Below are positions 1 to 64,000 of a stretch of DNA of 64,000 nucleotides, piece by piece (position 1 is the stretch's first letter; every line of letters begins with the position of its first letter). Below the pieces are notes generated by a model. That model was not told the DNA's origin. It ran no database searches and was given only the letters and a program-made list of their open reading frames with translations. The stretch lies in the IMG/VR virus record IMGVR_UViG_3300042291_001557, positions 36,257 through 100,256 of that record. One strand, given 5' to 3'. A program made the translations under genes and the position numbers. The stretch is from a virus.

Positions 1-4
1 CGAT

Positions 5-1930
5 GTGCGTGTGAGAGCCATGAACGTAGCTCCAGGCGGAGGAACGCGCAGCGCCTTAATAAACGCTTACACTGCTGGAATCCCAGGAACCGTAACTGGC
101 GTTAGTGGAACATCCAACGCTAACGCAGCGTCCGTGGTTTCATGGACTGCGCCAGATGCAAACGGTGACGGGATAGATGACTACACGATTCAGTACTCAA
201 CTACTTCAGACTTTTCTTCTGATATAAATACTTTTGCCCATACGGCATCCGCTGCTACTTCACAATCTATTCCACTCACAAACGGAACGACTTATTATTT
301 TAGAGTTAAAGCAGTAAACGCAGTTGGTTCATCCCTTGACTGGTCAGCTATTTCGGGAGGTGCAAGACCAGCAATTATTGCAGGAATACCAACTTCGATT
401 ACTCAAAGCTCAGGAAATGGCTCTTACACAATCGGATGGACAGCCCCAACGGGCACTCCGCCATTCTCTTATGTTGTTCAAATAACCACCGCAAACGAGA
501 CCGCATGGGACACGGCAAAAGAAGTTACCGTAACGTCTCTTAGTAAAACCTTTACTGGCCTGTCTAACGGTTCTTCTTACCGAGCCAGAGTTTATGCTTA
601 CAACGCTGCGGGAGCAACTGCTCCGTATTGGGTTGAAAGCACGGCGCAAACGCCATCCACGGTTCCTGACAACGTCGCAACTCCTACATCGTCTGCAGGA
701 GATAGATTCTTTAAAATTGACTGGGTAGCACCAACAGGAACTGGAACTGGTGGCTCACCAATAACAACGTATTGGGCTCAATATTCTACTGACAATGTCA
801 ATTGGGTAGGGACTGTGGATGTTGGAAACGTTCTTACCAAAACATGGACCAGCAATGGTACCACTTTCAAAAATGACGGAACAACTTATTATGGACGTGT
901 TATAGCATTTAACGTCAGAGGCAATAGCGTTGCATGGTCGGCTGGGTCACCTGGAAGAGCGCCAGCAATGGTTATTCCAACAATGAACTGGGTTGATTCT
1001 TCAGCTACAAAATATTCAGACTGGAGCATGTCCTGGTCTGGAACAACTGGATATACGTACCAAACTCAGAAGTATTACACCTCATGGGCAGACTTCGGGG
1101 GCTCACAAAGCGGTTCTGGTGCAAAAACAAGCGACTCGTTTACTGTTGGGTATGGGGCGTCTGTTTATGGCAGAGTAAAAGTAACGGACCCTGATGGTGT
1201 TGTTGATTACACGAACCAAAGGTATGTTACCGCCGGAAGAGCTGCCGGTTCAGATACCGACACATATAGCTGGAATGACTGGGTGTACACAAACGGAACT
1301 GCTACCGGGAGTGTCATTGCTTCCAATCGGAGCTACGATACTGAGGAACAGTTTAACGGAGAATCCTCCACAAATGTCTATCCCATTTCGTACCCTCACG
1401 TTTTTGATGACAACACCGACGGAACGCTTGGCTCCACCAACGGTAACATAGTCTATGTTTATGCCGTAAGAATAAGAATGACCCGTGCCAACAGTGAGGT
1501 ATTTGACCTCACAGCCAATACTCAAACTAACACAACTGGAAGAAAAGTTTTCTTCTATGGTCCTGGAAGTCTCGGGATGCGCCTCTGGAAACAGACCGAT
1601 GGTACACCAGTGGGCCAAAGCTGGGGAACCCCAGACCAAACAGTCAACTCCTTCTGGACCGGAACGGCCCAAAAGGAGCACACATGGAATGTCGACAATA
1701 CCGTTACCGGTAACGTACTTGTTAATGGCGTGCGCTGTTTGCGAGCTCCCGGTAATGAATGGTTTATATCCGGGAGCAATGCCGCTGGAACTGTATACTC
1801 CACCAACTGGGGTACCGTTGTGAGCGGTGCAGCAACAACCGTAGCGCTCACCGTGTATTATTTCCGTGCCACCAGGACATTCACTACATACGCCAATGAT
1901 TACGGCGCAACAAATTCAACCTATGGCTGA
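5..1930 (+). CDS. Fibronectin type III repeat virion/tail protein (5' end probably lies upstream of the window)
   Basis: At least three FN3-type units (VSWTAP...YTIQYS...YYFRVKAVN; IGWTAP...YRARVYAYN; IDWVAP...YYGRVIAFN); reading frame is open to the window edge. Confidence 0.75.
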   Translation: MRVRAMNVAPGGGTRSALINAYTAGIPGTVTGVSGTSNANAASVVSWTAPDANGDGIDDYTIQYSTTSDFSSDINTFAHTASAATSQSIPLTNGTTYYFRVKAVNAVGSSLDWSAISGGARPAIIAGIPTSITQSSGNGSYTIGWTAPTGTPPFSYVVQITTANETAWDTAKEVTVTSLSKTFTGLSNGSSYRARVYAYNAAGATAPYWVESTAQTPSTVPDNVATPTSSAGDRFFKIDWVAPTGTGTGGSPITTYWAQYSTDNVNWVGTVDVGNVLTKTWTSNGTTFKNDGTTYYGRVIAFNVRGNSVAWSAGSPGRAPAMVIPTMNWVDSSATKYSDWSMSWSGTTGYTYQTQKYYTSWADFGGSQSGSGAKTSDSFTVGYGASVYGRVKVTDPDGVVDYTNQRYVTAGRAAGSDTDTYSWNDWVYTNGTATGSVIASNRSYDTEEQFNGESSTNVYPISYPHVFDDNTDGTLGSTNGNIVYVYAVRIRMTRANSEVFDLTANTQTNTTGRKVFFYGPGSLGMRLWKQTDGTPVGQSWGTPDQTVNSFWTGTAQKEHTWNVDNTVTGNVLVNGVRCLRAPGNEWFISGSNAAGTVYSTNWGTVVSGAATTVALTVYYFRATRTFTTYANDYGATNSTYG

Positions 1931-1942
1931 TAATGTTTTGTC

Positions 1943-2161
1943 ATGCGTGAACAAATAGGCAAAAACCAAAAATCTAGTCCTACTGACTTTTTAAAATCAG
2001 ATACAGAATTTGCGCCGACTACACTTCAACGCGAGCGTTACTCAATCTGCAAGGAATGCCCAGAACTTACGAAAGTTACAAAGCAATGCAAGCAATGTGG
2101 TTGTTTTATGAACTTAAAAGTGAAGCTTGGTCATGCAGTCTGCCCACTAGGTAAGTGGTGA
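1943..2161 (+). CDS. Small Cys-rich protein, DUF6171-like
   Basis: RYSICKECP...QCKQCGCFM..K..L....CPLGKW pattern common in phage small proteins. Confidence 0.65.
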   Translation: MREQIGKNQKSSPTDFLKSDTEFAPTTLQRERYSICKECPELTKVTKQCKQCGCFMNLKVKLGHAVCPLGKW

Positions 2162-3217
2162 TTTCAGCTCGTAGAAACCTTTGCCCCACAAAGTCATAAG
2201 GCGAGTGAAGTACTTTTCATAGAGAAGCGCATTTGTTTCCAAGCCGAACCTATCGACCGCATACTCACGAATGGCCTTGCGGTCCAAGCTCGGTGCCGCA
2301 ACTGCTGCGTCAATGAATTCCTGCAATGTCCTGCAGCGAAAGCCGTTGACCCCATGAACTACGTTTTCGGGAAAAGCGCCCCAATCGGTTGTGATAACCG
2401 GAGTGCCACAGGCCATCGCCTCAGCCACAACTAAACCAAAAGGCTCGGTGTAAATAGTTGGCACAAATGAGGCAATTGCCCCACCCATGAGCCTTGCTCG
2501 CTCTTCGGTTCCAACCACCCCAACATACTCTCCGTAAGCAGGCGGAGTTCCCTGTCCAGCGACCACCAGACGCTTCCCAAGGGCCTTACAGACGTCTGCG
2601 GCTATCTGATAGCCCTTTCGCTCTATAAGGCGTCCTATGAACAAATAGTAGTCATCTGGGGTTTCCCTGAATGGGAAGTCATTGATGTCCACATGGCCCG
2701 GAATTACGTCGTCATAGAACTGCCCGTCTACGTCATGTGGGTTGGTGACCGCTGCTCCGTAGCAGACATGCATCCATGCGTAGGACTCAAAAACCTTGTA
2801 TTTGGCAAAGATGCCACCATAGCCAACCTCAAACTCCACGGTCATATTGTTGGGAAAGGCGTCGGCTACTCCCTTGTGTGCCAGCCCGCCAATAACGCAA
2901 ATAAAGTCTTTTGGTTGGATTCTTTTACCTATCTCGGCAATGATGTTCTTATTCATATTCTGCCAATGGGGCAAGGAATAGTCAAAAGAGGCGAGAGTGT
3001 AGTGGTTCCCGTTTAAGGACTGAAGACGCTCTTCTTCGGTGATGCACATAACGTGCTCAGTGCAGGGGGCTTCATTAAACTCCCCGCTGTACAAGAAAAC
3101 TTCATGACTCAAAGACGTCATCATTATTGCAAACTTACGGACATTCTCCGTAAACGCACATGACGTAAATTCTTTTGTCGTATTTGTGTGGGGGAGGCTA
3201 ATTAGGTGAAATCTCAT
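2147..3217 (-). CDS. GT-B fold glycosyltransferase (GT4-like)
   Basis: YYLFIGRLIERKG and EPFGLVVAEAMACGTPVI motifs. Confidence 0.9.
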   Translation of the reverse strand: MRFHLISLPHTNTTKEFTSCAFTENVRKFAIMMTSLSHEVFLYSGEFNEAPCTEHVMCITEEERLQSLNGNHYTLASFDYSLPHWQNMNKNIIAEIGKRIQPKDFICVIGGLAHKGVADAFPNNMTVEFEVGYGGIFAKYKVFESYAWMHVCYGAAVTNPHDVDGQFYDDVIPGHVDINDFPFRETPDDYYLFIGRLIERKGYQIAADVCKALGKRLVVAGQGTPPAYGEYVGVVGTEERARLMGGAIASFVPTIYTEPFGLVVAEAMACGTPVITTDWGAFPENVVHGVNGFRCRTLQEFIDAAVAAPSLDRKAIREYAVDRFGLETNALLYEKYFTRLMTLWGKGFYELKSPLT

Positions 3218-3242
3218 TTATGACCTCGATTAAACATTTCTA

Positions 3243-3929
3243 TCACGGCATTAGAACTGATGATTTGAAATGCCCGACTTTAACCGCAGTGTCAACAACC
3301 GCATCAAAACCTGCATCTTTGGCTCTTTTAAACATTGCCGTATCTTCTGAAGTGACTATTCTCTTCATTACCCTTCCGTCGCTCGTTATGGTTTCTTCTT
3401 CTGCGTCGGCAAAATATGGGTTGTGGATGTTCTCGAAGACGCCCTGCTTGAAGCATACAAACCCAAAGCCGGCAGCATCTATGTTTACGTACTTTACGCT
3501 GGTGTTAAAATCTTCCATCTTTGCAAACCTGTAATCAAATATTGAGGCTTCCGAATCGTTGGCTGTTTCTTCCAAAATCTGCTGAGGGCTCTTCTTCACG
3601 ACAACAGACAGGCTTCCGTCGCCCCTAATTACATAAATTCCACTAGTAATCGTGTGTGGAGATTCAATAAGCGAACAAAAATCAGACACAGACCATTCGA
3701 TGTCGCTATCTATCCAGAACATGTGGGTGTAGTCAGGGTGCTCAGTGAGGGCGCGAAATGCCAACTTGTCACGCAGTTGACCAACATGGGCTCCGCTTTC
3801 GTGAAGAAAGCTTAGTTCTATATTGTTTTGCGAACAGTATTTAACCGTGTCAAAAAAAGACCTTACATAACATGGGGAAAATTCTCGGGCAGGAGTGACG
3901 ATAACGACATTCCTATTGCTCTGAATCAT
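3243..3929 (-). CDS. GT-A fold glycosyltransferase-like protein
   Basis: IVTP start, WIDSDI DxD motif, GFGFVCFK..VFE, SED..F...A...GF, VGH. Confidence 0.75.
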   Translation of the reverse strand: MIQSNRNVVIVTPAREFSPCYVRSFFDTVKYCSQNNIELSFLHESGAHVGQLRDKLAFRALTEHPDYTHMFWIDSDIEWSVSDFCSLIESPHTITSGIYVIRGDGSLSVVVKKSPQQILEETANDSEASIFDYRFAKMEDFNTSVKYVNIDAAGFGFVCFKQGVFENIHNPYFADAEEETITSDGRVMKRIVTSEDTAMFKRAKDAGFDAVVDTAVKVGHFKSSVLMP

Positions 3930-4698
3930 CTGTCAAATCTTTGCTTTGGGCTTCCGTCCATGTGAACTCGGTTTTTGGTTCCTCAAACACTTCGTGGTTA
4001 ATAGTATTTACTGGCGTGTCGTCAGTATTTTCCTCAAAGTCCAAACTCGTCGTGACAAAACAGCTAATTATCCACTTGTCCGAAGAATAAGGGACCAATC
4101 CCATGTGTGGGTGAGTCCAACTTGTAGGAAACAAAACAATTTTACCGATTTCCGCATCGACAGAACAATCATGAATTCTAAAACTTGTCCCCCCGCCATC
4201 GGTAACGGTATTTAGGTAGACGACGACAGCTAAAACTCTTGTGTGGTTTTTGCCGTTTTCGTCCGGCCTTGGATAGTCCCATGGTAAACCGTCGACATGC
4301 TCTCTATAGAAACCGTCATTTTTAAAGTACCTCTGAATTCTTAATCCAGTAATGTCCAGATTCGGGACAGACCAGAATTGTGGAAACATTTGGATGTAAT
4401 CATTTATGCACGACCATATGCGCGCATAGAGGTACTCACTGACTGCCGCATACTGGTGGTAATACTTGGTGGAATCAACCGTGTATATATTTGGGTCCAT
4501 CAACCCAGTGTCCATACAGCGTTTAATGCCTGTATTCACGCCACCTATAGTCGGCCCCTGAGTAAAAAAGCCAACGTTTAAAAAATCTTCCAAAAGGTTA
4601 GACACTAAAGATTCACATCTTTCTGCATCTAGAGCCTCCTTGTATTCGGCTATATATGAATATTTTCCAAGAGGAAAAGATGCTTTGGTTAATCCCAT
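3913..4698 (-). CDS. 2OG-Fe(II) oxygenase (prolyl-hydroxylase-like)
   Basis: EHVD (HxD), RVLAVVVYLN...GGGT.F, LFP..WTHPH...KW; start set at MGLTK to limit overlap. Confidence 0.85.
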   Translation of the reverse strand: MGLTKASFPLGKYSYIAEYKEALDAERCESLVSNLLEDFLNVGFFTQGPTIGGVNTGIKRCMDTGLMDPNIYTVDSTKYYHQYAAVSEYLYARIWSCINDYIQMFPQFWSVPNLDITGLRIQRYFKNDGFYREHVDGLPWDYPRPDENGKNHTRVLAVVVYLNTVTDGGGTSFRIHDCSVDAEIGKIVLFPTSWTHPHMGLVPYSSDKWIISCFVTTSLDFEENTDDTPVNTINHEVFEEPKTEFTWTEAQSKDLTDDSEQ

Positions 4699-5468
4699 TT
4701 GCGTTGTTCCTTTCTGTATTTGCCCCTGCGCCAACTAGGGAGAAGAGGAATTGGTCCACCAAAACCTCTTTCGTAAATAAGCTTAAATACGTTCTCGTCA
4801 CCAACGTGCATTTTTGAAACATTATCAGAACGTTTAAAAAAAGTCATTTGGGCAATAGGGGTCCCCTGAGGAATGTAGAACTCTTTGTCCGTCAACACGT
4901 TTAAAATTATATTGACCGTATGGTAATAATCCGTGTTTATTACTCCCGGGATTACGTCAAACTCGGGCCTTGGATTAAGAAGCGAACCAGTCAGAATGCT
5001 TGAATATCCTTTTGGCGTCATAAAGCAAAACGGATTCCCAAGCTTTATGTATTGCCCTTCGCCAACAGATGGGTTTCTTCTTTCCGTAAACGGACAGTCC
5101 CCTGTTTGTTTTCTTTCAAAATGCTGTATTGAGCCCATAATTTTTATGTTTTTTCTGTCGACATTAAACTCAGACTGAATGTCAATACCATTGGGATGAG
5201 GCCTTACTCGTAGGTCGGCCCACAATGGGATGGTCACACCGTTATGCATCAGGTCTTGTCCGCCAGGGCAATACCTATAACCGTCCTCTAGAGGGGTTTT
5301 GGTCGTCCAGTCGTCTTTGGAGAACTTGTTCATGTAGGGCATAATATCTTCATCGCCTAACAACCTATTGTCTTCTGCGGTTATTAATATTTCCCCTGGC
5401 TTCAACTTGGGTAACTGGTTTACCCTGGATACGCCATCTAGATAAACAACATTTTTAGAAGATTTCAT
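4689..5468 (-). CDS. DUF6065-like / dUTPase-like beta protein (module A)
   Basis: CPG..D...GVTIPLW.D, PGVINTDYYH, GTPIAQ..F.R; paralog of 14660..15454. Confidence 0.6.
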   Translation of the reverse strand: MKSSKNVVYLDGVSRVNQLPKLKPGEILITAEDNRLLGDEDIMPYMNKFSKDDWTTKTPLEDGYRYCPGGQDLMHNGVTIPLWADLRVRPHPNGIDIQSEFNVDRKNIKIMGSIQHFERKQTGDCPFTERRNPSVGEGQYIKLGNPFCFMTPKGYSSILTGSLLNPRPEFDVIPGVINTDYYHTVNIILNVLTDKEFYIPQGTPIAQMTFFKRSDNVSKMHVGDENVFKLIYERGFGGPIPLLPSWRRGKYRKEQRKWD

Positions 5469-6891
5469 GGTGGTATACGGTTTCAAGGTTCATGTTTGAT
5501 TGTCTTATTTCGGAGAGACTAGATGAAGCATAGTGCCGATTCTGATAATAATCAAGAGACCGAGAACATGATTCCTTTGTTATCAAACCCTGCCCTTGCG
5601 CCACATGCCAGAAGTGCGCTATCTGAAAAAGTTCATATCCACTCTGAGGGACGTCATTGGTGGAAGGGGGCCTTTCTGACCACAACTCTAAGAGCTCGGA
5701 AAGCAAAGGGGACCTTGGGGCACTTGCTGCGTCTTTCCAGAAACTGGTATCCCTTCTGTCCGATATGTAATGCATGCTCACCATGGCTATGAGGTTCTCG
5801 TGAAAACTTTCCATAATCGAATTGTACTTTCGGGAAAGAGACGTAGAGCCGGGTTTGAAAAATGGAATAAAACTAGATAGCGCCTTAGCCTGCTGAATTG
5901 CCGTAGAAATACTCGTAGCCTCAAGTGGCTCCATAAAAGAACTGCTCAACCCAATGGCAACACAGTTGTTTACCCACTGCTTACTGGTGTACCCAGGATT
6001 AAACTTTATAACTCTTGGCTTATCGAGAACATGACCAGTGACTTGTTCTATCTCTTTTATTGCTTGCTCTTCGTCTAGATGACCAGATGAGAAGACGTAA
6101 CCATTCCCACGTCTTTCCTGGGTAGGAATCTCCCACATCCAACCAGACGACATGGCGATAGCCCTGGTGTACTGCCTTATCAGACCGTTCGGGTCAGGTT
6201 TTGTCGGGAAAGGTATAGCCGTATCCGTAAGTAAATATCGTGATGCATCCACCCATTTGGCTTCGTCAAAATTCTTAATTAGGAACTTTGAAAACCCCGA
6301 AGCGTCTATCCAGAAATCAGAATAATATGTTTCTGAATTTGACGCAACCGACTGTATGTACCCGGTTTCATCAATCAAAGAAGAGACTAAGTCATCTATG
6401 AAAATCTTTATATTTTTCCTGGAACAAATTTTTTGAAGATAATGATTCAGCTTAAATGTGTCAAAATGATATTGATTTGTGTTTCTATGGATATGTTCTG
6501 ATTTGACTACTTTTGTTTCAATAAACCCAGGATGAGTTATTGTGTTGGTGAGCAGCTTGCCTTGCTCATGAATGTATTCATACAGAGGTATGTTTTCATT
6601 TTTAATAAAATAACCACTAATACTGTGAAAATAATCAGGAGTGTGATTGGTCCATTTCTCAAACCGAATACCAAGTTTGTGCGTAGCGGCAGTTTCCCTG
6701 ACCATCTCATCAATGTCTATTCCTGCTATTTCAACAAAGCTATGCCAATGCTCCGTACTACCTTCGCCAACTCCAATTATGCCAATAGTTTTTGACTCAA
6801 TAATTGAAACGTCAAGCAAGGGAAGCTTGCTTTTTAGAACTATCGCCGCAACAAGACCAGCAGTCCCTGCCCCTACAACCATAACCTTCAT
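5455..6891 (-). CDS. Flavin-dependent tryptophan-halogenase family protein (module A)
   Basis: GAGTAG FAD loop, GVGEGS, ATHKLGIRF (catalytic Lys position), WMWEIP, FMEPLEATS. Confidence 0.9.
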   Translation of the reverse strand: MKVMVVGAGTAGLVAAIVLKSKLPLLDVSIIESKTIGIIGVGEGSTEHWHSFVEIAGIDIDEMVRETAATHKLGIRFEKWTNHTPDYFHSISGYFIKNENIPLYEYIHEQGKLLTNTITHPGFIETKVVKSEHIHRNTNQYHFDTFKLNHYLQKICSRKNIKIFIDDLVSSLIDETGYIQSVASNSETYYSDFWIDASGFSKFLIKNFDEAKWVDASRYLLTDTAIPFPTKPDPNGLIRQYTRAIAMSSGWMWEIPTQERRGNGYVFSSGHLDEEQAIKEIEQVTGHVLDKPRVIKFNPGYTSKQWVNNCVAIGLSSSFMEPLEATSISTAIQQAKALSSFIPFFKPGSTSLSRKYNSIMESFHENLIAMVSMHYISDRRDTSFWKDAASAPRSPLLSELLELWSERPPSTNDVPQSGYELFQIAHFWHVAQGQGLITKESCSRSLDYYQNRHYASSSLSEIRQSNMNLETVYHHEIF

Positions 6892-6894
6892 GAG

Positions 6895-7521
6895 CTACCT
6901 AAGCCATGTTACGAAGGCATACTTGATGCCAAAATTGTTTTCCTCTACGGGGTGAGCTGTATGTCTATACAAATAGTTTGACGGAAACAAAACCATAGAA
7001 CCAGCAGAGGGAGAAACCTTTATGCCGAAATAATCAAACTCCAATTCGCCTCCGTTGAAGTCGTCATTAAACCACCCGACACAGCTAAGAATGCGACCAT
7101 TTTCCGAGCCGTAATCACAATGAGAACTGTATTCTCCACCGCTTGGGTATTTTAATACTCTGTATCCTTCGTCGGTAGACAGCTCAAGGCTGTACTTATC
7201 ACGATAATGATAAACCGCTGCGTCTATGTTCTTGAATATTTTTTTCCAGAGTACTGCTGCCGGTTTCATTCTTGGAATATTTTCTATTTTGTTAGCTTGC
7301 AGGGGGTTCAACTCCATTTGTACAGACATTCTGTACGATGAAATTTTACCGTTGTCAGTTTCTGAATTTTCCCACATCAAGTATGGCCAGTCTTCTTTTG
7401 ACTCAGATTCAATAAGTTCTATGATGTTTTCAGGTGAAAATATGTTTTTGTACATAATTACGCCAGGGGCCAACTCTACTATTTCTGAGCTTTCTATAAT
7501 TTCGTTAACAGACATCATCAT
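6895..7521 (-). CDS. 2OG-Fe(II) oxygenase (module A)
   Basis: LKY..GGEYSSHCD, GGELEF, LFPSNYLYRHTAHPV....KY. Confidence 0.88.
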   Translation of the reverse strand: MMMSVNEIIESSEIVELAPGVIMYKNIFSPENIIELIESESKEDWPYLMWENSETDNGKISSYRMSVQMELNPLQANKIENIPRMKPAAVLWKKIFKNIDAAVYHYRDKYSLELSTDEGYRVLKYPSGGEYSSHCDYGSENGRILSCVGWFNDDFNGGELEFDYFGIKVSPSAGSMVLFPSNYLYRHTAHPVEENNFGIKYAFVTWLR

Positions 7522-7948
7522 TTACCGTAAAATCAAAAGTGTGAATAATCTTATCTTTATACCAAACGCAAATAGCACAATCTCCCGGCGCACCAAAATT
7601 AAGCCCAAAATGAATAGAATGCCTATTTATTTTTTTTACATCTAGAAATCTGTGCCCATTTGGCTCTCCCACAATGTAGAGAAAAAGACTAATTTTTACA
7701 TCATCATCAAATACGAGAAATTCGTTTTTGTAATCAATCCGAATTAATTGATTTACCTTGACAGGAGAATGAGAAAACTTTATTGAATGCTCTGTTGGGA
7801 TAGAAATCGGACGAGGGGTGTCTCTGTCAAAAATCAAATCTTTGGTTCTCTCGTTGTCGCCGATAAGTATGGGGGCGACGTGGAGTCTAGATAATTCCTC
7901 TGCTGTGGGAAGCATTTCTTCTGTTGGACAAAAAATTACTGTATCCAT
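7505..7948 (-). CDS. Hypothetical protein (module A; positional counterpart of 17546..17962)
   Basis: Same position, similar size, weak similarity (A.EL, I..G.N..T.D, ID...EF..F..D). Confidence 0.6.
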   Translation of the reverse strand: MDTVIFCPTEEMLPTAEELSRLHVAPILIGDNERTKDLIFDRDTPRPISIPTEHSIKFSHSPVKVNQLIRIDYKNEFLVFDDDVKISLFLYIVGEPNGHRFLDVKKINRHSIHFGLNFGAPGDCAICVWYKDKIIHTFDFTVNDDVC

Positions 7949-7974
7949 AAATAGACACAATAGCAGTTAATTCT

Positions 7975-8223
7975 TTATTCCGCCTGAAGTCGAGCAAGGC
8001 TGGCCCGTGTAGTCTTTATTCCTACAACCAACATTCGGAAATGAGTTGAATACATATAAGACTCGCCGTCTTCAGGAACTTCAAAAGTATCCATGTCTAC
8101 GGTGAGAGGGTCTATCCCTGACTGTATGCAAGTTGTGAAAAAATTAGAGTACGCGGTCTCTAGCGCTTTGGTAAGGAGATTTACTGTTTCTTCTGTCGTT
8201 ATTTCGTCTCTTAGTTCTGGCAT
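7975..8223 (-). CDS. Small helical protein (module A; counterpart of 17959..18186), possible fibre chaperone
   Basis: LE..Y......GIDP.T.D motif shared with 17959..18186; SD AGAGGA upstream. Confidence 0.6.
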   Translation of the reverse strand: MPELRDEITTEETVNLLTKALETAYSNFFTTCIQSGIDPLTVDMDTFEVPEDGESYMYSTHFRMLVVGIKTTRASLARLQAE

Positions 8224-8232
8224 TTTTCCTCT

Positions 8233-10362
8233 TTAAGCGTTAATTATTATTTTTGTACTAGAAGACAAGGATTGAGTAAGCCCCCATGAATCAGTAACAA
8301 CAATTATACCGCCTTCTAGGCCGGTAGAACCAGCGTTACCCATGGTCCCCGCTAGACCATTGGTGCCAGCATTGGGTGCTCCATTGGTTCCGGGGTTCCC
8401 AGGGTTGCCTGCACCACCAACCGTTCCTGCGTTACCGGCAGCTCCAGGATTTCCTGCTGCGCCTCCGTGTCCAGTTCCGTTATTCCCATGATTACCTGCT
8501 ACGCCGGCGTTGCCGGCAGTTCCATGGTTCCCTGCTGTTCCTGCTGCGCCGTTATGCCCATGACCATTTGTACCAGAATTACCGGCTGCGCCACCATAAC
8601 TGGTCGCAACAGCATTCTGCCCGTAGTGGGTGTTATGGTTATGCCCTGCACCGTGTCCGTTGAATTCATTATGTCCTAAACCTATGAAAAAGTGGTTGAC
8701 GTTTGCTGGGTTTGCGCCACGAGGCCATGTTCTGTTTGCGGGTGCACCAGTATAGTGAAAAGCATGTTCGGTCGAGTTTCTCCATGAATGTCTAGGAAAA
8801 TGTGCACTGTTTGATTCGTTAGCAGGGCGACCACCGGAACCACCAAATGTTCTCATATGACTATAACCTGAGACATGGAACGCATGGGCGTTGGAAGCAG
8901 CATTGGGGTTTCCTGCCTGCGAGACATACTGGTAATAAGTGTCATTTACTCCCGCATTGCCAGCTGCACCTGCAGTGGCCCCAGTTCCGTTAGCGGCCCC
9001 CGTTCCTGCTGTTCCATTTGTTCCTGCGTTGGCTACTCCAGGGTTTGCTCCGCCTGCGGTGGCACCGCTTCCGCCGTGGCCTCCAGTTCCTACGTTTCCG
9101 GGGTTTCCTGCATTGCCTGGGACGAGAGTTCCCACAACTCCGGCCCCACCGGACGTAGCACCAGTCCCTGCAATCCCAGGATTACCTGACGCACCTGCAG
9201 TTCCATGAGAACCAACCCCGCCAGGTTGTCCAACATTAACAACAGAGCCAGAGCCAGAAATATATTTAGCCACAATCAAAACAACGGGTCCTCCTCTTCC
9301 TCCCGTGCCACTTACTCCAGGGTTTCCTGCGTTGCCTGCGGCTCCAACAGTTCCAGCGTTGCCCGCTAAACCTGCCGCACCAAAATGTCCTGCGTTGGGC
9401 GCACCACTGTTTCCTGGGTTACCTGCATTGCCTGCGTTTCCTGCCGTACCGGCATTTCCTGCTGCACCCGCGTGTCCAGTTCCGCCATGTCCTGTTCCGT
9501 TGGTTCCTGGATTGCCATGGTTTCCTGCAGTGCCTGCGTTCCCTGCTGCACCATTGTTGCCGTGGTTTCCGGCGTGCCCATAACCATAAAGACCATAAGA
9601 ATTGTGTGTGTTGCCGTGGTTCGAACCAGACGGAATGTGTATTCCACCAGCAGTAGCTCCCGTTCCTGCCGCTCCTGGGTTGGCCCCACCAGCACCTCCT
9701 GCGGTAGCTCCACTTCCTCCGTGCCCACCAGTACCGTTACTGCCACCTGTTCCTGGGTTTCCTGCATTTGCTACTCCAGCTCCTCCAGCACCACCAAGGT
9801 TTGCTCCAGTTCCAGCAATTCCAGGATTGCCTCCCGTGCCAGGATTTCCTGCAACCCCTGGAACTAGGGTTCCTGGATTTCCTAGCGTGCCACTGGTTGC
9901 ACCACTTCCATCTGCACCCTTGTCGCCACCAGAAAGCACACGAATCGAACCAGCATTATCTACAAAATAACCACGAATTGATTTTTCCAAATCATTCAGT
10001 GTTGCCAGGTCGATTGGATTAGCTGAAGTCTGACTCAAGCTGTAAGTAACAATAGAAGCAGCCCCACCAGCCACTGTTCCTGACGGGATTAAGGACGTAT
10101 GCGAAAGAGTGGCTCCGATGGTTCCGTTGTTGGTTAAGGTCCCTTTAACAAAGACTCGAAAGCCGTTTGTGATTACAGTGCAACCGCTGTTGACCGTTAG
10201 GTTTTCGTAGTACATGTCTCTGGACAAAACAGTTGGAGTTCCAGTGTTTGAAACAATTACAGTTCCGTCTGTCCCTTGTCCATACACAGAGTCGTTTCCA
10301 AGTCTCTGTGTGTACTCTTTAGATTCCGTACCAGGTCTAAACCTGACAACTCCAATTCCCAT
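8233..10362 (-). CDS. Gly-rich (GXX repeat) virion protein with His/aromatic-rich loops (module A)
   Basis: N-terminal QRLGND.VYGQGTDG...DMYY.NLTVNSG...TNGFRVFVK.TLT.NG.IG shared with 18195..19805; long GNA/GNP/GTA tracts flank non-repetitive inserts. Confidence 0.75.
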   Translation of the reverse strand: MGIGVVRFRPGTESKEYTQRLGNDSVYGQGTDGTVIVSNTGTPTVLSRDMYYENLTVNSGCTVITNGFRVFVKGTLTNNGTIGATLSHTSLIPSGTVAGGAASIVTYSLSQTSANPIDLATLNDLEKSIRGYFVDNAGSIRVLSGGDKGADGSGATSGTLGNPGTLVPGVAGNPGTGGNPGIAGTGANLGGAGGAGVANAGNPGTGGSNGTGGHGGSGATAGGAGGANPGAAGTGATAGGIHIPSGSNHGNTHNSYGLYGYGHAGNHGNNGAAGNAGTAGNHGNPGTNGTGHGGTGHAGAAGNAGTAGNAGNAGNPGNSGAPNAGHFGAAGLAGNAGTVGAAGNAGNPGVSGTGGRGGPVVLIVAKYISGSGSVVNVGQPGGVGSHGTAGASGNPGIAGTGATSGGAGVVGTLVPGNAGNPGNVGTGGHGGSGATAGGANPGVANAGTNGTAGTGAANGTGATAGAAGNAGVNDTYYQYVSQAGNPNAASNAHAFHVSGYSHMRTFGGSGGRPANESNSAHFPRHSWRNSTEHAFHYTGAPANRTWPRGANPANVNHFFIGLGHNEFNGHGAGHNHNTHYGQNAVATSYGGAAGNSGTNGHGHNGAAGTAGNHGTAGNAGVAGNHGNNGTGHGGAAGNPGAAGNAGTVGGAGNPGNPGTNGAPNAGTNGLAGTMGNAGSTGLEGGIIVVTDSWGLTQSLSSSTKIIINA

Positions 10363-10364
10363 TG

Positions 10365-11099
10365 TTATACCAACTGCATGTAGTTATAAGTACCAGTATT
10401 CGCTCCGGTTACATCTGTAGAGACATTGCTCGGCAAGGAAGAACCGCTAGAAATAACAAGAATTACTCCGCCGCCGCCAGGAGAGGTTGCTGGTGCCGCA
10501 ATTTTAGCATTCACGGATACTGCTGTAGAAACAATGTAGCGAGCAGCGATTATTACTACTCCTCCGCCTGCCTGCCCTGTTCCGCCTGCTCCACCGCGAA
10601 GAAAAGTTGGTCCACCAGACGCTGTAATCGAATATCCGCGAATTGCTTGAATTGGCTGTTTGTAGTACTCAACCCCACCCATGGCGGCAGTTGGTGGCGT
10701 AGCGGTGTAAGTAGCCAAAGCGTTCCCGCCGAGACTATGGGTTACTGAAGTAGCAGCGGCTCCGCCTTGCTCTATGGAGCCTGCAGTCGAAAACCCAGTC
10801 GTGTAACCGATTACTGAAGCCTCGCCAAGACTTAGCTGTCCCTTTACCAATATCCTGTAACCAGCCGGGTCTAGACGAATAGACGTATCGATAGATAATG
10901 AATCAAGAAACAAGTCTCTGGTCATTGTAAAAACAGAAGAAGAATAAGTTAACCCAAGAGAAGCAGAGTACGTTCCTCCACTCCCAGACGTTGTTGACAG
11001 AACTGCAGCACCATCGGCCCCTGTTCCGTAAATGGAATCAGGAGCGTCAATGAAAGCCGAGAAGGCCGTCAACACTGGATATCTTGATACTCCGGCCAT
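10365..11099 (-). CDS. Gly-rich virion structural protein (module A)
   Basis: MAGVSRYP.L.AF..FIDA.DS.YG.GADG, LRGGAGG.GQ.GGG.VI.AARYI; close paralog of 19807..20514. Confidence 0.75.
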   Translation of the reverse strand: MAGVSRYPVLTAFSAFIDAPDSIYGTGADGAAVLSTTSGSGGTYSASLGLTYSSSVFTMTRDLFLDSLSIDTSIRLDPAGYRILVKGQLSLGEASVIGYTTGFSTAGSIEQGGAAATSVTHSLGGNALATYTATPPTAAMGGVEYYKQPIQAIRGYSITASGGPTFLRGGAGGTGQAGGGVVIIAARYIVSTAVSVNAKIAAPATSPGGGGVILVISSGSSLPSNVSTDVTGANTGTYNYMQLV

Positions 11100-11101
11100 G
11101 A

Positions 11102-11437
11102 CTAAAGGGTGTAGCCGTTTACCGTTACCGTAATAGCGGCATTCTCACTGACAAAATAAATAATGTCGTCTAGGGCTAGAGAAGTGTTCGTGTTGTAAGT
11201 AATCGTCTCTTTAGGGGAAACGCTCATTTGTGACAAGATTCTTTGCGCAGCAACATCGCTGGATACGGTATTAGCGGCGACACCTACTGTTATCCAGTAT
11301 GCGGTACTTGCGCTTGTGTTGCAGATGATTATCTGCTTTACTACTCCGGCAGCCGTGGCTGTATAGGCACCTGTAGCCCCAGAACTAAAAGTTGTAACGG
11401 TGGCCTTGGGACCGAACCGATAAGGAACTACTGACAT
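11102..11437 (-). CDS. Small beta-rich virion protein (module A)
   Basis: YT....VVKQII.CNT motif shared with 20514..20888 and 23892..24197. Confidence 0.7.
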   Translation of the reverse strand: MSVVPYRFGPKATVTTFSSGATGAYTATAAGVVKQIIICNTSASTAYWITVGVAANTVSSDVAAQRILSQMSVSPKETITYNTNTSLALDDIIYFVSENAAITVTVNGYTL

Positions 11438-11677
11438 TTAGATGACCTCCATGAGAAATATTACTTCAGTATCGTCTGCACGCACGTTAGTCGGGCCACT
11501 TGCTCCGGGGACTCCAGACGAACCTACAGGACCAGTTGGGCCTGAAGGACCTTCAGGGCCCTGGGTCCCACCAATCCCAACATTGAGTGCCCACTTGCCG
11601 TCCGTGTACGACCAGGTTTTGCCGTCAACTGTAAAGTTGTCACCGGGAGCAGGGGAGTTGGGAAAATCGATAGCCAT
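11438..11677 (-). CDS. Short IDFPNSP-domain protein with collagen-like triplets (module A)
   Basis: [18 protein letters not shown]....W followed by GXY triplets; start 11677 supported by TATAAT 7 nt upstream. Confidence 0.7.
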   Translation of the reverse strand: MAIDFPNSPAPGDNFTVDGKTWSYTDGKWALNVGIGGTQGPEGPSGPTGPVGSSGVPGASGPTNVRADDTEVIFLMEVI

Positions 11678-11704
11678 GCCTGCAATTATACCCTGAACTG
11701 ATTG
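11678..11704 (-). promoter_or_regulatory. Leaderless promoter CAATCAGTTCAGGGTATAAT-N7-ATG (copy 1)
   Basis: TATAAT at 11690-11685, 7 nt before ATG; same upstream sequence at 13062-13088. Confidence 0.6.
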
Positions 11705-11768
11705 AGGGGAACCATAAGAAACAAGGTGGCAATATAATGCCAATTGAAGAAATCAAAAACTATGGTCG

Positions 11769-12035
11769 TTACGCTTCCAACGCTGCTTTAGCAGCTAGGT
11801 ATGCTGCTCTCTGCTCATTTTGGTCATACACGGGAGCGTCATAAGCATCTCCGTTGTCCTTTATTGCTTGAATGGTTTCTTCAGCCCATTGTTCAGCGTC
11901 TTCTTTTGTCCACGGCATCCAGTTGTGAGGGAAGTTAAATTGACTTATTGTGCGAGAAAAAGAAGAACCATTAATTTCCCCAGTCCATGTAATGGTTGCT
12001 TCATTTTTGTCGTTTACTTCATATGTGTATTCCAT
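11769..12035 (-). CDS. Small protein after collagen-like fibre, possible fibre assembly factor
   Basis: Q...P....PW...EDAEQWAEE motif; GGAG SD; position directly after fibre gene. Confidence 0.55.
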   Translation of the reverse strand: MEYTYEVNDKNEATITWTGEINGSSFSRTISQFNFPHNWMPWTKEDAEQWAEETIQAIKDNGDAYDAPVYDQNEQRAAYLAAKAALEA

Positions 12036-12044
12036 AATATCTCC

Positions 12045-13061
12045 CTAGACAACATACTCAATAATGACAGCGCCATTTGAACCCATGTTCGCAAGGGTGG
12101 TGCCTGTGTACCCATTAGCCATGCCCACGGTAAACGAGTAGACAGTTGACGGAACGGTAGTTACTTGAAAAACTTCCGTTACTCCATCCTGCCCACGACT
12201 CGCTTCTATTCTTCCCGAAACCCTAGTATAAACAAGGTCACCACTATCCTGCTCTCTAGTCTCCACAGCAACAGCAGTTGCGACACCACCAATTCCTCCA
12301 GAGCCAGGGTATCTATTTTCTGCGTCAAAATTGGATGTATTGTTACTTGAACTGCCACTAAGTTTAGTTCCGTAAATAATATCACCAGTAATAGTCTCGG
12401 TTTTAATCGGTCCCTGTTTGCCCCCAAGAGCGGTATATGTAGTCCCACCAGCAACAAAGGTTGTTGAGCCACCATCTTCGTAGCCCATCATGGAAGTCGC
12501 GGATACAGTAGCGTAGTTGGTTACTGTAAGTGTGGCAAATCCTTGCCCACCGCCTGCACCAATAAGTGTCAGTTTTATTTGCGTGACACCAGCAGGACAA
12601 GTCCATGTTCCGCTACCGTTTGTTGTGTACTTTGTAACATAGATTTTGGGGTCCACAGCACTGACTCCTGGGACTCCGCTAACCCCAGGCACGCCACTAA
12701 CCCCTTGCGGACCAGTTGCACCGGTCGGTCCTCCCGCAGGACCCGTGGCTCCCGTTAAGCCAGTCGGACCAGTCGGACCTGTCAGACCAGTGGGCCCAGC
12801 TATTCCTGTTGGTCCAGTAATTCCTGTTGGTCCAGCAATTCCTGTTGGCCCTGTTGCCCCAGTCAAACCTGTTGGTCCAGTTGCACCAGTAGGCCCAGTG
12901 GGACCCCCTGCAGGCCCTGTTGCTCCTGTTGGACCTGTCGGGCCAACAACGCCCATAGTGCTTACAAAAAGAGCCCATTTTCCGTCAGTGAATGTCCACG
13001 TTTTATTGTTTGTCGTAAACGATGCGCCCGGCGCAGGTGAGTTGGGGAAATCGATAGCCAT
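12045..13061 (-). CDS. Collagen-like tail fibre with C-terminal glycine-rich domain
   Basis: IDFPNSP N-terminus, about 30 GXY triplets (GPT/GAT/GVS), then [20 protein letters not shown]...YSFTVG...[10 protein letters not shown]. Confidence 0.8.
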
Positions 13062-13088
13062 AGGGCTAATTATACCCCGAACTGATTG
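13062..13088 (-). promoter_or_regulatory. Leaderless promoter CAATCAGTTCGGGGTATAAT-N7-ATG (copy 2)
   Basis: TATAAT at 13074-13069, 7 nt before ATG 13061. Confidence 0.6.
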
Positions 13089-13094
13089 TGAGGC

Positions 13095-13379
13095 TTAAAA
13101 CCACCAGAAGTGTTTAAGAATTGAAAGGCTAGCCAAAATCACCCACATAACATTGAAAAGGATAATCGTGGGGAGCGTCTTTTCGGTAGATGACCAAATT
13201 AGGGCGATACTCGAAGCGATGGCAAATATATAAACCCACCACCACTGGTACCCAAGAAGCAGGCCGGGAAAGATGATGGCGATTTTGGTAGCAAAGCCCC
13301 AAGCTTCTACGACGTTTGGTCTAGTCCAGTATCCCTTGTGGGACATTGTCTTTGTTGCCTGTATTACCTTTTTCAGCAT
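13095..13379 (-). CDS. Small membrane protein (about 3 TM)
   Basis: Three hydrophobic stretches. Confidence 0.65.
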   Translation of the reverse strand: MLKKVIQATKTMSHKGYWTRPNVVEAWGFATKIAIIFPGLLLGYQWWWVYIFAIASSIALIWSSTEKTLPTIILFNVMWVILASLSILKHFWWF

Positions 13380-13536
13380 TTTTCCTCGCTTTATATTCCA
13401 GTGTCAACAGGTGAAAAATTGTTAATATTGCACCGCCGGAAAAGTGTAACTTCCACCCTAACTTTTTCCAACCCTCTTCCGTATTGGGGAAGACTAAGTT
13501 ATCTGTTTGATAACGGTAATCGCCAAACTTGGACAT
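13321..13536 (-). CDS. Hypothetical protein
   Basis: ATG directly after stop of upstream gene, same strand. Confidence 0.45.
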   Translation of the reverse strand: MSKFGDYRYQTDNLVFPNTEEGWKKLGWKLHFSGGAILTIFHLLTLEYKARKNAEKGNTGNKDNVPQGILD

Positions 13537-13537
13537 T

Positions 13538-14656
13538 TTAGTTATAGGTCATATAAGAAAGAAGTGCTTTTTTTGCTGCTATTTCCTCGGCACCTGTTGG
13601 GCGCACTGTTGGAATAAGTAAGTTTTCGGACTTCTCAATAAACTCAAAAATTTCTTCTGCCGTCGTATTGCTGCTGTCTATCTTAAAATCCAAACAAGTT
13701 TTATATATAACGCCTTCTATTTTAGAATTCTCTACCGCTAAAACGTTTGAATCAATGGTTATATCCTGTGGGTAATTTGCAACGAGGGAATTCAGGGAAA
13801 TATAGCGCAGTTTTTTTCTAAGCCAGTCAAGAAATAGTGGGCTTATGTCTATCTGTTCAATAAAGTCTTGCCTCGGGTTATCTGTTTCTAGGAGGTATCT
13901 GTAAACCGGCATGTTTTCTTGATACTCGTTAATCTCGTCAATAACTTCTGGGGGCATTTTTATCGCCTCAAGATAACTCTTTGCATCAAGCGCTATTTCA
14001 TCCGTAACGTTAAAAGGTTCTTCGGCCAAAGAAGCCCACTCGATTACTAGTTTCATGCAGCCCATAAAAGTCTTTGACATGCCAACCACGGCAGGCCAGT
14101 CTCTATAGGAAGTTCCGATATCGGAAACCCGCATGTAGCTGACAGTAGATGTTCCAGCAACACTCAGCAAGCTTGCAACCCGTTTAATTGTGTTGTTGTT
14201 TATTTTATTTAGGTCAGCTATGAATGGTTTTATCCCATCTCCCACCGGATACGCCATCGCCATGAATAAATGTGTTTCGCACCTGTTCTTGTAGTCCCAA
14301 TACGCATTGACAAATTTTGACTCTACTTGCTGCTTCATTGACACTGAATTATAGAAAGAAAACGTATCACTTTCAAGATGACTGGACATAAATGCATATT
14401 CATAAAAATGCTCGTAAGGCATCCACTGGACGATTGATTCGCCCTCTTCGTTAACGAGAACATAATTGTAGTCAGTCTTTCCCAGGTCGAAATTACGAAA
14501 AGCAATTATCTGGTAGTTATCTGCAATAAAGATGTCATATTCCGTATATTCAACATCTCCGTTTGGGTGTCTTATGTAAAGTTTGAAGTCGTCCAAGGAT
14601 TCATGAACGTAGTAGCAACCATAAAGAGATGGGTCTATTTGAGACGTGTTATTCAC
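13538..14656 (-). CDS. Hypothetical protein (follows module B)
   Basis: 372-aa ORF with AAGGAAG SD, operon-like spacing; no motif recognised. Confidence 0.7.
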   Translation of the reverse strand: MNNTSQIDPSLYGCYYVHESLDDFKLYIRHPNGDVEYTEYDIFIADNYQIIAFRNFDLGKTDYNYVLVNEEGESIVQWMPYEHFYEYAFMSSHLESDTFSFYNSVSMKQQVESKFVNAYWDYKNRCETHLFMAMAYPVGDGIKPFIADLNKINNNTIKRVASLLSVAGTSTVSYMRVSDIGTSYRDWPAVVGMSKTFMGCMKLVIEWASLAEEPFNVTDEIALDAKSYLEAIKMPPEVIDEINEYQENMPVYRYLLETDNPRQDFIEQIDISPLFLDWLRKKLRYISLNSLVANYPQDITIDSNVLAVENSKIEGVIYKTCLDFKIDSSNTTAEEIFEFIEKSENLLIPTVRPTGAEEIAAKKALLSYMTYN

Positions 14657-14659
14657 TTT

Positions 14660-15454
14660 TTACTTCCTTTTGAGTATTTTTTTAATTATACCTTTTTGTT
14701 CAGACTGCTTATCTAAAGCATTATCAACAATTACCCTATTGCGACGATAAGGACCAGCAGTCCCATCGCTTGGGGCAACGTGCCCTGTCCCAAACCCTGT
14801 TGTAGCAACGTATTTAAAGTAAGACTCGTCGTTGAAGATTATTTCCCCAAAGTCGGAGTTGCGCTTAAACGGAACTACCTGACACATCGGTGTTCCGTAT
14901 TTTATGGAAAACGGCCTATCACCAATAGGGTTAATAACCATGTTTGCTAAGTGGTAGAAATCCGTATGAACGATTGACGGAACGAGCGTGTAGTCCTCGT
15001 TTGGTTCCCAGTACGGTGGGAGAATCATCGACGACCAGCCTGGGGCTGTTTCAAAGCGCCACGGATTAATTATCTTTGGGTATTGGCCCGTTGCTACTTT
15101 TCTGACAGCAGTCATTGGGCATTCACCGGTGGAGTGAGCAGAAAATCCTGATATTGAATTTATCCCAGCTTGTGGTGCAAAATCGTCCCCCGCCGTTTCC
15201 CATGTCTCGCCATTTGGGTCTAGACGGAATCTAAAATTTGTCCACATAGGAATAGTGACGCCAGCAGTAAGAAAATCTATTGTTCCAGCGCATTTGCGAA
15301 TGGAGCCCTGATGCTTACCAATTTTCTTAAACCACATAGGAGGATTCTGTACTGTGTTAACAAATGGAGGCATCTCCATCAATCTGTTATCCATCGGTGT
15401 GAATCTTATTTGTCCAGGTTTTACTGGCGGCATCTTGGTCATTATTGGTTCCAT
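14660..15454 (-). CDS. DUF6065-like / dUTPase-like beta protein (module B)
   Basis: P.WFK....SIRKCAG..D...GVTIPMW, PSIVHTDFYH, GTPMCQVVPFKR. Confidence 0.6.
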   Translation of the reverse strand: MEPIMTKMPPVKPGQIRFTPMDNRLMEMPPFVNTVQNPPMWFKKIGKHQGSIRKCAGTIDFLTAGVTIPMWTNFRFRLDPNGETWETAGDDFAPQAGINSISGFSAHSTGECPMTAVRKVATGQYPKIINPWRFETAPGWSSMILPPYWEPNEDYTLVPSIVHTDFYHLANMVINPIGDRPFSIKYGTPMCQVVPFKRNSDFGEIIFNDESYFKYVATTGFGTGHVAPSDGTAGPYRRNRVIVDNALDKQSEQKGIIKKILKRK

Positions 15455-16950
15455 TCTTTGTCAATCAACACAATTTCCCGCAAAGCAGTAGCGTGGTCGA
15501 CTTGTTCGCCACTATTCCGATTTGCTTTGTATTCTGCAATTTTTTTCTCAACGCTTTGCCGTATCCCAAGCCTATTGAGGGCAGTGGTGGCCGCATCTGG
15601 ATTGATGGCGTTTTGACCTTGAGCAACATGCCACAAGTGTGCCGACAAAAACATCTCGCCGTTTAATGCACTAAAATCAAATCTGGTTGGTGGACGCTCC
15701 GCCCATAACTCAATCATCTCCTGCAATTCTTCATTGAGTGGCGTTACTGACATTTCCCGCCAAAATGGAGTGTCCTGCCTATCCGAATAATAATGGAGAC
15801 GAACCATCGTAAGAATATTGCGCATCATCAGCTTCATGCTGGCGTTAAAGTGTTTCTGAGATGCTGTGTGCCCAGGTTGATACGAAGCAAGATAGGGGAC
15901 AATTTGTTTTACTTGCTGAATTGTTGAACCTATGCTAGAGGCCTCTAATGGCTCCACAAAAGAAGAAGCCAGCCCGATTGCACAACAGTTCTTTACCCAT
16001 GTGTTCTTTAGATAGCCCGCGTCAAAATTAATAACACGATGGGCTTCAATCTTGTAGCCGGACATCTCTTCGGCTTCACGTACCGCTTCTTCTTCGGTTA
16101 TAAATTTAGACGAAAATACGTATCCGTTTCCACGCCGTTCTTGAGTGGGGAGTTCCCAGAGCCACCCGGAAGAGGCAGCACGAGCACGTGTGTAGGGACG
16201 AATTCTTCCGTTGGGGTCAGATTCCGTAGGAAACGCAATTGCCGTATCGCACAAAAGATGGTCACTGAAAGAAGACCAATCATCTGCCCCAAGTTTTTTC
16301 ATCAATATTCTGCTAAAGCCACTAGCGTCAAACCAAAAGTCTGACGCAATGGTTTCATTTGATTTGGTTACTACGGATAGTATATTTCCGTTTTCGCTAT
16401 CAAGATTAATAGAATCTACTTCTGCCTCAATAAACTCAATCTGTCTCTTGAACGCCAGAGTAATTAGATAATTATTTAGCTTATGCGTATCAAAATGGTA
16501 TTGATTTGTAGACCGGTGCATTCCCGCTTTGCTGATTTTGTCTTTTACCAATGCAACGTTCGTAATCTGTGGGGTCAAAAGCTTCCCCTCTTCCAGATAT
16601 TGCATATAAGTTGCGTGTGCTCCAAAAGCATAAATATCATCTACGTCACCTACGCTATGAAAATAGTCAGGATTTTTTGTTGTCCAGTTTTCAAATCTAA
16701 TTCCGTACTTATGCGTACCAGCTGTCTCGACAAGCATTTCTTCAATAGGGATGTCACATAGGTCAGCAAACTGACGCCAGTGTTCCGTGCTTCCCTCCCC
16801 CACGCCAATAATCCCAATTTTTGAGGACGATACAACTTTTATTCCCGCTATGGGAAAGGCTTTGCGCAAAATCAAAGAAGCAAGTAGTCCTGCTGTTCCA
16901 GACCCGACGATGGTAATAATAAATGGTTTTTTTTCTTGTTTGTAATCCAT
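15442..16950 (-). CDS. Flavin-dependent tryptophan-halogenase family protein (module B)
   Basis: GSGTAG, GVGEGS, GTHKYGIRFENW, WLWELP, FVEPLEASS; TAAGAT 6 nt before ATG suggests an internal leaderless promoter. Confidence 0.9.
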   Translation of the reverse strand: MDYKQEKKPFIITIVGSGTAGLLASLILRKAFPIAGIKVVSSSKIGIIGVGEGSTEHWRQFADLCDIPIEEMLVETAGTHKYGIRFENWTTKNPDYFHSVGDVDDIYAFGAHATYMQYLEEGKLLTPQITNVALVKDKISKAGMHRSTNQYHFDTHKLNNYLITLAFKRQIEFIEAEVDSINLDSENGNILSVVTKSNETIASDFWFDASGFSRILMKKLGADDWSSFSDHLLCDTAIAFPTESDPNGRIRPYTRARAASSGWLWELPTQERRGNGYVFSSKFITEEEAVREAEEMSGYKIEAHRVINFDAGYLKNTWVKNCCAIGLASSFVEPLEASSIGSTIQQVKQIVPYLASYQPGHTASQKHFNASMKLMMRNILTMVRLHYYSDRQDTPFWREMSVTPLNEELQEMIELWAERPPTRFDFSALNGEMFLSAHLWHVAQGQNAINPDAATTALNRLGIRQSVEKKIAEYKANRNSGEQVDHATALREIVLIDKEWNQ

Positions 16951-16967
16951 AACTGAATCTTACTCTA

Positions 16968-17549
16968 CTAGCAAAACCATGTCACTAGAGAGTGCTTAAC
17001 GCCTTCAAGGACGGGATGGGCAACATGCAAGTAGGGGAAATTTGAAGGAAACATAAGAACCGAACCTGTTTTCAGCTTGACGGTCACATCAAAGGTGGGA
17101 AACTCTAATTCTCCGCCACTTTCGGCTTCCCCAAGGGATGCGACAATACTAAAAACACGCCTATTGTCTCTCCAGTGGTCATAGTGAGCACGATATTCTC
17201 CTCCTTGGTAGTATTTGAGGATTGCAAATTCTTCAGGGATGGCGTCCTCTATCATGAATTCTTGACGGTAATCTTCGGCGACCGCCATGCAGGGTAAAAA
17301 AATGTTTTTTTGGTAGAAATCAGATAATTCAGTTTTTTCATACGGAGGGAGCAAAGACGTAAGAACACAATTAATAGAAGTTCTAGTATCGGTCGTTGAC
17401 CCTGCTCCGGTTTTACCGTAGTCCCATTCGAGGCCGGACCACTCGTTCGCAGTTTCTTCTTCTACTTTAGCTAAGAACTCAATCGCTACTGATTCAGGGA
17501 ACACGTCTTCATACAGGGATACGCACGGTGCTATTTTTGTATTTTTCAT
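16968..17549 (-). CDS. 2OG-Fe(II) oxygenase (module B)
   Basis: LKY..GGEYRAHYD, GGELEF, MFPSNFPYLHVAHPV..G.K.S.VTW. Confidence 0.88.
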   Translation of the reverse strand: MKNTKIAPCVSLYEDVFPESVAIEFLAKVEEETANEWSGLEWDYGKTGAGSTTDTRTSINCVLTSLLPPYEKTELSDFYQKNIFLPCMAVAEDYRQEFMIEDAIPEEFAILKYYQGGEYRAHYDHWRDNRRVFSIVASLGEAESGGELEFPTFDVTVKLKTGSVLMFPSNFPYLHVAHPVLEGVKHSLVTWFC

Positions 17550-17962
17550 ATAACCCTAAATTCCCCAGAACAATAGTCTTCTGTTTCAGAAACAGTAATT
17601 TTATACTTCCAATTTCCCAGACTAACGTATCTTGAACGAAAACGCAAGCTATGAACCTGACGAACGGAAGGTTTTGTAATTACCGTTTCCCCGGTTTCTG
17701 AAGTAGCAATCAATCGAGCATCGCGTCCAAAAAAAACAAATTCGTCTGTCAGGTCAATGCAGAAAACGTATCCAGACTCAACGGTAGGCGGTATTTCTAC
17801 CACTTTTTTGTATGGGACACTAACGATGCAAATATCTGTGTATTTGTTGTCTTCCCCAACCTGTATGGACAGCATTGTTTTTTTTGCCAACTCTATGGCC
17901 TTTAAGGGGATTTCATTGTTTTCCAGAAGTAGGGATACTGGAACATGAATAAATCTTTTCAC
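17546..17962 (-). CDS. Hypothetical protein (module B)
   Basis: Overlapping start/stop with neighbours; counterpart of 7505..7948. Confidence 0.6.
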   Translation of the reverse strand: MKRFIHVPVSLLLENNEIPLKAIELAKKTMLSIQVGEDNKYTDICIVSVPYKKVVEIPPTVESGYVFCIDLTDEFVFFGRDARLIATSETGETVITKPSVRQVHSLRFRSRYVSLGNWKYKITVSETEDYCSGEFRVI

Positions 17963-18186
17963 GACAGTTCGGTGATTTTTACTTTTACCCGATTGAGAGC
18001 ATTTACTAACTCTTGAATACGAATGTACTCACCAGTGAAATTTGTTCCAGTAAAGCCAACTTCTTCATCAAAAGTTTCTGGGTCAACATTCAAACGAACA
18101 AGAAGCGTATACAGCTCTTTTTCTATTCCGGATTTTGAACTTTGACAAAGTTCAATTTTTTCTGCTTGCGTTAAGTTGAATTCCAT
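17959..18186 (-). CDS. Small helical protein (module B)
   Basis: AGGAG SD; IE..LY......VDPETFD similar to 7975..8223. Confidence 0.6.
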   Translation of the reverse strand: MEFNLTQAEKIELCQSSKSGIEKELYTLLVRLNVDPETFDEEVGFTGTNFTGEYIRIQELVNALNRVKVKITELS

Positions 18187-18194
18187 GATTTCTC

Positions 18195-19805
18195 CTACGA
18201 ATTAATTAATACGTACGCTGCACCCGCGGAGGCAACATAGTTGTCTGAGTCGACCGTTAGTCCTGCGCGAGTATCGTAAGTGATTGTGTTTGCTATTGAG
18301 TCCGTGACGATAAGGATAGCACCGCCGCCACCGGCCCCACCACGTTTTCCATTTGGACCAGCAATCGCTGGCCCTCCTGCTCCTCCTGCCCCTCCTGCTC
18401 CGCCTGGATATACTGTTGGCGCAACATGTGTTGAAACGCTATTGGGGTGATGAGAATGTCTTGCGGTAGTCCCTGAGGGTCCTGCATAAAAAACGGCCCC
18501 AACGCCAACTCCGTTATTGTGATGAGGGTGGTTATTGCCAAAGTGAATATGGTTGTCACTCCCTCCGGCATTACCTATCCAATCCATGTGGTGATTATGA
18601 CCCGTGGTCGCGCCGTGTGAATGGCCACCATGGCTGTTTGGTTTTTGATGATAGTGAGGAAATGGATAATGATGAGTTATCTGAAAATAAGCGTGCCACC
18701 AGTGCGGTTCCCAGTGGTGTGCTCCACCGTGGGGTCCATCGTTGTGGGGGGAATGGTGATGGCCATTGTGGTGGTGATGAGGGGTCGCGTGGTGATGCGG
18801 GGTTCCTCTATGAAAGTGGTGAGGGGTCGAGTGGGCACCATGAGCCCCATGCTTGGCGTCGGTAAGGGCATGAACATGCTCTTGAACGTTTTCGTGTTGC
18901 TGGACGTGCTGCCGAACGCCATGCTTATGCATGTTTGAGTGATTAGTGTAATAGTGATGATGGTCAGGGTTATGGGTTGCGGGATGCGCAACGTTAACGT
19001 TCGGATTGGGGTGTGAGTAAGCAGGGGCGGGTGTTCCCGTACCACCCGCAGTACCCGCAGTACCTGCGCCACCCGCCGTTCCTGCGACACCCGACATTCC
19101 CAGTGAAATTATTTTCCCTGTTCCTACAACCGTTTTAGCTACTACACAAACAACTGCTCCACCTGCTCCGCCAATTCCACTGACTCCGGAAGTTCCAGGC
19201 GTCCCAGCATTTCCAGTTCCACCAGTCCCCCCTCTGCCTCCGACTGCACCAACAGTGTGTGCGTTTGGAGCGTACGAACCAGCCGCTCCTGCTGTGCCTG
19301 GACTTCCTGGAGACGGTGCGGCTCCTGCGGTTGGAGCACCAGCAGTACCTCCAACTCCTCCACCTATGTTTTGAAAACCTGACGGGGTTGGAACTAAGCC
19401 ACCAGCCATCGCATCGATTGACTTAAATAAATACAGCGGGAGCGGATTGCCGCCTGGGTTTGTTCCGCCTCCGCCCACTCCACCAGCGTTGTAGGTAATA
19501 GGAACGGTGTTTGTTCCCACAGTAGTTTTAGTTGTTACTGCGGTCGGCTCTCCAACTACACCTGCAGTAACAGAACCGGAACCAATATAGCCATTTAGCG
19601 TTAGTGTGTTTTTAACAAAAACTCTGTAGCCGTTTGTCTTTAACAAAACTCCCGAGTTTACAGTGAGGTTGTTGTAGTACATATCGCTCGTTATGGAAGT
19701 ATCTGACGAAACAGTAACGTTTCCATCAGTACCCTGACCATAGATGTCGTCGTTACCTAGTCTTTGCGAAAAGCTTTGAGTCCTAAACTTCTCTATGCCA
19801 GCCAT
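18195..19805 (-). CDS. Gly-rich virion protein with an approx. 200-aa His-rich insert (module B)
   Basis: Paralogous N-terminus to 8233..10362; about 50 His in the insert at roughly 18420-19020. Confidence 0.75.
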   Translation of the reverse strand: MAGIEKFRTQSFSQRLGNDDIYGQGTDGNVTVSSDTSITSDMYYNNLTVNSGVLLKTNGYRVFVKNTLTLNGYIGSGSVTAGVVGEPTAVTTKTTVGTNTVPITYNAGGVGGGGTNPGGNPLPLYLFKSIDAMAGGLVPTPSGFQNIGGGVGGTAGAPTAGAAPSPGSPGTAGAAGSYAPNAHTVGAVGGRGGTGGTGNAGTPGTSGVSGIGGAGGAVVCVVAKTVVGTGKIISLGMSGVAGTAGGAGTAGTAGGTGTPAPAYSHPNPNVNVAHPATHNPDHHHYYTNHSNMHKHGVRQHVQQHENVQEHVHALTDAKHGAHGAHSTPHHFHRGTPHHHATPHHHHNGHHHSPHNDGPHGGAHHWEPHWWHAYFQITHHYPFPHYHQKPNSHGGHSHGATTGHNHHMDWIGNAGGSDNHIHFGNNHPHHNNGVGVGAVFYAGPSGTTARHSHHPNSVSTHVAPTVYPGGAGGAGGAGGPAIAGPNGKRGGAGGGGAILIVTDSIANTITYDTRAGLTVDSDNYVASAGAAYVLINS

Positions 19806-19806
19806 T

Positions 19807-20514
19807 TTAAACCAACTGCATGTAATTTACAGTGCCAGGATTCTGTCCAGTTACATCTGTTGTGACGTTTGCAGGAAGACCGGCTGCCGACGAAACCACA
19901 AGGACAACTCCCCCGCCAGCAGGGGCAGTTGCTTTTGCTGAAATCTCGGCCGTGCCGCTTAGTGGACCCGAGATATACCTTGCGGCGACTATTACTATTC
20001 CGCCACCTTTTTGTCCAGCGCCACCGGCTCCACCACGAAGATATGTTGGGCCACCCGAAGCAGTAAGAGAATATCCTAGAACCGCATTTCTTGGTTGCTG
20101 GAAATACTTAGCTCCTCCCAAGGAGTCTAATGGGGCAGTTGCCGTATAGCCAGTTGCTGAACCACCAAGAGAATGAGCAACAGCCAAGGAAGCTACCTGT
20201 CCCTGGAGTATTGAGCCACTGTCCGAATACCCAGTTATGTATCCAATACGGGAAGATGTTCCTAGTGTGAGTATGTTTTTGACAAACAAACGATATCCGT
20301 TTGGTTTTAAATGAATGTTGTCATTAATCGTTAGGTTGAACAGATACAAGTCCGCAACCATGGAATAAACGTTTGATGCCGGAATCATCCCCAAAACAGT
20401 GGATGAGCCATTAAGGGTCGCTGAACCATCAGCCCCAGAACCGTAAACAGAATCGGCAGCATCAATGAATTGCCCAAAAGCATTCAAGGCTGGATAGCGG
20501 GCCACGCCAGCCAT
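19807..20514 (-). CDS. Gly-rich virion structural protein (module B)
   Basis: Close paralog of 10365..11099, identical C-terminal NYMQLV. Confidence 0.75.
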   Translation of the reverse strand: MAGVARYPALNAFGQFIDAADSVYGSGADGSATLNGSSTVLGMIPASNVYSMVADLYLFNLTINDNIHLKPNGYRLFVKNILTLGTSSRIGYITGYSDSGSILQGQVASLAVAHSLGGSATGYTATAPLDSLGGAKYFQQPRNAVLGYSLTASGGPTYLRGGAGGAGQKGGGIVIVAARYISGPLSGTAEISAKATAPAGGGVVLVVSSAAGLPANVTTDVTGQNPGTVNYMQLV

Positions 20515-20888
20515 TATGTCTCTTCTATGCCGACGATTGTGATGTTTACCGAAGTGGCAACACTGGCAAACGCAGTCAGCTGGTCACTGTTTGTAGCATT
20601 TGCTGTCGAACCGTTATTGTTTAAAACCAACGAACAATTGAAAGCCATCGTCTCATTTGCTGCAATTGCAACAGAACTAAGAATGTCATGCGTTGCTACT
20701 TCTGCTACACCTAGCGGTTTGAGTCGCACGGTAACGGTCTTTGCTGCGGACGTAGTATTAGTGAGAATGATTTGCTTTACGACGGTCGTTGTGTCGAGCG
20801 GAACTGTGTAGTAGACAACAGACGTTGCCGACAGTTGCTGTGGCGACGGAGCCCCACTAACATAAAGACGTTTTTGAACTATGGCCAT
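20514..20888 (-). CDS. Small beta-rich virion protein (module B)
   Basis: YTVP..TTTVVKQIILTNT motif. Confidence 0.7.
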   Translation of the reverse strand: MAIVQKRLYVSGAPSPQQLSATSVVYYTVPLDTTTVVKQIILTNTTSAAKTVTVRLKPLGVAEVATHDILSSVAIAANETMAFNCSLVLNNNGSTANATNSDQLTAFASVATSVNITIVGIEET

Positions 20889-21145
20889 TAGAAAACCTCC
20901 ATGGATAAGCGGATGTAGTTATCCCTAACAAGAGAGCTAGGTACATACTGACTTCCGTCATAAGCAACTACCTGGTCAACCGCGGCACCGGCAGTATCTA
21001 TTTGAGCAAGGGTAATAGAACCGTTAACCACGGCTGTTGGAATAGTTATAACCGTCCATGCGTATCCGGTATATTTCCACGTTTTACCAGAGTCTGTAAA
21101 AGTGTCTCCCGTAGTGGGCGAGTTGGGAAAGTCAATAAGAGGCAT
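20888..21145 (-). CDS. Short IDFPNSP-domain protein (module B)
   Basis: MPLIDFPNSP..GD.FT..GKTW.Y....W; ends MEVF versus MEVI in the module A copy. Confidence 0.7.
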   Translation of the reverse strand: MPLIDFPNSPTTGDTFTDSGKTWKYTGYAWTVITIPTAVVNGSITLAQIDTAGAAVDQVVAYDGSQYVPSSLVRDNYIRLSMEVF

Positions 21146-21147
21146 GA

Positions 21148-23892
21148 TTAAGCCTGCGCTTCCGTCCAAGAAAGACGACTAAATACGGTGGCCGACAAAC
21201 TTCCCAAGTTGGTTACCGAGATTATCAACACGTCAGGACCATCCGGATAAATGCCGCTCGATGTGTCAGAACCACCTCCGCCAAGAACGCAGTTTCCCAA
21301 GTCTCGTACCGGGTTTAGGTCGATTGAGTTTGCTCCCGTGCTAACGAAAAACCCACCCGTTACCTCACCGCCAGTAACGGTTGCTCCAGATGTAAAGTTG
21401 GCTACCTGAGCAAGACTTGATGTTGACACAGAAGGCTTAGTCCAGGTTCTTGTCTGGCTTGGCGTTCCATTCAATGTTGCAGTTACTAGCAGGTTGGCGT
21501 TACTAGTAGTTGTTGTTAAGTCAAGAGCACGCAAAATTAACTGCATTCTATTTATCAACTCACGGCTACCAAAAACACCTGAGGTTCCGTTGTCCACCGA
21601 CGGGGACACTCTAATTGCAAGAATTGCGTTAGTTGCTCCTGCGGCTACGGACACACCAGTTGACTGGCCATAGGTAAAAACCAAAGACTTATCATCGTCG
21701 AATCTGCCGTCCATGATGATTGATGTACCCCAGTGGGAGATGGATGGGGCATATGTAGGATAAGCAAGCTCTACGTTGACAGGGTTGGTTGATGAATAGT
21801 TAAACGTAACTGGAGCACCGGCCATGGGAATGGCTGCAACAGTAGGACTTGATGCCGTTACTGCTTGGCTTAGCTCGATTGTTGTCGAGTTAGTAATTTT
21901 GGAGATAAACGTTCCTTCGGGAATGTTTAGACCAGAAAGACGCTGACCAACTTGTAAGTTTGCAATCGACGCCACGGTACACACGTTACTTCCAGTTGAA
22001 ACAGTCAGAGCAAGGCTGGGGTTTCCGGTTTGTGCACGGGTAATCCCAGTAAATGTCGTTTCTGTTTTTCCTGTGTAGTTGATAAATTCCCAACCATACA
22101 GGTTGTTCGACACCACTAATGTTCCAGCAGACGGGAAACCGTTAGTACTCGTAACATAAAGCGTTGTTGCTGACGAAGAAAATGTTTGAGTTATTTCCGT
22201 ATCAGGCGGCTGAGTCATTGATTCGTATCGTCCAGGCAAGTTTCCTGAGCGCATAAACGATTCACTGTTGGTGTTGTTGTTCAACATTTTGTGACAATAC
22301 GTTACGTTTCCATCTGCGGCACGAAGCCCCCATCTGACAGAACCTGCTCCATACCATGAATAGTCAATGTAAAACATTTGCATTTTACTTAAATCAAGAT
22401 TGTATCCGCTAGGGCCTGTGCCGTCGAATTTATCTACGTTCCAATTTGCTTGGGCAATTTTCGTATCTATGGTTTTAGATACGATAACCATGTCAGCAGT
22501 TGCACCTCTATATGCGGGGTTGATTGTCATGTTGGTGTCGCTGGATATGTCCATAACTCTGTATGACTGACCGCGCAAAACAATATAGTCACCTGTTTTT
22601 AACTGTTTAGCAAACCTTGTGGGAAAAGATGCATCGGTTTGGTTTATGTCGCAACTTCCGTTAGTCGCACTAACTTTTCCGGATATCTGAAAAGTTGACG
22701 AGCGCCTTACAGCCCATAGTGTCACTCCGTCGAACTCAAAGAACATTCCGTTTTGTTGGTCAAAAATACCAATTCTGTTTACGCAGCCGTACCACGTGGA
22801 AACCGTAATGTAATACTGCCCGGAAGCCGTTGAAGCACTTGGAACACTTAGTGCTATGTAGGTCAAGGTGTTGTAACCAGTAACCGTATAAACAGTAAAT
22901 GTTCCGTTGTATGCGGTTTCGTTAGCGTCGTGAACGAAAATAGTAGAGCCGGGCTGAAGGTTGTGTTTTTCTTTTGTTTGTACAGTTACTGTTGTTCCGA
23001 CTGAAGTTAGTGAATCCAACTGAAGGTCGGGTTTCAGCAACGTTCCTGAACTCATCTGCACACCCTTACCGGACTGGTATCGGAAGTAACGACGTGTTTG
23101 ACGAATTGCTGATTCGAAGTTTGATGTTCCGTTGGATGAGAAAATTACACCACCATCAAACGGCCTGTGCAAGAACTGAGCCTGCGGCCGTGTGAAAACT
23201 TTTCCAACCGAGAAACCAATTGTGCCTGTTGGAGCTGTAATAACGTTGTATCTAAACGTCACCGCATCTACGATTCCCGTAACGGCAAAAGAACCGTTAG
23301 GTGCGTTGGTTGACGCAGTCAGACCCATTACGGCTATTTCGTTTCCGAGTGACAGTCCGTGAGGAACCGTAGTCACGACAAGAATCGTTGTCCCGGAATA
23401 AGTAACGCTAGATGGGGCGGCACCTATTTGGGCACCGGTATATATTGCCCCAGTAGAGAAGATTGTTTTGTTGGCATCAAAGATGTTGATGACAGTGCTC
23501 GTGTTAACCGCTTTTGCGGTATACGTGAATGAAGTAGAACCGTTCGATGTTTCCACAAGGTAGTTTCCGTTGGCGATAGCAAGAAAGGTGTCCTGAACAG
23601 ACACTGCAGTATTGACTGCAGGCGCTCCACTTGAGCAAGTTACGGTTACTGTTCGTGAACCAGTTGGCTGACTGACTGCTGTTACCGTAGTAATAGGAAC
23701 CTGGGTGTTATAAACAAATGGACGGTTGTTGGTTAAACCAAGGTTTTCCCATTTTGAGATTTGTGTACCGTACTCAAAGTCAGTGTCGATAAGTGCCTGA
23801 GGCTGAGATACACGAAACCTGTTAACTGGGTCAACAAGAACAGGCGTTCCATTGACAATTGTGTCACTAGGCGGAAACTGAGATACACCCAT
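21148..23892 (-). CDS. Large virion structural protein with repeated small beta-sandwich domains
   Basis: RVSQPQALIDTDFEYG.Q..KWE N-terminus; repeated VTT..PHGL..G..I.V.G....NG.F.V....TF.Y units; QMFYIDYSWYGAG lectin-like segment. Confidence 0.7.
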   Translation of the reverse strand: MGVSQFPPSDTIVNGTPVLVDPVNRFRVSQPQALIDTDFEYGTQISKWENLGLTNNRPFVYNTQVPITTVTAVSQPTGSRTVTVTCSSGAPAVNTAVSVQDTFLAIANGNYLVETSNGSTSFTYTAKAVNTSTVINIFDANKTIFSTGAIYTGAQIGAAPSSVTYSGTTILVVTTVPHGLSLGNEIAVMGLTASTNAPNGSFAVTGIVDAVTFRYNVITAPTGTIGFSVGKVFTRPQAQFLHRPFDGGVIFSSNGTSNFESAIRQTRRYFRYQSGKGVQMSSGTLLKPDLQLDSLTSVGTTVTVQTKEKHNLQPGSTIFVHDANETAYNGTFTVYTVTGYNTLTYIALSVPSASTASGQYYITVSTWYGCVNRIGIFDQQNGMFFEFDGVTLWAVRRSSTFQISGKVSATNGSCDINQTDASFPTRFAKQLKTGDYIVLRGQSYRVMDISSDTNMTINPAYRGATADMVIVSKTIDTKIAQANWNVDKFDGTGPSGYNLDLSKMQMFYIDYSWYGAGSVRWGLRAADGNVTYCHKMLNNNTNSESFMRSGNLPGRYESMTQPPDTEITQTFSSSATTLYVTSTNGFPSAGTLVVSNNLYGWEFINYTGKTETTFTGITRAQTGNPSLALTVSTGSNVCTVASIANLQVGQRLSGLNIPEGTFISKITNSTTIELSQAVTASSPTVAAIPMAGAPVTFNYSSTNPVNVELAYPTYAPSISHWGTSIIMDGRFDDDKSLVFTYGQSTGVSVAAGATNAILAIRVSPSVDNGTSGVFGSRELINRMQLILRALDLTTTTSNANLLVTATLNGTPSQTRTWTKPSVSTSSLAQVANFTSGATVTGGEVTGGFFVSTGANSIDLNPVRDLGNCVLGGGGSDTSSGIYPDGPDVLIISVTNLGSLSATVFSRLSWTEAQA

Positions 23893-24197
23893 TACGCTAT
23901 TTCCATTCCACTTATATGAAAGTTTACTGCGACGGAGGAAGCTCCGCCTTTGATTGTTTCGCCGGCTTCAATGACCTGCTTGACGTCAAAAACGGCCATG
24001 GAGTTACCTGCAATTACGATGTTTGGAGACATGACGATGTTGTTCAAAGTCAGGGTGTAGGTAGCCGGAGCACCTGCCGTATTAGCGATGACGATGCTGG
24101 TTACAACTGCCGTCGTGCTAGCGGGGGCAGTATATAGAACCGTAGAAAGCGTGGTCGATGCCACTCCACGAAAAAGAGGTTTTGCGGTGTTAGCCAT
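23892..24197 (-). CDS. Small beta-rich virion protein
   Basis: LYTAPASTTAVVTSIVIANT...VNFHISG.EI. Confidence 0.7.
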   Translation of the reverse strand: MANTAKPLFRGVASTTLSTVLYTAPASTTAVVTSIVIANTAGAPATYTLTLNNIVMSPNIVIAGNSMAVFDVKQVIEAGETIKGGASSVAVNFHISGMEIA

Positions 24198-24215
24198 TAT
24201 TGTCTTTCATAATTA

Positions 24216-25985
24216 CTAGAATGCTCCCATTATAACCGCTATGGCGGCATTGTTGCTTACCGAGTCGGCGCTTACCCACTTGAGACCCGTTGCCTGTGAT
24301 GAATCGGACTGCAAAACATACCCATTCTGAATTGTTGATAAAGCAGCAACGGCACCGCTGCCTATTCCGACAACAATATCACCCTTGACAGCAAGGGGGA
24401 GCGACCCTGCAAGCGTTGCCGCACCCACTTGAACCCACGCACCGCCGTAATAAACAGACAATGTCTGACTGGTTGAGTTGTACCACGCTTGACCATTGGC
24501 AGGGTTTGGTGGAGCACTGCTTCCAGTCACCACGCCGATTCCCGAAGTTCCTATTTCAATCCAGAAACTGTCGTATCTAACGAAAGTCAAACCACTGTCA
24601 GACTCAAACCACAAGTCCCCCTCATATGGGTCCGCAGGAGGCGTAGTGGACACGGTCATCAGCGCCGAGCCAATTCTGTAGTAGTAGGTACCGTCGTTGG
24701 TGTACTCCCAGAGGTCTAGGGTTTCATTCCATCGAAGTCTTACGTCGGCGCTTGAACCGCGGTTAATCTCAATTTCACCCGTAGAAGTAGGGGCCCCTGT
24801 CACGTTTGCGTTAAGGGTGATTTTGTTGTTGGCTACGTCAAGTGTTGCCGTGGTTTGGTTGACAGTGCTACCGGTTACGGTCAGGTTTCCCCCGACCGTA
24901 ACGTTGTTGAAAATTACGTTGTCGTTAGGAGAGACTGCTTGCCCAATGCTTATGGTTGGGCTAGCCGTTTCACCAGTGTTGTTGATAATCGTTACGCCGG
25001 TTCCCTCAGTTAAAGAGGCTACGTAATCTCCTGTTGTATCTGTTCCGAGGTTGATGACATCGTTAACCCAGGCTGTTCCATCCCACTTTAAGTAGTCTCC
25101 AGATGAAGGAGTAGGAACGGTCGTATCTGACAAGTTGTCTAAAGTTGCATTAAGCGCAACCTCGGCCGATGAACCCTCACCAGGCGTATGAGTGACCGTT
25201 ATTCCTGTTCCTTGCGTAACGCCAGAAACATAGTTGCCTGTGGTCTGTGTTCCCAGTGCTACAGAATCGTTGGCGATTAACGTAGCAATAGATACGTTGC
25301 CGCTGAGGTCTGTATTGACCGTTCCGGTAACACTGCCTGTGAGGGCTATTGTTCTTGTGTAGAAAAGCGCTGAAGCAGTATCGGCGTTACCAATTAATGC
25401 TCCACGGAAGTTGGTTGCCTGAATATCTCCCGCAGCTCCCGATATAACGTTTGCCGTATTTACTGCCTGAGGGATAAAGGTGAAATATCCTGTCGAGTCG
25501 TCAAACCCAAAAAATCCTGTTTTAGCTGCTGCTCCAGTGTGCCAACGAAACTCAACACCTCTGTCTTTATTGTCATCGGAAACAAGGGTTGCCATGCCGC
25601 CGATGGTGATGATTTTGTCAGCAGTGAAGTCTGGGTCATTAACCCAACCGGTTCCGTTCCATTTAAGAATGTCACCGGTGGCGATGTTTGTTACGACTAC
25701 GTCTTTGAGAGCTTCGAGGTTTGTCTCAGAGTATTGAGCCATCACAAACGCAGTTGTGGCTACCTGTGTGGAGTTGGTATTTACGGCCGCTGTAGGGGCC
25801 GTAGGGGTGCCTGAGATGCCTTGGGGCATGGTAACGGCCCCACTGCTGTGAATCGTGAATAAAGCGGAACCATCGTGGTCTTTAACTTCAAACAGGGATA
25901 CGTCAGAACCTTGTACTTTTTGAACAACTATTGACTGGTCGTCAATGTTGAATACCGGAGCGGTGTCAAACCTTTTACGAGCCAT
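24216..25985 (-). CDS. Tail fibre protein
   Basis: GTPTAPTA..NST.VATTAFV repeat, L..L.DV......GD.LKW.GT.WVN repeats, GDLWFESD. Confidence 0.8.
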   Translation of the reverse strand: MARKRFDTAPVFNIDDQSIVVQKVQGSDVSLFEVKDHDGSALFTIHSSGAVTMPQGISGTPTAPTAAVNTNSTQVATTAFVMAQYSETNLEALKDVVVTNIATGDILKWNGTGWVNDPDFTADKIITIGGMATLVSDDNKDRGVEFRWHTGAAAKTGFFGFDDSTGYFTFIPQAVNTANVISGAAGDIQATNFRGALIGNADTASALFYTRTIALTGSVTGTVNTDLSGNVSIATLIANDSVALGTQTTGNYVSGVTQGTGITVTHTPGEGSSAEVALNATLDNLSDTTVPTPSSGDYLKWDGTAWVNDVINLGTDTTGDYVASLTEGTGVTIINNTGETASPTISIGQAVSPNDNVIFNNVTVGGNLTVTGSTVNQTTATLDVANNKITLNANVTGAPTSTGEIEINRGSSADVRLRWNETLDLWEYTNDGTYYYRIGSALMTVSTTPPADPYEGDLWFESDSGLTFVRYDSFWIEIGTSGIGVVTGSSAPPNPANGQAWYNSTSQTLSVYYGGAWVQVGAATLAGSLPLAVKGDIVVGIGSGAVAALSTIQNGYVLQSDSSQATGLKWVSADSVSNNAAIAVIMGAF

Positions 25986-26036
25986 TATGTTCTCCTAGTT
26001 GGCTTTCTAGCCAGATTGCGTATTCTTTGTAAGCCA

Positions 26037-26894
26037 TCAGAACGTAACCGTTCCTGTTCCTGCTGTAAAACTATAAACTTTATAACCTGCTGGAGTGGTT
26101 TTTGTGTAAGTTAAACCGGCACTGACAGAAGTCAAGTCAGCATAGGAGTTTGGGTAAGAAATAATAACAACCCCGCTACCACCAGCGCCACCTCCAGCAG
26201 TTTGAAAACCTGTATGTGGGTTTGATTCGCCACCTCCACCTCCACCGCCGCCAAGGTTGGTCCCTCCGGCTGTAGGCATATCTGAGTAAGCGGTACCATT
26301 GCCCCCACCACCTGTACCGCCAAAGCCAAAAGTTGTATAACCGCCTGCACCGCCACCGCCAGCGTAAGTAATAGATGTTCCTGTAATGGAACTTGCAAGT
26401 CCGTTACCACCATTAAGAACTGAACCAGCAGCGCCTGCGCCACCGCCTCCACCACCACGGTTATTATGAATTCCTATTGCGCCGCTATTGCCTTGACCCA
26501 CTGTTCCAGCCCCAGCATTTTGCTGAGAAGGCTGGTTGGTTCCACCTCCACCTCCGCCTCCTGAACCACCGCCTGTTGCAACATCGTTTTGACCACCGCT
26601 ACTACCGCCGCCGATAGAAGTAATGGAACTGAAAACAGAATTTTGACCAGCACCGGAAGCAGAATAACCACCAGCAGGCCATGAGCCCCCACCGATACCA
26701 CCAGCACCGACAGTTACGGTAATTGGAACACCTGTGCTAACACTAAATCCTGTTGCGGTGCGGTATCCGCCTCCGCCTCCGCCTCCGCCTGCACCGCCAG
26801 ATGCTCCTCCTCCTCCCGCTACAACAAGATATTCGACAGTAGATGGAGGAATTCTTTTCATGACTCCGATTAGTCCAGAGATAACGCCAGCCAT
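26037..26894 (-). CDS. Glycine-rich domain protein (fibre tip/adhesin-like)
   Basis: VEYLVVAGGGG...VTVGAGG...GGSGVVIISY...YSFT.GTGTVTF. Confidence 0.75.
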   Translation of the reverse strand: MAGVISGLIGVMKRIPPSTVEYLVVAGGGGASGGAGGGGGGGGYRTATGFSVSTGVPITVTVGAGGIGGGSWPAGGYSASGAGQNSVFSSITSIGGGSSGGQNDVATGGGSGGGGGGGTNQPSQQNAGAGTVGQGNSGAIGIHNNRGGGGGGAGAAGSVLNGGNGLASSITGTSITYAGGGGAGGYTTFGFGGTGGGGNGTAYSDMPTAGGTNLGGGGGGGGESNPHTGFQTAGGGAGGSGVVIISYPNSYADLTSVSAGLTYTKTTPAGYKVYSFTAGTGTVTF

Positions 26895-29800
26895 TAGGTC
26901 AACCCATTTCCGCTAATCATCCATGATGTTGAGGTTATTTTTACAGCAGTTGCCATTCCAAAAGGAGCAAGAGTTCTAGAGCCAGTCGTTCCTGGGCCAG
27001 CAAGATACAGGTCGTCCGATGTGATTGCGATAGTTACCGTTGCACCCGTGCCAGCAATAAATACAATAGTTGCGCCAATAGGCATAGCAACTGTTGCGTT
27101 GGCAGGGATAGTTACCGTACGGGTTGCAGTTGAGTAAATGTGTGTCCCAGCGTCGGCAGCAACGACCCCGTAAGCGCCTGTAGTAGTAGTGTTTTGTGGT
27201 AATCCCATATAACCAAAACCGCTAGTGCCAGTTGAAGTTGTTCCAGCGGCAGGACTGCCGGTAACCGTTCCGGTAAATATTGGGCTCGCTAAGTTGGCTT
27301 TTAAGTTATCTGCAGTTGTTACAAAAGCCGTTGTAGCAATGGCGGTTGTACTATCCGCAGCAGTCTGTGTGGTGGCGATTGTTCCGGTAGGGAGAGTCGG
27401 GGTGCCCGTAAAGGTCGGCGAGTCGGCCTTTGCCATAACATACCAAGCTCCACCATGGGCATAGTACATAAGACCCGTTGCGTTGACGTGGGCAACCATT
27501 CCGTGCCTAGTGCTAGCTATTGGCAGGTCCCCAAAGACGTCATAGACGTTCCATGCCAAATCAGCACTTGCTACTGTCCCAGAAGGGAGAACAACCGTGC
27601 CTGTAAAAGTTGGAGAGGCCAGTGGCGCTTTGGCGTCAATTTGTGTTTGGATTGAAGAAGTAACGCCATTTAGGTAGCCAATTTCGGTATCAGAAACATC
27701 AGCAACTCTTGCTTGAATCGTTGTCGTATCAACCGAAAGCACATTAGATACAAGATTGATTCCGCTGCCGTTAGTAAGCGTTTGTGCAGCATTAAAAACA
27801 GTGTAAGTAATGTTGTCGGTTCCAATAACAATTGGATTCGTTGGACTGTTATTTATAAAACCATACCCAGCATTGGTATTTCCACCCATAACAAAGCAGA
27901 AGTCTCCAGGAGCCAATTCTCCAGATGGGTTATTATCAGTATCTGTTGCTCTTGTGACTACCCAAGGGGCGCTTACGCTACCGACTGCCGTAATGGTGTA
28001 AATACCATTTTGTTTTGAATCAGTTTGCGACTTAACAAGGATTCTGCTTCCAACAACTACCGAGGCTCCATCAATAGTACCAATTGAACCATTTGTTGCT
28101 TTTGTTAGAGTTGCACCAACGCCAGCAGTTCCGTTGTTGTATGTTCCAGCGAGGTTACCACTTGTTGCAGCAACCACTGATGCATGGAAATGGACACCAG
28201 AAGCAATGTTATCAACATACTGTTTTGTTGCTGCTTGCAATGCCGATGCCGGGTCTGCGGCAAGTGTTACTGAACCAGTAAATGTTGGAGAAGCGAGTGG
28301 GGCTTTTGCTGCTAATAGTGTCGAGTCGTTTACCCAAGCGGTTCCGTTCCACTTCAGGATGTCGTCACTAGCAGCAGACGTAATTGTTACATCCGTAAGG
28401 TCGTCAATTGCTCCAACACTGGATGAAACTCCGTTTATCCATGCACTACCGCTCCATTTAACTACATCGTCTACTTGTACGTCTGACATCGTGACGTTTG
28501 TTAAAACGTTTAGGGATGGAACCGTTACGTTCTCTCCGAGAGTTGATGAGTAGATTACTATACGCACTGAGTCTGCAGCAGGGATAACGCTGAAGTTAAC
28601 TGTTACCGAGCTTGTTGTCGTGGCTTCCCATTGAACTTCGATTACTTCGTACGGACTAGCAACATTGCGCGCCACAACAATAACGTCCCTAGTTGATAAC
28701 GTGTGATTTATTACAAAAGTAGTATTGGTTCCATCGCCGATAGTTCCTACATGAGTTGAGCCCAACGCTCCGTTTGGAGGACCAGAAGGGCCTACTACTC
28801 CAGAAACGCCAGAAGGTCCTGTCGGTCCTGTCGGTCCTGTTGCACCAGAGATACCAATAAAAGAAATAGTTACTGGGTTAAGTAAACCTGAACCAGTTTC
28901 AAAGTCTGAAGTTAAATCAAACCCAGAATCTTGAGTTAAGTTCGCAATTGTGCCTCGAATGTAATTGCTTGAGTTAATTGAAATTTTTACATAATCGCCA
29001 TTAGCAAATGCTCCAGTATTGGAACACGTAATCATGTACGTAAATCCAAGACCAGAAATCGAATCGCCGCTGGCATTTCCGGTAATTCCTGCGTATCCAC
29101 GACCCGTTGCACCAGTTGGTCCAGTTGGACCCGTAGGACCAACTATCGATGAAGGCGTTCCAGATACACCCGACACTCCAGATACACCAGAAACTCCGCT
29201 AACACCACTTACGCCTTGAGGGCCGGTTGGTCCAGTTGGGCCTACAGGTCCAATACCACCAGTTTCAACCCATTGAATATTGTCAGTACCGATTTTGATG
29301 GCGTTGTTTGCGGCAGTACCTGTAACGGTTTGAATATATGTTCTGCCTGCTTTATCGCCTGCTTCAACAAGACAGAAGTCTCCGTTTTCAACTTCGCCAG
29401 CAAGGCTGTTATCAAAGTCGGTTGCGCGAGTAAACCTGTGCTTTGAACCACCGGAGCCAAGACTTGTTACGGTATAAATACCATTTTCAATCGGATTAGT
29501 TCTCCCCGAAAAAAGAACACGGTCACCAACAACAATTGTTGCTCCGCCTGCTGTAGAAATAGCACCATTGGCATCTGCTTCAATGTAGGCACCAACACCG
29601 TAGCCTTCACTTGCATCTGCAGTTCCAGCAAAGTAAGTACTTGCGCCTTGCGTGTCAACAACCGTAGTTACAGTGGCGTGAGCATTTTGTGCTCCAGGAA
29701 CACCACTTACACCCGAAACACCGCTGACTCCCGAAACACCTTGTGGACCAGAAGGACCGGTCGGACCAGAAGGACCAGCTACGGACGAAGGTGTTCCGCT

Positions 29801-30436
29801 TACGCCGGAAACGCCAGAAACACCACTTACGCCAGATACGCCTTGTGGACCAGAAGGACCAGAAGGACCAGACGGACCCGAAGGACCAAGAGGCTGTGGT
29901 CCAACTTCAACCCAATGAGAGTCGTAGTAAATAAAAGTTTTACCAGTATCGGACTCAAACCAAATCTGACCAGAAACAGGAGTGCTCGGAGCGGTGTCGG
30001 AGATTGTTGCTCCACCTGCAGCGTTGGCGTTCACCCAAGCAGTGCCGTTCCATTGCAAAACCTGATTAGTTGTAATGCTTGTTATTGTTACGTCGGTTAA
30101 GTCATCAATGGATGCGACAGTCGATGCAGTGCCTGGAACAAACTTGGTTCCGTTAAATTTGAGAACCTGGTCACCGCTTGCGCCAGTCGTGTCTACTTCT
30201 ATTCCGTCAATGAAAAGGGCGGGGACCTTAAAGGTGTCGTCTGTTTTTAAAACGTTTGCTTCGTCGCGATACAGGTTTACATCGCCGGCAGTTTCTCCAT
30301 CACCCCAAACAAGACGTCCGCCACCTTGAATTTGAAGTCTTGCGAAAGTATCTTGGTCTACAAAAATTGTCAACCCATCAGAGCCAGCAGACGACAGCTG
30401 CTTAATAGCAATAGGGGTTATAAATTTTTGAGCCAT
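26894..30436 (-). CDS. Long tail fibre protein with collagen-like segments
   Basis: GPS/GVS/GPT triplet blocks, two ENGIY.VT...RATD.D domains, KAPLASPTFTG repeats. Confidence 0.8.
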   Translation of the reverse strand: MAQKFITPIAIKQLSSAGSDGLTIFVDQDTFARLQIQGGGRLVWGDGETAGDVNLYRDEANVLKTDDTFKVPALFIDGIEVDTTGASGDQVLKFNGTKFVPGTASTVASIDDLTDVTITSITTNQVLQWNGTAWVNANAAGGATISDTAPSTPVSGQIWFESDTGKTFIYYDSHWVEVGPQPLGPSGPSGPSGPSGPQGVSGVSGVSGVSGVSGTPSSVAGPSGPTGPSGPQGVSGVSGVSGVSGVPGAQNAHATVTTVVDTQGASTYFAGTADASEGYGVGAYIEADANGAISTAGGATIVVGDRVLFSGRTNPIENGIYTVTSLGSGGSKHRFTRATDFDNSLAGEVENGDFCLVEAGDKAGRTYIQTVTGTAANNAIKIGTDNIQWVETGGIGPVGPTGPTGPQGVSGVSGVSGVSGVSGVSGTPSSIVGPTGPTGPTGATGRGYAGITGNASGDSISGLGFTYMITCSNTGAFANGDYVKISINSSNYIRGTIANLTQDSGFDLTSDFETGSGLLNPVTISFIGISGATGPTGPTGPSGVSGVVGPSGPPNGALGSTHVGTIGDGTNTTFVINHTLSTRDVIVVARNVASPYEVIEVQWEATTTSSVTVNFSVIPAADSVRIVIYSSTLGENVTVPSLNVLTNVTMSDVQVDDVVKWSGSAWINGVSSSVGAIDDLTDVTITSAASDDILKWNGTAWVNDSTLLAAKAPLASPTFTGSVTLAADPASALQAATKQYVDNIASGVHFHASVVAATSGNLAGTYNNGTAGVGATLTKATNGSIGTIDGASVVVGSRILVKSQTDSKQNGIYTITAVGSVSAPWVVTRATDTDNNPSGELAPGDFCFVMGGNTNAGYGFINNSPTNPIVIGTDNITYTVFNAAQTLTNGSGINLVSNVLSVDTTTIQARVADVSDTEIGYLNGVTSSIQTQIDAKAPLASPTFTGTVVLPSGTVASADLAWNVYDVFGDLPIASTRHGMVAHVNATGLMYYAHGGAWYVMAKADSPTFTGTPTLPTGTIATTQTAADSTTAIATTAFVTTADNLKANLASPIFTGTVTGSPAAGTTSTGTSGFGYMGLPQNTTTTGAYGVVAADAGTHIYSTATRTVTIPANATVAMPIGATIVFIAGTGATVTIAITSDDLYLAGPGTTGSRTLAPFGMATAVKITSTSWMISGNGLT

Positions 30437-30479
30437 GACCTCAGTCGTTTCTCTTGTTAATGCCCCTCAGGGCTAAGCG

Positions 30480-30668
30480 TTAAGCTTTCTTGCCGAAAGC
30501 TGTATCTTTTGGATTCAGATAACGAAGGATAACAGGTAGTGCTGCTGCCCAGAGAGCGTTAGCAGTAAGTTTTAAATCGTTAGTTGCTACATATGTTGCG
30601 ACTGCTGCACCAAGGACGCTTCTTGCGTACGATGCTGCCATTGCTTTTTGTTCTGCTGTAATTTTCAT
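30480..30668 (-). CDS. Small membrane protein, holin-like
   Basis: SYARS..GA......AA.LPVILR.LNP.D.AFG, two hydrophobic helices. Confidence 0.55.
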   Translation of the reverse strand: MKITAEQKAMAASYARSVLGAAVATYVATNDLKLTANALWAAALPVILRYLNPKDTAFGKKA

Positions 30669-30674
30669 GGTTTC

Positions 30675-31979
30675 CTATCCGGTGACTATGATTTTGTAAT
30701 CACCTAGAGCAATTGTTCCTTGCAGTACAACCGTGACGGAGTCATTGGTTCCACGGTTTATGTCACCATAAACGGTATTTCCGGTAGATACTTCATAGAT
30801 TTGAACAATAACATCCTGGGTATCAAAGCTGTGAGTCACAACGGTTGTTGAAACCGAGGAGACGCTAGCAGCACAGCCCTGGGAAGCAACACGAGCAAGC
30901 TTCGAGACACCTGTTGTAACCGTGGTAGCGCTTGTCTTTATACCAAGAGCAGTACGAGCATCTGCGGCAGTTGAGGAACCAGTACCACCGTGCAGTACGG
31001 CAACGTCCGTCGCCTCCCAAGTTCCCGCTGCAATTATTCCGAGGGTTGTAATCGATGTTTGACCAACATAGGTTGACGCAATATCTACCGCGTCCCCCGT
31101 AATTGCGGTTCTGTCATTAACTACGTTGACATTGATTGTGTTGCCGTTTTGAGAAATACCGTCACCGGCAGTAAACGAACCAGCACCAGAGAACTGTGTC
31201 CATACGATTGCCGTTGAACCGATAGTGATTGTTCCGTTTGTGGAAACAACGAATCCCTTATCTGAGTGGGTAGAACCTTCCTCAACAAAAGCGAACGTTC
31301 CGGCTTTTAGTTCTCCGGTATCAACGGTTCCGTTAGCGTCAGACGAACGAGATGCTGCGCCTGCTTCTGCTGCAACCACGACATAAATACCGTTCTCTGT
31401 TGCTGTGCTTTGGTCTTTTACAAGAACGCGGTCACCAGCAACAAGGGTTACTCCGTCAATCGTGTCCCCGGCCTCAAGGTCGGTGGCAATGTTAATTGGA
31501 GCTGTTGTAGCAAGTCTTACGGACTGCTTAACATCAAGACCTTGGCGAGCAGCGTCTACATAACCCTTGGTGGCAGCATGGTTAGCGTCAGTTGGGGTTG
31601 CAACTTTTATATTTGACTGAGCGTCTCTTTTAACCAACTTAGAAGCAGTTGCTTCGTCGGTTGCGTCGGTGAGCATTTGCCACATTGCTGCTGGAATCAG
31701 ACCAGCACTGTTGGTATCGGCTACCTTTAGGGTGAGCGTTACAATGCCGTTTTCGTCGGATACCTCAAGAGCTTCAGCAATTCCTACACCGCCACCAGAG
31801 GTAATAGAATGGACTGACTTCTTCCATGCACCATTCGCATACACCCGAACTATATTTAGCTGGGTGTCATAGTACATCCGGCCTTCAAAGCCAGTTGGGG
31901 CTGTAGCTAGCTTCTCAAGGGAGCTATTAAGCAGCTGATTGCCATTTAGGTCAATATTTGTTAGAAATTTTTGTGCCAT
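30675..31979 (-). CDS. Tail fibre/virion structural protein
   Basis: HAATKGYVD...GLDVKQSVR.ATT...IDGVTL..GDRVLVKDQ...ENGIY domain. Confidence 0.8.
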   Translation of the reverse strand: MAQKFLTNIDLNGNQLLNSSLEKLATAPTGFEGRMYYDTQLNIVRVYANGAWKKSVHSITSGGGVGIAEALEVSDENGIVTLTLKVADTNSAGLIPAAMWQMLTDATDEATASKLVKRDAQSNIKVATPTDANHAATKGYVDAARQGLDVKQSVRLATTAPINIATDLEAGDTIDGVTLVAGDRVLVKDQSTATENGIYVVVAAEAGAASRSSDANGTVDTGELKAGTFAFVEEGSTHSDKGFVVSTNGTITIGSTAIVWTQFSGAGSFTAGDGISQNGNTINVNVVNDRTAITGDAVDIASTYVGQTSITTLGIIAAGTWEATDVAVLHGGTGSSTAADARTALGIKTSATTVTTGVSKLARVASQGCAASVSSVSTTVVTHSFDTQDVIVQIYEVSTGNTVYGDINRGTNDSVTVVLQGTIALGDYKIIVTG

Positions 31980-31991
31980 TTTTCCTCTACC

Positions 31992-32309
31992 TTACGTGAG
32001 ATATGCTTTCCCAGAGAACGCCGCAGAGAACGTCACCGTAACCTGAGTATTACTATTGTATTGTACCTCACCAAATACATGCGTATCTGCAGAGTCAACA
32101 ATGGTTACGGACGGCTTGCCCCCCAAAGTATGGGTTATTACCCAAGTTGTTGAAGCGACCTCTTGGTTGAATATGTACCTTCTGGTGTTTGCTGAGCTTC
32201 CACCAATTCCTCCGCCTCGAACTACTACTTGGTTTGGCGAATCCTGATTGACTAAAACCTGGTTTGGCGTATCCTGATTAATTAAAACCTGGTTTGGGAC
32301 ATTACTCAT
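31992..32309 (-). CDS. Small virion structural protein
   Basis: Y.F.Q...STTW.ITH.LG..PSVT.VD.......G...Y...N.V...FS..FSGKAYL. Confidence 0.7.
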   Translation of the reverse strand: MSNVPNQVLINQDTPNQVLVNQDSPNQVVVRGGGIGGSSANTRRYIFNQEVASTTWVITHTLGGKPSVTIVDSADTHVFGEVQYNSNTQVTVTFSAAFSGKAYLT

Positions 32310-32674
32310 CTAGTCACTTCCTCGGACACTGTAAATGTTCCTTGTATAACCCTAGACACCACGCCCTCAAAACTTTCTATTTCTAGGTCGTAAACACCAC
32401 TAGACAAATCGGAAGTAACTTCTGGTTCCATAAGTAGAATAATTCTTCCTTCTACTTCAACTATTTCTATGCGACCATTTGCCGTACTCAGTTCAACGAT
32501 TACCGTAGAACTAGTGACTGTTCTTCTTACCTGCATTCTCGCAGTAAAACCCTCAAGGTCGTATTTGTGGAAAATGGTTGGGTCGGTAGGGTCAGGGTAC
32601 TGAAGGTCGATAATTCTAGTGAAGGTCGCACCTTGCTGACAAAATATATTGTAGACGCCTGCAATCATGGCCAA
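32306..32674 (-). CDS. BppU/LtfC-like baseplate or fibre attachment protein
   Basis: QGATF.R, DL.G.TARMQVR, GVYDLEI...G.V.R..QG.F.V..EVTR. Confidence 0.65.
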   Translation of the reverse strand: MAMIAGVYNIFCQQGATFTRIIDLQYPDPTDPTIFHKYDLEGFTARMQVRRTVTSSTVIVELSTANGRIEIVEVEGRIILLMEPEVTSDLSSGVYDLEIESFEGVVSRVIQGTFTVSEEVTR

Positions 32675-32851
32675 CTCCTAGAGATTCTCCAGTATTTATT
32701 GTAGTTGAGAGAAAACTCTGAAATAGCAAGTAAATAATGGTCTTGACGCAAAACTAGCACAAACAATTCAAAGTCCGTGATTTTTGTTGTTTGTCAAAAT
32801 GGTAAAATTGTTTTGTCTTTGGGGCAACGACTATCGCATTTGGGGAAATAG

Positions 32852-35800
32852 GTGTCATTTTTGGGGAACACTAGAATAAAAATTAGAAAATCGGCTTGGA
32901 TAAACATGCCGGTGATTCTTCTATCTTTATTCACTTCTGTTTTTAGTGTTGGAGCTTCTGCGTCAACAGTTATTACGAATGGCGGATTCGACGGTTCTGA
33001 CGGCTGGACGATAGTTCAGAATGGCGGAAGCGGGATGGTATTCAATGGAGCCCTTAGGTTTTCTTATGCAACGGGAGAAGTCAGTCAGTCTTTCACAGTA
33101 AGCCCAAACGAAACTGTAGAAATCTCGTTTACTGTTGACAACTCAACCACCAATAGTGTTGGTCAGGGGGCGATTGCCGATACATGGAATGCCACACTTA
33201 CTGCTGGTGCGACCGTTGACAGTGTGGGAAGGTCGACGGCCCACAACCAAGAAACTTTCACATTGACACTAAGTGTCCCAACCGGAGTGTCTTCTGCGAC
33301 CTTGAACTTCAGTGGAATGGATAATGGGTTCTGGTCAGGGGTCTACGGACCAATAGTCGACAGCGTTTCGGCCAACATAACGCCGGCCCCCTTTGTTGCA
33401 ACAGGATACCCATCAGACCAGCAGTGGGAAGCTGTTACTTACGGCGCTGGAAAGTTTGTGGCTGTTGCTTCTTCTGGTGACGGCAACCGTGTCATGACTT
33501 CAACAAACGGTGATTATTGGACCTCAAGAACGTCTGCTTCCGACAGTAACTGGCAAGGAATAACTTATGCGGATAACCAGTTTGTTGCAGTTGGCTCAAA
33601 TGCAGTAATGACATCTCCTGACGGAATTACATGGACTTCACGAACTGTACCAAACGGAGAATGGCAAGCAATCACAAACTGCGGTGGCCTTTATGTTGCT
33701 ACTGCAACTTGGGGAAGCAACTATATTATGTCTTCGCCCGACGGAATTGATTGGACCGTTCGAACCCCTTCTACGGCATGGTCACATGATGCAGTTGCTT
33801 GTAGCGCAGAAGTCCCACGGTTTGTTTCTGTATCAATGTTTGGTAGAGGCTGGTCTTCTGCTAATGGTACTACTGGTTGGTCTACACAAAACCCAGGCGC
33901 AATAGTTGACATCCGAACAATTGCGTTTGGTGCTGGTCGTTTCTCGTGGCTTGAATACAGCACAAATTCAGGAAATAGATACGGTGCGTACTCCACAAAC
34001 GGAGTCAACTGGACAAACACGGCTAGCGCCCCAGCCAACCAGTGGAAATATATTACATATGGTGGAAACAAGTTTATTGCCGTAGCAGAAGGTGGAGTAA
34101 ATTCTCGCTCTGCTTATTCAACCGATGGTGCAAACTGGACGCTTGGTTCTGGCGTACCAAACAACTCATGGCAAGGTGTTGCTTATGGGGCGGGAAAATA
34201 CGTTGCTGTAGCAAACTCTGGCACAGGAAACAGAGTAATGACATCCACTAATGGGCAGTCATGGGAAAGTCTTTCTGTCAGTTACTTCAACGCGGTAAGT
34301 AACTTAACTGCGACGGCAAACAATGACGGAAGCGTAACTCTCAACTGGGATGCACCAGAAGCAAGCAACACAGAAATATATGGATACTCGGTCAATTTTG
34401 TGGACTACGACGATGGCGTAGAGCGTGGCGGGTGGGGTGTTTGGACAGCTGCTGTAAATACCTCTTATTTACTTAGTGATTCCATGTTTAACGGAAGTGC
34501 CCCAGTTACTACTGGGTATGGCCCTGTCCGCTTCAAGGTTTACGCAATGAATGGTCCATGTGCAGGTGTTGGTACTGGTTCCTGCATGTACGGCCCAAGC
34601 ACCAGCGCGGATGCAGATGTTGTTGAACCTGTTTCATCTACAACTACTAGTAGTACTAGTACCACCAGTACATCAATAGTGCCCACAACGACCACAAGCA
34701 CAACAATAGTTTCACCTATTAATGATACAACAACTACCGAACCAGATATTGTCCCTCCTCCCATTGAAACACTTCCAACAGATAACACCACTGTTTCAAT
34801 TCCAGAAACAGAAACACCAATTTCCCCAACTACTACAACTCTTGTTGAAACAATAATTGACACACCAGTGGAGGTAACCCCAGTTGAGACACCCGCGAGC
34901 GAAGGTAACTCCGAAGGTGATGGACCCGCCGCCTCGGTACCACAATATGCCCCAGAACAAGAGACAACAACACAAACGGATGAACCGGCGATAGTTGTTC
35001 CAGCAGATACCCAAGATGCAGCTGATGCTGCAGTTGCGGATATTTTTGACGGCCCCATGTCTGACGCAGGACTTGCAAATGCAGTTGACGATTTGGTTAC
35101 AGATGCCGGAACTCCTGAAGAACTTACAGCCGTAGTTAATTCCCTTCTCGACCAAGAACTAACAGACACGCAGTTTTCTACAGTTATTGATTCAGTGTTT
35201 GATGGACCTATGTCTGACGAAAACTTTTCTGCTGCAGTTGATGCTGTCTTTACAGATACTTCTGCATTAAGCGACGAACAGTTTGACACTGCAGTTCAAG
35301 CAGTGTTTGATGGTCCTTTGTCAACCGAACAGTTTGGCGATGCTCTTGAGGCGGTTTTTGACGAACCGATTTCTGATGAAAAGTTCGATGCCATTATTGA
35401 TGCAGTTTTGGATGAACCACTTTCTGACGAACAGTTTGAAGAACTTGTTGGTGTCCTGGAATCAGACGCAGTTACAGAAGAACAAGTAGCTGCTGCAGTT
35501 GACTCAGTTATTGAAGGCGGCGTTACAGAAGACCAAGCTACAGAACTTGCTACCAGCGAAAAGGTTTTGGAGAGTATCGACGGCGAACAGGCTGCGGAAA
35601 TCTTTGACGCTGTGGATATCTCAAACGTAACGGCAGAAGAAGCTGCGGCTCTGGTTGAGGCTGTTCAGGACGCACCAACCGAGGTTAGAGAATCGATGGA
35701 ATCGGAAATTAACGTATTCGATGGCGCTATTGACACGTATGTGCCACTTGGTTCTGCTGTTGACGTTGGAACACGAAGAGTGGTTGTAGCAGCAGCGACT

Positions 35801-35947
35801 GCTGCAATGGGTATAACTATGGCAGGCGGAGCCCCATCTGCGCCGTCTGCACCAAGCGGACCAAACGGTAGTGGTGGAGGCGGCGGCGAAGGCGGCGGCG
35901 GACCATCTGAAAACAAAAAAACTTCTAATAGGAGGAGAATAAAGTGA
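32852..35947 (+). CDS. Large exported surface protein (signal peptide, carbohydrate-binding-like domain, BNR propeller repeats, FN3, S/T linker, acidic helical repeats)
   Basis: Hydrophobic N-terminus ending ASA; W..V.YG.G.FVAV...MTS.DG..W repeats; VTLNWDAP FN3; poly-T; approx. 17-aa D.VFDGP.SDE.F..AV repeats. Confidence 0.75.
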   Translation: MSFLGNTRIKIRKSAWINMPVILLSLFTSVFSVGASASTVITNGGFDGSDGWTIVQNGGSGMVFNGALRFSYATGEVSQSFTVSPNETVEISFTVDNSTTNSVGQGAIADTWNATLTAGATVDSVGRSTAHNQETFTLTLSVPTGVSSATLNFSGMDNGFWSGVYGPIVDSVSANITPAPFVATGYPSDQQWEAVTYGAGKFVAVASSGDGNRVMTSTNGDYWTSRTSASDSNWQGITYADNQFVAVGSNAVMTSPDGITWTSRTVPNGEWQAITNCGGLYVATATWGSNYIMSSPDGIDWTVRTPSTAWSHDAVACSAEVPRFVSVSMFGRGWSSANGTTGWSTQNPGAIVDIRTIAFGAGRFSWLEYSTNSGNRYGAYSTNGVNWTNTASAPANQWKYITYGGNKFIAVAEGGVNSRSAYSTDGANWTLGSGVPNNSWQGVAYGAGKYVAVANSGTGNRVMTSTNGQSWESLSVSYFNAVSNLTATANNDGSVTLNWDAPEASNTEIYGYSVNFVDYDDGVERGGWGVWTAAVNTSYLLSDSMFNGSAPVTTGYGPVRFKVYAMNGPCAGVGTGSCMYGPSTSADADVVEPVSSTTTSSTSTTSTSIVPTTTTSTTIVSPINDTTTTEPDIVPPPIETLPTDNTTVSIPETETPISPTTTTLVETIIDTPVEVTPVETPASEGNSEGDGPAASVPQYAPEQETTTQTDEPAIVVPADTQDAADAAVADIFDGPMSDAGLANAVDDLVTDAGTPEELTAVVNSLLDQELTDTQFSTVIDSVFDGPMSDENFSAAVDAVFTDTSALSDEQFDTAVQAVFDGPLSTEQFGDALEAVFDEPISDEKFDAIIDAVLDEPLSDEQFEELVGVLESDAVTEEQVAAAVDSVIEGGVTEDQATELATSEKVLESIDGEQAAEIFDAVDISNVTAEEAAALVEAVQDAPTEVRESMESEINVFDGAIDTYVPLGSAVDVGTRRVVVAAATAAMGITMAGGAPSAPSAPSGPNGSGGGGGEGGGGPSENKKTSNRRRIK

Positions 35948-36117
35948 AAGCTTTAAAAAAAATAGCAAAAGAGTTCCATTCACTTGCATGGACGCTCGCA
36001 GGTGCGGTAACGGTTTTAATAACCCTTTCCGGCGATACAAGAACGATGGGTGTATGGATTTCAGGCATTGCCTTAACTGTTCACTTGCTTGGAATTGTAT
36101 TTAAAAAGGAAGATTAA
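35944..36117 (+). CDS. 57-aa two-TM membrane protein (not in supplied ORF track)
   Basis: GTG overlaps upstream stop, GGAGGAG SD; MKALKKIAKEFHSLAWTLAGAVTVLITLSGDTRTMGVWISGIALTVHLLGIVFKKED; TAATG coupling to next gene. Confidence 0.7.
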   Translation: MKALKKIAKEFHSLAWTLAGAVTVLITLSGDTRTMGVWISGIALTVHLLGIVFKKED

Positions 36118-37637
36118 TGATTACAGATAAGTTTATAAAAAAACTTACCCAAGGAGTAGCATTTTTCTTAATTGCTGTTGGCGTAAGCGCGTTACCTATT
36201 AATTATTCTTCCGACAGTGGGGTTTTGATTTCAGGAAGCGCAGCTCGTGCAACAACTGGCGGCGGACCAATCGTTCTTGATGGTATGGACCCCGTTTGCC
36301 ACTCTGGCGGAGAAAATACCGGCTTATATATTGCTCGTGTACTAAAGAAAGTTCACGATGGTGCAACAAACCCAAATAATGGCCGCATTGCAATCCTTGG
36401 TTCTAACGGAGCAAATAACTCATGTGGTTCATCATGGGCGACAAAAATTACCCAATACGTATCAGAGTTTACAACAGCCCCTGGTGTTGATTTCTATACA
36501 ACAAATACTCAAATAGAGGCATTTTTTGCTTCAACAATTACTTCCGCACAGCCAGTATTAATCTGGATTCCAGACAACTGGTCTCGCTCTTCAGTAATTG
36601 AAGCAACGTTCACAACAAACGCTGAAAAAATTGCCGACTTCGTTAACTCCGGTGGTGGTTTATTTGCCAACATGGGTTCATACGGTTGGCTTAGCGCACT
36701 ACTTCCAAGCGCCACCTACAACAACGGTGGTTGTAACGGCGGCCCTGATGCAACGGCTGACGGTATTTCAGACTTTGCATTAAGTAACTCAATAGTTGCA
36801 GCCTGTTGGCACGGGTACTTTACCGGAAACGTAGGGACACTAAAGACTCTTGTTGATTATCCATACCCGTCAGTTTCGAGCACTAGAAAAGCAGTTTCTA
36901 TTGGTGGCGGGTCTGTGTCTTTGCCTAGTTCTTTCACTCTTGCCATCAGTCCAGCTACTCCAAATGCTGGAGAAGACCTAACTATTACTGCTACTGCCCA
37001 GACACTTGCTGGAGTCCCTCAGTCCGGAGTAACGGTTACGGTTACTGTCAGTAGTGGCCCAGATGCCGGGCAAACACTAACTGCCACCACTAACGCAAGT
37101 GGCGTAGCTACATTAACGGTTAGGACAAATTCAACTGGAACAGCCGTCTACACAGCTACGGCTACAGTCAACGGCGTAGCCAAAACGGTCTCGGCAACAG
37201 TTTCTTGGAATCCTCCAACTACAACAACAGCTGCTCCTACTACCAGTACAACCAGTACTACCAGTACAACCAGTACTACCAGTACTACTAGTACCACTAG
37301 TACTACCAGTACAACAACCAGCACTCTTGCCCCGAGCACTACTACCAGTATTACTCCAAGCACTACCGTCGCTGTTGTTCCAAGCACCACAATAAAGGCT
37401 GTGCCTAGTACGACTGTTGCCGATACCACGGCCCCAACTACCTCGGTTGTAGAAACAACAGTTCCGATAGTCGCTAAAGTTACGACAACTACGGTTCACG
37501 ACCACAGCACACATAGTCATGATTTGCCTAAAACAGGTGGAGCGTTTACCAAGAGCTTGCTTCTCGGTTTGTCGTCAATACTTTTTGGGATGTTTACACT
37601 TATATATATAAGGCGCAGAGAGTCACAGAATAAATAG
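36117..37637 (+). CDS. LPXTG cell-wall-anchored protein with Ig-like (Big_1-type) domain
   Basis: N-terminal hydrophobic signal; PQSGVTVTVTVSSGP.AG.....TTNASGVA Ig segment; S/T stalk; LPKTG, TM helix and RRRESQNK tail. Confidence 0.85.
   Translation: MITDKFIKKLTQGVAFFLIAVGVSALPINYSSDSGVLISGSAARATTGGGPIVLDGMDPVCHSGGENTGLYIARVLKKVHDGATNPNNGRIAILGSNGANNSCGSSWATKITQYVSEFTTAPGVDFYTTNTQIEAFFASTITSAQPVLIWIPDNWSRSSVIEATFTTNAEKIADFVNSGGGLFANMGSYGWLSALLPSATYNNGGCNGGPDATADGISDFALSNSIVAACWHGYFTGNVGTLKTLVDYPYPSVSSTRKAVSIGGGSVSLPSSFTLAISPATPNAGEDLTITATAQTLAGVPQSGVTVTVTVSSGPDAGQTLTATTNASGVATLTVRTNSTGTAVYTATATVNGVAKTVSATVSWNPPTTTTAAPTTSTTSTTSTTSTTSTTSTTSTTSTTTSTLAPSTTTSITPSTTVAVVPSTTIKAVPSTTVADTTAPTTSVVETTVPIVAKVTTTTVHDHSTHSHDLPKTGGAFTKSLLLGLSSILFGMFTLIYIRRRESQNK
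37240..37322 (+). repeat. 9-bp tandem repeat (ACCAGTACT-like) encoding the TST stalk
   Basis: Direct reading of sequence. Confidence 0.8.
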
Positions 37638-37752
37638 TTTCTCCTATTTGTGTTCCTTTATTTAAGGGCACATTTTAATGAGGTACAATGTAAAAGCGTT
37701 TTTGTAATACAAAAGCGGTCGCGGAAAACTATTCATGCAACGGAGACCACTC

Positions 37753-38289
37753 ATGGCAAGAAAATATTCTTATTACCCCAGTTTTGATGGAAAAGGCGCA
37801 CAAGCAGGAACCCAAAAACTCGTTGAACTTGCGGGCAAGAGATGGAAAGCCACTAATTTGGGGATTTATTCCCCACGATTGATGCGTAACTCCCATACTG
37901 AGGGAAAAAAGATTGGCGACCCAGGCATGGAGAAATTCCTCAGCGTTCACGCTACTGGAGCAGCATGTGACCTCGGCTACACAGACCGTAAGGTTGGTCT
38001 TGAAATGTGGAACTGGTTCTTAGCACATACTCTTGAACTCGGTATCGAAGAAATTCACGACTACGCTTTTGATGCGACCGCGAAAGACGGTAAGCCTGGA
38101 TACGGTCGTGGATATAGATGTTCCCGCGGCGAAGGCACAGACCCTAAGTCGGTCAAGATTTATGACGCAAAAGACAATGCTGGTTCATTCGGGGGCAAGT
38201 GGTTGCATTTAGAGCTTTCTCCTGCAATGGCTAAAGACCCAGCAAAATTTGAAGCTGCATGGCGCGCCCTTCCTAAGCCTGGTGCATGA
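37753..38289 (+). CDS. M15-like zinc peptidase, probable endolysin
   Basis: SVHATGAACD (H-x6-D) and KWLHLE motifs; followed by small membrane proteins. Confidence 0.65.
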   Translation: MARKYSYYPSFDGKGAQAGTQKLVELAGKRWKATNLGIYSPRLMRNSHTEGKKIGDPGMEKFLSVHATGAACDLGYTDRKVGLEMWNWFLAHTLELGIEEIHDYAFDATAKDGKPGYGRGYRCSRGEGTDPKSVKIYDAKDNAGSFGGKWLHLELSPAMAKDPAKFEAAWRALPKPGA

Positions 38290-38295
38290 TTCCGA

Positions 38296-38523
38296 ATGGA
38301 AGCAATCACAGTTGCTCTCATCACGGTAGTCGGTGCCGTACTAGTTGCCCTTGTTGAAAAAGGACGACGTGAAAACAAGTCTGACCACGGAGTCGTATCC
38401 GACAAGCTAGATATTATAGGTAAAAGTCTTGGCCGGTCTATCGACCGTGTTGAGGAAACCGTTGTCCGTAATGAAGTAAAGCTTGACCAGCACATTCGTG
38501 ACCATGTAAAGGGAGACGCCTGA
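38296..38523 (+). CDS. Single-TM coiled-coil protein, holin/lysis-associated candidate
   Basis: N-terminal TM, then coiled coil ending KLDQHIRDH. Confidence 0.6.
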   Translation: MEAITVALITVVGAVLVALVEKGRRENKSDHGVVSDKLDIIGKSLGRSIDRVEETVVRNEVKLDQHIRDHVKGDA

Positions 38524-38771
38524 TGGCCGGCAAGAAGCCAGCAAAGGTAATGGCCGGCACGACAAAACAGGTCGTCCTGGACCCTGCCATATATGGAATC
38601 TCTGTCAAGTATTACGGAACAAAGAACTCGCCAATGATTTGCCCATCTTGCAAGAAACCCTCCGTAAGAGGGATGGTTAGACTCCGTGGAGAAGAAACGT
38701 TTTGTTCCCTGAGATGTGCCGAGCAATCATCTAAAATGAGTACACACGATTCGGGAGATGAAACACAATGA
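38523..38771 (+). CDS. Small zinc-finger protein
   Basis: CPSC...FCSLRC. Confidence 0.6.
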   Translation: MAGKKPAKVMAGTTKQVVLDPAIYGISVKYYGTKNSPMICPSCKKPSVRGMVRLRGEETFCSLRCAEQSSKMSTHDSGDETQ

Positions 38772-39091
38772 GTGACAGTCCACTATTTAAAGCACGTCAA
38801 GCCGAAATGGCAAAGCGCGGCGTAAGCGCTGCCAATATTCCGAGTATTCCAAGTCCGAGCAGGCCTAATCCTTCTAGCCAAGAAGAAATTGACACATATC
38901 GCGCCGAACTAAATGCCAAATACATTGAAGCTGACCTAAAGGTTGAGCAAGAAGAAGCAAAGAAAACCAAAAAGAAGCCTGAACCAGTTATTGCGGCACC
39001 AAAAGAAACTTTTCCTCCAGTGCTAGAGAACAAAGCAATTCAGCCTGACGAAGTTAAAGAAGAAACCAAGGAAGACGAGGAAACGCTGTGA
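38768..39091 (+). CDS. Hypothetical charged protein
   Basis: ATGA overlap, operon context. Confidence 0.55.
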   Translation: MSDSPLFKARQAEMAKRGVSAANIPSIPSPSRPNPSSQEEIDTYRAELNAKYIEADLKVEQEEAKKTKKKPEPVIAAPKETFPPVLENKAIQPDEVKEETKEDEETL

Positions 39092-39327
39092 AAAAGCTAA
39101 GCCCAGAAGAAAGAGCAGCCAAGAAAGAAGGAGCAGCAAACGCTCCTGTTTCCAAATCTGTTAAAGCCAAGCCTGCAAAGAAGAAGCAGGAAGAAGCGCC
39201 AGTTGTTGAAGAGGCTAAAGCCGAAGAACCAGCCGCTGAAGAGACAAAGGTAGAAGAAGCACCTGCAGAAGTAGAAGCTGTCATCGAGCCTGAAGCAGAG
39301 AAAGCCGCAGAAGCTCCTGAGGCGTAA
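39088..39327 (+). CDS. Low-complexity Lys/Glu/Ala-rich protein
   Basis: GTGA overlap and TAATG coupling to next gene. Confidence 0.55.
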   Translation: MKKLSPEERAAKKEGAANAPVSKSVKAKPAKKKQEEAPVVEEAKAEEPAAEETKVEEAPAEVEAVIEPEAEKAAEAPEA

Positions 39328-39641
39328 TGAAGAAGGAACTGTTTCTTAACGTTCTTCTTCGAATATTCGCAACCTTTGCGGCCTCCGGTCTCGGAGTTGT
39401 AGGTGCTGGCGCTATTGCGGGCGTAAGCATGACTAAAGCCATATTGATGGCCGGTATCGCCGGCGTTGCCACCGTTATTGAAGGACTCTCTCGCGCCTTC
39501 CTGGATGACGGAAAACTAACTCTTACGGAGATTAACTCTGTATTCACTCGTTTTGACAAAAAGAGCGCAGTCGCCGACTCTGAAGTTGAAAAAGAGACAA
39601 CCCGTAGAACCCCCAAAACTACAACAACACCTAACGCCTAA
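39327..39641 (+). CDS. Two-TM membrane protein, holin candidate
   Basis: RI.ATFAAS.LGV.GAGAI.G...AG..GVATV.E.L.RAFLDDGKL...EIN..F. Confidence 0.6.
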   Translation: MKKELFLNVLLRIFATFAASGLGVVGAGAIAGVSMTKAILMAGIAGVATVIEGLSRAFLDDGKLTLTEINSVFTRFDKKSAVADSEVEKETTRRTPKTTTTPNA

Positions 39642-39732
39642 AAAACCCGTATTGGTGCTATTTTGTAGTTAGCTCATGGCTGATGTTAAGAGCTGAGCTA
39701 AAAAATTCAAATTTATCCAAACGAGAGTATCT

Positions 39733-40092
39733 ATGGCCCTTGAAGAAATGATGTGGCATAACGACGGCCACAAATTAATACTCAAAATTGTCAAGTCGGA
39801 AATAGAAATAGAGTCCGTCTATTGCCCTCATGGCAACGAAGGCGAATGTTTCATAGACGAGTACGGATGTGCGGTCCGCTGGTTTGCTGACAGGTTCGGC
39901 ATGGAGTGTAATGTTGGTTCTTGCTATGTAGACAAGTCCCTAGATGTCTGCTGGACCCTAGTTGGGAACACAAGAGACATGGAGTCATGCCAAGTTTGGT
40001 TTATGCCTCTTGCTGACGAGGTATTTAGTGCCTGGCTTGTCAGTCTCGGAGTTCAGGCTTCCCCACCTGACTCTGCCGGCCAATTGACATAA
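39733..40092 (+). CDS. Hypothetical Cys-containing protein
   Basis: 119-aa ORF, normal composition. Confidence 0.55.
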   Translation: MALEEMMWHNDGHKLILKIVKSEIEIESVYCPHGNEGECFIDEYGCAVRWFADRFGMECNVGSCYVDKSLDVCWTLVGNTRDMESCQVWFMPLADEVFSAWLVSLGVQASPPDSAGQLT

Positions 40093-40333
40093 TCACTTCC
40101 ATGCCTTTTCTGGTCAATCTGTAAGTATCTCCAGAGACGTTAGATATGCATCCATCTCTAGCAAGAATCTCTGCTGACTTTCTTGCCTTGTTCTTGTCTT
40201 GAATCTTTCCCCTAAAGAGACTTGAGGCCAACGTTACGTCGGCCAGGCCACCCTTGAACTTGACGTATTTAAGAACGAAATGTGTTCCGGAGTTCTCTTT
40301 AAAGCTAACCGAGATGTTGCTATCTAGTTTCAT
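40040..40333 (-). CDS. Winged-helix-like protein
   Basis: LARDGCI......YRLTRKG wing motif; TAGAAT 6 nt before ATG. Confidence 0.55.
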   Translation of the reverse strand: MKLDSNISVSFKENSGTHFVLKYVKFKGGLADVTLASSLFRGKIQDKNKARKSAEILARDGCISNVSGDTYRLTRKGMEVIMSIGRQSQVGKPELRD

Positions 40334-40346
40334 CCCGAAATTCTAT

Positions 40347-40799
40347 CTAGAAAACTGATTCTTCCGTGTTTTTTCCGCCAGATTTGACAACAGTCACACC
40401 AAATAGGCCGGAGATGGCTTCTTTTAGGTGCTGTATATCAGGGTGATTTTTGACTTCTTCGACGTTTACTTTGTAAATATTTTGTCGTTGTGTTTTTGTC
40501 TTTGTAATGAGGCCATTTTGTATCAATAATTTGACTGTTTTATCAATCATTGTCTCACTTAAATCCAAATAAACAGATAAAGCACGCTGAGTCATCGTCG
40601 GGTCTTCCATTAAAGCAATCAAAACCCTCCCAGATGTAGATATTAGGTTTATCGCGTTTTCGTTATGGTACCGAAAGACTTTTTGCTTATCGAGCGTCTT
40701 TAAGACCGCGTTGACCAAGAAGTCAGCATCCTTTGATTCGGAAGAACTAAGGGCTTCTTCTAATGCTCTTTTGACTTCTACTGACCTGTCGACCTTCAT
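40347..40799 (-). CDS. MarR-type winged-helix DNA-binding protein
   Basis: L..DP.MTQRALS..L.LSE..I...VK.L...GLI.K......N.Y. Confidence 0.75.
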   Translation of the reverse strand: MKVDRSVEVKRALEEALSSSESKDADFLVNAVLKTLDKQKVFRYHNENAINLISTSGRVLIALMEDPTMTQRALSVYLDLSETMIDKTVKLLIQNGLITKTKTQRQNIYKVNVEEVKNHPDIQHLKEAISGLFGVTVVKSGGKNTEESVF

Positions 40800-40889
40800 G
40801 AGGTAATACTACATCAACCTGTGGACATAGTGTAGTATTCGTGTTGACATACATGACGCCTTTGGTGTCGTAACCAAGTTGGAGGAAAC

Positions 40890-41174
40890 GTGCTTAAAGA
40901 TGCACTAAGAGCTGTAGCCCAAGGTGAAAGCAAAAAAGCCTGTAAATTTGGCTCCATAACCACATCGCTGGATAAGGAAACAAAAGAGGCGCTTATTCTT
41001 GCTATGGCAAGCGAAGCCTCAACTATGGATATCACAAGGGCACTATGTTCCGACGGTCACTCTATAGGAAGAGATGTCGTAGGTGTAAAAAGAGCATGTT
41101 TCAAGGACCCTTCCTTTAACTGTTGTATACGTGAAACTATCGATAGCTGCATAGCTAAGAACGAGGGTAAATAA
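40890..41174 (+). CDS. Hypothetical protein
   Basis: GGAGG SD; TAATG coupling to phosphoesterase gene. Confidence 0.6.
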   Translation: MLKDALRAVAQGESKKACKFGSITTSLDKETKEALILAMASEASTMDITRALCSDGHSIGRDVVGVKRACFKDPSFNCCIRETIDSCIAKNEGK

Positions 41175-42364
41175 TGTCCGCAAAGAAAGAAACACTTTCT
41201 TCAGCTCTCGGGTCGATGGCCAAAGAAAAGAAGAAATCTGAAGAAAACAAGAAGGTCCTTGAGTCAATTGCAGAAATGCTGAAACTCAAAGATATTAGTC
41301 TCGACGATGTGGGGGACATTAAGAAGATAACAATCAACCAATCTTCCACCCAAAACCCAGATAACCCTTCCGAGACAAGGGATTCAGCCCGAGTAGCAAT
41401 CCAGTTTTCACCCAAATGGGACAACGGTCCGGACTGGCCGATAGTCCAACAAAGCAAGCCCATACAACTACAAAAGACAACGACAAAACCTAAAGCCTCA
41501 ACAGGGTTCAAAACCTGTGTTGTGGTGCCTGATATACAGATAGGTTTCTTCCGAAATAAAGACGGAGAGCTAGAGCCTTCACACGATGACAAGGCTATGG
41601 ATATCGTTTTGGCAATGATAAAGAAGCTCCAACCGGATTTAGTTGCTTGTGTTGGCGACAACCTCGACCTTCCGGAGATGGGAAAGTACGTAACGTACCC
41701 TTCATACGCCCAAACCACCCAGGCTTCAATCGACAGAGCCGCAATGTTCTGCGCTCAAATGCGAGCAGCAGCCCCAAATGCCAAGATTGTCTGGCTGGCT
41801 GGAAACCATGAAGAGAGAATGCCAAAGTATCTAGTTCAGAATGCTGGAGCAGCCTATGGACTACGCAAAGGCAATACCCCAGAATCATGGCCAGTACTGT
41901 CAGTTCCGTATCTCTGCCGAATGGAAGACTACGGAGTCGAGTACAGACCTGGATATCCGGCCGCAGACCTGTGGATAAATAAGAAACTACGTATTATTCA
42001 CGGCGACCGCGTTAAGTCTTCTGGCTCAACAGCCCATGTATATCTAAATAACGAGAAGCATTCTGTTATCTACGGACATATTCACCGTATTGAGACAGCC
42101 TTCAAGACCAGAGAAGACTTTGACGGTGCCCGCACTATCATGGCTGCATCTCCTGGATGCCTTTGCCGTACCGATGGGGCGATTCCGTCCACTCGTGGAG
42201 GCGTAGACCTTGACGGCCGCCCATTAACAAGGCACGAAAACTGGCAACAAGGCGTCGGAGTGGTCACTTACGAAGATACCGGCAAGCACAAGTTCTCCTA
42301 TGAAGTAGCACCGATATACAACGGTTGGTGCATGTTCCGTGGCGTGGAATATATTGCTGAGTAA
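41174..42364 (+). CDS. Calcineurin-like metallophosphoesterase
   Basis: PDIQ.G, GDNLD, GNHE, IHGD, GHIHR motifs. Confidence 0.88.
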   Translation: MSAKKETLSSALGSMAKEKKKSEENKKVLESIAEMLKLKDISLDDVGDIKKITINQSSTQNPDNPSETRDSARVAIQFSPKWDNGPDWPIVQQSKPIQLQKTTTKPKASTGFKTCVVVPDIQIGFFRNKDGELEPSHDDKAMDIVLAMIKKLQPDLVACVGDNLDLPEMGKYVTYPSYAQTTQASIDRAAMFCAQMRAAAPNAKIVWLAGNHEERMPKYLVQNAGAAYGLRKGNTPESWPVLSVPYLCRMEDYGVEYRPGYPAADLWINKKLRIIHGDRVKSSGSTAHVYLNNEKHSVIYGHIHRIETAFKTREDFDGARTIMAASPGCLCRTDGAIPSTRGGVDLDGRPLTRHENWQQGVGVVTYEDTGKHKFSYEVAPIYNGWCMFRGVEYIAE

Positions 42365-43005
42365 TGACAACAATCGTCGGAATTCAGGGAGACGGCTTTG
42401 CCGTAGTGGGGTGCGATACACGCATCTCCTCTTTTAACGAGTCCGGTGACGCCTATCAGATATCTACTCTAGGTAATGGCTCATCCAAAATCGCCGTAAA
42501 TGGCAAATATTTGCTTGGTGCAGCTGGCGAAATGCGAGCAATTAACATATTGCACCATGTATTTCAACCTCCTCCTCCTACCCCAGGACTAAGGGGAAAG
42601 AAGCTTGACTCCTTTATTACGGGTAAATTTATCCCAAGTTTACGAGCTTGCTTTGATTCCCAGGGGTATTCACCCCCTGACTCCGGAGACTCTAAAGAGC
42701 ATAGAGCGGAACAAGGTTCTTCGATTATTGTCGTCACAAACGGCACTATCTACATTATTGAGTCTGACTACAGTTGGACAACAGAGGCTAACTACCTTTA
42801 CTCCATAGGGACTGGCTCTTCTTACGCTCTAGGTGCTTTGCATTCCCTACTAGGGAACAAACGCCCAACCCCAACTCAAGCCAGGTCTGCCTGTACAAAG
42901 GCTTTAACCGTCGCTTCCAAGTTTGACCCTTATACGGGTGCTCCTTTACAGACATTCGTTCAAGAGGCAACCAACCGGAAGTCTTCAAATAAAGACCCTG
43001 AATAA
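42364..43005 (+). CDS. HslV/proteasome-beta-like Ntn peptidase
   Basis: N-terminal (M)TTIVG, D.R.S, KI, GAAG, IGTGSSYALGAL, A...D.YT. Confidence 0.8.
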   Translation: MTTIVGIQGDGFAVVGCDTRISSFNESGDAYQISTLGNGSSKIAVNGKYLLGAAGEMRAINILHHVFQPPPPTPGLRGKKLDSFITGKFIPSLRACFDSQGYSPPDSGDSKEHRAEQGSSIIVVTNGTIYIIESDYSWTTEANYLYSIGTGSSYALGALHSLLGNKRPTPTQARSACTKALTVASKFDPYTGAPLQTFVQEATNRKSSNKDPE

Positions 43006-43075
43006 CAAACGGCCGCTTATTCAAGAGGCTATGTAGTTTCGAAAACCCTAAGAATCCCCATAAGGGTTAAACAAC

Positions 43076-43321
43076 TTACCTAGTAGAAGTACGTATGTCT
43101 GAGTAACAAGCATGGAGTGCTTCAGAGACTGTTTTTTTCGTCCCCGAACCAGAGACTAATACTGAGTTCTTCTCTCGTGACCATGCGTTACACATCCAGC
43201 TATGACCGATATGGAGTAGCTCAAAGTCCATATTCATTAGCTCAAACCACTTTGTGTACTGCTCTAGGTCATGAGACGTGTGAGTTGGCTGTTCGTGTGA
43301 GTGTCCGTATGTAACTGGCAT
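43076..43321 (-). CDS. Hypothetical protein
   Basis: TAGTAT 7 nt before ATG 43321 (leaderless). Confidence 0.45.
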   Translation of the reverse strand: MPVTYGHSHEQPTHTSHDLEQYTKWFELMNMDFELLHIGHSWMCNAWSREKNSVLVSGSGTKKTVSEALHACYSDIRTSTR

Positions 43322-43421
43322 AACTCTAATACTACACAATTGAGTTTACTAATATCGTGTCAGGGTTAGGTATTTATATGTGCTGTAATTAATACGAACC
43401 TATATAAAAGGACGTACAAAA

Positions 43422-43754
43422 GTGCCCAAAGAAAAATCTACTAATAATAATAGTCAACCGTTAGAGGGATTGTATATTGGCAGAAAAGACTGGTTTGGAC
43501 ACGCATCTTGTAAAGGATTGACCAACCTAATGTTCCCCAAAGAACATAAGGACATTACCTATATAGCCGAGGCTAGAAGGATATGTAGTAACTGCCCTGT
43601 TAAGCCGCAGTGCTTGGAGTATGCACTCGAGTTTCCGGCAGCAGATATGCACGGAGTATGGGCCGGATTGACCAGTAGACAGTTAGCCGCAGAGCAGAGA
43701 CGCAGGGGAGTCAAGCCGATTAGACCAACACTTGCTCAGATGTGGAGTCACTAA
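43422..43754 (+). CDS. whiB: WhiB family transcriptional regulator
   Basis: W...ASCKG, ICSNCPV..QCLEYAL, GVWAGLT..Q plus basic tail. Confidence 0.9.
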   Translation: MPKEKSTNNNSQPLEGLYIGRKDWFGHASCKGLTNLMFPKEHKDITYIAEARRICSNCPVKPQCLEYALEFPAADMHGVWAGLTSRQLAAEQRRRGVKPIRPTLAQMWSH

Positions 43755-43831
43755 TGAAGAAGTTCATCATGACGGTTGTTGGGGTTGCGTTAGTTATTAT
43801 TGCGATAGACAGCTGGTTCTGGGGAGGATAG
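43754..43831 (+). CDS. 25-aa single-TM peptide (not in ORF track)
   Basis: TAATG coupling to whiB; MKKFIMTVVGVALVIIAIDSWFWGG. Confidence 0.5.
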   Translation: MKKFIMTVVGVALVIIAIDSWFWGG

Positions 43832-43916
43832 GGATTATCCCTAAAAGCTTCTTAAAAAGAGTCCAAAAAGCTAGGCCTTGCGGCAGAATTTCAAATTCCA
43901 AAATTACAAACGCAAA

Positions 43917-44258
43917 TTACAAAATGCGAATGTTGCAAGTGTTGCAGAACGTCATGCCATCCAACTCGGTTAGTTGCATCGTACAACTAACTTGTCCACA
44001 GGGCTGCAGCAGGGTCTCGCCCTTCATGTATGCGACAATAGACTCCTCCATCGTGGGGAGAGAGTACTGGGCCGTGCCGGGGGTGGGGATTCCTTTGTCT
44101 TCCTGCAGCAGTAGGAAAATCGCGTAGTTCACTACCTGACCTACCGACAGGTCGTGCCGGCGAGAATAGTCAATCAGCTCGTTCTTTAGTGAGCCCTTCA
44201 GGCGTATGTGTACTTCAGACCACTTGTCAGGTTGACGGGACTTCTGAGGCTTACGCAC
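43917..44258 (-). CDS. Ribbon-helix-helix protein with C-terminal Cys cluster
   Basis: VHIRL...LK.EL..YS....LSV..VV; PCG...C...FCNTC. Confidence 0.6.
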   Translation of the reverse strand: MRKPQKSRQPDKWSEVHIRLKGSLKNELIDYSRRHDLSVGQVVNYAIFLLLQEDKGIPTPGTAQYSLPTMEESIVAYMKGETLLQPCGQVSCTMQLTELDGMTFCNTCNIRIL

Positions 44259-44418
44259 TGTCTCTCTCTACGAGAGCTGTTATGTAATCAGTAAGGGTTA
44301 AATCGACAGCATCAGCTTGCTGGATTAATTTTTCTTTAAACTCTTTACTTACCCGGATTGTTACCGTACTAAAGGGTTTGGTTGGAATTATGGTTGGTCG
44401 TCCTGGGTTACGCTTCAT
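44251..44418 (-). CDS. 55-aa ribbon-helix-helix protein (not in ORF track)
   Basis: MKRNPGRPTIIPTKPFSTVTIRVSKEFKEKLIQQADAVDLTLTDYITALVERDSA. Confidence 0.65.
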   Translation of the reverse strand: MKRNPGRPTIIPTKPFSTVTIRVSKEFKEKLIQQADAVDLTLTDYITALVERDSA

Positions 44419-44537
44419 TAAGGAAGATAGTACACGATTGCCGCGACCAATGCGTAGAGCAGTGATTTGCTAAGCGGGTCAATACGTCTTGACCTGTACG
44501 TCCACAATATAAGTGCCGAACCAATAATATACCTCAT
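44418..44537 (-). CDS. 39-aa membrane peptide (not in ORF track)
   Basis: AAGGAG SD 8 nt before ATG; TAATG coupling to next gene; hydrophobic. Confidence 0.5.
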   Translation of the reverse strand: MRYIIGSALILWTYRSRRIDPLSKSLLYALVAAIVYYLP

Positions 44538-44570
44538 CCGATATACTCCTTTTTGTGTGGGTATTCTAGT

Positions 44571-45059
44571 TTAGGCATTATCATCCATCACCGTCAGGTT
44601 ACTAACCTTCTTGTACTTCTTTTGTTCCAACTTTTCTACCACCTTATTATATACCCGTACAAAAGTTTCCCTATCTCCGTTGGTATGCAGGTCGTTGGCT
44701 GATGCTCCCAAAAGGGACATGGTCTCAATCATTGCTTCTGGTCTCTCCCCCTGGTAGAACTGACCACCCTCTGTTGCTTTACGCATGGACTGGAGTATGC
44801 CCCAGCTTGTTGCAGCATCTGGATGCTTTTCGCCGCCCGTCGTCATGTCGATGGCTCGCCGGCGCACTTCACCCGGACGTGGTAGGAAATTGGCATAAAT
44901 CGCTAAATCGTTAAAAGCTTCGCTAGCTACGTCGTACTCGATATCGCTAAGCATGGCGAACCAGGAACGAAAGATGTGTTTCTCGTCAGATAGGAGTATC
45001 TGGAGGTTATACATCGCGTAAGCAATTCTGGTGAGTTCTTCACATTCGAACTTATTCAC
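44571..45059 (-). CDS. Replicative helicase loader/inhibitor-like protein
   Basis: W...L.D..Y.....A.........F.PRPGEVR pattern; near initiator-like gene. Confidence 0.6.
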   Translation of the reverse strand: MNKFECEELTRIAYAMYNLQILLSDEKHIFRSWFAMLSDIEYDVASEAFNDLAIYANFLPRPGEVRRRAIDMTTGGEKHPDAATSWGILQSMRKATEGGQFYQGERPEAMIETMSLLGASANDLHTNGDRETFVRVYNKVVEKLEQKKYKKVSNLTVMDDNA

Positions 45060-45321
45060 CTGTTAGCTCGCGAATCCATTTTAATCCTTTATAGGCCAAG
45101 CTGTCCCAGTCGCCGGCATCAAGCAAAGAAGTTATTTCTTTGTGGATTTCTTCCTCGCTCACGGTCATTGGGTAATTGGCCGAAGTGAACAAAGCGATTA
45201 AAAGAAGAAGACCTACCTCGTCTAAATCTTTGGCTAGATTTATCCGAACGTTGTTCATATTTCCTCGATTCTCGATTAATCCCGGAACGTACCGGTACTC
45301 ATTTTCTTTTTCAAATTGCAT
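45052..45321 (-). CDS. Hypothetical protein (start 45321 or 45258)
   Basis: Fills gap in a same-strand operon. Confidence 0.5.
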   Translation of the reverse strand: MQFEKENEYRYVPGLIENRGNMNNVRINLAKDLDEVGLLLLIALFTSANYPMTVSEEEIHKEITSLLDAGDWDSLAYKGLKWIRELTGE

Positions 45322-45745
45322 GGAGGTTCTCATCCACCACCGTCGGGTTATTACGGTATTTTGCACGGTTCCTCTGGACCATAATCCAGGAGTTCTTTGC
45401 TACTGCGTACACGTCACTGTCAGGCTCTGCCATAGCTATCTCTACTAGGACGAAGTCTTCGTGGGTGTAGTTTCTGAATTCTTGCGGCGGACGTGGCGTA
45501 TTGAAGTCCGGGTAACCCGCGCAGTCATACAGGGAGATAACGCCATACCCGATTGTAGATACCATGGGTTCTATAAAGTCCCCGCGCTGCTGCCAGCCGA
45601 CAATTGTAAGTCTGTCGATATTAAATTCATATTCGACAATATTCTGGAAGTCGTCGTCGAAGACCGGCTCGACCCACATGCCCCATGCGTACAGCGGGTA
45701 AGGCTGGGAGGTGAAGACTGGGTGTTTCTTTTTGCTTTTACTCAT
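45311..45745 (-). CDS. Hypothetical protein
   Basis: AGGA SD; 144-aa ORF. Confidence 0.6.
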   Translation of the reverse strand: MSKSKKKHPVFTSQPYPLYAWGMWVEPVFDDDFQNIVEYEFNIDRLTIVGWQQRGDFIEPMVSTIGYGVISLYDCAGYPDFNTPRPPQEFRNYTHEDFVLVEIAMAEPDSDVYAVAKNSWIMVQRNRAKYRNNPTVVDENLHAI

Positions 45746-45793
45746 TTTGTGTTTTTCCTGTTTATTCGCAGCCGGCGGCGGCCAGCTTGTTTA

Positions 45794-46168
45794 TTACCAA
45801 TTTGGTTCATTCTTGTCATTATCGTCTCGAGGGAGCTTGTCTAACATTGCCTCAATACGTGCATTGTCTCTGAAGATGTGCTCTATTCCCGTGTATTTCT
45901 TGTTTTGCTTATTGCGGCCCATATGGAAGTCAGACATTGTGCACCCAGTAATTGCATCCTTCGCGACGTCTACTCCATAGTGGTGAATAGCGCTGCCGAT
46001 TAATACTTTTCTGGCATGGTCCAGAACCGCCAAGCTGCGGCCTTTAAACGTTAGCTTCCAGAATTCAAAAACTTCGAGAATTTGTTCTTCTGAAACTTTT
46101 TTAGCTGCAGCATTTTTCTCAAGCGTTTTCTTAGCTGGACCTCGAGATTTTTTTGGTTTTTCTAGCAT
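45794..46168 (-). CDS. Phage replication-initiator C-terminal-like domain protein
   Basis: VFEFWK...AI.GC..SDFHMG.N....Y..IE.IFRD; TAGAAT 6 nt before ATG. Confidence 0.55.
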   Translation of the reverse strand: MLEKPKKSRGPAKKTLEKNAAAKKVSEEQILEVFEFWKLTFKGRSLAVLDHARKVLIGSAIHHYGVDVAKDAITGCTMSDFHMGRNKQNKKYTGIEHIFRDNARIEAMLDKLPRDDNDKNEPNW

Positions 46169-46666
46169 CTTATTATTCTAATCCCCGTGAAAGGTTTTGT
46201 CAAGTCTAGTTGAGAATTAAATTCTCAAGCTGAATTGATAAAAGTTAGTAGGCAATGTCAATTTAGTTAATCTAAAACAGTCAGTAAGGAAAACCCCTTT
46301 GGAGGGGGTCCGGGGGAACCTTTGCTTTTTGTTAACCAGTTTTTGGCAAACTCAAAGTAGGCCCTCGGAATTTTCCGCGAACTTGAATCAGGTGGTTGTA
46401 GATGTGACGTCAATCTTATGTTTGGTCTAACGACCAAGCGAGGAGAACTGTAGCAGCTTCATCCACCACCGTCAACTCGAAAGGCCAAGTTTTTTAAAGT
46501 TTCTTTTCCACAGCCTGTGGATGTGGTATCGTTTCTCTGCTGCATAGCGAGACCCTTTCCTTTGCGTGCAGCATCGCGGGGCTCCCCGGGGTTGAGTGAA
46601 GTTGCTTGTCTGTAACGGGTACGTAGGTGGCGGACTCTTATCATTCCCCTGGGGACCTTCGTATTT

Positions 46667-47230
46667 CTAAGCTTCTTTTAGCGGAAGAGTAAACCATCCG
46701 CGCTCGAACATCATCGCGACTATGCAGTAACCAATTACATCTAGGTAATTATCCACAATTGATTCATTGTTGGGGACCGTGCCGCGCGCTGTTAAATTCT
46801 CTAATCTTGCGATTTTGTCATGAACCCGAACCAGGAGGCCGAGTCTTCCGAATCGCATAATATTGTCACAGCCGTAATCTCTTTGTTTGCGCGTTACTAG
46901 GCCGGCGACATTATTAATCATTTTTTCCATATTTTCCGCGTCGAGTGCACGTTCTGGATTAATTCCGAAAAACTCAATTTTTGCATCGCCGGCCGCAGCA
47001 CGTGTAACCGCTGCCAGTATTTTCCAAAAATCCGACATTTCTTCAGGGCCCATCCAGGCCTCTGGGGAAATTCCTACATTTTTAGAAATCATGTAGTCGA
47101 GCTGCGTGCGCATATCTTCTAGCTTGTTCATGGCCACGAGATTAAATGCGAAAATCTGAAAAACAACCGCGGCCGCAGCTTCATCCCAGGTAATTGGCTC
47201 TTCGTAATAGGTCTCTTCCACCACCGTCAT
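46667..47230 (-). CDS. DUF1599 / nucleotide-modification-associated domain protein
   Basis: KQRDYG.DNI..FG..G..VR..DK..RL.NL......NESI.D...D..GY. Confidence 0.75.
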   Translation of the reverse strand: MTVVEETYYEEPITWDEAAAAVVFQIFAFNLVAMNKLEDMRTQLDYMISKNVGISPEAWMGPEEMSDFWKILAAVTRAAAGDAKIEFFGINPERALDAENMEKMINNVAGLVTRKQRDYGCDNIMRFGRLGLLVRVHDKIARLENLTARGTVPNNESIVDNYLDVIGYCIVAMMFERGWFTLPLKEA

Positions 47231-47752
47231 TTAAATACCCTCCTCGGGGATAAAGTCTGGAATTTCCAGAACAGGGCCGCTGCCACTATCGGCTAATTCT
47301 AACGTTTTTTCGAAAAAGAACTCAAGCAGCTGCTCCCATTTTTCCTGAGCCCCGTCCTGGTCTTCCTCGTTTTGACATTTAACGGCACATTTTTCAATAA
47401 ACTCTTTAGACACCATGGCAACAATGCGGCCCTTGTCTGAGGATGGAATCAATACCGGTCCTTTACTACCGACAACTACCTGAGGAGCAATAACAATTGT
47501 TACTGTCCTTTCCCCTTCAGTGCCGACTACTAGGATATTGTCCGAACCTCGAAGAGCTTGGGTCAGCTCGGCCTGCATGTTTTTTGCTAATTCCGGAGAA
47601 ATGCCATCGAAGTTATTCAGCTCATCCATGAGCTCTTCACCTTGTTCGAAATTGAAGTTTTTCTTATAATCGTCGTCACCCACTGGGGCCTCGGTCTTCC
47701 TGCCAAATAGGCAATATCTATTTATTGGATTGTATCTGGATTCGTCATTCAT
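47231..47752 (-). CDS. Hypothetical protein
   Basis: Acidic ORF adjacent to next gene; start uncertain. Confidence 0.55.
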   Translation of the reverse strand: MNDESRYNPINRYCLFGRKTEAPVGDDDYKKNFNFEQGEELMDELNNFDGISPELAKNMQAELTQALRGSDNILVVGTEGERTVTIVIAPQVVVGSKGPVLIPSSDKGRIVAMVSKEFIEKCAVKCQNEEDQDGAQEKWEQLLEFFFEKTLELADSGSGPVLEIPDFIPEEGI

Positions 47753-47804
47753 TGTGAAAGCGTGCTCCCATCTAAAAGGCCATTCTTGTATTAATATCTC
47801 GACT

Positions 47805-48182
47805 ATGGACAACACCACTCGTTTTAAAACTTATATCGGAGCACTTAAACAGTTCTCTAATCGGGAAGGCCACACGCACGTGCCGGCAGCTCATGTTGAA
47901 AAATTCGAAGATTCCGGAATTAATCTGGGAGCTTGGGTTGGATACACCAGACAGAGATATCGAAAAAATCAACTTTCTGAAGAAAGAGCGCGGGAGCTCT
48001 CGAGCGTCGCGGGATGGATTTGGGGACCTCTTCGTCCTGGACCGGCCACTGACGTTAATCGGAATAAACAGATTCTTGAGATGCGAGCTTCCGGTAAATC
48101 CCTCCGCCAAATCGCAGACGAGTTTGACCTGAGCCGTCAGCGTGTTCATCAGATAGTTCGAGATATCGATGCGCAAGGATGA
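47805..48182 (+). CDS. Helicase-associated (HA) domain fused to sigma-region-4-like HTH
   Basis: L..F..REGH..VP...LG.WV...RQ.Y....LS.ER...L....W.W; then GKSLRQIADEFDLSRQRVHQI; TAATAT 7 nt before ATG. Confidence 0.75.
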   Translation: MDNTTRFKTYIGALKQFSNREGHTHVPAAHVEKFEDSGINLGAWVGYTRQRYRKNQLSEERARELSSVAGWIWGPLRPGPATDVNRNKQILEMRASGKSLRQIADEFDLSRQRVHQIVRDIDAQG

Positions 48183-48474
48183 CCGCCTAAGAAGGTCGGA
48201 GCTTTTTCTTCCACCACCGTCGATTAATAAACACCGGGTGATACCAGACACCGACGAGAAACTCGAAGAAAAACAGATAACTGGATTTCTACTGGGAGTT
48301 GCCATCGCCGGCGTGCTGGGTTTCATCCTGGCATCGGCCGTGTACGGCTCGATACTTTGGGTGGTTATACAACTGCTGGAGAGAGACGTGCCTTTGGTGA
48401 ACTGCATAGCGGTCACCGGTATCGCCGGCTTTGTGAGAGCCCTTGATAGGGCATCTAGAAAGCGTCCTGCGTAG
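48169..48474 (+). CDS. Membrane protein
   Basis: Two hydrophobic segments. Confidence 0.55.
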   Translation: MRKDDRLRRSELFLPPPSINKHRVIPDTDEKLEEKQITGFLLGVAIAGVLGFILASAVYGSILWVVIQLLERDVPLVNCIAVTGIAGFVRALDRASRKRPA

Positions 48475-48745
48475 CCTCTTCAGTATCCCAGCAGAGAATG
48501 TAAGGCTCTGTCAGGTCAAGCCAGTGACCATCAGGAACGCTCACTTTGTCTACCAGTGCGTCACAGGCAAATGCAATCCTGTCCATCATCTCTCGGTCCA
48601 AGAAGACTATGGTGTCCTCGTTGTCCTCTTTCACCTCGTTGACAATATGCTCAGGAGCATCGTTGGCAATGATGGTGTATCCGTTGAGACCATCAGGTGA
48701 ATCCTGATGTGTTGCGTCTCCCATGAAAGCGTAAAGCTTGTCCAT
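48455..48745 (-). CDS. Acidic hypothetical protein
   Basis: ACTAGAAAAGGA leader/SD. Confidence 0.6.
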   Translation of the reverse strand: MDKLYAFMGDATHQDSPDGLNGYTIIANDAPEHIVNEVKEDNEDTIVFLDREMMDRIAFACDALVDKVSVPDGHWLDLTEPYILCWDTEEATQDAF

Positions 48746-48909
48746 TGTTTTTTTCCTTTTCTAGTAAGTAGTTATTTATTGTATCGACATCATGATGAGT
48801 CACCAACCTTGGGGGGAAGGAACTTAACCCGGAGGGTTGCGGTGACCCATCACAATGCGAAGTTGCCACGGCCAGTGGAGAGAAAGAAACCCCACTGGCC
48901 GTGAATCCT

Positions 48910-50406
48910 TTATCCCCGTAACGGAAGTTCCGTTCCGATTGATTCTTGCCAAGCGTTGCGAAGCATCTGAGGGTAACGAGACTCAGGCTTGCCACCATTC
49001 TTCATCTTGCGAAGTTCGGTGATTGCTTCTTCTACGAACGGCACGACAACGATGTTGTGCTTCTTGCAGAAGTTGATGCACTGCATCGCAAGCGAGTTAT
49101 GGAATCCACTGTTCGTTCCGCACACGCCACCATCGGTCACCCAAATGATTGGCGAGTTGGAGCGTTGGCGATTCTTCACTGCCCATTCAAGCGCAGGGAA
49201 GTCAACACCGTTGCCGTTGCCCTGAGTCGGTAGGTCTTTGACCATACGACCCTTGTCAGCGAGAATGTAAGCGTTGGGAGTGTCCTTGCCACTCATCTCT
49301 GAGTACGAGATGACAGTTGCTCCGGGAGCGTTCTCAACAATCTTACGAATCTGCTCGTGATTGAAGTTCATTGAACCCGATGCGTCAATCACGACAACAC
49401 CACCACTGCCTCGTGTCACCTTGTCAAAGACTCGCATCTGTGGGTCGGTGATGAGACGGTGCATACGGCGTGGAGAGCGACCGATGTTAGAAGCAGTGCG
49501 CTTCTTACCGATGTTGCCCTTTGTCGCCAGTGGCATTGTTGGGCGTTCAATAATCAATTCAGCCCACTGAGGAATCCGGTGAGTAATTTCACCCGGTGTG
49601 ATTCCGGTGAGTCGCTTGCCAGTTCCTTTTTTAGGACGACCACGACCCTTGTTGGAGTGTGATGCTTTTACTGGCTCGCCTTCCTTGCCTTCTTCTGATT
49701 CGCCTTCTGCGCTTTCCTGCGATTCGCCTTCTTCTTCCTCGTGGAGTTCCTCGGGGGAGATTGATGCGAGACGGTCAACCCATTCAGCAATGCGCTCAGT
49801 GTGAGAGAATCCAAATGGGAAGAGTCCGGTGCGCTGGTCAACTTCTGTTGATGCGAGCGTTCCGTACTTGTAAGCCTTCTGCATTTCTTTCACTGCTCGC
49901 TTGGAGATATCGGCAAGCGATTCTCCCCACATGCGATTGTGTCGGCGTACGCCATTCAGGAATAATTTACTGCTCGCAGTTCCGGCAGTTGCGATTGCCG
50001 TGTGAACGGCACTCTGCCAATCGTTGGTATTCGCAATGCGCTCACCATCTGCAGTTTCGCCACCATCAGCAAGGTGAGTCTTTGCGTCAAAGCCTCTTTG
50101 CTGAATAAGAAAGTTCACTCGCAGTTCTTCAACTACTGTCATTGCTTTCTCGGTTGCAATTCCACGCTGAATCCATTGCTGAAACGAATCACCAAGTGGT
50201 GAGACCTTTGCATGCATCATCTCGTGCGCACGAATCACACGAGCAAGTTCGGTGTTCATCACCGGAACTTTCATGATGCGTTCAGCGATTGCTGTGAATG
50301 GTTCTCCACGGCGTGGGTTGCATTCTGTTACAACCCACCTTCCGTTATCAGAGTCCTTGCGTCCAAGCCATTCAGGCTCGGCGTAAATTGTCGCTTGCTG
50401 TTGCAT
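48910..50406 (-). CDS. Metallopeptidase-like plus VWA domain protein (CobT-like AAA partner)
   Basis: AHEMMH (HExxH), acidic linker, VIDASGSM MIDAS, WVTDG; start placed just after AAA stop. Confidence 0.8.
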   Translation of the reverse strand: MQQQATIYAEPEWLGRKDSDNGRWVVTECNPRRGEPFTAIAERIMKVPVMNTELARVIRAHEMMHAKVSPLGDSFQQWIQRGIATEKAMTVVEELRVNFLIQQRGFDAKTHLADGGETADGERIANTNDWQSAVHTAIATAGTASSKLFLNGVRRHNRMWGESLADISKRAVKEMQKAYKYGTLASTEVDQRTGLFPFGFSHTERIAEWVDRLASISPEELHEEEEGESQESAEGESEEGKEGEPVKASHSNKGRGRPKKGTGKRLTGITPGEITHRIPQWAELIIERPTMPLATKGNIGKKRTASNIGRSPRRMHRLITDPQMRVFDKVTRGSGGVVVIDASGSMNFNHEQIRKIVENAPGATVISYSEMSGKDTPNAYILADKGRMVKDLPTQGNGNGVDFPALEWAVKNRQRSNSPIIWVTDGGVCGTNSGFHNSLAMQCINFCKKHNIVVVPFVEEAITELRKMKNGGKPESRYPQMLRNAWQESIGTELPLRG

Positions 50407-50407
50407 C

Positions 50408-51139
50408 TCAGGACACCTTATCGATTGCGATTGCGTCAAGGATTGCTTCTGAGCGTGAGCCAAAGACAATCTGTGATGCACGAGCGTCACCGAGACCTTT
50501 GCGCAACTTGTCAAATGATGCGAATGCTCGGAGTGAGATTCGGCGGTCACCAGCATCAGCCATACGGACTGCGAAGTTGCGAAGGTCATGAGACAGTGCA
50601 AGCAGTGCAGTTGGGTGCGGAGTGTTGATGCGAATGCGTACAGGGAAGCGGTCAGCCAACGCTGTTGGTAATTCTTCCATGTTCTCAACATTGGTGGTCA
50701 TGATTGCAGTGAAGCCTTCACGAGGACGAACGATGCGACCAGTCTCAGGGTGTTCCCAAGTTGCAGATTCCGGTGAGTCAAGCATTGCGAGCAGTGTTGC
50801 GAACACATCGCCCGATGCCTTGTCAACTTCATCAACGATGAGTCGCCCACCAGTGATGCCGTTGCCTTCCCAAGCCTTGATAGCCGAGCCGTTCATCCAT
50901 TGGAATCCCTTGTCTGCGCTTGGCATGAATGCACCAGTCACATCCATGTTGGTCATGTCCTCTGTGCAGACGAGACGGAAGGCTCCACCAGTGGTGTCGC
51001 CCATATTTAGACCAGCGTAGGTCTTGCCAATGCCTGATGGTCCGTAAAGCACTACACGGTCAATGCCGTTAGTGATTGCGTCCTCAAACATCTGCCAGCA
51101 CTCAGGGAGTGTGGTTGTTGTATCGGGTGTAGTTGTCAT
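50408..51139 (-). CDS. MoxR/CbbQ/CobS-like AAA+ ATPase
   Basis: GPSGIGKT Walker A, LIVDEVD Walker B, MTTN, ALADRF; AAAAGGA SD before ATG 51139. Confidence 0.88.
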   Translation of the reverse strand: MTTTPDTTTTLPECWQMFEDAITNGIDRVVLYGPSGIGKTYAGLNMGDTTGGAFRLVCTEDMTNMDVTGAFMPSADKGFQWMNGSAIKAWEGNGITGGRLIVDEVDKASGDVFATLLAMLDSPESATWEHPETGRIVRPREGFTAIMTTNVENMEELPTALADRFPVRIRINTPHPTALLALSHDLRNFAVRMADAGDRRISLRAFASFDKLRKGLGDARASQIVFGSRSEAILDAIAIDKVS

Positions 51140-51174
51140 GTCTAGTTCCTTTTCTAGTAGTGGTGACATTCATC

Positions 51175-51204
51175 AACTTAGTTCCACCTACGGACGACTT
51201 ACAA
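51175..51204 (-). promoter_or_regulatory. Cassette promoter 1
   Basis: TTGTAA gtcgtccgtaggtggaac TAAGTT. Confidence 0.85.
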
Positions 51205-51247
51205 GTTTCCCTGTCTGTCACCCGGTGGCGTATCGGCTGATAGGGAA

Positions 51248-51277
51248 AGATTAACCTTCCCTACGGACGACTTACAA
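51248..51277 (-). promoter_or_regulatory. Cassette promoter 2 (tandem with 1)
   Basis: TTGTAA gtcgtccgtagggaaggt TAATCT. Confidence 0.8.
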
Positions 51278-51281
51278 GCTT

Positions 51282-51785
51282 TTACTTGCTGGCCTCTCTA
51301 TCGGCCTTTGCATCACGGATTTCCCACAATCCCTTCTTAATCTTCCGGAAGGCCGGCGATTCCTGAATGAACTTCAAGGTAGTGGGATAGGAGAACCCGG
51401 AGATTTCTACGAGTTGCTCAGTGGTGTACTGCTCAAATATGTGAGCCTTTGACCAGTCGATGAAAGCGTCGTATTTATCAGAACGCTTCTCGGTCTTGGC
51501 CGTTACTTCTTCCATAGATTCGATTTCTATAGCGCAGTAGCCCCGTACCACTTCTATCAAAACTTCCGGATGAACAGAGTAAGAGGATAGGAACTTGGCA
51601 GGATTGCCGGAACTACCCATGCGTTGCCACACTTGCAGTGTGTACATAGCACGGAGCGTTTCACTAATACGAGAAACAGTTTCACTGGGGACACTGAAGG
51701 CGTTGCCGTATTCAGATACGGCATTGTCCCACATCTCTTTGTGGTTGCTCTTAATGAGTTCATCTGTAATGAATGGTGTTGTCAT
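51282..51785 (-). CDS. Hypothetical protein with C-terminal HTH-like segment
   Basis: Own promoter; YTTEQL.EI.GFSYPT..K.I.....F.K.KKG.WE. Confidence 0.7.
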   Translation of the reverse strand: MTTPFITDELIKSNHKEMWDNAVSEYGNAFSVPSETVSRISETLRAMYTLQVWQRMGSSGNPAKFLSSYSVHPEVLIEVVRGYCAIEIESMEEVTAKTEKRSDKYDAFIDWSKAHIFEQYTTEQLVEISGFSYPTTLKFIQESPAFRKIKKGLWEIRDAKADREASK

Positions 51786-51816
51786 TTGTTACTTCTTTCT
51801 AGTAGTTCTTGTTTGG

Positions 51817-51846
51817 ATTCTACCTGGCCCTACGGACGGCTTACAG
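51817..51846 (-). promoter_or_regulatory. Cassette promoter 3
   Basis: CTGTAA gccgtccgtagggccagg TAGAAT. Confidence 0.8.
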
Positions 51847-52086
51847 AATTTATTCGAATATTACATAATTCTCGAGGGGTGTGTCATAGTTTCTGGGGTC
51901 ATCCACCACCGTCAGTTAAATTCGGACTCTGAGTCAGGGCCTATTCGAGAAATATTCGGAAATTTGATTTTTTTACTGGGCCGGCCGCTGCTACGTAGTG
52001 AATTTTATTCACCGTCTAGACAATCACTTCGGCCCGAGCCCCGCCCTCTACCCGGGAACCGGGGCTCAGGAGAGGAAAAGTGCCGG

Positions 52087-52341
52087 TCACCTTTTCTTGT
52101 GGTAATCAATTGCCCGGGTATCCATCTTTCCATCTTCCAACCAGGCGTCGAACATCTCGTTGATGACCTGCAGTAGTCGACTTGATGAGATATTCCATTC
52201 AACTAGGTTCTCTGCGAACCTTCCGCTGGAGTAATCATCAAGAATTACTACCATTGCCTCAGCTCCCGTTGTTGCCAAGGTGTAATAGTTTTCCTCTAGG
52301 AGCCCCATTAATTCCTTTTTCTTGATTTTCTTTTCAAGCAT
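52087..52341 (-). CDS. Hypothetical protein
   Basis: Overlaps upstream gene, same strand. Confidence 0.6.
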   Translation of the reverse strand: MLEKKIKKKELMGLLEENYYTLATTGAEAMVVILDDYSSGRFAENLVEWNISSSRLLQVINEMFDAWLEDGKMDTRAIDYHKKR

Positions 52342-52576
52342 CTGGCTCTTCTTTCACTAGTTCTGCATATTCTAGAGCAGAATCCATAATCCACTGGTTG
52401 ACATCGTTACCAGCATTTTCCCACTCATCAAACTCCTTACAGACTAGAGCCCACCCTTCTTGGGTGAGTTCTAGCCCGTCCATGTTTTCGAACTGTGGTT
52501 TATCCCACCACAGAATGCACAGTTCTTCATCAGGGGAATAGCGACTTAGCATCTCGATGATTTGTTTGATAATCAC
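52334..52576 (-). CDS. Hypothetical protein (paralog of 54106..54366)
   Basis: PDEEL...W..K...W..V...F shared. Confidence 0.6.
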   Translation of the reverse strand: MIIKQIIEMLSRYSPDEELCILWWDKPQFENMDGLELTQEGWALVCKEFDEWENAGNDVNQWIMDSALEYAELVKEEPDA

Positions 52577-53190
52577 AACAACGACGCTTCTTTCAGGAAT
52601 TCACAGTATTGGGTAAAAATTGCGTCGCTTTGCGCTTCTTTCCATGCTTCGTACTTGTCAATGGACTCATAGTCGTCGTAATCAACTTCTCCCTCGTATT
52701 CGCATGGCTCATACATAGACTGAAAGACCGTGTCGCCTTTGAGGTACGCCTCAGTGCCTGCAAAGAAGCCAGCCTCTTCGTCATAGTCAAAGGTGAAGAG
52801 CAGTTCAGGAAAGAGCGTAGAGACCTTTAGGAAGCCTGCATCGGCTGGACCCCATGCAGTTTGGTAGCGCATGACAACTTCCCACGAGCCGTTAGCAAGT
52901 TGCATCGGGTGTCCGATGTCAGTGTCGCAATCGCCCCACTTGGTACCCCAATTATCGTATGACCAGTCATACCAATCCTTGTAGCCGTACTTGGCAGTGT
53001 TGGACTCTTGCTGTTTGCGATGTTCATCGGCTTTGTCGTCTCCGACATAGCCAGCAACTGTCTCGTGCAGTTCTGCAGGGCAAGGTACATAGGACTCGAG
53101 AATTCGGGAATCCTTGATTCCGTCAATGAATCGCTGTACTTCTGCTGGCGAGCCTTTTACGCTCAGTGTGGTTGATACCCAATTTGGCAT
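52573..53190 (-). CDS. YubB/DUF1281-like ferredoxin-fold protein
   Basis: MPNW..T.L...G, WYDW...NWGTKW, TAWGP, Y.EE..FF.G. Confidence 0.75.
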   Translation of the reverse strand: MPNWVSTTLSVKGSPAEVQRFIDGIKDSRILESYVPCPAELHETVAGYVGDDKADEHRKQQESNTAKYGYKDWYDWSYDNWGTKWGDCDTDIGHPMQLANGSWEVVMRYQTAWGPADAGFLKVSTLFPELLFTFDYDEEAGFFAGTEAYLKGDTVFQSMYEPCEYEGEVDYDDYESIDKYEAWKEAQSDAIFTQYCEFLKEASLL

Positions 53191-53224
53191 GCTGTGTTCT
53201 TTCTAGTAGTGGTGAACAATGTTT

Positions 53225-53254
53225 AGATTAGTTGGTCCTACGGATGGCTTACAA
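53225..53254 (-). promoter_or_regulatory. Cassette promoter 4
   Basis: TTGTAA gccatccgtaggaccaac TAATCT. Confidence 0.85.
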
Positions 53255-53255
53255 G

Positions 53256-53534
53256 TTAGATGAAAGCAACTTCTATTGCGATTTCATCCTGCATTCCACA
53301 CTTGTCATCATTGGCTTCAAGCCAATCCTGAATCTCGTCGGTGATTTCTTGCCAGCCCTTGTCCCAGAAGCCGTTGTTGTTGAGAAAGTCGTACAACTCG
53401 TTCGGGTCAGGCAACTCTCGGAACTCCACAGGGAACTTCTCATCAGGGATGGAGAAGTAGTCCCACTTGGCGTAGGTCGGACCTTCGGGGTACGAGACCT
53501 CGGTAAGGATTCTTATGTAGTGGTCAACGCTCAT
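53256..53534 (-). CDS. Acidic hypothetical protein
   Basis: ATGA overlap with upstream gene, GAGGAG SD. Confidence 0.6.
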   Translation of the reverse strand: MSVDHYIRILTEVSYPEGPTYAKWDYFSIPDEKFPVEFRELPDPNELYDFLNNNGFWDKGWQEITDEIQDWLEANDDKCGMQDEIAIEVAFI

Positions 53535-53719
53535 TCTGACTCCTCTGTTGTGATGTCCCATGGGTGTGTGTCCCATTCTGATTGACCGTCAAGGTCTAAT
53601 GACTTGAGTTGGTCGTTGTTGAACGAGTAGTAGATAGAGAGAGCCTCTTCTTCGGTCTCTGCCTCAATCTCATAGTCGTGGTTGATGGATTCTGTTACTC
53701 GGAGTGTAAATTTCTTCAT
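53531..53719 (-). CDS. Small acidic protein (leaderless)
   Basis: MKKF.L.V.E.....YEIEAETEEEA pattern; ATG 6 nt after -10. Confidence 0.65.
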   Translation of the reverse strand: MKKFTLRVTESINHDYEIEAETEEEALSIYYSFNNDQLKSLDLDGQSEWDTHPWDITTEESE

Positions 53720-53725
53720 GCCTTC

Positions 53726-53755
53726 ACCTTACTTTTACCTACGGGCGACTTACAA
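53726..53755 (-). promoter_or_regulatory. Cassette promoter 5
   Basis: TTGTAA gtcgcccgtaggtaaaag TAAGGT. Confidence 0.85.
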
Positions 53756-53849
53756 ATTGTCATCCACCACCGTTGAATAAAAAAGGGCTAGGGCTAAGTC
53801 GTAAATACAGAAAGCTGGATTTCTGACTAAACGCGCAGCGTGGTCAGAA

Positions 53850-54119
53850 TCACTCTTCGTGGTGAGGGGCGTCTTGAGCCCCGTCCCGGTTGGCCTGCAG
53901 ATATGTCGAATAGTTCATTTCGAACAATTGGTCAATTATTTCGGCCAGTTCGCCGCCGGACCGCCGGACGAATGGGTCCCATACCAAGATGCGCTTGTCC
54001 ACATACTCAACCAGTGTGGGGATATCCATGATGTCAACATCCGTTGGGTATGCAGAGAGCACGAACGAGACCGCATTTGTCATGAATGCTTTCTTTATTT
54101 CGTCTTCAGACCAAGGCAC
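53850..54119 (-). CDS. Hypothetical protein
   Basis: AGGAG SD; operon context. Confidence 0.55.
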   Translation of the reverse strand: MPWSEDEIKKAFMTNAVSFVLSAYPTDVDIMDIPTLVEYVDKRILVWDPFVRRSGGELAEIIDQLFEMNYSTYLQANRDGAQDAPHHEE

Positions 54120-54366
54120 CGAGTTTTTCTCCTACTAGTTTATAAATCTCTTGATGGACATCAGCCCATGAACTGGTTAGGGCATTAGCCCACTTTTCGT
54201 TCTCAAATATAGAGACTACATCATTCCACTCCATCGGAGCAAGCGTGTCATAGTCGCCATCGTCTCTGATTCCCAGCGGAAAGTCGTCTTTTGTGAACCA
54301 CACACAGACGAGCTCTTCGTCGGGGTCCATATCGGACATGTGTCTAGCAATGTCTTTTGCCTTCAT
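54106..54366 (-). CDS. Hypothetical protein (paralog of 52334..52576)
   Basis: TAATG coupling; PDEEL...W..K. Confidence 0.6.
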   Translation of the reverse strand: MKAKDIARHMSDMDPDEELVCVWFTKDDFPLGIRDDGDYDTLAPMEWNDVVSIFENEKWANALTSSWADVHQEIYKLVGEKLGALV

Positions 54367-54677
54367 TAGAAGACCTGGTCCACTGTGTAGTGCTTCATAC
54401 TAAGAACCCAAGCGAGAACATCGCTCTGCCAGCCTGAATAGGCTTTCAGTGGGAGGGTGACGTCACTACTATCGTGACCAACAATGTATGAAAGTGCCAT
54501 TGAATAGTTTCCACGAGGGTTGTAATGGAGTGTGTAATAGACCTGACCATTGTTGCCAGCGGTTGCTAGCAGTTGGTAGTGCTTTTGTGTCCTGTTCGCA
54601 TGAAAGCGGACTTCTAGTGGTGTGGAATCGCCAAAGTTTGCTAAGGCGTCCCAGTGGAGTTGATAATCGTTGCTCAT
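54366..54677 (-). CDS. Hypothetical protein (leaderless)
   Basis: ATG 54677 is 7 nt after -10. Confidence 0.6.
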   Translation of the reverse strand: MSNDYQLHWDALANFGDSTPLEVRFHANRTQKHYQLLATAGNNGQVYYTLHYNPRGNYSMALSYIVGHDSSDVTLPLKAYSGWQSDVLAWVLSMKHYTVDQVF

Positions 54678-54684
54678 GTGGTCC

Positions 54685-54714
54685 ATCTTATTTCACCCTA
54701 CGTGCGGCTTACAA
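54685..54714 (-). promoter_or_regulatory. Cassette promoter 6
   Basis: TTGTAA gccgcacgtagggtgaaa TAAGAT. Confidence 0.85.
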
Positions 54715-54743
54715 GTTCCAGAGGACCCGTACCGGGGCTCGGC

Positions 54744-54773
54744 AAAGAGAAAGGGCAGGATTTCTCCTGCCCT
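54744..54773 (-). terminator. Intrinsic terminator
   Basis: AGGGCAGGA-4 nt-TCCTGCCCT hairpin followed by TTCTCTTT on minus. Confidence 0.7.
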
Positions 54774-54808
54774 GACCTTCGGTGTTGGGGGCTTGCGCCC
54801 CCTCAACC

Positions 54809-55231
54809 TCATTTGATAAAGCGAGCCACGCCCTTGTAGGTGCTTGTGTTGATAGTTTCCTCGTCAGTCATTTTCAGGACTGCGATAGCGTTTTCCAGTT
54901 CCTCAATGTCTGATTTGAGTGACCAGTCGGCAGAGGAGATTTCAGGCTCTTTTGGTGACTTCACAGAAGCAGGGAACTCAACGGTGATTTCGTATTTGTT
55001 GTGTTCCTCGTTGTAACGGAAGTTGTGAGCCTTACTGACGGAAGTTACTTTTCCTTTGCCTGAACGAAACATCTCGGCAAGAGTGTCACGAAAGTCTGAT
55101 ACAGCCTTTTCGTGGTCTTTCCGAGCCTTTTCGTTACTGGCTACTTCTTTCTGACGCTCTGCGAGAGCCTTTGATAATGCGTCAATCACTTTCTTAGTGC
55201 TGACCTTTACGCTTATTGGTTTTTGTGCCAT
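54809..55231 (-). CDS. Lys-rich coiled-coil hypothetical protein
   Basis: Start MAQKP after ACTAGAAA leader. Confidence 0.65.
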   Translation of the reverse strand: MAQKPISVKVSTKKVIDALSKALAERQKEVASNEKARKDHEKAVSDFRDTLAEMFRSGKGKVTSVSKAHNFRYNEEHNKYEITVEFPASVKSPKEPEISSADWSLKSDIEELENAIAVLKMTDEETINTSTYKGVARFIK

Positions 55232-55271
55232 TTCCCTATTTCTTTCTAGTAGTGGTGGGTTGGTAATTACC

Positions 55272-55301
55272 ACCTTAGTTTGCCCTACGGAGGGCTTACA
55301 A
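55272..55301 (-). promoter_or_regulatory. Cassette promoter 7
   Basis: TTGTAA gccctccgtagggcaaac TAAGGT. Confidence 0.85.
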
Positions 55302-55338
55302 GTTTGGTCGGGGGCTCAGGCGAGCCCCGCCCCGGGAG

Positions 55339-55542
55339 CTAGCCGGCAACCTCTTCCATTGTGTCTTGGTTGTAAATCGAGTTACATCGCCCACACACAT
55401 AGTGGAGACCATCCCATTCGTCGGGTGTTGGTTCAACAATTGTTCCGTCTTTCAAGCATGTCTCAAATCCGTCTAGGTGTGGGTTGTTCCCACAATCACA
55501 GACGAACCAATCAAAGGTGCTTTCTTTCAAGTTCAGAGCCAC
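55339..55542 (-). CDS. Small Cys-rich protein
   Basis: CDCGN.P..DGF..C...G...EP....W....YVC.RC. Confidence 0.65.
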   Translation of the reverse strand: MALNLKESTFDWFVCDCGNNPHLDGFETCLKDGTIVEPTPDEWDGLHYVCGRCNSIYNQDTMEEVAG

Positions 55543-55545
55543 GAA

Positions 55546-56013
55546 TTACCACGAACTCTGATAGGCGAAAGTCCACTCATCGGAAATCTTGGAAAGAGCG
55601 TTGTCAATAATTTCCACGGTGGATTCCAAGTCCTTGTAATACCATTCGTCATAGTCGGTGCTACCAAAGAAGAAGCCCGATGATGTCGGAAGGTGTTCGC
55701 TAGCGAGAGCATGGTTACCTAGAACCATCTTGCAAATAGTGCGCAGTTCTTCCAGTTTCTCAATGGGGACATAAGCCTCACGACAATCGTCATTACCGTC
55801 TTGACAGTTCTGCACGAACCAGTCATGAATGGCGTTCGCCTTTCTCCAGTAGCCAATCTTCACTTGACATTGGATAGAGGGAGTGTCTTTCTCCATGAAG
55901 TTAGTAACTCCAATTGCGTTAGCAACCGTGTGAAACCGTTTGTTCATTTCTTCCCCTCTCCATTCCATAGGTGAGAGGTAATTTTTTGCGTATAAGTATT
56001 GGTCTAATCCCAT
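55546..56013 (-). CDS. Conserved phage protein (MGLDQY...YWRKANAIH.WF type)
   Basis: MGLDQYL, YWRKANAIHDWF, LPT..GFFFG...YD.WY, YQSSW; ATG 7 nt after -10. Confidence 0.75.
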   Translation of the reverse strand: MGLDQYLYAKNYLSPMEWRGEEMNKRFHTVANAIGVTNFMEKDTPSIQCQVKIGYWRKANAIHDWFVQNCQDGNDDCREAYVPIEKLEELRTICKMVLGNHALASEHLPTSSGFFFGSTDYDEWYYKDLESTVEIIDNALSKISDEWTFAYQSSW

Positions 56014-56020
56014 GTCTGCC

Positions 56021-56050
56021 ACCTTACTAGTGCCTACGGACGGCTTACAA
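56021..56050 (-). promoter_or_regulatory. Cassette promoter 8
   Basis: TTGTAA gccgtccgtaggcactag TAAGGT. Confidence 0.85.
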
Positions 56051-56175
56051 ATTCTCTTCCACCACCGTCAGATAAGGGAGAGCCCTCATGGCCGGCTATC
56101 GCGTGCGTGGATAGATTTATCCGTTTTCTTGCGATACTTTCCCAGCTCAGATTCGAGTCGGGGCTCAGGGGCCGA

Positions 56176-56424
56176 TTAGAAGCCGGCACGCCGAGAGTCT
56201 CTTGCCAACCTAAGACGGTCTGTCTCACCAAGTCCGCCCCAGACTCCAAAGTTCAGTGCGTTGTCAGTTGCGTACTGCAGGCAGTCGGCAGAGACAGGGC
56301 AAGTCGAGCAAACTTTCTTGGCTTGCTTGAGTTCCGTATTTGACGAAGGGAAAAACACAGACTTATCCATGTCTTTACAGTTTGCCTGCTCAACCCAATT
56401 ACGTTCGTACAGTGCCATACTCAT
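56176..56424 (-). CDS. whiB: WhiB family transcriptional regulator (second copy)
   Basis: W.EQANC...D..VFFP, AK.VC..CPV..DCL.YA, GVWGG..E..R. Confidence 0.92.
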   Translation of the reverse strand: MSMALYERNWVEQANCKDMDKSVFFPSSNTELKQAKKVCSTCPVSADCLQYATDNALNFGVWGGLGETDRLRLARDSRRAGF

Positions 56425-56849
56425 TAGTAGAGCCCCAATTCTTCACGCTCATCGTCCGAGACGGTGCGCAAGGTGCTTGCGCTACCCATTGCATCGTGGT
56501 GACTGAGGGAATACTCAACACGGTCACTAAATACCTTGTAGGTCATACGCCAGTCACTGCGGACTGTCATGCCTTCAATTAGGTCAGCGACATTCTTGGC
56601 GTGAAAATACCCAGAGACATTGCGATTCCATAGTCTCAAGTCCTCAACCTTCCACCAGTTGGTCTCATTGGAGTCACGAAGTTCCTCGGTAATCATCGCA
56701 AAGTCCTCAACAGCGAAGTCCCAACAGTCTCCGTAGCAGGTAGAACCGTACTCGGTGTCAATTGACATTGTTTCGCCGTCTTCCTCGTAGGTGAGGCAGG
56801 TGCATGAATTGGTAATTTCGCCAGTGGCGATAGGTGTATCTAGTTCCAT
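56424..56849 (-). CDS. Hypothetical protein (leaderless)
   Basis: ATG 7 nt after -10; SHHD motif. Confidence 0.65.
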   Translation of the reverse strand: MELDTPIATGEITNSCTCLTYEEDGETMSIDTEYGSTCYGDCWDFAVEDFAMITEELRDSNETNWWKVEDLRLWNRNVSGYFHAKNVADLIEGMTVRSDWRMTYKVFSDRVEYSLSHHDAMGSASTLRTVSDDEREELGLY

Positions 56850-56854
56850 GTCTT

Positions 56855-57091
56855 TCACCCTACTTGCTCATACGGACGGCTTACAAATTGGTCAAGCGTG
56901 GCGGAGCCCCGGGGGCTTATCTCGCCACGCTTCATTAGTTCTTCGTGAGCAAGGTCAGCAATGGCAGTTGACAGGTCGGTGTCGTCAGTCTCGTAATACA
57001 TTCCAGTAACTGCCTTGTACAGGTCGGTAGTGGGGAGAGTTGGCACTCTCCCCATCCATACCGACTTATAGAAACGGTAGTAATTGTTCAT
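56855..57091 (-). CDS. Hypothetical protein
   Basis: TAATG coupling; C-terminus reads through promoter 9. Confidence 0.5.
   Translation of the reverse strand: MNNYYRFYKSVWMGRVPTLPTTDLYKAVTGMYYETDDTDLSTAIADLAHEELMKRGEISPRGSATLDQFVSRPYEQVG
56857..56886 (-). promoter_or_regulatory. Cassette promoter 9
   Basis: TTGTAA gccgtccgtatgagcaag TAGGGT. Confidence 0.75.
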
Positions 57092-57561
57092 TACTTTCCT
57101 GCGTCACCAAGTGAGAGCATTGCCTCGGCAAGTGAGCCAGTTGCGTTTCCTTCGTCAATGCTTACTTCGTCAGTATCTCCGAAACGGATAATGCTGGTCA
57201 TGGTGAGGTCACTACGGCGGATGAACGCACAAAGACGCACACGGCGACGCTGGGCGTGTTCCGAAGGGCGACCCTCAACCGAACCGTCAGCATTGAGTGG
57301 GGCAGCCCATCCAGAAGTGACTACGGCAAGAATGTCAGAAGAACGAACAGAGAACGGTGTCTCGGCAATCGCTTCGTCAATCAGTTCGTAAACATCAGGA
57401 TTAGAGAGAACAGGCTCAACCGTCACTCCGTCATTCTCGGCACGGACAACAAGTAGGTGAGCCTCGCTCATGTACAGGCTGTCTTGTTCGTTGGTGAACG
57501 CACCCAAGAAGTCATGAACAAAGAGTTCCGCCTCGGTTGCGATATTGGTAAGTGTTGTCAT
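57091..57561 (-). CDS. Hypothetical protein (paralog of 59458..59889)
   Basis: DVY.L.D, T.GWAAPLN.DG....PS.H..RRRV.L, G.A.G.LA.AM; AAAGGGA SD. Confidence 0.7.
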   Translation of the reverse strand: MTTLTNIATEAELFVHDFLGAFTNEQDSLYMSEAHLLVVRAENDGVTVEPVLSNPDVYELIDEAIAETPFSVRSSDILAVVTSGWAAPLNADGSVEGRPSEHAQRRRVRLCAFIRRSDLTMTSIIRFGDTDEVSIDEGNATGSLAEAMLSLGDAGK

Positions 57562-57597
57562 TAGTTTCCCTTTCATGGGGTCGTTGTTACAAATACC

Positions 57598-57627
57598 AAC
57601 TTACTTGCCCCTACGCGCGACCTACAA
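57598..57627 (-). promoter_or_regulatory. Cassette promoter 10
   Basis: TTGTAG gtcgcgcgtaggggcaag TAAGTT. Confidence 0.8.
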
Positions 57628-57693
57628 GTTTGCCCCGAGGCCCCGTTGTCCGGCACAGTAAGTACGAGTGCCGGGGCTCAAAAAGAAAAAGAG

Positions 57694-57831
57694 CTACTCA
57701 ACTTCTAATGGTTGAATGTTGTATCTACTGCGCATGAGTTCATAGCAGTCGTCACAGAGAAAACTATCGCTCTCTTCTATGCGTTCAGACAGGTAAGAAG
57801 GTTCATTGCCACACTTGCGGCAAGTACCCAC
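57694..57831 (-). CDS. 45-aa zinc-finger peptide (not in ORF track)
   Basis: GTG overlaps upstream TAG; CRKCG...LCDDCY. Confidence 0.55.
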   Translation of the reverse strand: MGTCRKCGNEPSYLSERIEESDSFLCDDCYELMRSRYNIQPLEVE

Positions 57832-58109
57832 TACTCACCCCCACGCTTCTTGTAGACGACTAGTGCTTCCTCTAGGGTTGAGCAGTAATCGCCTGTCTCG
57901 GCGTAGAAGCCCTCAGGGCGAGCCACGACATTCCAAATTGCGTACGGGTGAAACGCTGTCTCGTCTACGCAAACTGCTACCCAAGTGGCGTAGCAGTCAC
58001 CTACGACACGCTCATGGAGTTTCGTGTAGGCGATAACCATTCGCTGTGTGTCTCCGACCTTGTCGCCAATTCGGATTTCGCTGTATTCGTTTAGTGTGTT
58101 TGTTTCCAT
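57831..58109 (-). CDS. Hypothetical protein (leaderless)
   Basis: ATG 6 nt after -10; HPYA.W...G.Y..TLEEA...Y..R. Confidence 0.65.
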   Translation of the reverse strand: METNTLNEYSEIRIGDKVGDTQRMVIAYTKLHERVVGDCYATWVAVCVDETAFHPYAIWNVVARPEGFYAETGDYCSTLEEALVVYKKRGGE

Positions 58110-58115
58110 GTCTCC

Positions 58116-58145
58116 ACCTTACTGCTCCCTACGGAGCACTTACAA
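58116..58145 (-). promoter_or_regulatory. Cassette promoter 11
   Basis: TTGTAA gtgctccgtagggagcag TAAGGT. Confidence 0.85.
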
Positions 58146-58173
58146 GTCAGGGGTTTAGCCCCGGCTTCCTTCT

Positions 58174-58374
58174 CTACATACATACGTAGTCGAGAAAACC
58201 CGGGCCATTTCCTTCGGGGTCTGCCATTACAACAACAGTAGAACCATCGGTGAACTCAATCACTGTCGTTTCTACTGGGTCGCAATACCACATGAACTCT
58301 TTGATTTCATCGGCAGTGAGGCTCGTGACCTTTGCGATGGTCTTTCCGACAATGTCATCCACATAGTGTTTCAT
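58174..58374 (-). CDS. Small conserved phage protein
   Basis: VGKTI..V..LT..E.....W......VIEF.DG......DPEGNGPG.L. Confidence 0.65.
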   Translation of the reverse strand: MKHYVDDIVGKTIAKVTSLTADEIKEFMWYCDPVETTVIEFTDGSTVVVMADPEGNGPGFLDYVCM

Positions 58375-58721
58375 TACTGCTCCTTCAAGAAGTCTGAGAT
58401 TTCAGAGACAAGAGCCTTCTTGCCCTGCTTGTACGCTTCTTCAAGCATTGCGCTTTCAAGTTCCGCAATCCGAGCAAAACCCGCCACGAACAACATCATC
58501 ATCTCGTTTATTGCTTCTTTATCCTCATCGGTCATCTTCTTGACAGGTACTTCAAGGTCGTCAATGTCGTCAATCTCGTCAAGCGCATCAGGGTCAATGT
58601 TGTCAAGGTCAGGTCGGACTCCGCTACTGCGGAAAAGTATCAACGCTTCAATGATTACGGACAATTCCAACCTAGTGAACTCTCGGTCAAGTTGGGCGAT
58701 GGGTTCAATGTCGTCAAACAT
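58374..58721 (-). CDS. Acidic hypothetical protein
   Basis: TGATG coupling to upstream gene. Confidence 0.6.
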   Translation of the reverse strand: MFDDIEPIAQLDREFTRLELSVIIEALILFRSSGVRPDLDNIDPDALDEIDDIDDLEVPVKKMTDEDKEAINEMMMLFVAGFARIAELESAMLEEAYKQGKKALVSEISDFLKEQ

Positions 58722-59170
58722 CACTTGACCCCCAACCATGCGTTGAAGTCGTCATCTGTCATCGGCACAATCTTTGGAGTGAAGTCCATTTTGCTAATCA
58801 TGTTGGTGAGCATTGCTCGGTTCGCTTCTTCATTGTTCACAACTACCGTTCGTGCGAAGAAGTCAGCAGAGAAGAACAAGTCAGGCAGGTCGTAGTCGTA
58901 GCCGTCACTCTCGCCCTTGTCGTTGAGTGTGCCGACTAGCAACACATCTCCTGCGATGGGGTTGCCGTAGAGAACGGTAGCCGTGACATTGGGTTCAAGC
59001 CCAATGAGCAGACCCTCGTCATGGACATACATGGTCACTGCTCCGTGAGCCAATGAGACACAATCAAACCACCCACCGATTAGGTCGTTGATGACCGTGT
59101 GTGCGTTCTCCTTGGGGAGAATAATGGTGCGTGGTTCGCCTGTCGCTGGAATGAAAAGTGCTTTCGTCAT
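58721..59170 (-). CDS. DUF3846-like protein (leaderless)
   Basis: LIGGWFD.V....MYV.DEG....LEPN..AT......I.GDV.L.G. Confidence 0.7.
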   Translation of the reverse strand: MTKALFIPATGEPRTIILPKENAHTVINDLIGGWFDCVSLAHGAVTMYVHDEGLLIGLEPNVTATVLYGNPIAGDVLLVGTLNDKGESDGYDYDLPDLFFSADFFARTVVVNNEEANRAMLTNMISKMDFTPKIVPMTDDDFNAWLGVK

Positions 59171-59176
59171 GAGAAC

Positions 59177-59206
59177 AATTTACATCAGCCTACGCACGAC
59201 TTACAA
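59177..59206 (-). promoter_or_regulatory. Cassette promoter 12
   Basis: TTGTAA gtcgtgcgtaggctgatg TAAATT. Confidence 0.85.
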
Positions 59207-59457
59207 ATTAGCCTCATCCACCACCGTCACTAAAAAACCGTTGCCCTTCAGCCCTGTCACCTCAAAGAAAAACGGAATAAACGCATTAGTAATAGTTGTA
59301 CTGTGCAACTATCGGAACAGGGGTAGCCCCGCACCCCTGTCAGCCCACCGGGGCTCAGCTCAGATAATTCTGAATAGTAGGTCTAGGAGATACCAAAAGA
59401 TGGTGACTGCGCTCACCGTGACGAGCGAGAGTAACAAGATTTCTAGCGTTGTGCGTT

Positions 59458-59889
59458 TCATACGAACAGCCTAGACCGAAGCCAGCAGTCTGCCATTGCA
59501 TCTGCGAGCGCACCCGAAGCAGAGCCCGGGTCGGTAACGATTTCTTCCTCGTCTGTGAAAGCGAGAGCCGAGCCAGTACTTTCGGCAGTAATTGTCGTAA
59601 TGAGAGAGACACGCCTACGCTCTGGGTGGTCAGACGGTGCGCTATCTATGTCACCATCTTCGTTGAGTGGGGCTGCCCACCCTGTCGTGTGGATAGACAT
59701 ACCTACGAAGTTCTCAAAGTTGTAGGAAGCGTCAAGCAGGTCGTACACATCTAACGCCCAAGCAATTTTTACAAACTGCTCTTGTTCCGTGACTCCGTAG
59801 AGTTCTGCTCTTTTTTTATTGAAGCAGTCTGGGTCGTTGTCTAATGCGAATTGGAGTTGGTCGTGGGCGAGGAGTTCTGCTGATTTCAT
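59458..59889 (-). CDS. Hypothetical protein (paralog of 57091..57561; leaderless)
   Basis: ATG 59889 is 6 nt after -10; GWAAPLN.DG motif. Confidence 0.7.
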   Translation of the reverse strand: MKSAELLAHDQLQFALDNDPDCFNKKRAELYGVTEQEQFVKIAWALDVYDLLDASYNFENFVGMSIHTTGWAAPLNEDGDIDSAPSDHPERRRVSLITTITAESTGSALAFTDEEEIVTDPGSASGALADAMADCWLRSRLFV

Positions 59890-59895
59890 AACCCC

Positions 59896-59925
59896 AGAGT
59901 ACTTCACCCTACGGGTGGCATACAA
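59896..59925 (-). promoter_or_regulatory. Cassette promoter 13
   Basis: TTGTAT gccacccgtagggtgaag TACTCT. Confidence 0.75.
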
Positions 59926-59996
59926 GTTTCTAAACTTGCGAAACTTAGCCCCGTTCCCCTTCCTCGTTGTGATTCCTTGACTTTTTTTGTGACCCA

Positions 59997-60239
59997 TCAG
60001 ATTCCTTCCAACGCCATTGCTGCGCCTCGGAGAGTGTGGGCCCGTTCGGCTGCTTTGAGCAGTTGTACCGCTTGCTGAGCAAGGTAGGTGGCTGTGAACT
60101 CATTGACCTGCGGGTCGAAACTCGCTAAGGACCGCTTGATGTCCTCGTAGGTCGCTTGCGCTCCTAGTTGGGCTTCGTGTGCCAGTTGGTTCAGGTAGTC
60201 GGATGTTGTCTTGGGTTGCGTGGTCGCTGTTGTTTCCAT
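59997..60239 (-). CDS. Small helical protein (leaderless)
   Basis: ATG 60239 is 6 nt after -10. Confidence 0.65.
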   Translation of the reverse strand: METTATTQPKTTSDYLNQLAHEAQLGAQATYEDIKRSLASFDPQVNEFTATYLAQQAVQLLKAAERAHTLRGAAMALEGI

Positions 60240-60245
60240 ACACAC

Positions 60246-60275
60246 AACCTATCAAACCCTACGAACGACTTACAA
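60246..60275 (-). promoter_or_regulatory. Cassette promoter 14
   Basis: TTGTAA gtcgttcgtagggtttga TAGGTT. Confidence 0.85.
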
Positions 60276-60281
60276 CCCCAA

Positions 60282-60297
60282 TGTTTCACGTGAAACA
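60282..60297. promoter_or_regulatory. parS: parS-type palindrome TGTTTCACGTGAAACA
   Basis: Exact match to the canonical bacterial chromosomal parS consensus; palindrome extends to 20 bp (60280-60299); intergenic. Confidence 0.8.
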
Positions 60298-60328
60298 TTC
60301 TGTACCGGCCACTCGGGGCTCAGGGACG

Positions 60329-60368
60329 AAAAACCCCACTCGCCTGTCGTGTCCGAGGGCGAGTGGGG
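60329..60368 (-). terminator. Terminator-like hairpin after KTSC gene 1
   Basis: 11-bp stem CCCCACTCGCC/GGCGAGTGGGG, 13-nt loop, TTTTT on minus. Confidence 0.7.
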
Positions 60369-60382
60369 AATCCGTTGGGGTC

Positions 60383-60679
60383 TTAGTTCTTGGTGAACTC
60401 GTAGTGAGGCTTGATGTGTTCGTTCACGAACTTACCGAAACTCTCGGCAACCATCAGGTTGAATGCCACAAAGGCAGGAACGCCTTGGTAGTAATACTTT
60501 GCCCCACCTTTGTAGGTGATGACCATTACTGATTCGTCAGTGAGGTAGTGAGCCTCGGTGATGGCTGATGATTCTGCTGGCAGGAAGATAACGCTTCCAA
60601 ACCTGCTGATGTGGAATGTACCCTTGCCCGAAGGAAGTGGGTTATTGACTGTTGTTTCAAATGTCGCTGTTGTGTTCAT
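60383..60679 (-). CDS. KTSC domain protein 1 (leaderless)
   Basis: SSAI....Y......ITYKGG..Y.Y.GVP......L..AESFGKFVN.HIKP.Y. Confidence 0.8.
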   Translation of the reverse strand: MNTTATFETTVNNPLPSGKGTFHISRFGSVIFLPAESSAITEAHYLTDESVMVITYKGGAKYYYQGVPAFVAFNLMVAESFGKFVNEHIKPHYEFTKN

Positions 60680-60685
60680 GTCTCC

Positions 60686-60715
60686 ACCTTATCCCAACCT
60701 ACGGAAGGCTTACAA
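60686..60715 (-). promoter_or_regulatory. Cassette promoter 15
   Basis: TTGTAA gccttccgtaggttggga TAAGGT. Confidence 0.85.
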
Positions 60716-60791
60716 ATCAGGAAACCCTTACTGGCGAGCCCCGGCCCCCCAGTAAAAGGGCCACCAGCATTGCTGCCAGTGGCCCCAGTGG

Positions 60792-60968
60792 TTAGTCGTT
60801 CTGGTACTTGTCGTCTTCTTCGATGAACTCATTCATCTTTACAACCAGTTCCTCTGCGTAGGGGCGTTCCCCTGTGTAGAAGGTCTGGGGGTCATCGTAG
60901 GCCCTGTAGGTGGCTGCCTCGTAGGCCTCCAGTAGCAGGGTGTATGGGATTGTCACTGTTTTGCTCAT
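60792..60968 (-). CDS. 58-aa hypothetical protein (not in ORF track; leaderless)
   Basis: ATG 6 nt after -10; MSKTVTIPYTLLLEAYEAATYRAYDDPQ...; GGGCCAC/GTGGCCC hairpin plus TTTT downstream. Confidence 0.65.
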   Translation of the reverse strand: MSKTVTIPYTLLLEAYEAATYRAYDDPQTFYTGERPYAEELVVKMNEFIEEDDKYQND

Positions 60969-60974
60969 ACGGAC

Positions 60975-61004
60975 ATCTTACCCCAGACTCCGGAGGGCTT
61001 ACAA
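60975..61004 (-). promoter_or_regulatory. Cassette promoter 16
   Basis: TTGTAA gccctccggagtctgggg TAAGAT. Confidence 0.8.
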
Positions 61005-61080
61005 GCTCGGTTTGTAGCCCCGTACGTATGTTCGTACCGTTGCTTGTTGATACGGACTCCCGGGGCTCGGTAGCCCAAAG

Positions 61081-61115
61081 CCCCACCAACCTGTCGTGTC
61101 CGAGGGTTGGTGGGG
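61081..61115 (-). terminator. Hairpin after KTSC gene 2
   Basis: 11-bp stem CCCCACCAACC/GGTTGGTGGGG with the same 13-nt loop as 60334-60368. Confidence 0.6.
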
Positions 61116-61131
61116 TCTCCGTGGAGGAGGG

Positions 61132-61422
61132 TTAGGAACCTTGCCAGAACTCGTAGTTCGGCTTGATGTGGGTGTTGATGAACTTCCCGAAACTTTCGGT
61201 AACCAGCAAGTGGAACACCACGGTGGTAGGAACTTCACGGTAGTAGTAGGTCTTTCCACCCGTGTAGGTGACCGAGAGAGTTTCGTCTTGGTATTGAGCC
61301 ATCTCAATTGCTGATGACTCAGGGTAGATAATTAGCGCACCGTTTTTCAGAACGCTGAATTTTCCGTTTCCTGCTGGGAGTTGTGTTTTGTGTGTGTGGG
61401 GGAATGTCGCTGTTGATGTCAT
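61132..61422 (-). CDS. KTSC domain protein 2 (leaderless)
   Basis: SSAI..A.Y..ETL.VTY.GG..Y.Y..VP......L...ESFGKFIN.HIKP.Y. Confidence 0.8.
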   Translation of the reverse strand: MTSTATFPHTHKTQLPAGNGKFSVLKNGALIIYPESSAIEMAQYQDETLSVTYTGGKTYYYREVPTTVVFHLLVTESFGKFINTHIKPNYEFWQGS

Positions 61423-61428
61423 ACCCAA

Positions 61429-61458
61429 ACTTTACCACCCCCTACGGAGGGCTTACAA
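61429..61458 (-). promoter_or_regulatory. Cassette promoter 17
   Basis: TTGTAA gccctccgtagggggtgg TAAAGT. Confidence 0.85.
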
Positions 61459-61500
61459 ACCTGCCCCTATCACAGCGGGGCTGTAGGGGCAGGCCGGAAG

Positions 61501-61530
61501 TTGTAGGCCGTGCGTAGTATTTGATAAAGT
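61501..61530 (+). promoter_or_regulatory. Cassette promoter 18 (only plus-strand copy)
   Basis: TTGTAG gccgtgcgtagtatttga TAAAGT. Confidence 0.75.
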
Positions 61531-61536
61531 GGACTT

Positions 61537-61725
61537 ATCGGCAAAGGACACCGAGTGGAAACCAAAGACTGAGGCAACTCGGCGACTGGGAGTGCCACAA
61601 ATATGCAGGCAAGCCCTATCTGTCGGATTGGTTCACGACCGGAAACCTCCCTCATCTCTCTGAGGGTCAATGGTGAATCACAGAGAACTAGAACCCTAGC
61701 CCTCAGCAGGCTGGGGTTCTTTTTT
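61537..61725 (+). ncRNA. Candidate approx. 190-nt structured non-coding RNA
   Basis: Bounded by promoter 18 and an intrinsic terminator; no start codon at the expected TSS; several stems seen by eye. Confidence 0.55.
61691..61725 (+). terminator. Intrinsic terminator
   Basis: GAACCCTAGCC-7 nt-GGCTGGGGTTC then TTTTTT. Confidence 0.8.
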
Positions 61726-61748
61726 GCCACCGGAGCCCCGGCACGGGT

Positions 61749-61787
61749 AAAAGAAAAAGCCACCCGAAGGTGACTCTTTCTTTCTTT
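61749..61787 (-). terminator. Intrinsic terminator (possibly bidirectional)
   Basis: AGTCACC-TTCG-GGTGGCT then TTTTCTTTT on minus. Confidence 0.75.
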
Positions 61788-61851
61788 GCTCAACCAGTAC
61801 AGCGACTAACTGGGAGCAAGAACTTTCTCGCTGTCGCTGTTCTACGAATTG

Positions 61852-62031
61852 TTATCCGTAGTGTTTGCTCACCCATTCAGGTGAATTGGTATCTTCTTCT
61901 TCGTAAGTGAAGAAGGCGATATTTTTTCTAAGCCATTGAACCGTGGTGTATGCGCCGACTGTGAATATTCCCACGCCTGCGCACTTGACCAAGAACCAAG
62001 TGACGATAATAAATGCTTTTGCTGTTTCCAT
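61852..62031 (-). CDS. 59-aa membrane protein (not in ORF track; leaderless)
   Basis: ATG 6 nt after -10; METAKAFIIVTWFLVKCAGVGIFTVGAYTTVQWLRK... Confidence 0.65.
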   Translation of the reverse strand: METAKAFIIVTWFLVKCAGVGIFTVGAYTTVQWLRKNIAFFTYEEEDTNSPEWVSKHYG

Positions 62032-62037
62032 GTCTTT

Positions 62038-62067
62038 ACCTTAGTTCAGCCTACGAACGGCTTACAA
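62038..62067 (-). promoter_or_regulatory. Cassette promoter 19
   Basis: TTGTAA gccgttcgtaggctgaac TAAGGT. Confidence 0.85.
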
Positions 62068-62338
62068 GTTTCCGTTCGTCTACTTGCGTGTAGAAGGGAA
62101 CAAGTGGCTCTCTGTCCGTAGGTTGTGGGTAGTTGTTGTTGAAGTAGTTGGTAGCGAACTCGCCCTCGTGGAGAGTGACCTCAGGGGTATCCTGTGTCAT
62201 GTCCACGATGAGTAAAGCGTCTGCTTCCTTCATGTAAGCCTGCCCACCGTTGAAATGGTAAAGCCTTCCTTCTTGTGTTGCTGTGTCTATGACCTGAGCC
62301 CACTCGGTGTGGGTGGTCGCTGTGTGTGTTGTTTTCAT
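62051..62338 (-). CDS. Hypothetical protein (leaderless)
   Basis: ATG 6 nt after -10. Confidence 0.65.
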   Translation of the reverse strand: MKTTHTATTHTEWAQVIDTATQEGRLYHFNGGQAYMKEADALLIVDMTQDTPEVTLHEGEFATNYFNNNYPQPTDREPLVPFYTQVDERKLVSRS

Positions 62339-62344
62339 ACCTTC

Positions 62345-62374
62345 AACTTAGCCGAGACTACGGGCGACTTACAA
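62345..62374 (-). promoter_or_regulatory. Cassette promoter 20
   Basis: TTGTAA gtcgcccgtagtctcggc TAAGTT. Confidence 0.85.
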
Positions 62375-62409
62375 ATTTGCCCCAATGGAGAGCGGGGCTC
62401 ATTTGGGGC

Positions 62410-62616
62410 AAAAAGAAAGACCTACCGCCCCACCTCCGACACTAGGGCTAGCACCCACTTAAACTAGAGCAGTAATCGCGCGTAGAGGACGGATGGACTG
62501 TGGCGGATGCGTGATGGTCGTACGCCCATCAGAGGCTTGCTGTCCAGAGCCTTATCCTGCGGAGGGACTGGTGCGGTTAAGTTGTATCGGAGGGGAGGCG
62601 GTAAGCCTCTCTCACA
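62410..62616 (-). ncRNA. Candidate approx. 205-nt structured non-coding RNA with 27-bp closing stem
   Basis: Promoter 21 upstream; 62611-62585 pairs with 62441-62415 at 26 of 27 positions including 5 G-U pairs valid only on minus; U-tract follows; only a 12-codon ORF at the TSS. Confidence 0.7.
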
Positions 62617-62622
62617 AAGACC

Positions 62623-62652
62623 AACTTACTACCCCCTACGGACGACCTACAA
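62623..62652 (-). promoter_or_regulatory. Cassette promoter 21
   Basis: TTGTAG gtcgtccgtagggggtag TAAGTT. Confidence 0.85.
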
Positions 62653-62688
62653 GTTGGCAAAGTAGCCCCGCAGCTCTATGCTTGCCGC

Positions 62689-62883
62689 ATGAGTTCAGAA
62701 GATTACACCAAAGATGATTTAGGTCGAGACTTGTTCTTGATGGTCAAGGCCGGACTACTTGATGTCTCCATGAGAGAAGATGGCGAGTGGGTCTATAACG
62801 TCAGTGAGTCTTCATTGCTGCTCTCGGAAGAAGAGAAGGCAGACATTATTAGCCGGCTGGACGATTACGACGACATCTATTAG
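62689..62883 (+). CDS. Small acidic protein (leaderless, divergent)
   Basis: TTGGCA-17-TATGCT then 6 nt to ATG; L..MVKAGLLDV..REDGEWVY. Confidence 0.6.
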   Translation: MSSEDYTKDDLGRDLFLMVKAGLLDVSMREDGEWVYNVSESSLLLSEEEKADIISRLDDYDDIY

Positions 62884-62906
62884 CCGGTCGGGGCTCAGGG
62901 GTGTTG

Positions 62907-63149
62907 TTACACTTCTTCCCCACAGGCAGGACACCCACCAACTGCGTACATCTCTCCACAGTTACGGCAGGCGTTCGGGTGTTCTTCATAGAACGAGAAC
63001 GCTGGTTTCCGATAGACGATTCCGTTGATTTGGTATCCACCCTTTGAGGCGTTATACGCATAGTGAGTACCGAGCTTTTCAGCCCACTTGATTATTTCGT
63101 CAAGTTCTTCTTGTGTCACTTCTTCTATTGTCGCTGTTCTCTTTGGCAT
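62907..63149 (-). CDS. Small protein with C-terminal Cys4 finger (leaderless)
   Basis: CRNCG......CPACG; ATG 63149 is 6 nt after -10. Confidence 0.65.
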   Translation of the reverse strand: MPKRTATIEEVTQEELDEIIKWAEKLGTHYAYNASKGGYQINGIVYRKPAFSFYEEHPNACRNCGEMYAVGGCPACGEEV

Positions 63150-63155
63150 ACCCAT

Positions 63156-63185
63156 ACCTTACTTCACCCTACGCACGGCTAACAA
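63156..63185 (-). promoter_or_regulatory. Cassette promoter 22
   Basis: TTGTTA gccgtgcgtagggtgaag TAAGGT. Confidence 0.8.
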
Positions 63186-63231
63186 ATCAGTGGCAAGCCC
63201 CGGCCTTCCACTGATTCCGGAGCGTGTCGTG

Positions 63232-63459
63232 TTAGTCGTCCTTTCTTTCTTCGTTCATCATCTTCAGGTGACGACTCATTTGTTCCGATAGTTCGTCTTC
63301 GTTATCGACGTACTCACCGTCTCCAAGATAAGCAGAGACCCACTTACCTGTCTCTTCGTCAAAGCAGGTTCCTTCAGTAAGAGATTCCTCTTCTTGTTCG
63401 GTGTCCCACTCCCAAGAGTTGGTTGCTGCGTCAAATGAAATAATAAAGTAGTGCTTCAT
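63232..63459 (-). CDS. Acidic hypothetical protein (leaderless)
   Basis: ATG 63459 is 7 nt after -10. Confidence 0.65.
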   Translation of the reverse strand: MKHYFIISFDAATNSWEWDTEQEEESLTEGTCFDEETGKWVSAYLGDGEYVDNEDELSEQMSRHLKMMNEERKDD

Positions 63460-63466
63460 ACGCCCC

Positions 63467-63496
63467 ACCTTACTTTGGACTACGCACGACCTACAA
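63467..63496 (-). promoter_or_regulatory. Cassette promoter 23
   Basis: TTGTAG gtcgtgcgtagtccaaag TAAGGT. Confidence 0.8.
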
Positions 63497-63522
63497 GCCA
63501 TACCTAGCCCCGTCGTACCCGG

Positions 63523-63567
63523 TAGAAAGTATCCGGACACTGGGGGAAGCGTCCGGATACTTTTCTA
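63523..63567 (-). terminator. Long inverted repeat after 44-aa gene
   Basis: TAGAAAGTATCCGGAC ... GTCCGGATACTTTTCTA. Confidence 0.6.
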
Positions 63568-63568
63568 G

Positions 63569-63703
63569 CTACCGTGAGTAACGGAAGCGTAGATAGCGAA
63601 GGTGTGCCTTCGCCTGAATGAGACGGAAGTAGGTGTAACCCTCGTTCTGTCCGGTCTTGATGATGAATGGATTACGCATATGTTTCCCTTTCGCTGTTTC
63701 CAT
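63569..63703 (-). CDS. 44-aa basic peptide (not in ORF track; leaderless)
   Basis: ATG 6 nt after -10; METAKGKHMRNPFIIKTGQNEGYTYFRLIQAKAHLRYLRFRYSR. Confidence 0.5.
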   Translation of the reverse strand: METAKGKHMRNPFIIKTGQNEGYTYFRLIQAKAHLRYLRFRYSR

Positions 63704-63709
63704 GAACAC

Positions 63710-63739
63710 ACCTTATCTCAACCTCCGGACGGCTAACAA
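63710..63739 (-). promoter_or_regulatory. Cassette promoter 24
   Basis: TTGTTA gccgtccggaggttgaga TAAGGT. Confidence 0.75.
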
Positions 63740-63782
63740 GTTGTGCCGGAGCAGCGTACGGGGCTCGCTGCTGAGTAAACGG

Positions 63783-63998
63783 TTACGACTCGCTTCTTAT
63801 TTTCTTGACGTGCTTCTTGATTTGCTTTATCGCTTCGGAATCCATTGACGAACCAAGGTCAAACTCGTAACGTACTTCTAGACGTTGTAAGAACTCGTGC
63901 CAATCTATTTTTTCTTCGTCGGCAAAGTAACCGTCAAAGATTTCCTCAACCGATTCTAGAACCGTCGGAGTTACTTGTTCTGCTGTCTGAACTACTGT
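63783..63998 (-). CDS. Hypothetical protein, 3' part (start beyond window)
   Basis: Open frame TVVQTAEQVTPTVLESVEEIFDGYF...IDWHEFLQRLE...DLG..MDS.AIK.IKK.V to TAA at 63785-63783. Confidence 0.6.
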   Translation of the reverse strand, partial: TVVQTAEQVTPTVLESVEEIFDGYFADEEKIDWHEFLQRLEVRYEFDLGSSMDSEAIKQIKKHVKKIRSES

Positions 63999-64000
63999 CC

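Follow-up and report, generated by a model that had tools for sequence, protein, structure and literature searches.

The window analysed here, which comprises the last 64 kb (64,000 nucleotides) of a 100,256-nt IMG/VR contig from lake water that is estimated to be 63% complete, carries on its minus strand what is very probably a member of a new family of structured non-coding RNAs of freshwater actinophages, absent from Rfam 15. The explanation that we find best, and on which we are evenly divided, is that of a stand-alone gene for a stable, structured early RNA of ~205 nt, with a putative role in trans as a decoy or scaffold for proteins. The initial annotation had proposed a non-coding RNA candidate of this size, and its location, the promoter in front of it and the U-tract behind it were all recovered in our analysis, on the minus strand (Table 1).

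Table 1. Coordinates of the RNA locus in the window, of its divergent neighbour and of the RNA copies found in IMG/VR.
Feature	Position or locus	Strand	Remarks
Non-coding RNA, ~205 nt	62410..62615	-	From putative start GUG to end of U-tract; both ends predicted
Putative early cassette promoter of the RNA	62623..62652	-	-35 TTGTAG and conserved spacer box 62652-62636; -10-like TAAGTT 62628-62623
Closing stem, 5′ arm	62584..62613	-	Pairs with 62413-62442
Closing stem, 3′ arm	62413..62442	-	Pairs with 62584-62613
Junction helix 3, 5′ strand ACUUAA	62577..62582	-	Partner UUAAGU 62457-62462
Small 3′ hairpin of three-way junction, GGGU-GCUA-GCCC	62445..62456	-	
Invariant core helix, 5′ strand AGGAU-AA-GG	62550..62558	-	Partner CCGUCCU 62486-62492
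Invariant core helix, 3′ strand CCGUCCU	62486..62492	-	
Distal module	62499..62546	-	Helix 7, C-rich internal loop, terminal hairpin
Second hairpin	62379..62409	-	Directly after U-tract; loop has AGCCCCGC; read from the sequence
Divergent neighbour	62654..62883	+	Promoter TTGGCA-17-TATGCT 62654-62682; leaderless gene for 64-aa acidic protein 62689-62883
RNA copy in IMG/VR	L098		G051
RNA copies in IMG/VR	L102, L103a		G052 (complete 148-kb genome with terminal repeats), G053
Second, divergent paralogues	L106:292-524, L103:2705-2937 (L103b)		G052 and G053, respectively; 77 bits; 1.6 kb downstream of the first
RNA copy in IMG/VR	L105		G054; 35 bits
RNA copy in IMG/VR	L128		G055; 94 bits

The virion genes of the source contig resemble those of T4-like cyanomyoviruses, with a 914-aa structural protein showing 45-47% identity to Synechococcus phages and up to 68% to uncultured lake phages. 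The window also contains two WhiB-family genes (56206-56397 on the minus strand and 43491-43682 on the plus strand) scoring above the Pfam cut-off, which point to an actinobacterial host though the virion genes look T4-like or cyanophage-like. In the freshwater phage literature WhiB serves as a marker of actinobacterial hosts, and since it is encoded in all six of the six RNA-bearing records, we take the host of these phages to be an actinobacterium. Phages of the abundant freshwater actinobacteria are nearly all uncultured.

Like the genes of the window's last 13 kb, the RNA unit lies on the minus strand, and it is preceded by the cassette motif TTGTAGGTCGTCCGTAG (62652-62636). About 24 near-identical minus-strand copies of this cassette are spread over 51188-63739 (32 motif matches versus 12.9 ± 3.5 expected), following the pattern TTGTAAG-spacer-TANNNT with, in the other copies, an ATG located 6-8 nt after TANNNT. 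This arrangement corresponds to the sigma-A promoter layout for leaderless mRNAs that is common in Actinobacteria. In front of the RNA, a GUG (62615-62613) is located 7 nt after TAAGTT, corresponding in position to the start ATG of the other cassettes. Because the ATG of the 24 cassettes has the same spacing, we infer that the RNA starts at ~62615, and by analogy with the other copies the cassette at 62652-62623 presumably acts as its early promoter. The homologous RNAs described below are preceded by the form of the cassette that belongs to their lineage; the kind of promoter differs in the L128 copy, which has TTGGAA-17-TAATGT instead. Within the array, four cassettes in 51188-55301 are not leaderless and have long leaders with a common CCACUACUAGAAAGAA ~8-10 nt before the ATG. 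In addition, the motif CGGGGCT occurs 10-11 nt upstream of the -35 TTGT in many cassettes, both in the window (51188-63739) and in L086, L098, L102 and L103.

At the other end of the unit, the closing stem of the RNA is followed by a U-tract (62419-62409), and a U-rich tail 3′ of the 3′ arm was present in 8 out of 8 homologues. The 3′ arm and the U-tract likely constitute an intrinsic terminator. A hairpin equivalent to the second hairpin of Table 1 follows the RNA in the homologues for which downstream sequence is available (the L105 copy stops at the locus edge), its loop containing GCGGGGCU or the complementary sequence. The hairpin at 62379-62409 may serve as a back-up for termination or protect the 3′ end. 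The motif (A)GCGGGGCU or its complement, as found in the intergenic hairpin loop after each RNA copy, occurs in either orientation relative to transcription; it and CGGGGCT may be regulator sites or terminator-loop motifs.

Folding of the minus-strand RNA yielded an energy of -96.9 kcal/mol (z = -2.7), equalled by none of 200 shuffles, while the plus strand gave z = -0.05. Of the 29 pairs in the closing stem, 23 are Watson-Crick and 6 are G-U, with a single C-U mismatch; the end-to-end stem of ~27 nt with five G-U pairs that had been proposed earlier was essentially right. Next to the closing stem lies a junction with one unpaired base on its 5′ side, and further along the arm the core helix contains a U-G pair and a bulge of two A residues. 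It is succeeded by the distal helix UGGAC/GUCCA (62546-62542 with 62498-62494), the C-rich strands of the distal internal loop (62541-62532 and 62511-62499) and the terminal hairpin (62531-62512). As to the internal pairings suggested in the initial annotation, the hairpin UGAUGG/CCAUCA is real and is compensated in L086 (UAAUGG/CCAUUA). The pairing ACUUAA/UUAAGU likewise exists and covaries, but it is nested instead of crossing. The hairpin AGGCU/AGCCU had to be abandoned, as its GG belongs to the invariant helix with the CC of CCGUCCU, and AGCCU is absent in other subtypes. Finally, the pseudoknot proposed for GCACC/GGUGC displayed no covariation and, with 71.8% of cells paired, did no better than shuffles.

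None of the 4227 Rfam models identified a family on the locus at gathering thresholds, and a cmscan of 62300-62750 (451 nt) with E up to 10 returned just two chance matches (Pab19 and EBv-sisRNA-1). Five homologue loci searched against Rfam with E up to 1 gave no match either. ARAGORN detected no tRNA or tmRNA, in agreement with the lack of such signatures reported earlier, and no tRNA is located near the RNA.

A covariance model built from the window's sequence alone (R1) scored six distinct homologous sequences at 35-223 bits, derived from five other WhiB-encoding phage contigs (G051-G055) and one lake metagenome contig (L086). The latter, from the JGI metagenomes, was reached via homologues of the divergent 64-aa neighbour and scored 222 bits, after which conserved words of the window and L086 pair were used to find the further copies in IMG/VR. 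As sampled, the family comprises 8 distinct sequences in 3-4 subtypes. The G052 and G053 versions of the second paralogue differ from each other within the distal repeats. Three further loci (L104, L129 and L130) were rejected as chance motif matches, and a weak model match at 57516-57615 of the window turned out to be just shared promoter and leader; the source genome holds one copy of the RNA.

Searches of IMG/VR with the neighbouring 95-aa and 82-aa proteins, a 21-mer of the stem and an 18-mer of the promoter returned no match, nor did blastn against a cultured-phage collection. Moreover, a motif scan of 185,579 species genomes produced 16 chance matches, none of which scored with the model. 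Among 50 IMG/VR relatives picked via the 914-aa virion protein, the RNA was absent by blastn, and it was also absent from all 33 of those searched with the covariance model; the cassette promoter motif was absent in all five relatives tested. Four out of five near-complete (92-100%) T4-like lake phages encode WhiB, yet lack the RNA, suggesting that only some of these phages carry the RNA, as an accessory element. The 914-aa virion protein had no match in G052 and G053 (although long queries can miss weak matches), and the RNA may also be present in phages with a different virion module.

When folded singly, each homologue adopted the same plan, namely a closing stem of ~29 bp whose 1x1 mismatch never changes position, a three-way junction formed with helix 3 and a small 3′ hairpin, and one long arm. 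Along this arm the invariant helix is followed by UGGAC/GUCCA (UUGUC/GACAA in type B), an internal loop with 10-13 nt per side and a short terminal hairpin. The copy in the window has the ~29-bp stem with its mismatch, the junction with the 3′ hairpin, GGAUAAGGCUC and CCGUCCUC, and the U-rich tail that characterize the family.

Covariation among the metagenomic and phage homologues was extensive. In the model-fitted alignment 94.5% of the cells were paired, and double-sided changes affected 39 of the 78 pairs, versus 17.1 ± 2.8 in shuffled alignments (none of 500 reaching the observed count) and 4-8 in slid controls, it being understood that these counts are somewhat inflated, as the model used to fit the alignment was itself built from the window's sequence. 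Changes in the closing stem are visible in an ordinary MAFFT alignment as well (UA to CG in L098, and AU/GU to CG/GC in type B). RNAalifold's own structure for a nine-row alignment kept 61 pairs, 36 of them compensated, and dropped a spurious promoter-leader helix. Per helix, the closing stem underwent double-sided change in 15 of its 29 pairs, with 97.5% of the cells paired in the homologues, and the 3′ hairpin did so in 3 of 4 pairs with all (100%) of its cells paired (e.g. GGGGU-GACG-ACCUC in type B and GAGAG-GACG-CUCUC in L105). The partners of helix 3 covary in L098 (CCGA../..UCGG), L103b (ACAUAAG/CUUAUG) and L105 (CCUAG/CUAGG), helix 7 covaries in type B, and the terminal hairpin carries a compensated change in L086. 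The invariant core helix is the best-conserved part of the RNA family: GGAUAAGGCUC and CCGUCCUC are identical across all homologues, and the U that follows differs in L128 only.

Over all helices, the homologues present 58 G-U cells versus 4 A-C cells, indicating that the fold exists on the transcribed strand only; this in turn excludes a palindrome in double-stranded DNA as well as a plus-strand RNA. The earlier argument that the G-U pairs of the closing stem point to selection on RNA is thereby upheld. With the homologues, the covariation and the G-U excess taken together, the proposal of a new phage non-coding RNA, under selection as RNA and equipped with a predicted promoter and terminator of its own, is borne out.

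The unpaired bases have a peculiar composition, with 36-42% C and 4-13% G in every member of the family. The distal loop of types B and C and of L105 is built from a ~14-nt direct repeat (GCGAYASUCCCUCC), one copy on each strand; the copies differ at one triplet, AGU versus ACU, and these triplets, which are swapped in L105, can pair with each other. Such pairing would tentatively yield two loops in which GCGAY faces CCCUCC, arranged about a pseudo two-fold axis. In type A, including the window's copy, these repeats are degenerate (AGCAAGCCUC and CGCAUCCGCCACA) and contain no clean CCUCC.

In the mechanism that we propose, the host's sigma-A RNA polymerase would start at the G of the GUG (~62615), 7 nt after the TANNNT -10 box, and would end transcription at the RNA's own closing stem and U-tract (~62410). 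With both ends locked in the 29-bp stem, the RNA should be shielded from exonucleases and highly stable. It would build up early in infection and, acting in trans, bind proteins as a decoy or a scaffold. A specific protein site would be provided by the invariant bulged helix, and the pseudo-symmetric C-rich loops could offer a second, possibly dimeric contact. Protein binding is suggested because a bulged helix that never varies is typical of protein sites, and because of the pseudo two-fold repeats. Taking the RNA itself as real, we advance a decoy or scaffold role tentatively, with its chances falling just short of even. It has to be weighed against the observations that no gene consistently adjoins the RNA across contexts and that the accessible C-rich strands fit a base-pairing regulator equally well. 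The strong early promoter, the slow evolution, the movable cassette and the paralogues point to RNA-based takeover or counter-defence, and structured phage RNAs of ~200 nt with this much covariation are uncommon. Should the target be RNA polymerase, the ribosome-binding step or a defence nuclease, the RNA would represent a new kind of phage weapon; with no such target, it would be one more orphan RNA motif.

A base-pairing regulator could resemble the 6C sRNA (B11 in M. tuberculosis), in that pyrimidine-rich strands of the UCCCUCC type would pair, without a chaperone, with the G-rich ribosome binding sites of host mRNAs and stop their translation, while the leaderless early mRNAs of the phage would escape. 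We regard this as unlikely. At ~205 nt, the phage RNA has two to three times the length of 6C. Both come from Actinobacteria or their phages and expose C-rich, G-poor single strands on stable stems; the C runs are found in two hairpin loops in 6C versus the internal loops of a 205-nt rod in the phage RNA. In mycobacteria, the C-rich loops of 6C pair with G-rich ribosome binding sites and repress the targets, and overexpression arrests growth (PMC6486639). An actinobacterial host suits this reading, as do the C-rich and G-poor loops of all family members, the two GCGAYASUCCCUCC copies in the internal loops of types B and C and L105, and the fact that most early cassettes have their ATG at the inferred transcription start, without a Shine-Dalgarno sequence. 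However, the degenerate loop strands of type A lack a clean CCUCC, and it is the helices rather than the C-rich strands that are most conserved. Moreover, the late genes of the phage itself often have GGAGG-type sites that would be struck too, the RNA is no more complementary to the genome of its phage than expected by chance (45 ten-mers versus ~38), the Rfam 6C model gives no match, and the phage RNA is rod-like.

Somewhat less probable still is that the RNA, produced early and abundantly, constitutes a device for translational takeover, in which strands resembling an anti-Shine-Dalgarno sequence would mask the G-rich ribosome binding sites of the host, and ribosomes would be diverted to the leaderless phage mRNAs. 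If true, the actinobacterial 6C mechanism would have an enlarged counterpart carried by a phage.

We consider it improbable that the RNA is a functional analogue of 6S or Ms1 RNA, withdrawing host RNA polymerase (the sigma-A holoenzyme or the core) from host and early promoters and so aiding the switch to later phage expression. The long closing stem, on which the initial annotation drew, is indeed a common trait, as are the size (~205 nt, against ~200 nt for 6S and Ms1) and the rod-like shape with internal loops. The strong early promoter and an actinobacterial host also fit, and acting as an abundant decoy would make sense for a phage RNA made early in a sigma-A host. The internal loop, with its 10-13 nt per side, might moreover be taken for a small bubble, and truncated 6S-1 RNAs with short arms are reported to work in vitro still, at ~10-fold lower affinity (PMC8876501). 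However, the hallmark of 6S RNA (RF00013), a large central bubble between two long irregular helices, is not shared by the phage RNA, which has a tight three-way junction and a single arm whose largest loop lies 6 bp from the terminal loop. This flank is too short to mimic a promoter duplex, the loop is probably subdivided by short pairs, and the junction by the closing stem, having one unpaired base on its 5′ side, provides no mimic of an open complex. In addition, no Rfam family scored on the locus (E up to 10) or on the other subtypes, 6S included.

Returning to the reading of a stable early RNA acting in trans, the nearest analogy, a functional one, is found in the cluster A mycobacteriophages. 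In L5, D29 and StarStuff, abundant and stable early non-coding RNAs of obscure role are made, and expressing the region is toxic to the host (PMC5712189). These RNAs similarly belong to actinophages, have no conserved ORF and are driven by a strong early promoter, but they stem from a ~500-bp region at the genome end of temperate siphoviruses, as opposed to a compact 205-nt unit of large lytic-type phages. A different kind of stable phage RNA is formed by RNAs C and D of phage T4, which are small, structured, located in the tRNA region among early/middle genes and cut from a tRNA precursor. In contrast, and as far as a comparison by description goes, the RNA in the window is flanked by a predicted promoter and terminator of its own, with no tRNA in its vicinity; in other phages, homologues of the neighbouring 64-aa gene do adjoin tRNA arrays.

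The RNA appears to be under stronger constraint than its surroundings. Identity between the window's copy and L086, L098 and L103a was 88-91%, versus 68-71% (DNA) for the adjacent genes, so that the RNA evolves ~3x more slowly than the neighbouring genes. In the lake metagenome runs compared, all of which are DNA contigs, the block 62390-62636 was near-unchanged in contigs of four lake metagenomes, with flanks that differ or are replaced. One contig (run X19 record 26) had 2 differences in 245 nt, with neighbouring pieces differing by 8-19%, and the sole variant inside the RNA among those listed was at 62576, at loop position 40; there were 279 weaker differences besides. In run X13, contig joints at 62161/62390, 62636/62728 and 62888/63010 placed the RNA, with or without the 64-aa gene, between altered flanks. 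Furthermore, L098 has a type-A RNA in the slot that is held by a type-B RNA in G053 and by other sequence in the source genome. Every copy retains a promoter in front and, behind it, the U-rich tail and then the hairpin whose loop shows GCGGGGCU or the complementary sequence. From these comparisons of sequence, the RNA unit seems to behave as a self-contained expression cassette that is shuffled among the early cassettes, and not as a transposable repeat, because it is present as a single copy in the source genome.

This mobility, with metagenome joints at the borders of the unit and differing gene neighbourhoods (L098 versus the window and L103), might together with the long terminal inverted repeat and the parS-like site near the RNA in some phages also suggest an element acting at the DNA level, such as a miniature inverted-repeat insertion, a replication origin, a protein-binding palindrome or an oversized terminator. 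We deem such an element very improbable. The pairing works on one strand, the interior of the RNA (junction, invariant helix and hairpins) is conserved and covaries beyond the ends, and a promoter before and a U-tract after it are kept in constant orientation. Moreover, besides the single copy in the source genome there was none in the species genomes scanned, and the flanks contain nothing resembling a target-site duplication. The miniature inverted repeat that the initial annotation had named as the outcome at odds with its proposal was thus not encountered.

The least probable alternative, bordering on the negligible, is that the structure is incidental to a leaderless small-protein gene starting at the 5′ GUG, or to a gene on the opposite strand. 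Leaderless translation in mycobacteria can indeed start at a 5′ GUG, 7 of the 8 members start with GUG exactly at the leaderless AUG position of the other cassettes, and an antisense ORF opening with M(L/R)DGRTPIRGLL recurs within type A; however, the sense ORF varies in stop and frame (12 codons in the window and L086, 28 in L098 and L102, 31 in L128 and 46 in type B), reads GGAUAAGG in different frames, is as conserved after the stop codon of the window's copy as before it, and undergoes non-synonymous substitutions in its first codons that are each compensated in the 3′ arm of the stem, while types B and C lack the antisense ORF, which was recorded neither by gene callers nor in the protein collection.

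Some further elements of the cassette region deserve mention. The non-coding stretch 61470-61750 contains the sole plus-strand cassette promoter (61501-61517) and corresponds to the slot of the type-B RNA in G053, to which it is not homologous; read depth in run X14 peaks over 61562-61723, and the stretch may be common to many phages. A parS-like palindrome (TGTTTCACGTGAAACA) is located at 60280-60299, just upstream of a cassette promoter, and the same site directly follows the type-B RNA in G052 and G053 (L103 ~2970-3040). The RNA of L105 lies ~1 kb from a gene for a ParA-like protein of 196 aa.

The gene diverging from the RNA, which is the sole plus-strand gene in the cassette array, has a promoter that according to a promoter scan ends 6 nt before the ATG, and its -35 stands back to back with that of the RNA promoter. 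Its 64-aa product matches no Pfam family and belongs to a protein family of 22 clusters. The AlphaFold model (pLDDT 84) comprises a helix, a beta-hairpin and further helices, with weak matches to winged-helix proteins (E 0.2-0.9). The gene adjoins the RNA in 3 of 7 contexts, 11 of the 12 loci with a homologue are without the RNA, and the protein is probably not an obligate partner of the RNA. In 7 of 12 metagenome loci, a tRNA array precedes the homologue of the 64-aa gene on the same strand and is separated from its start by 4-27 nt.
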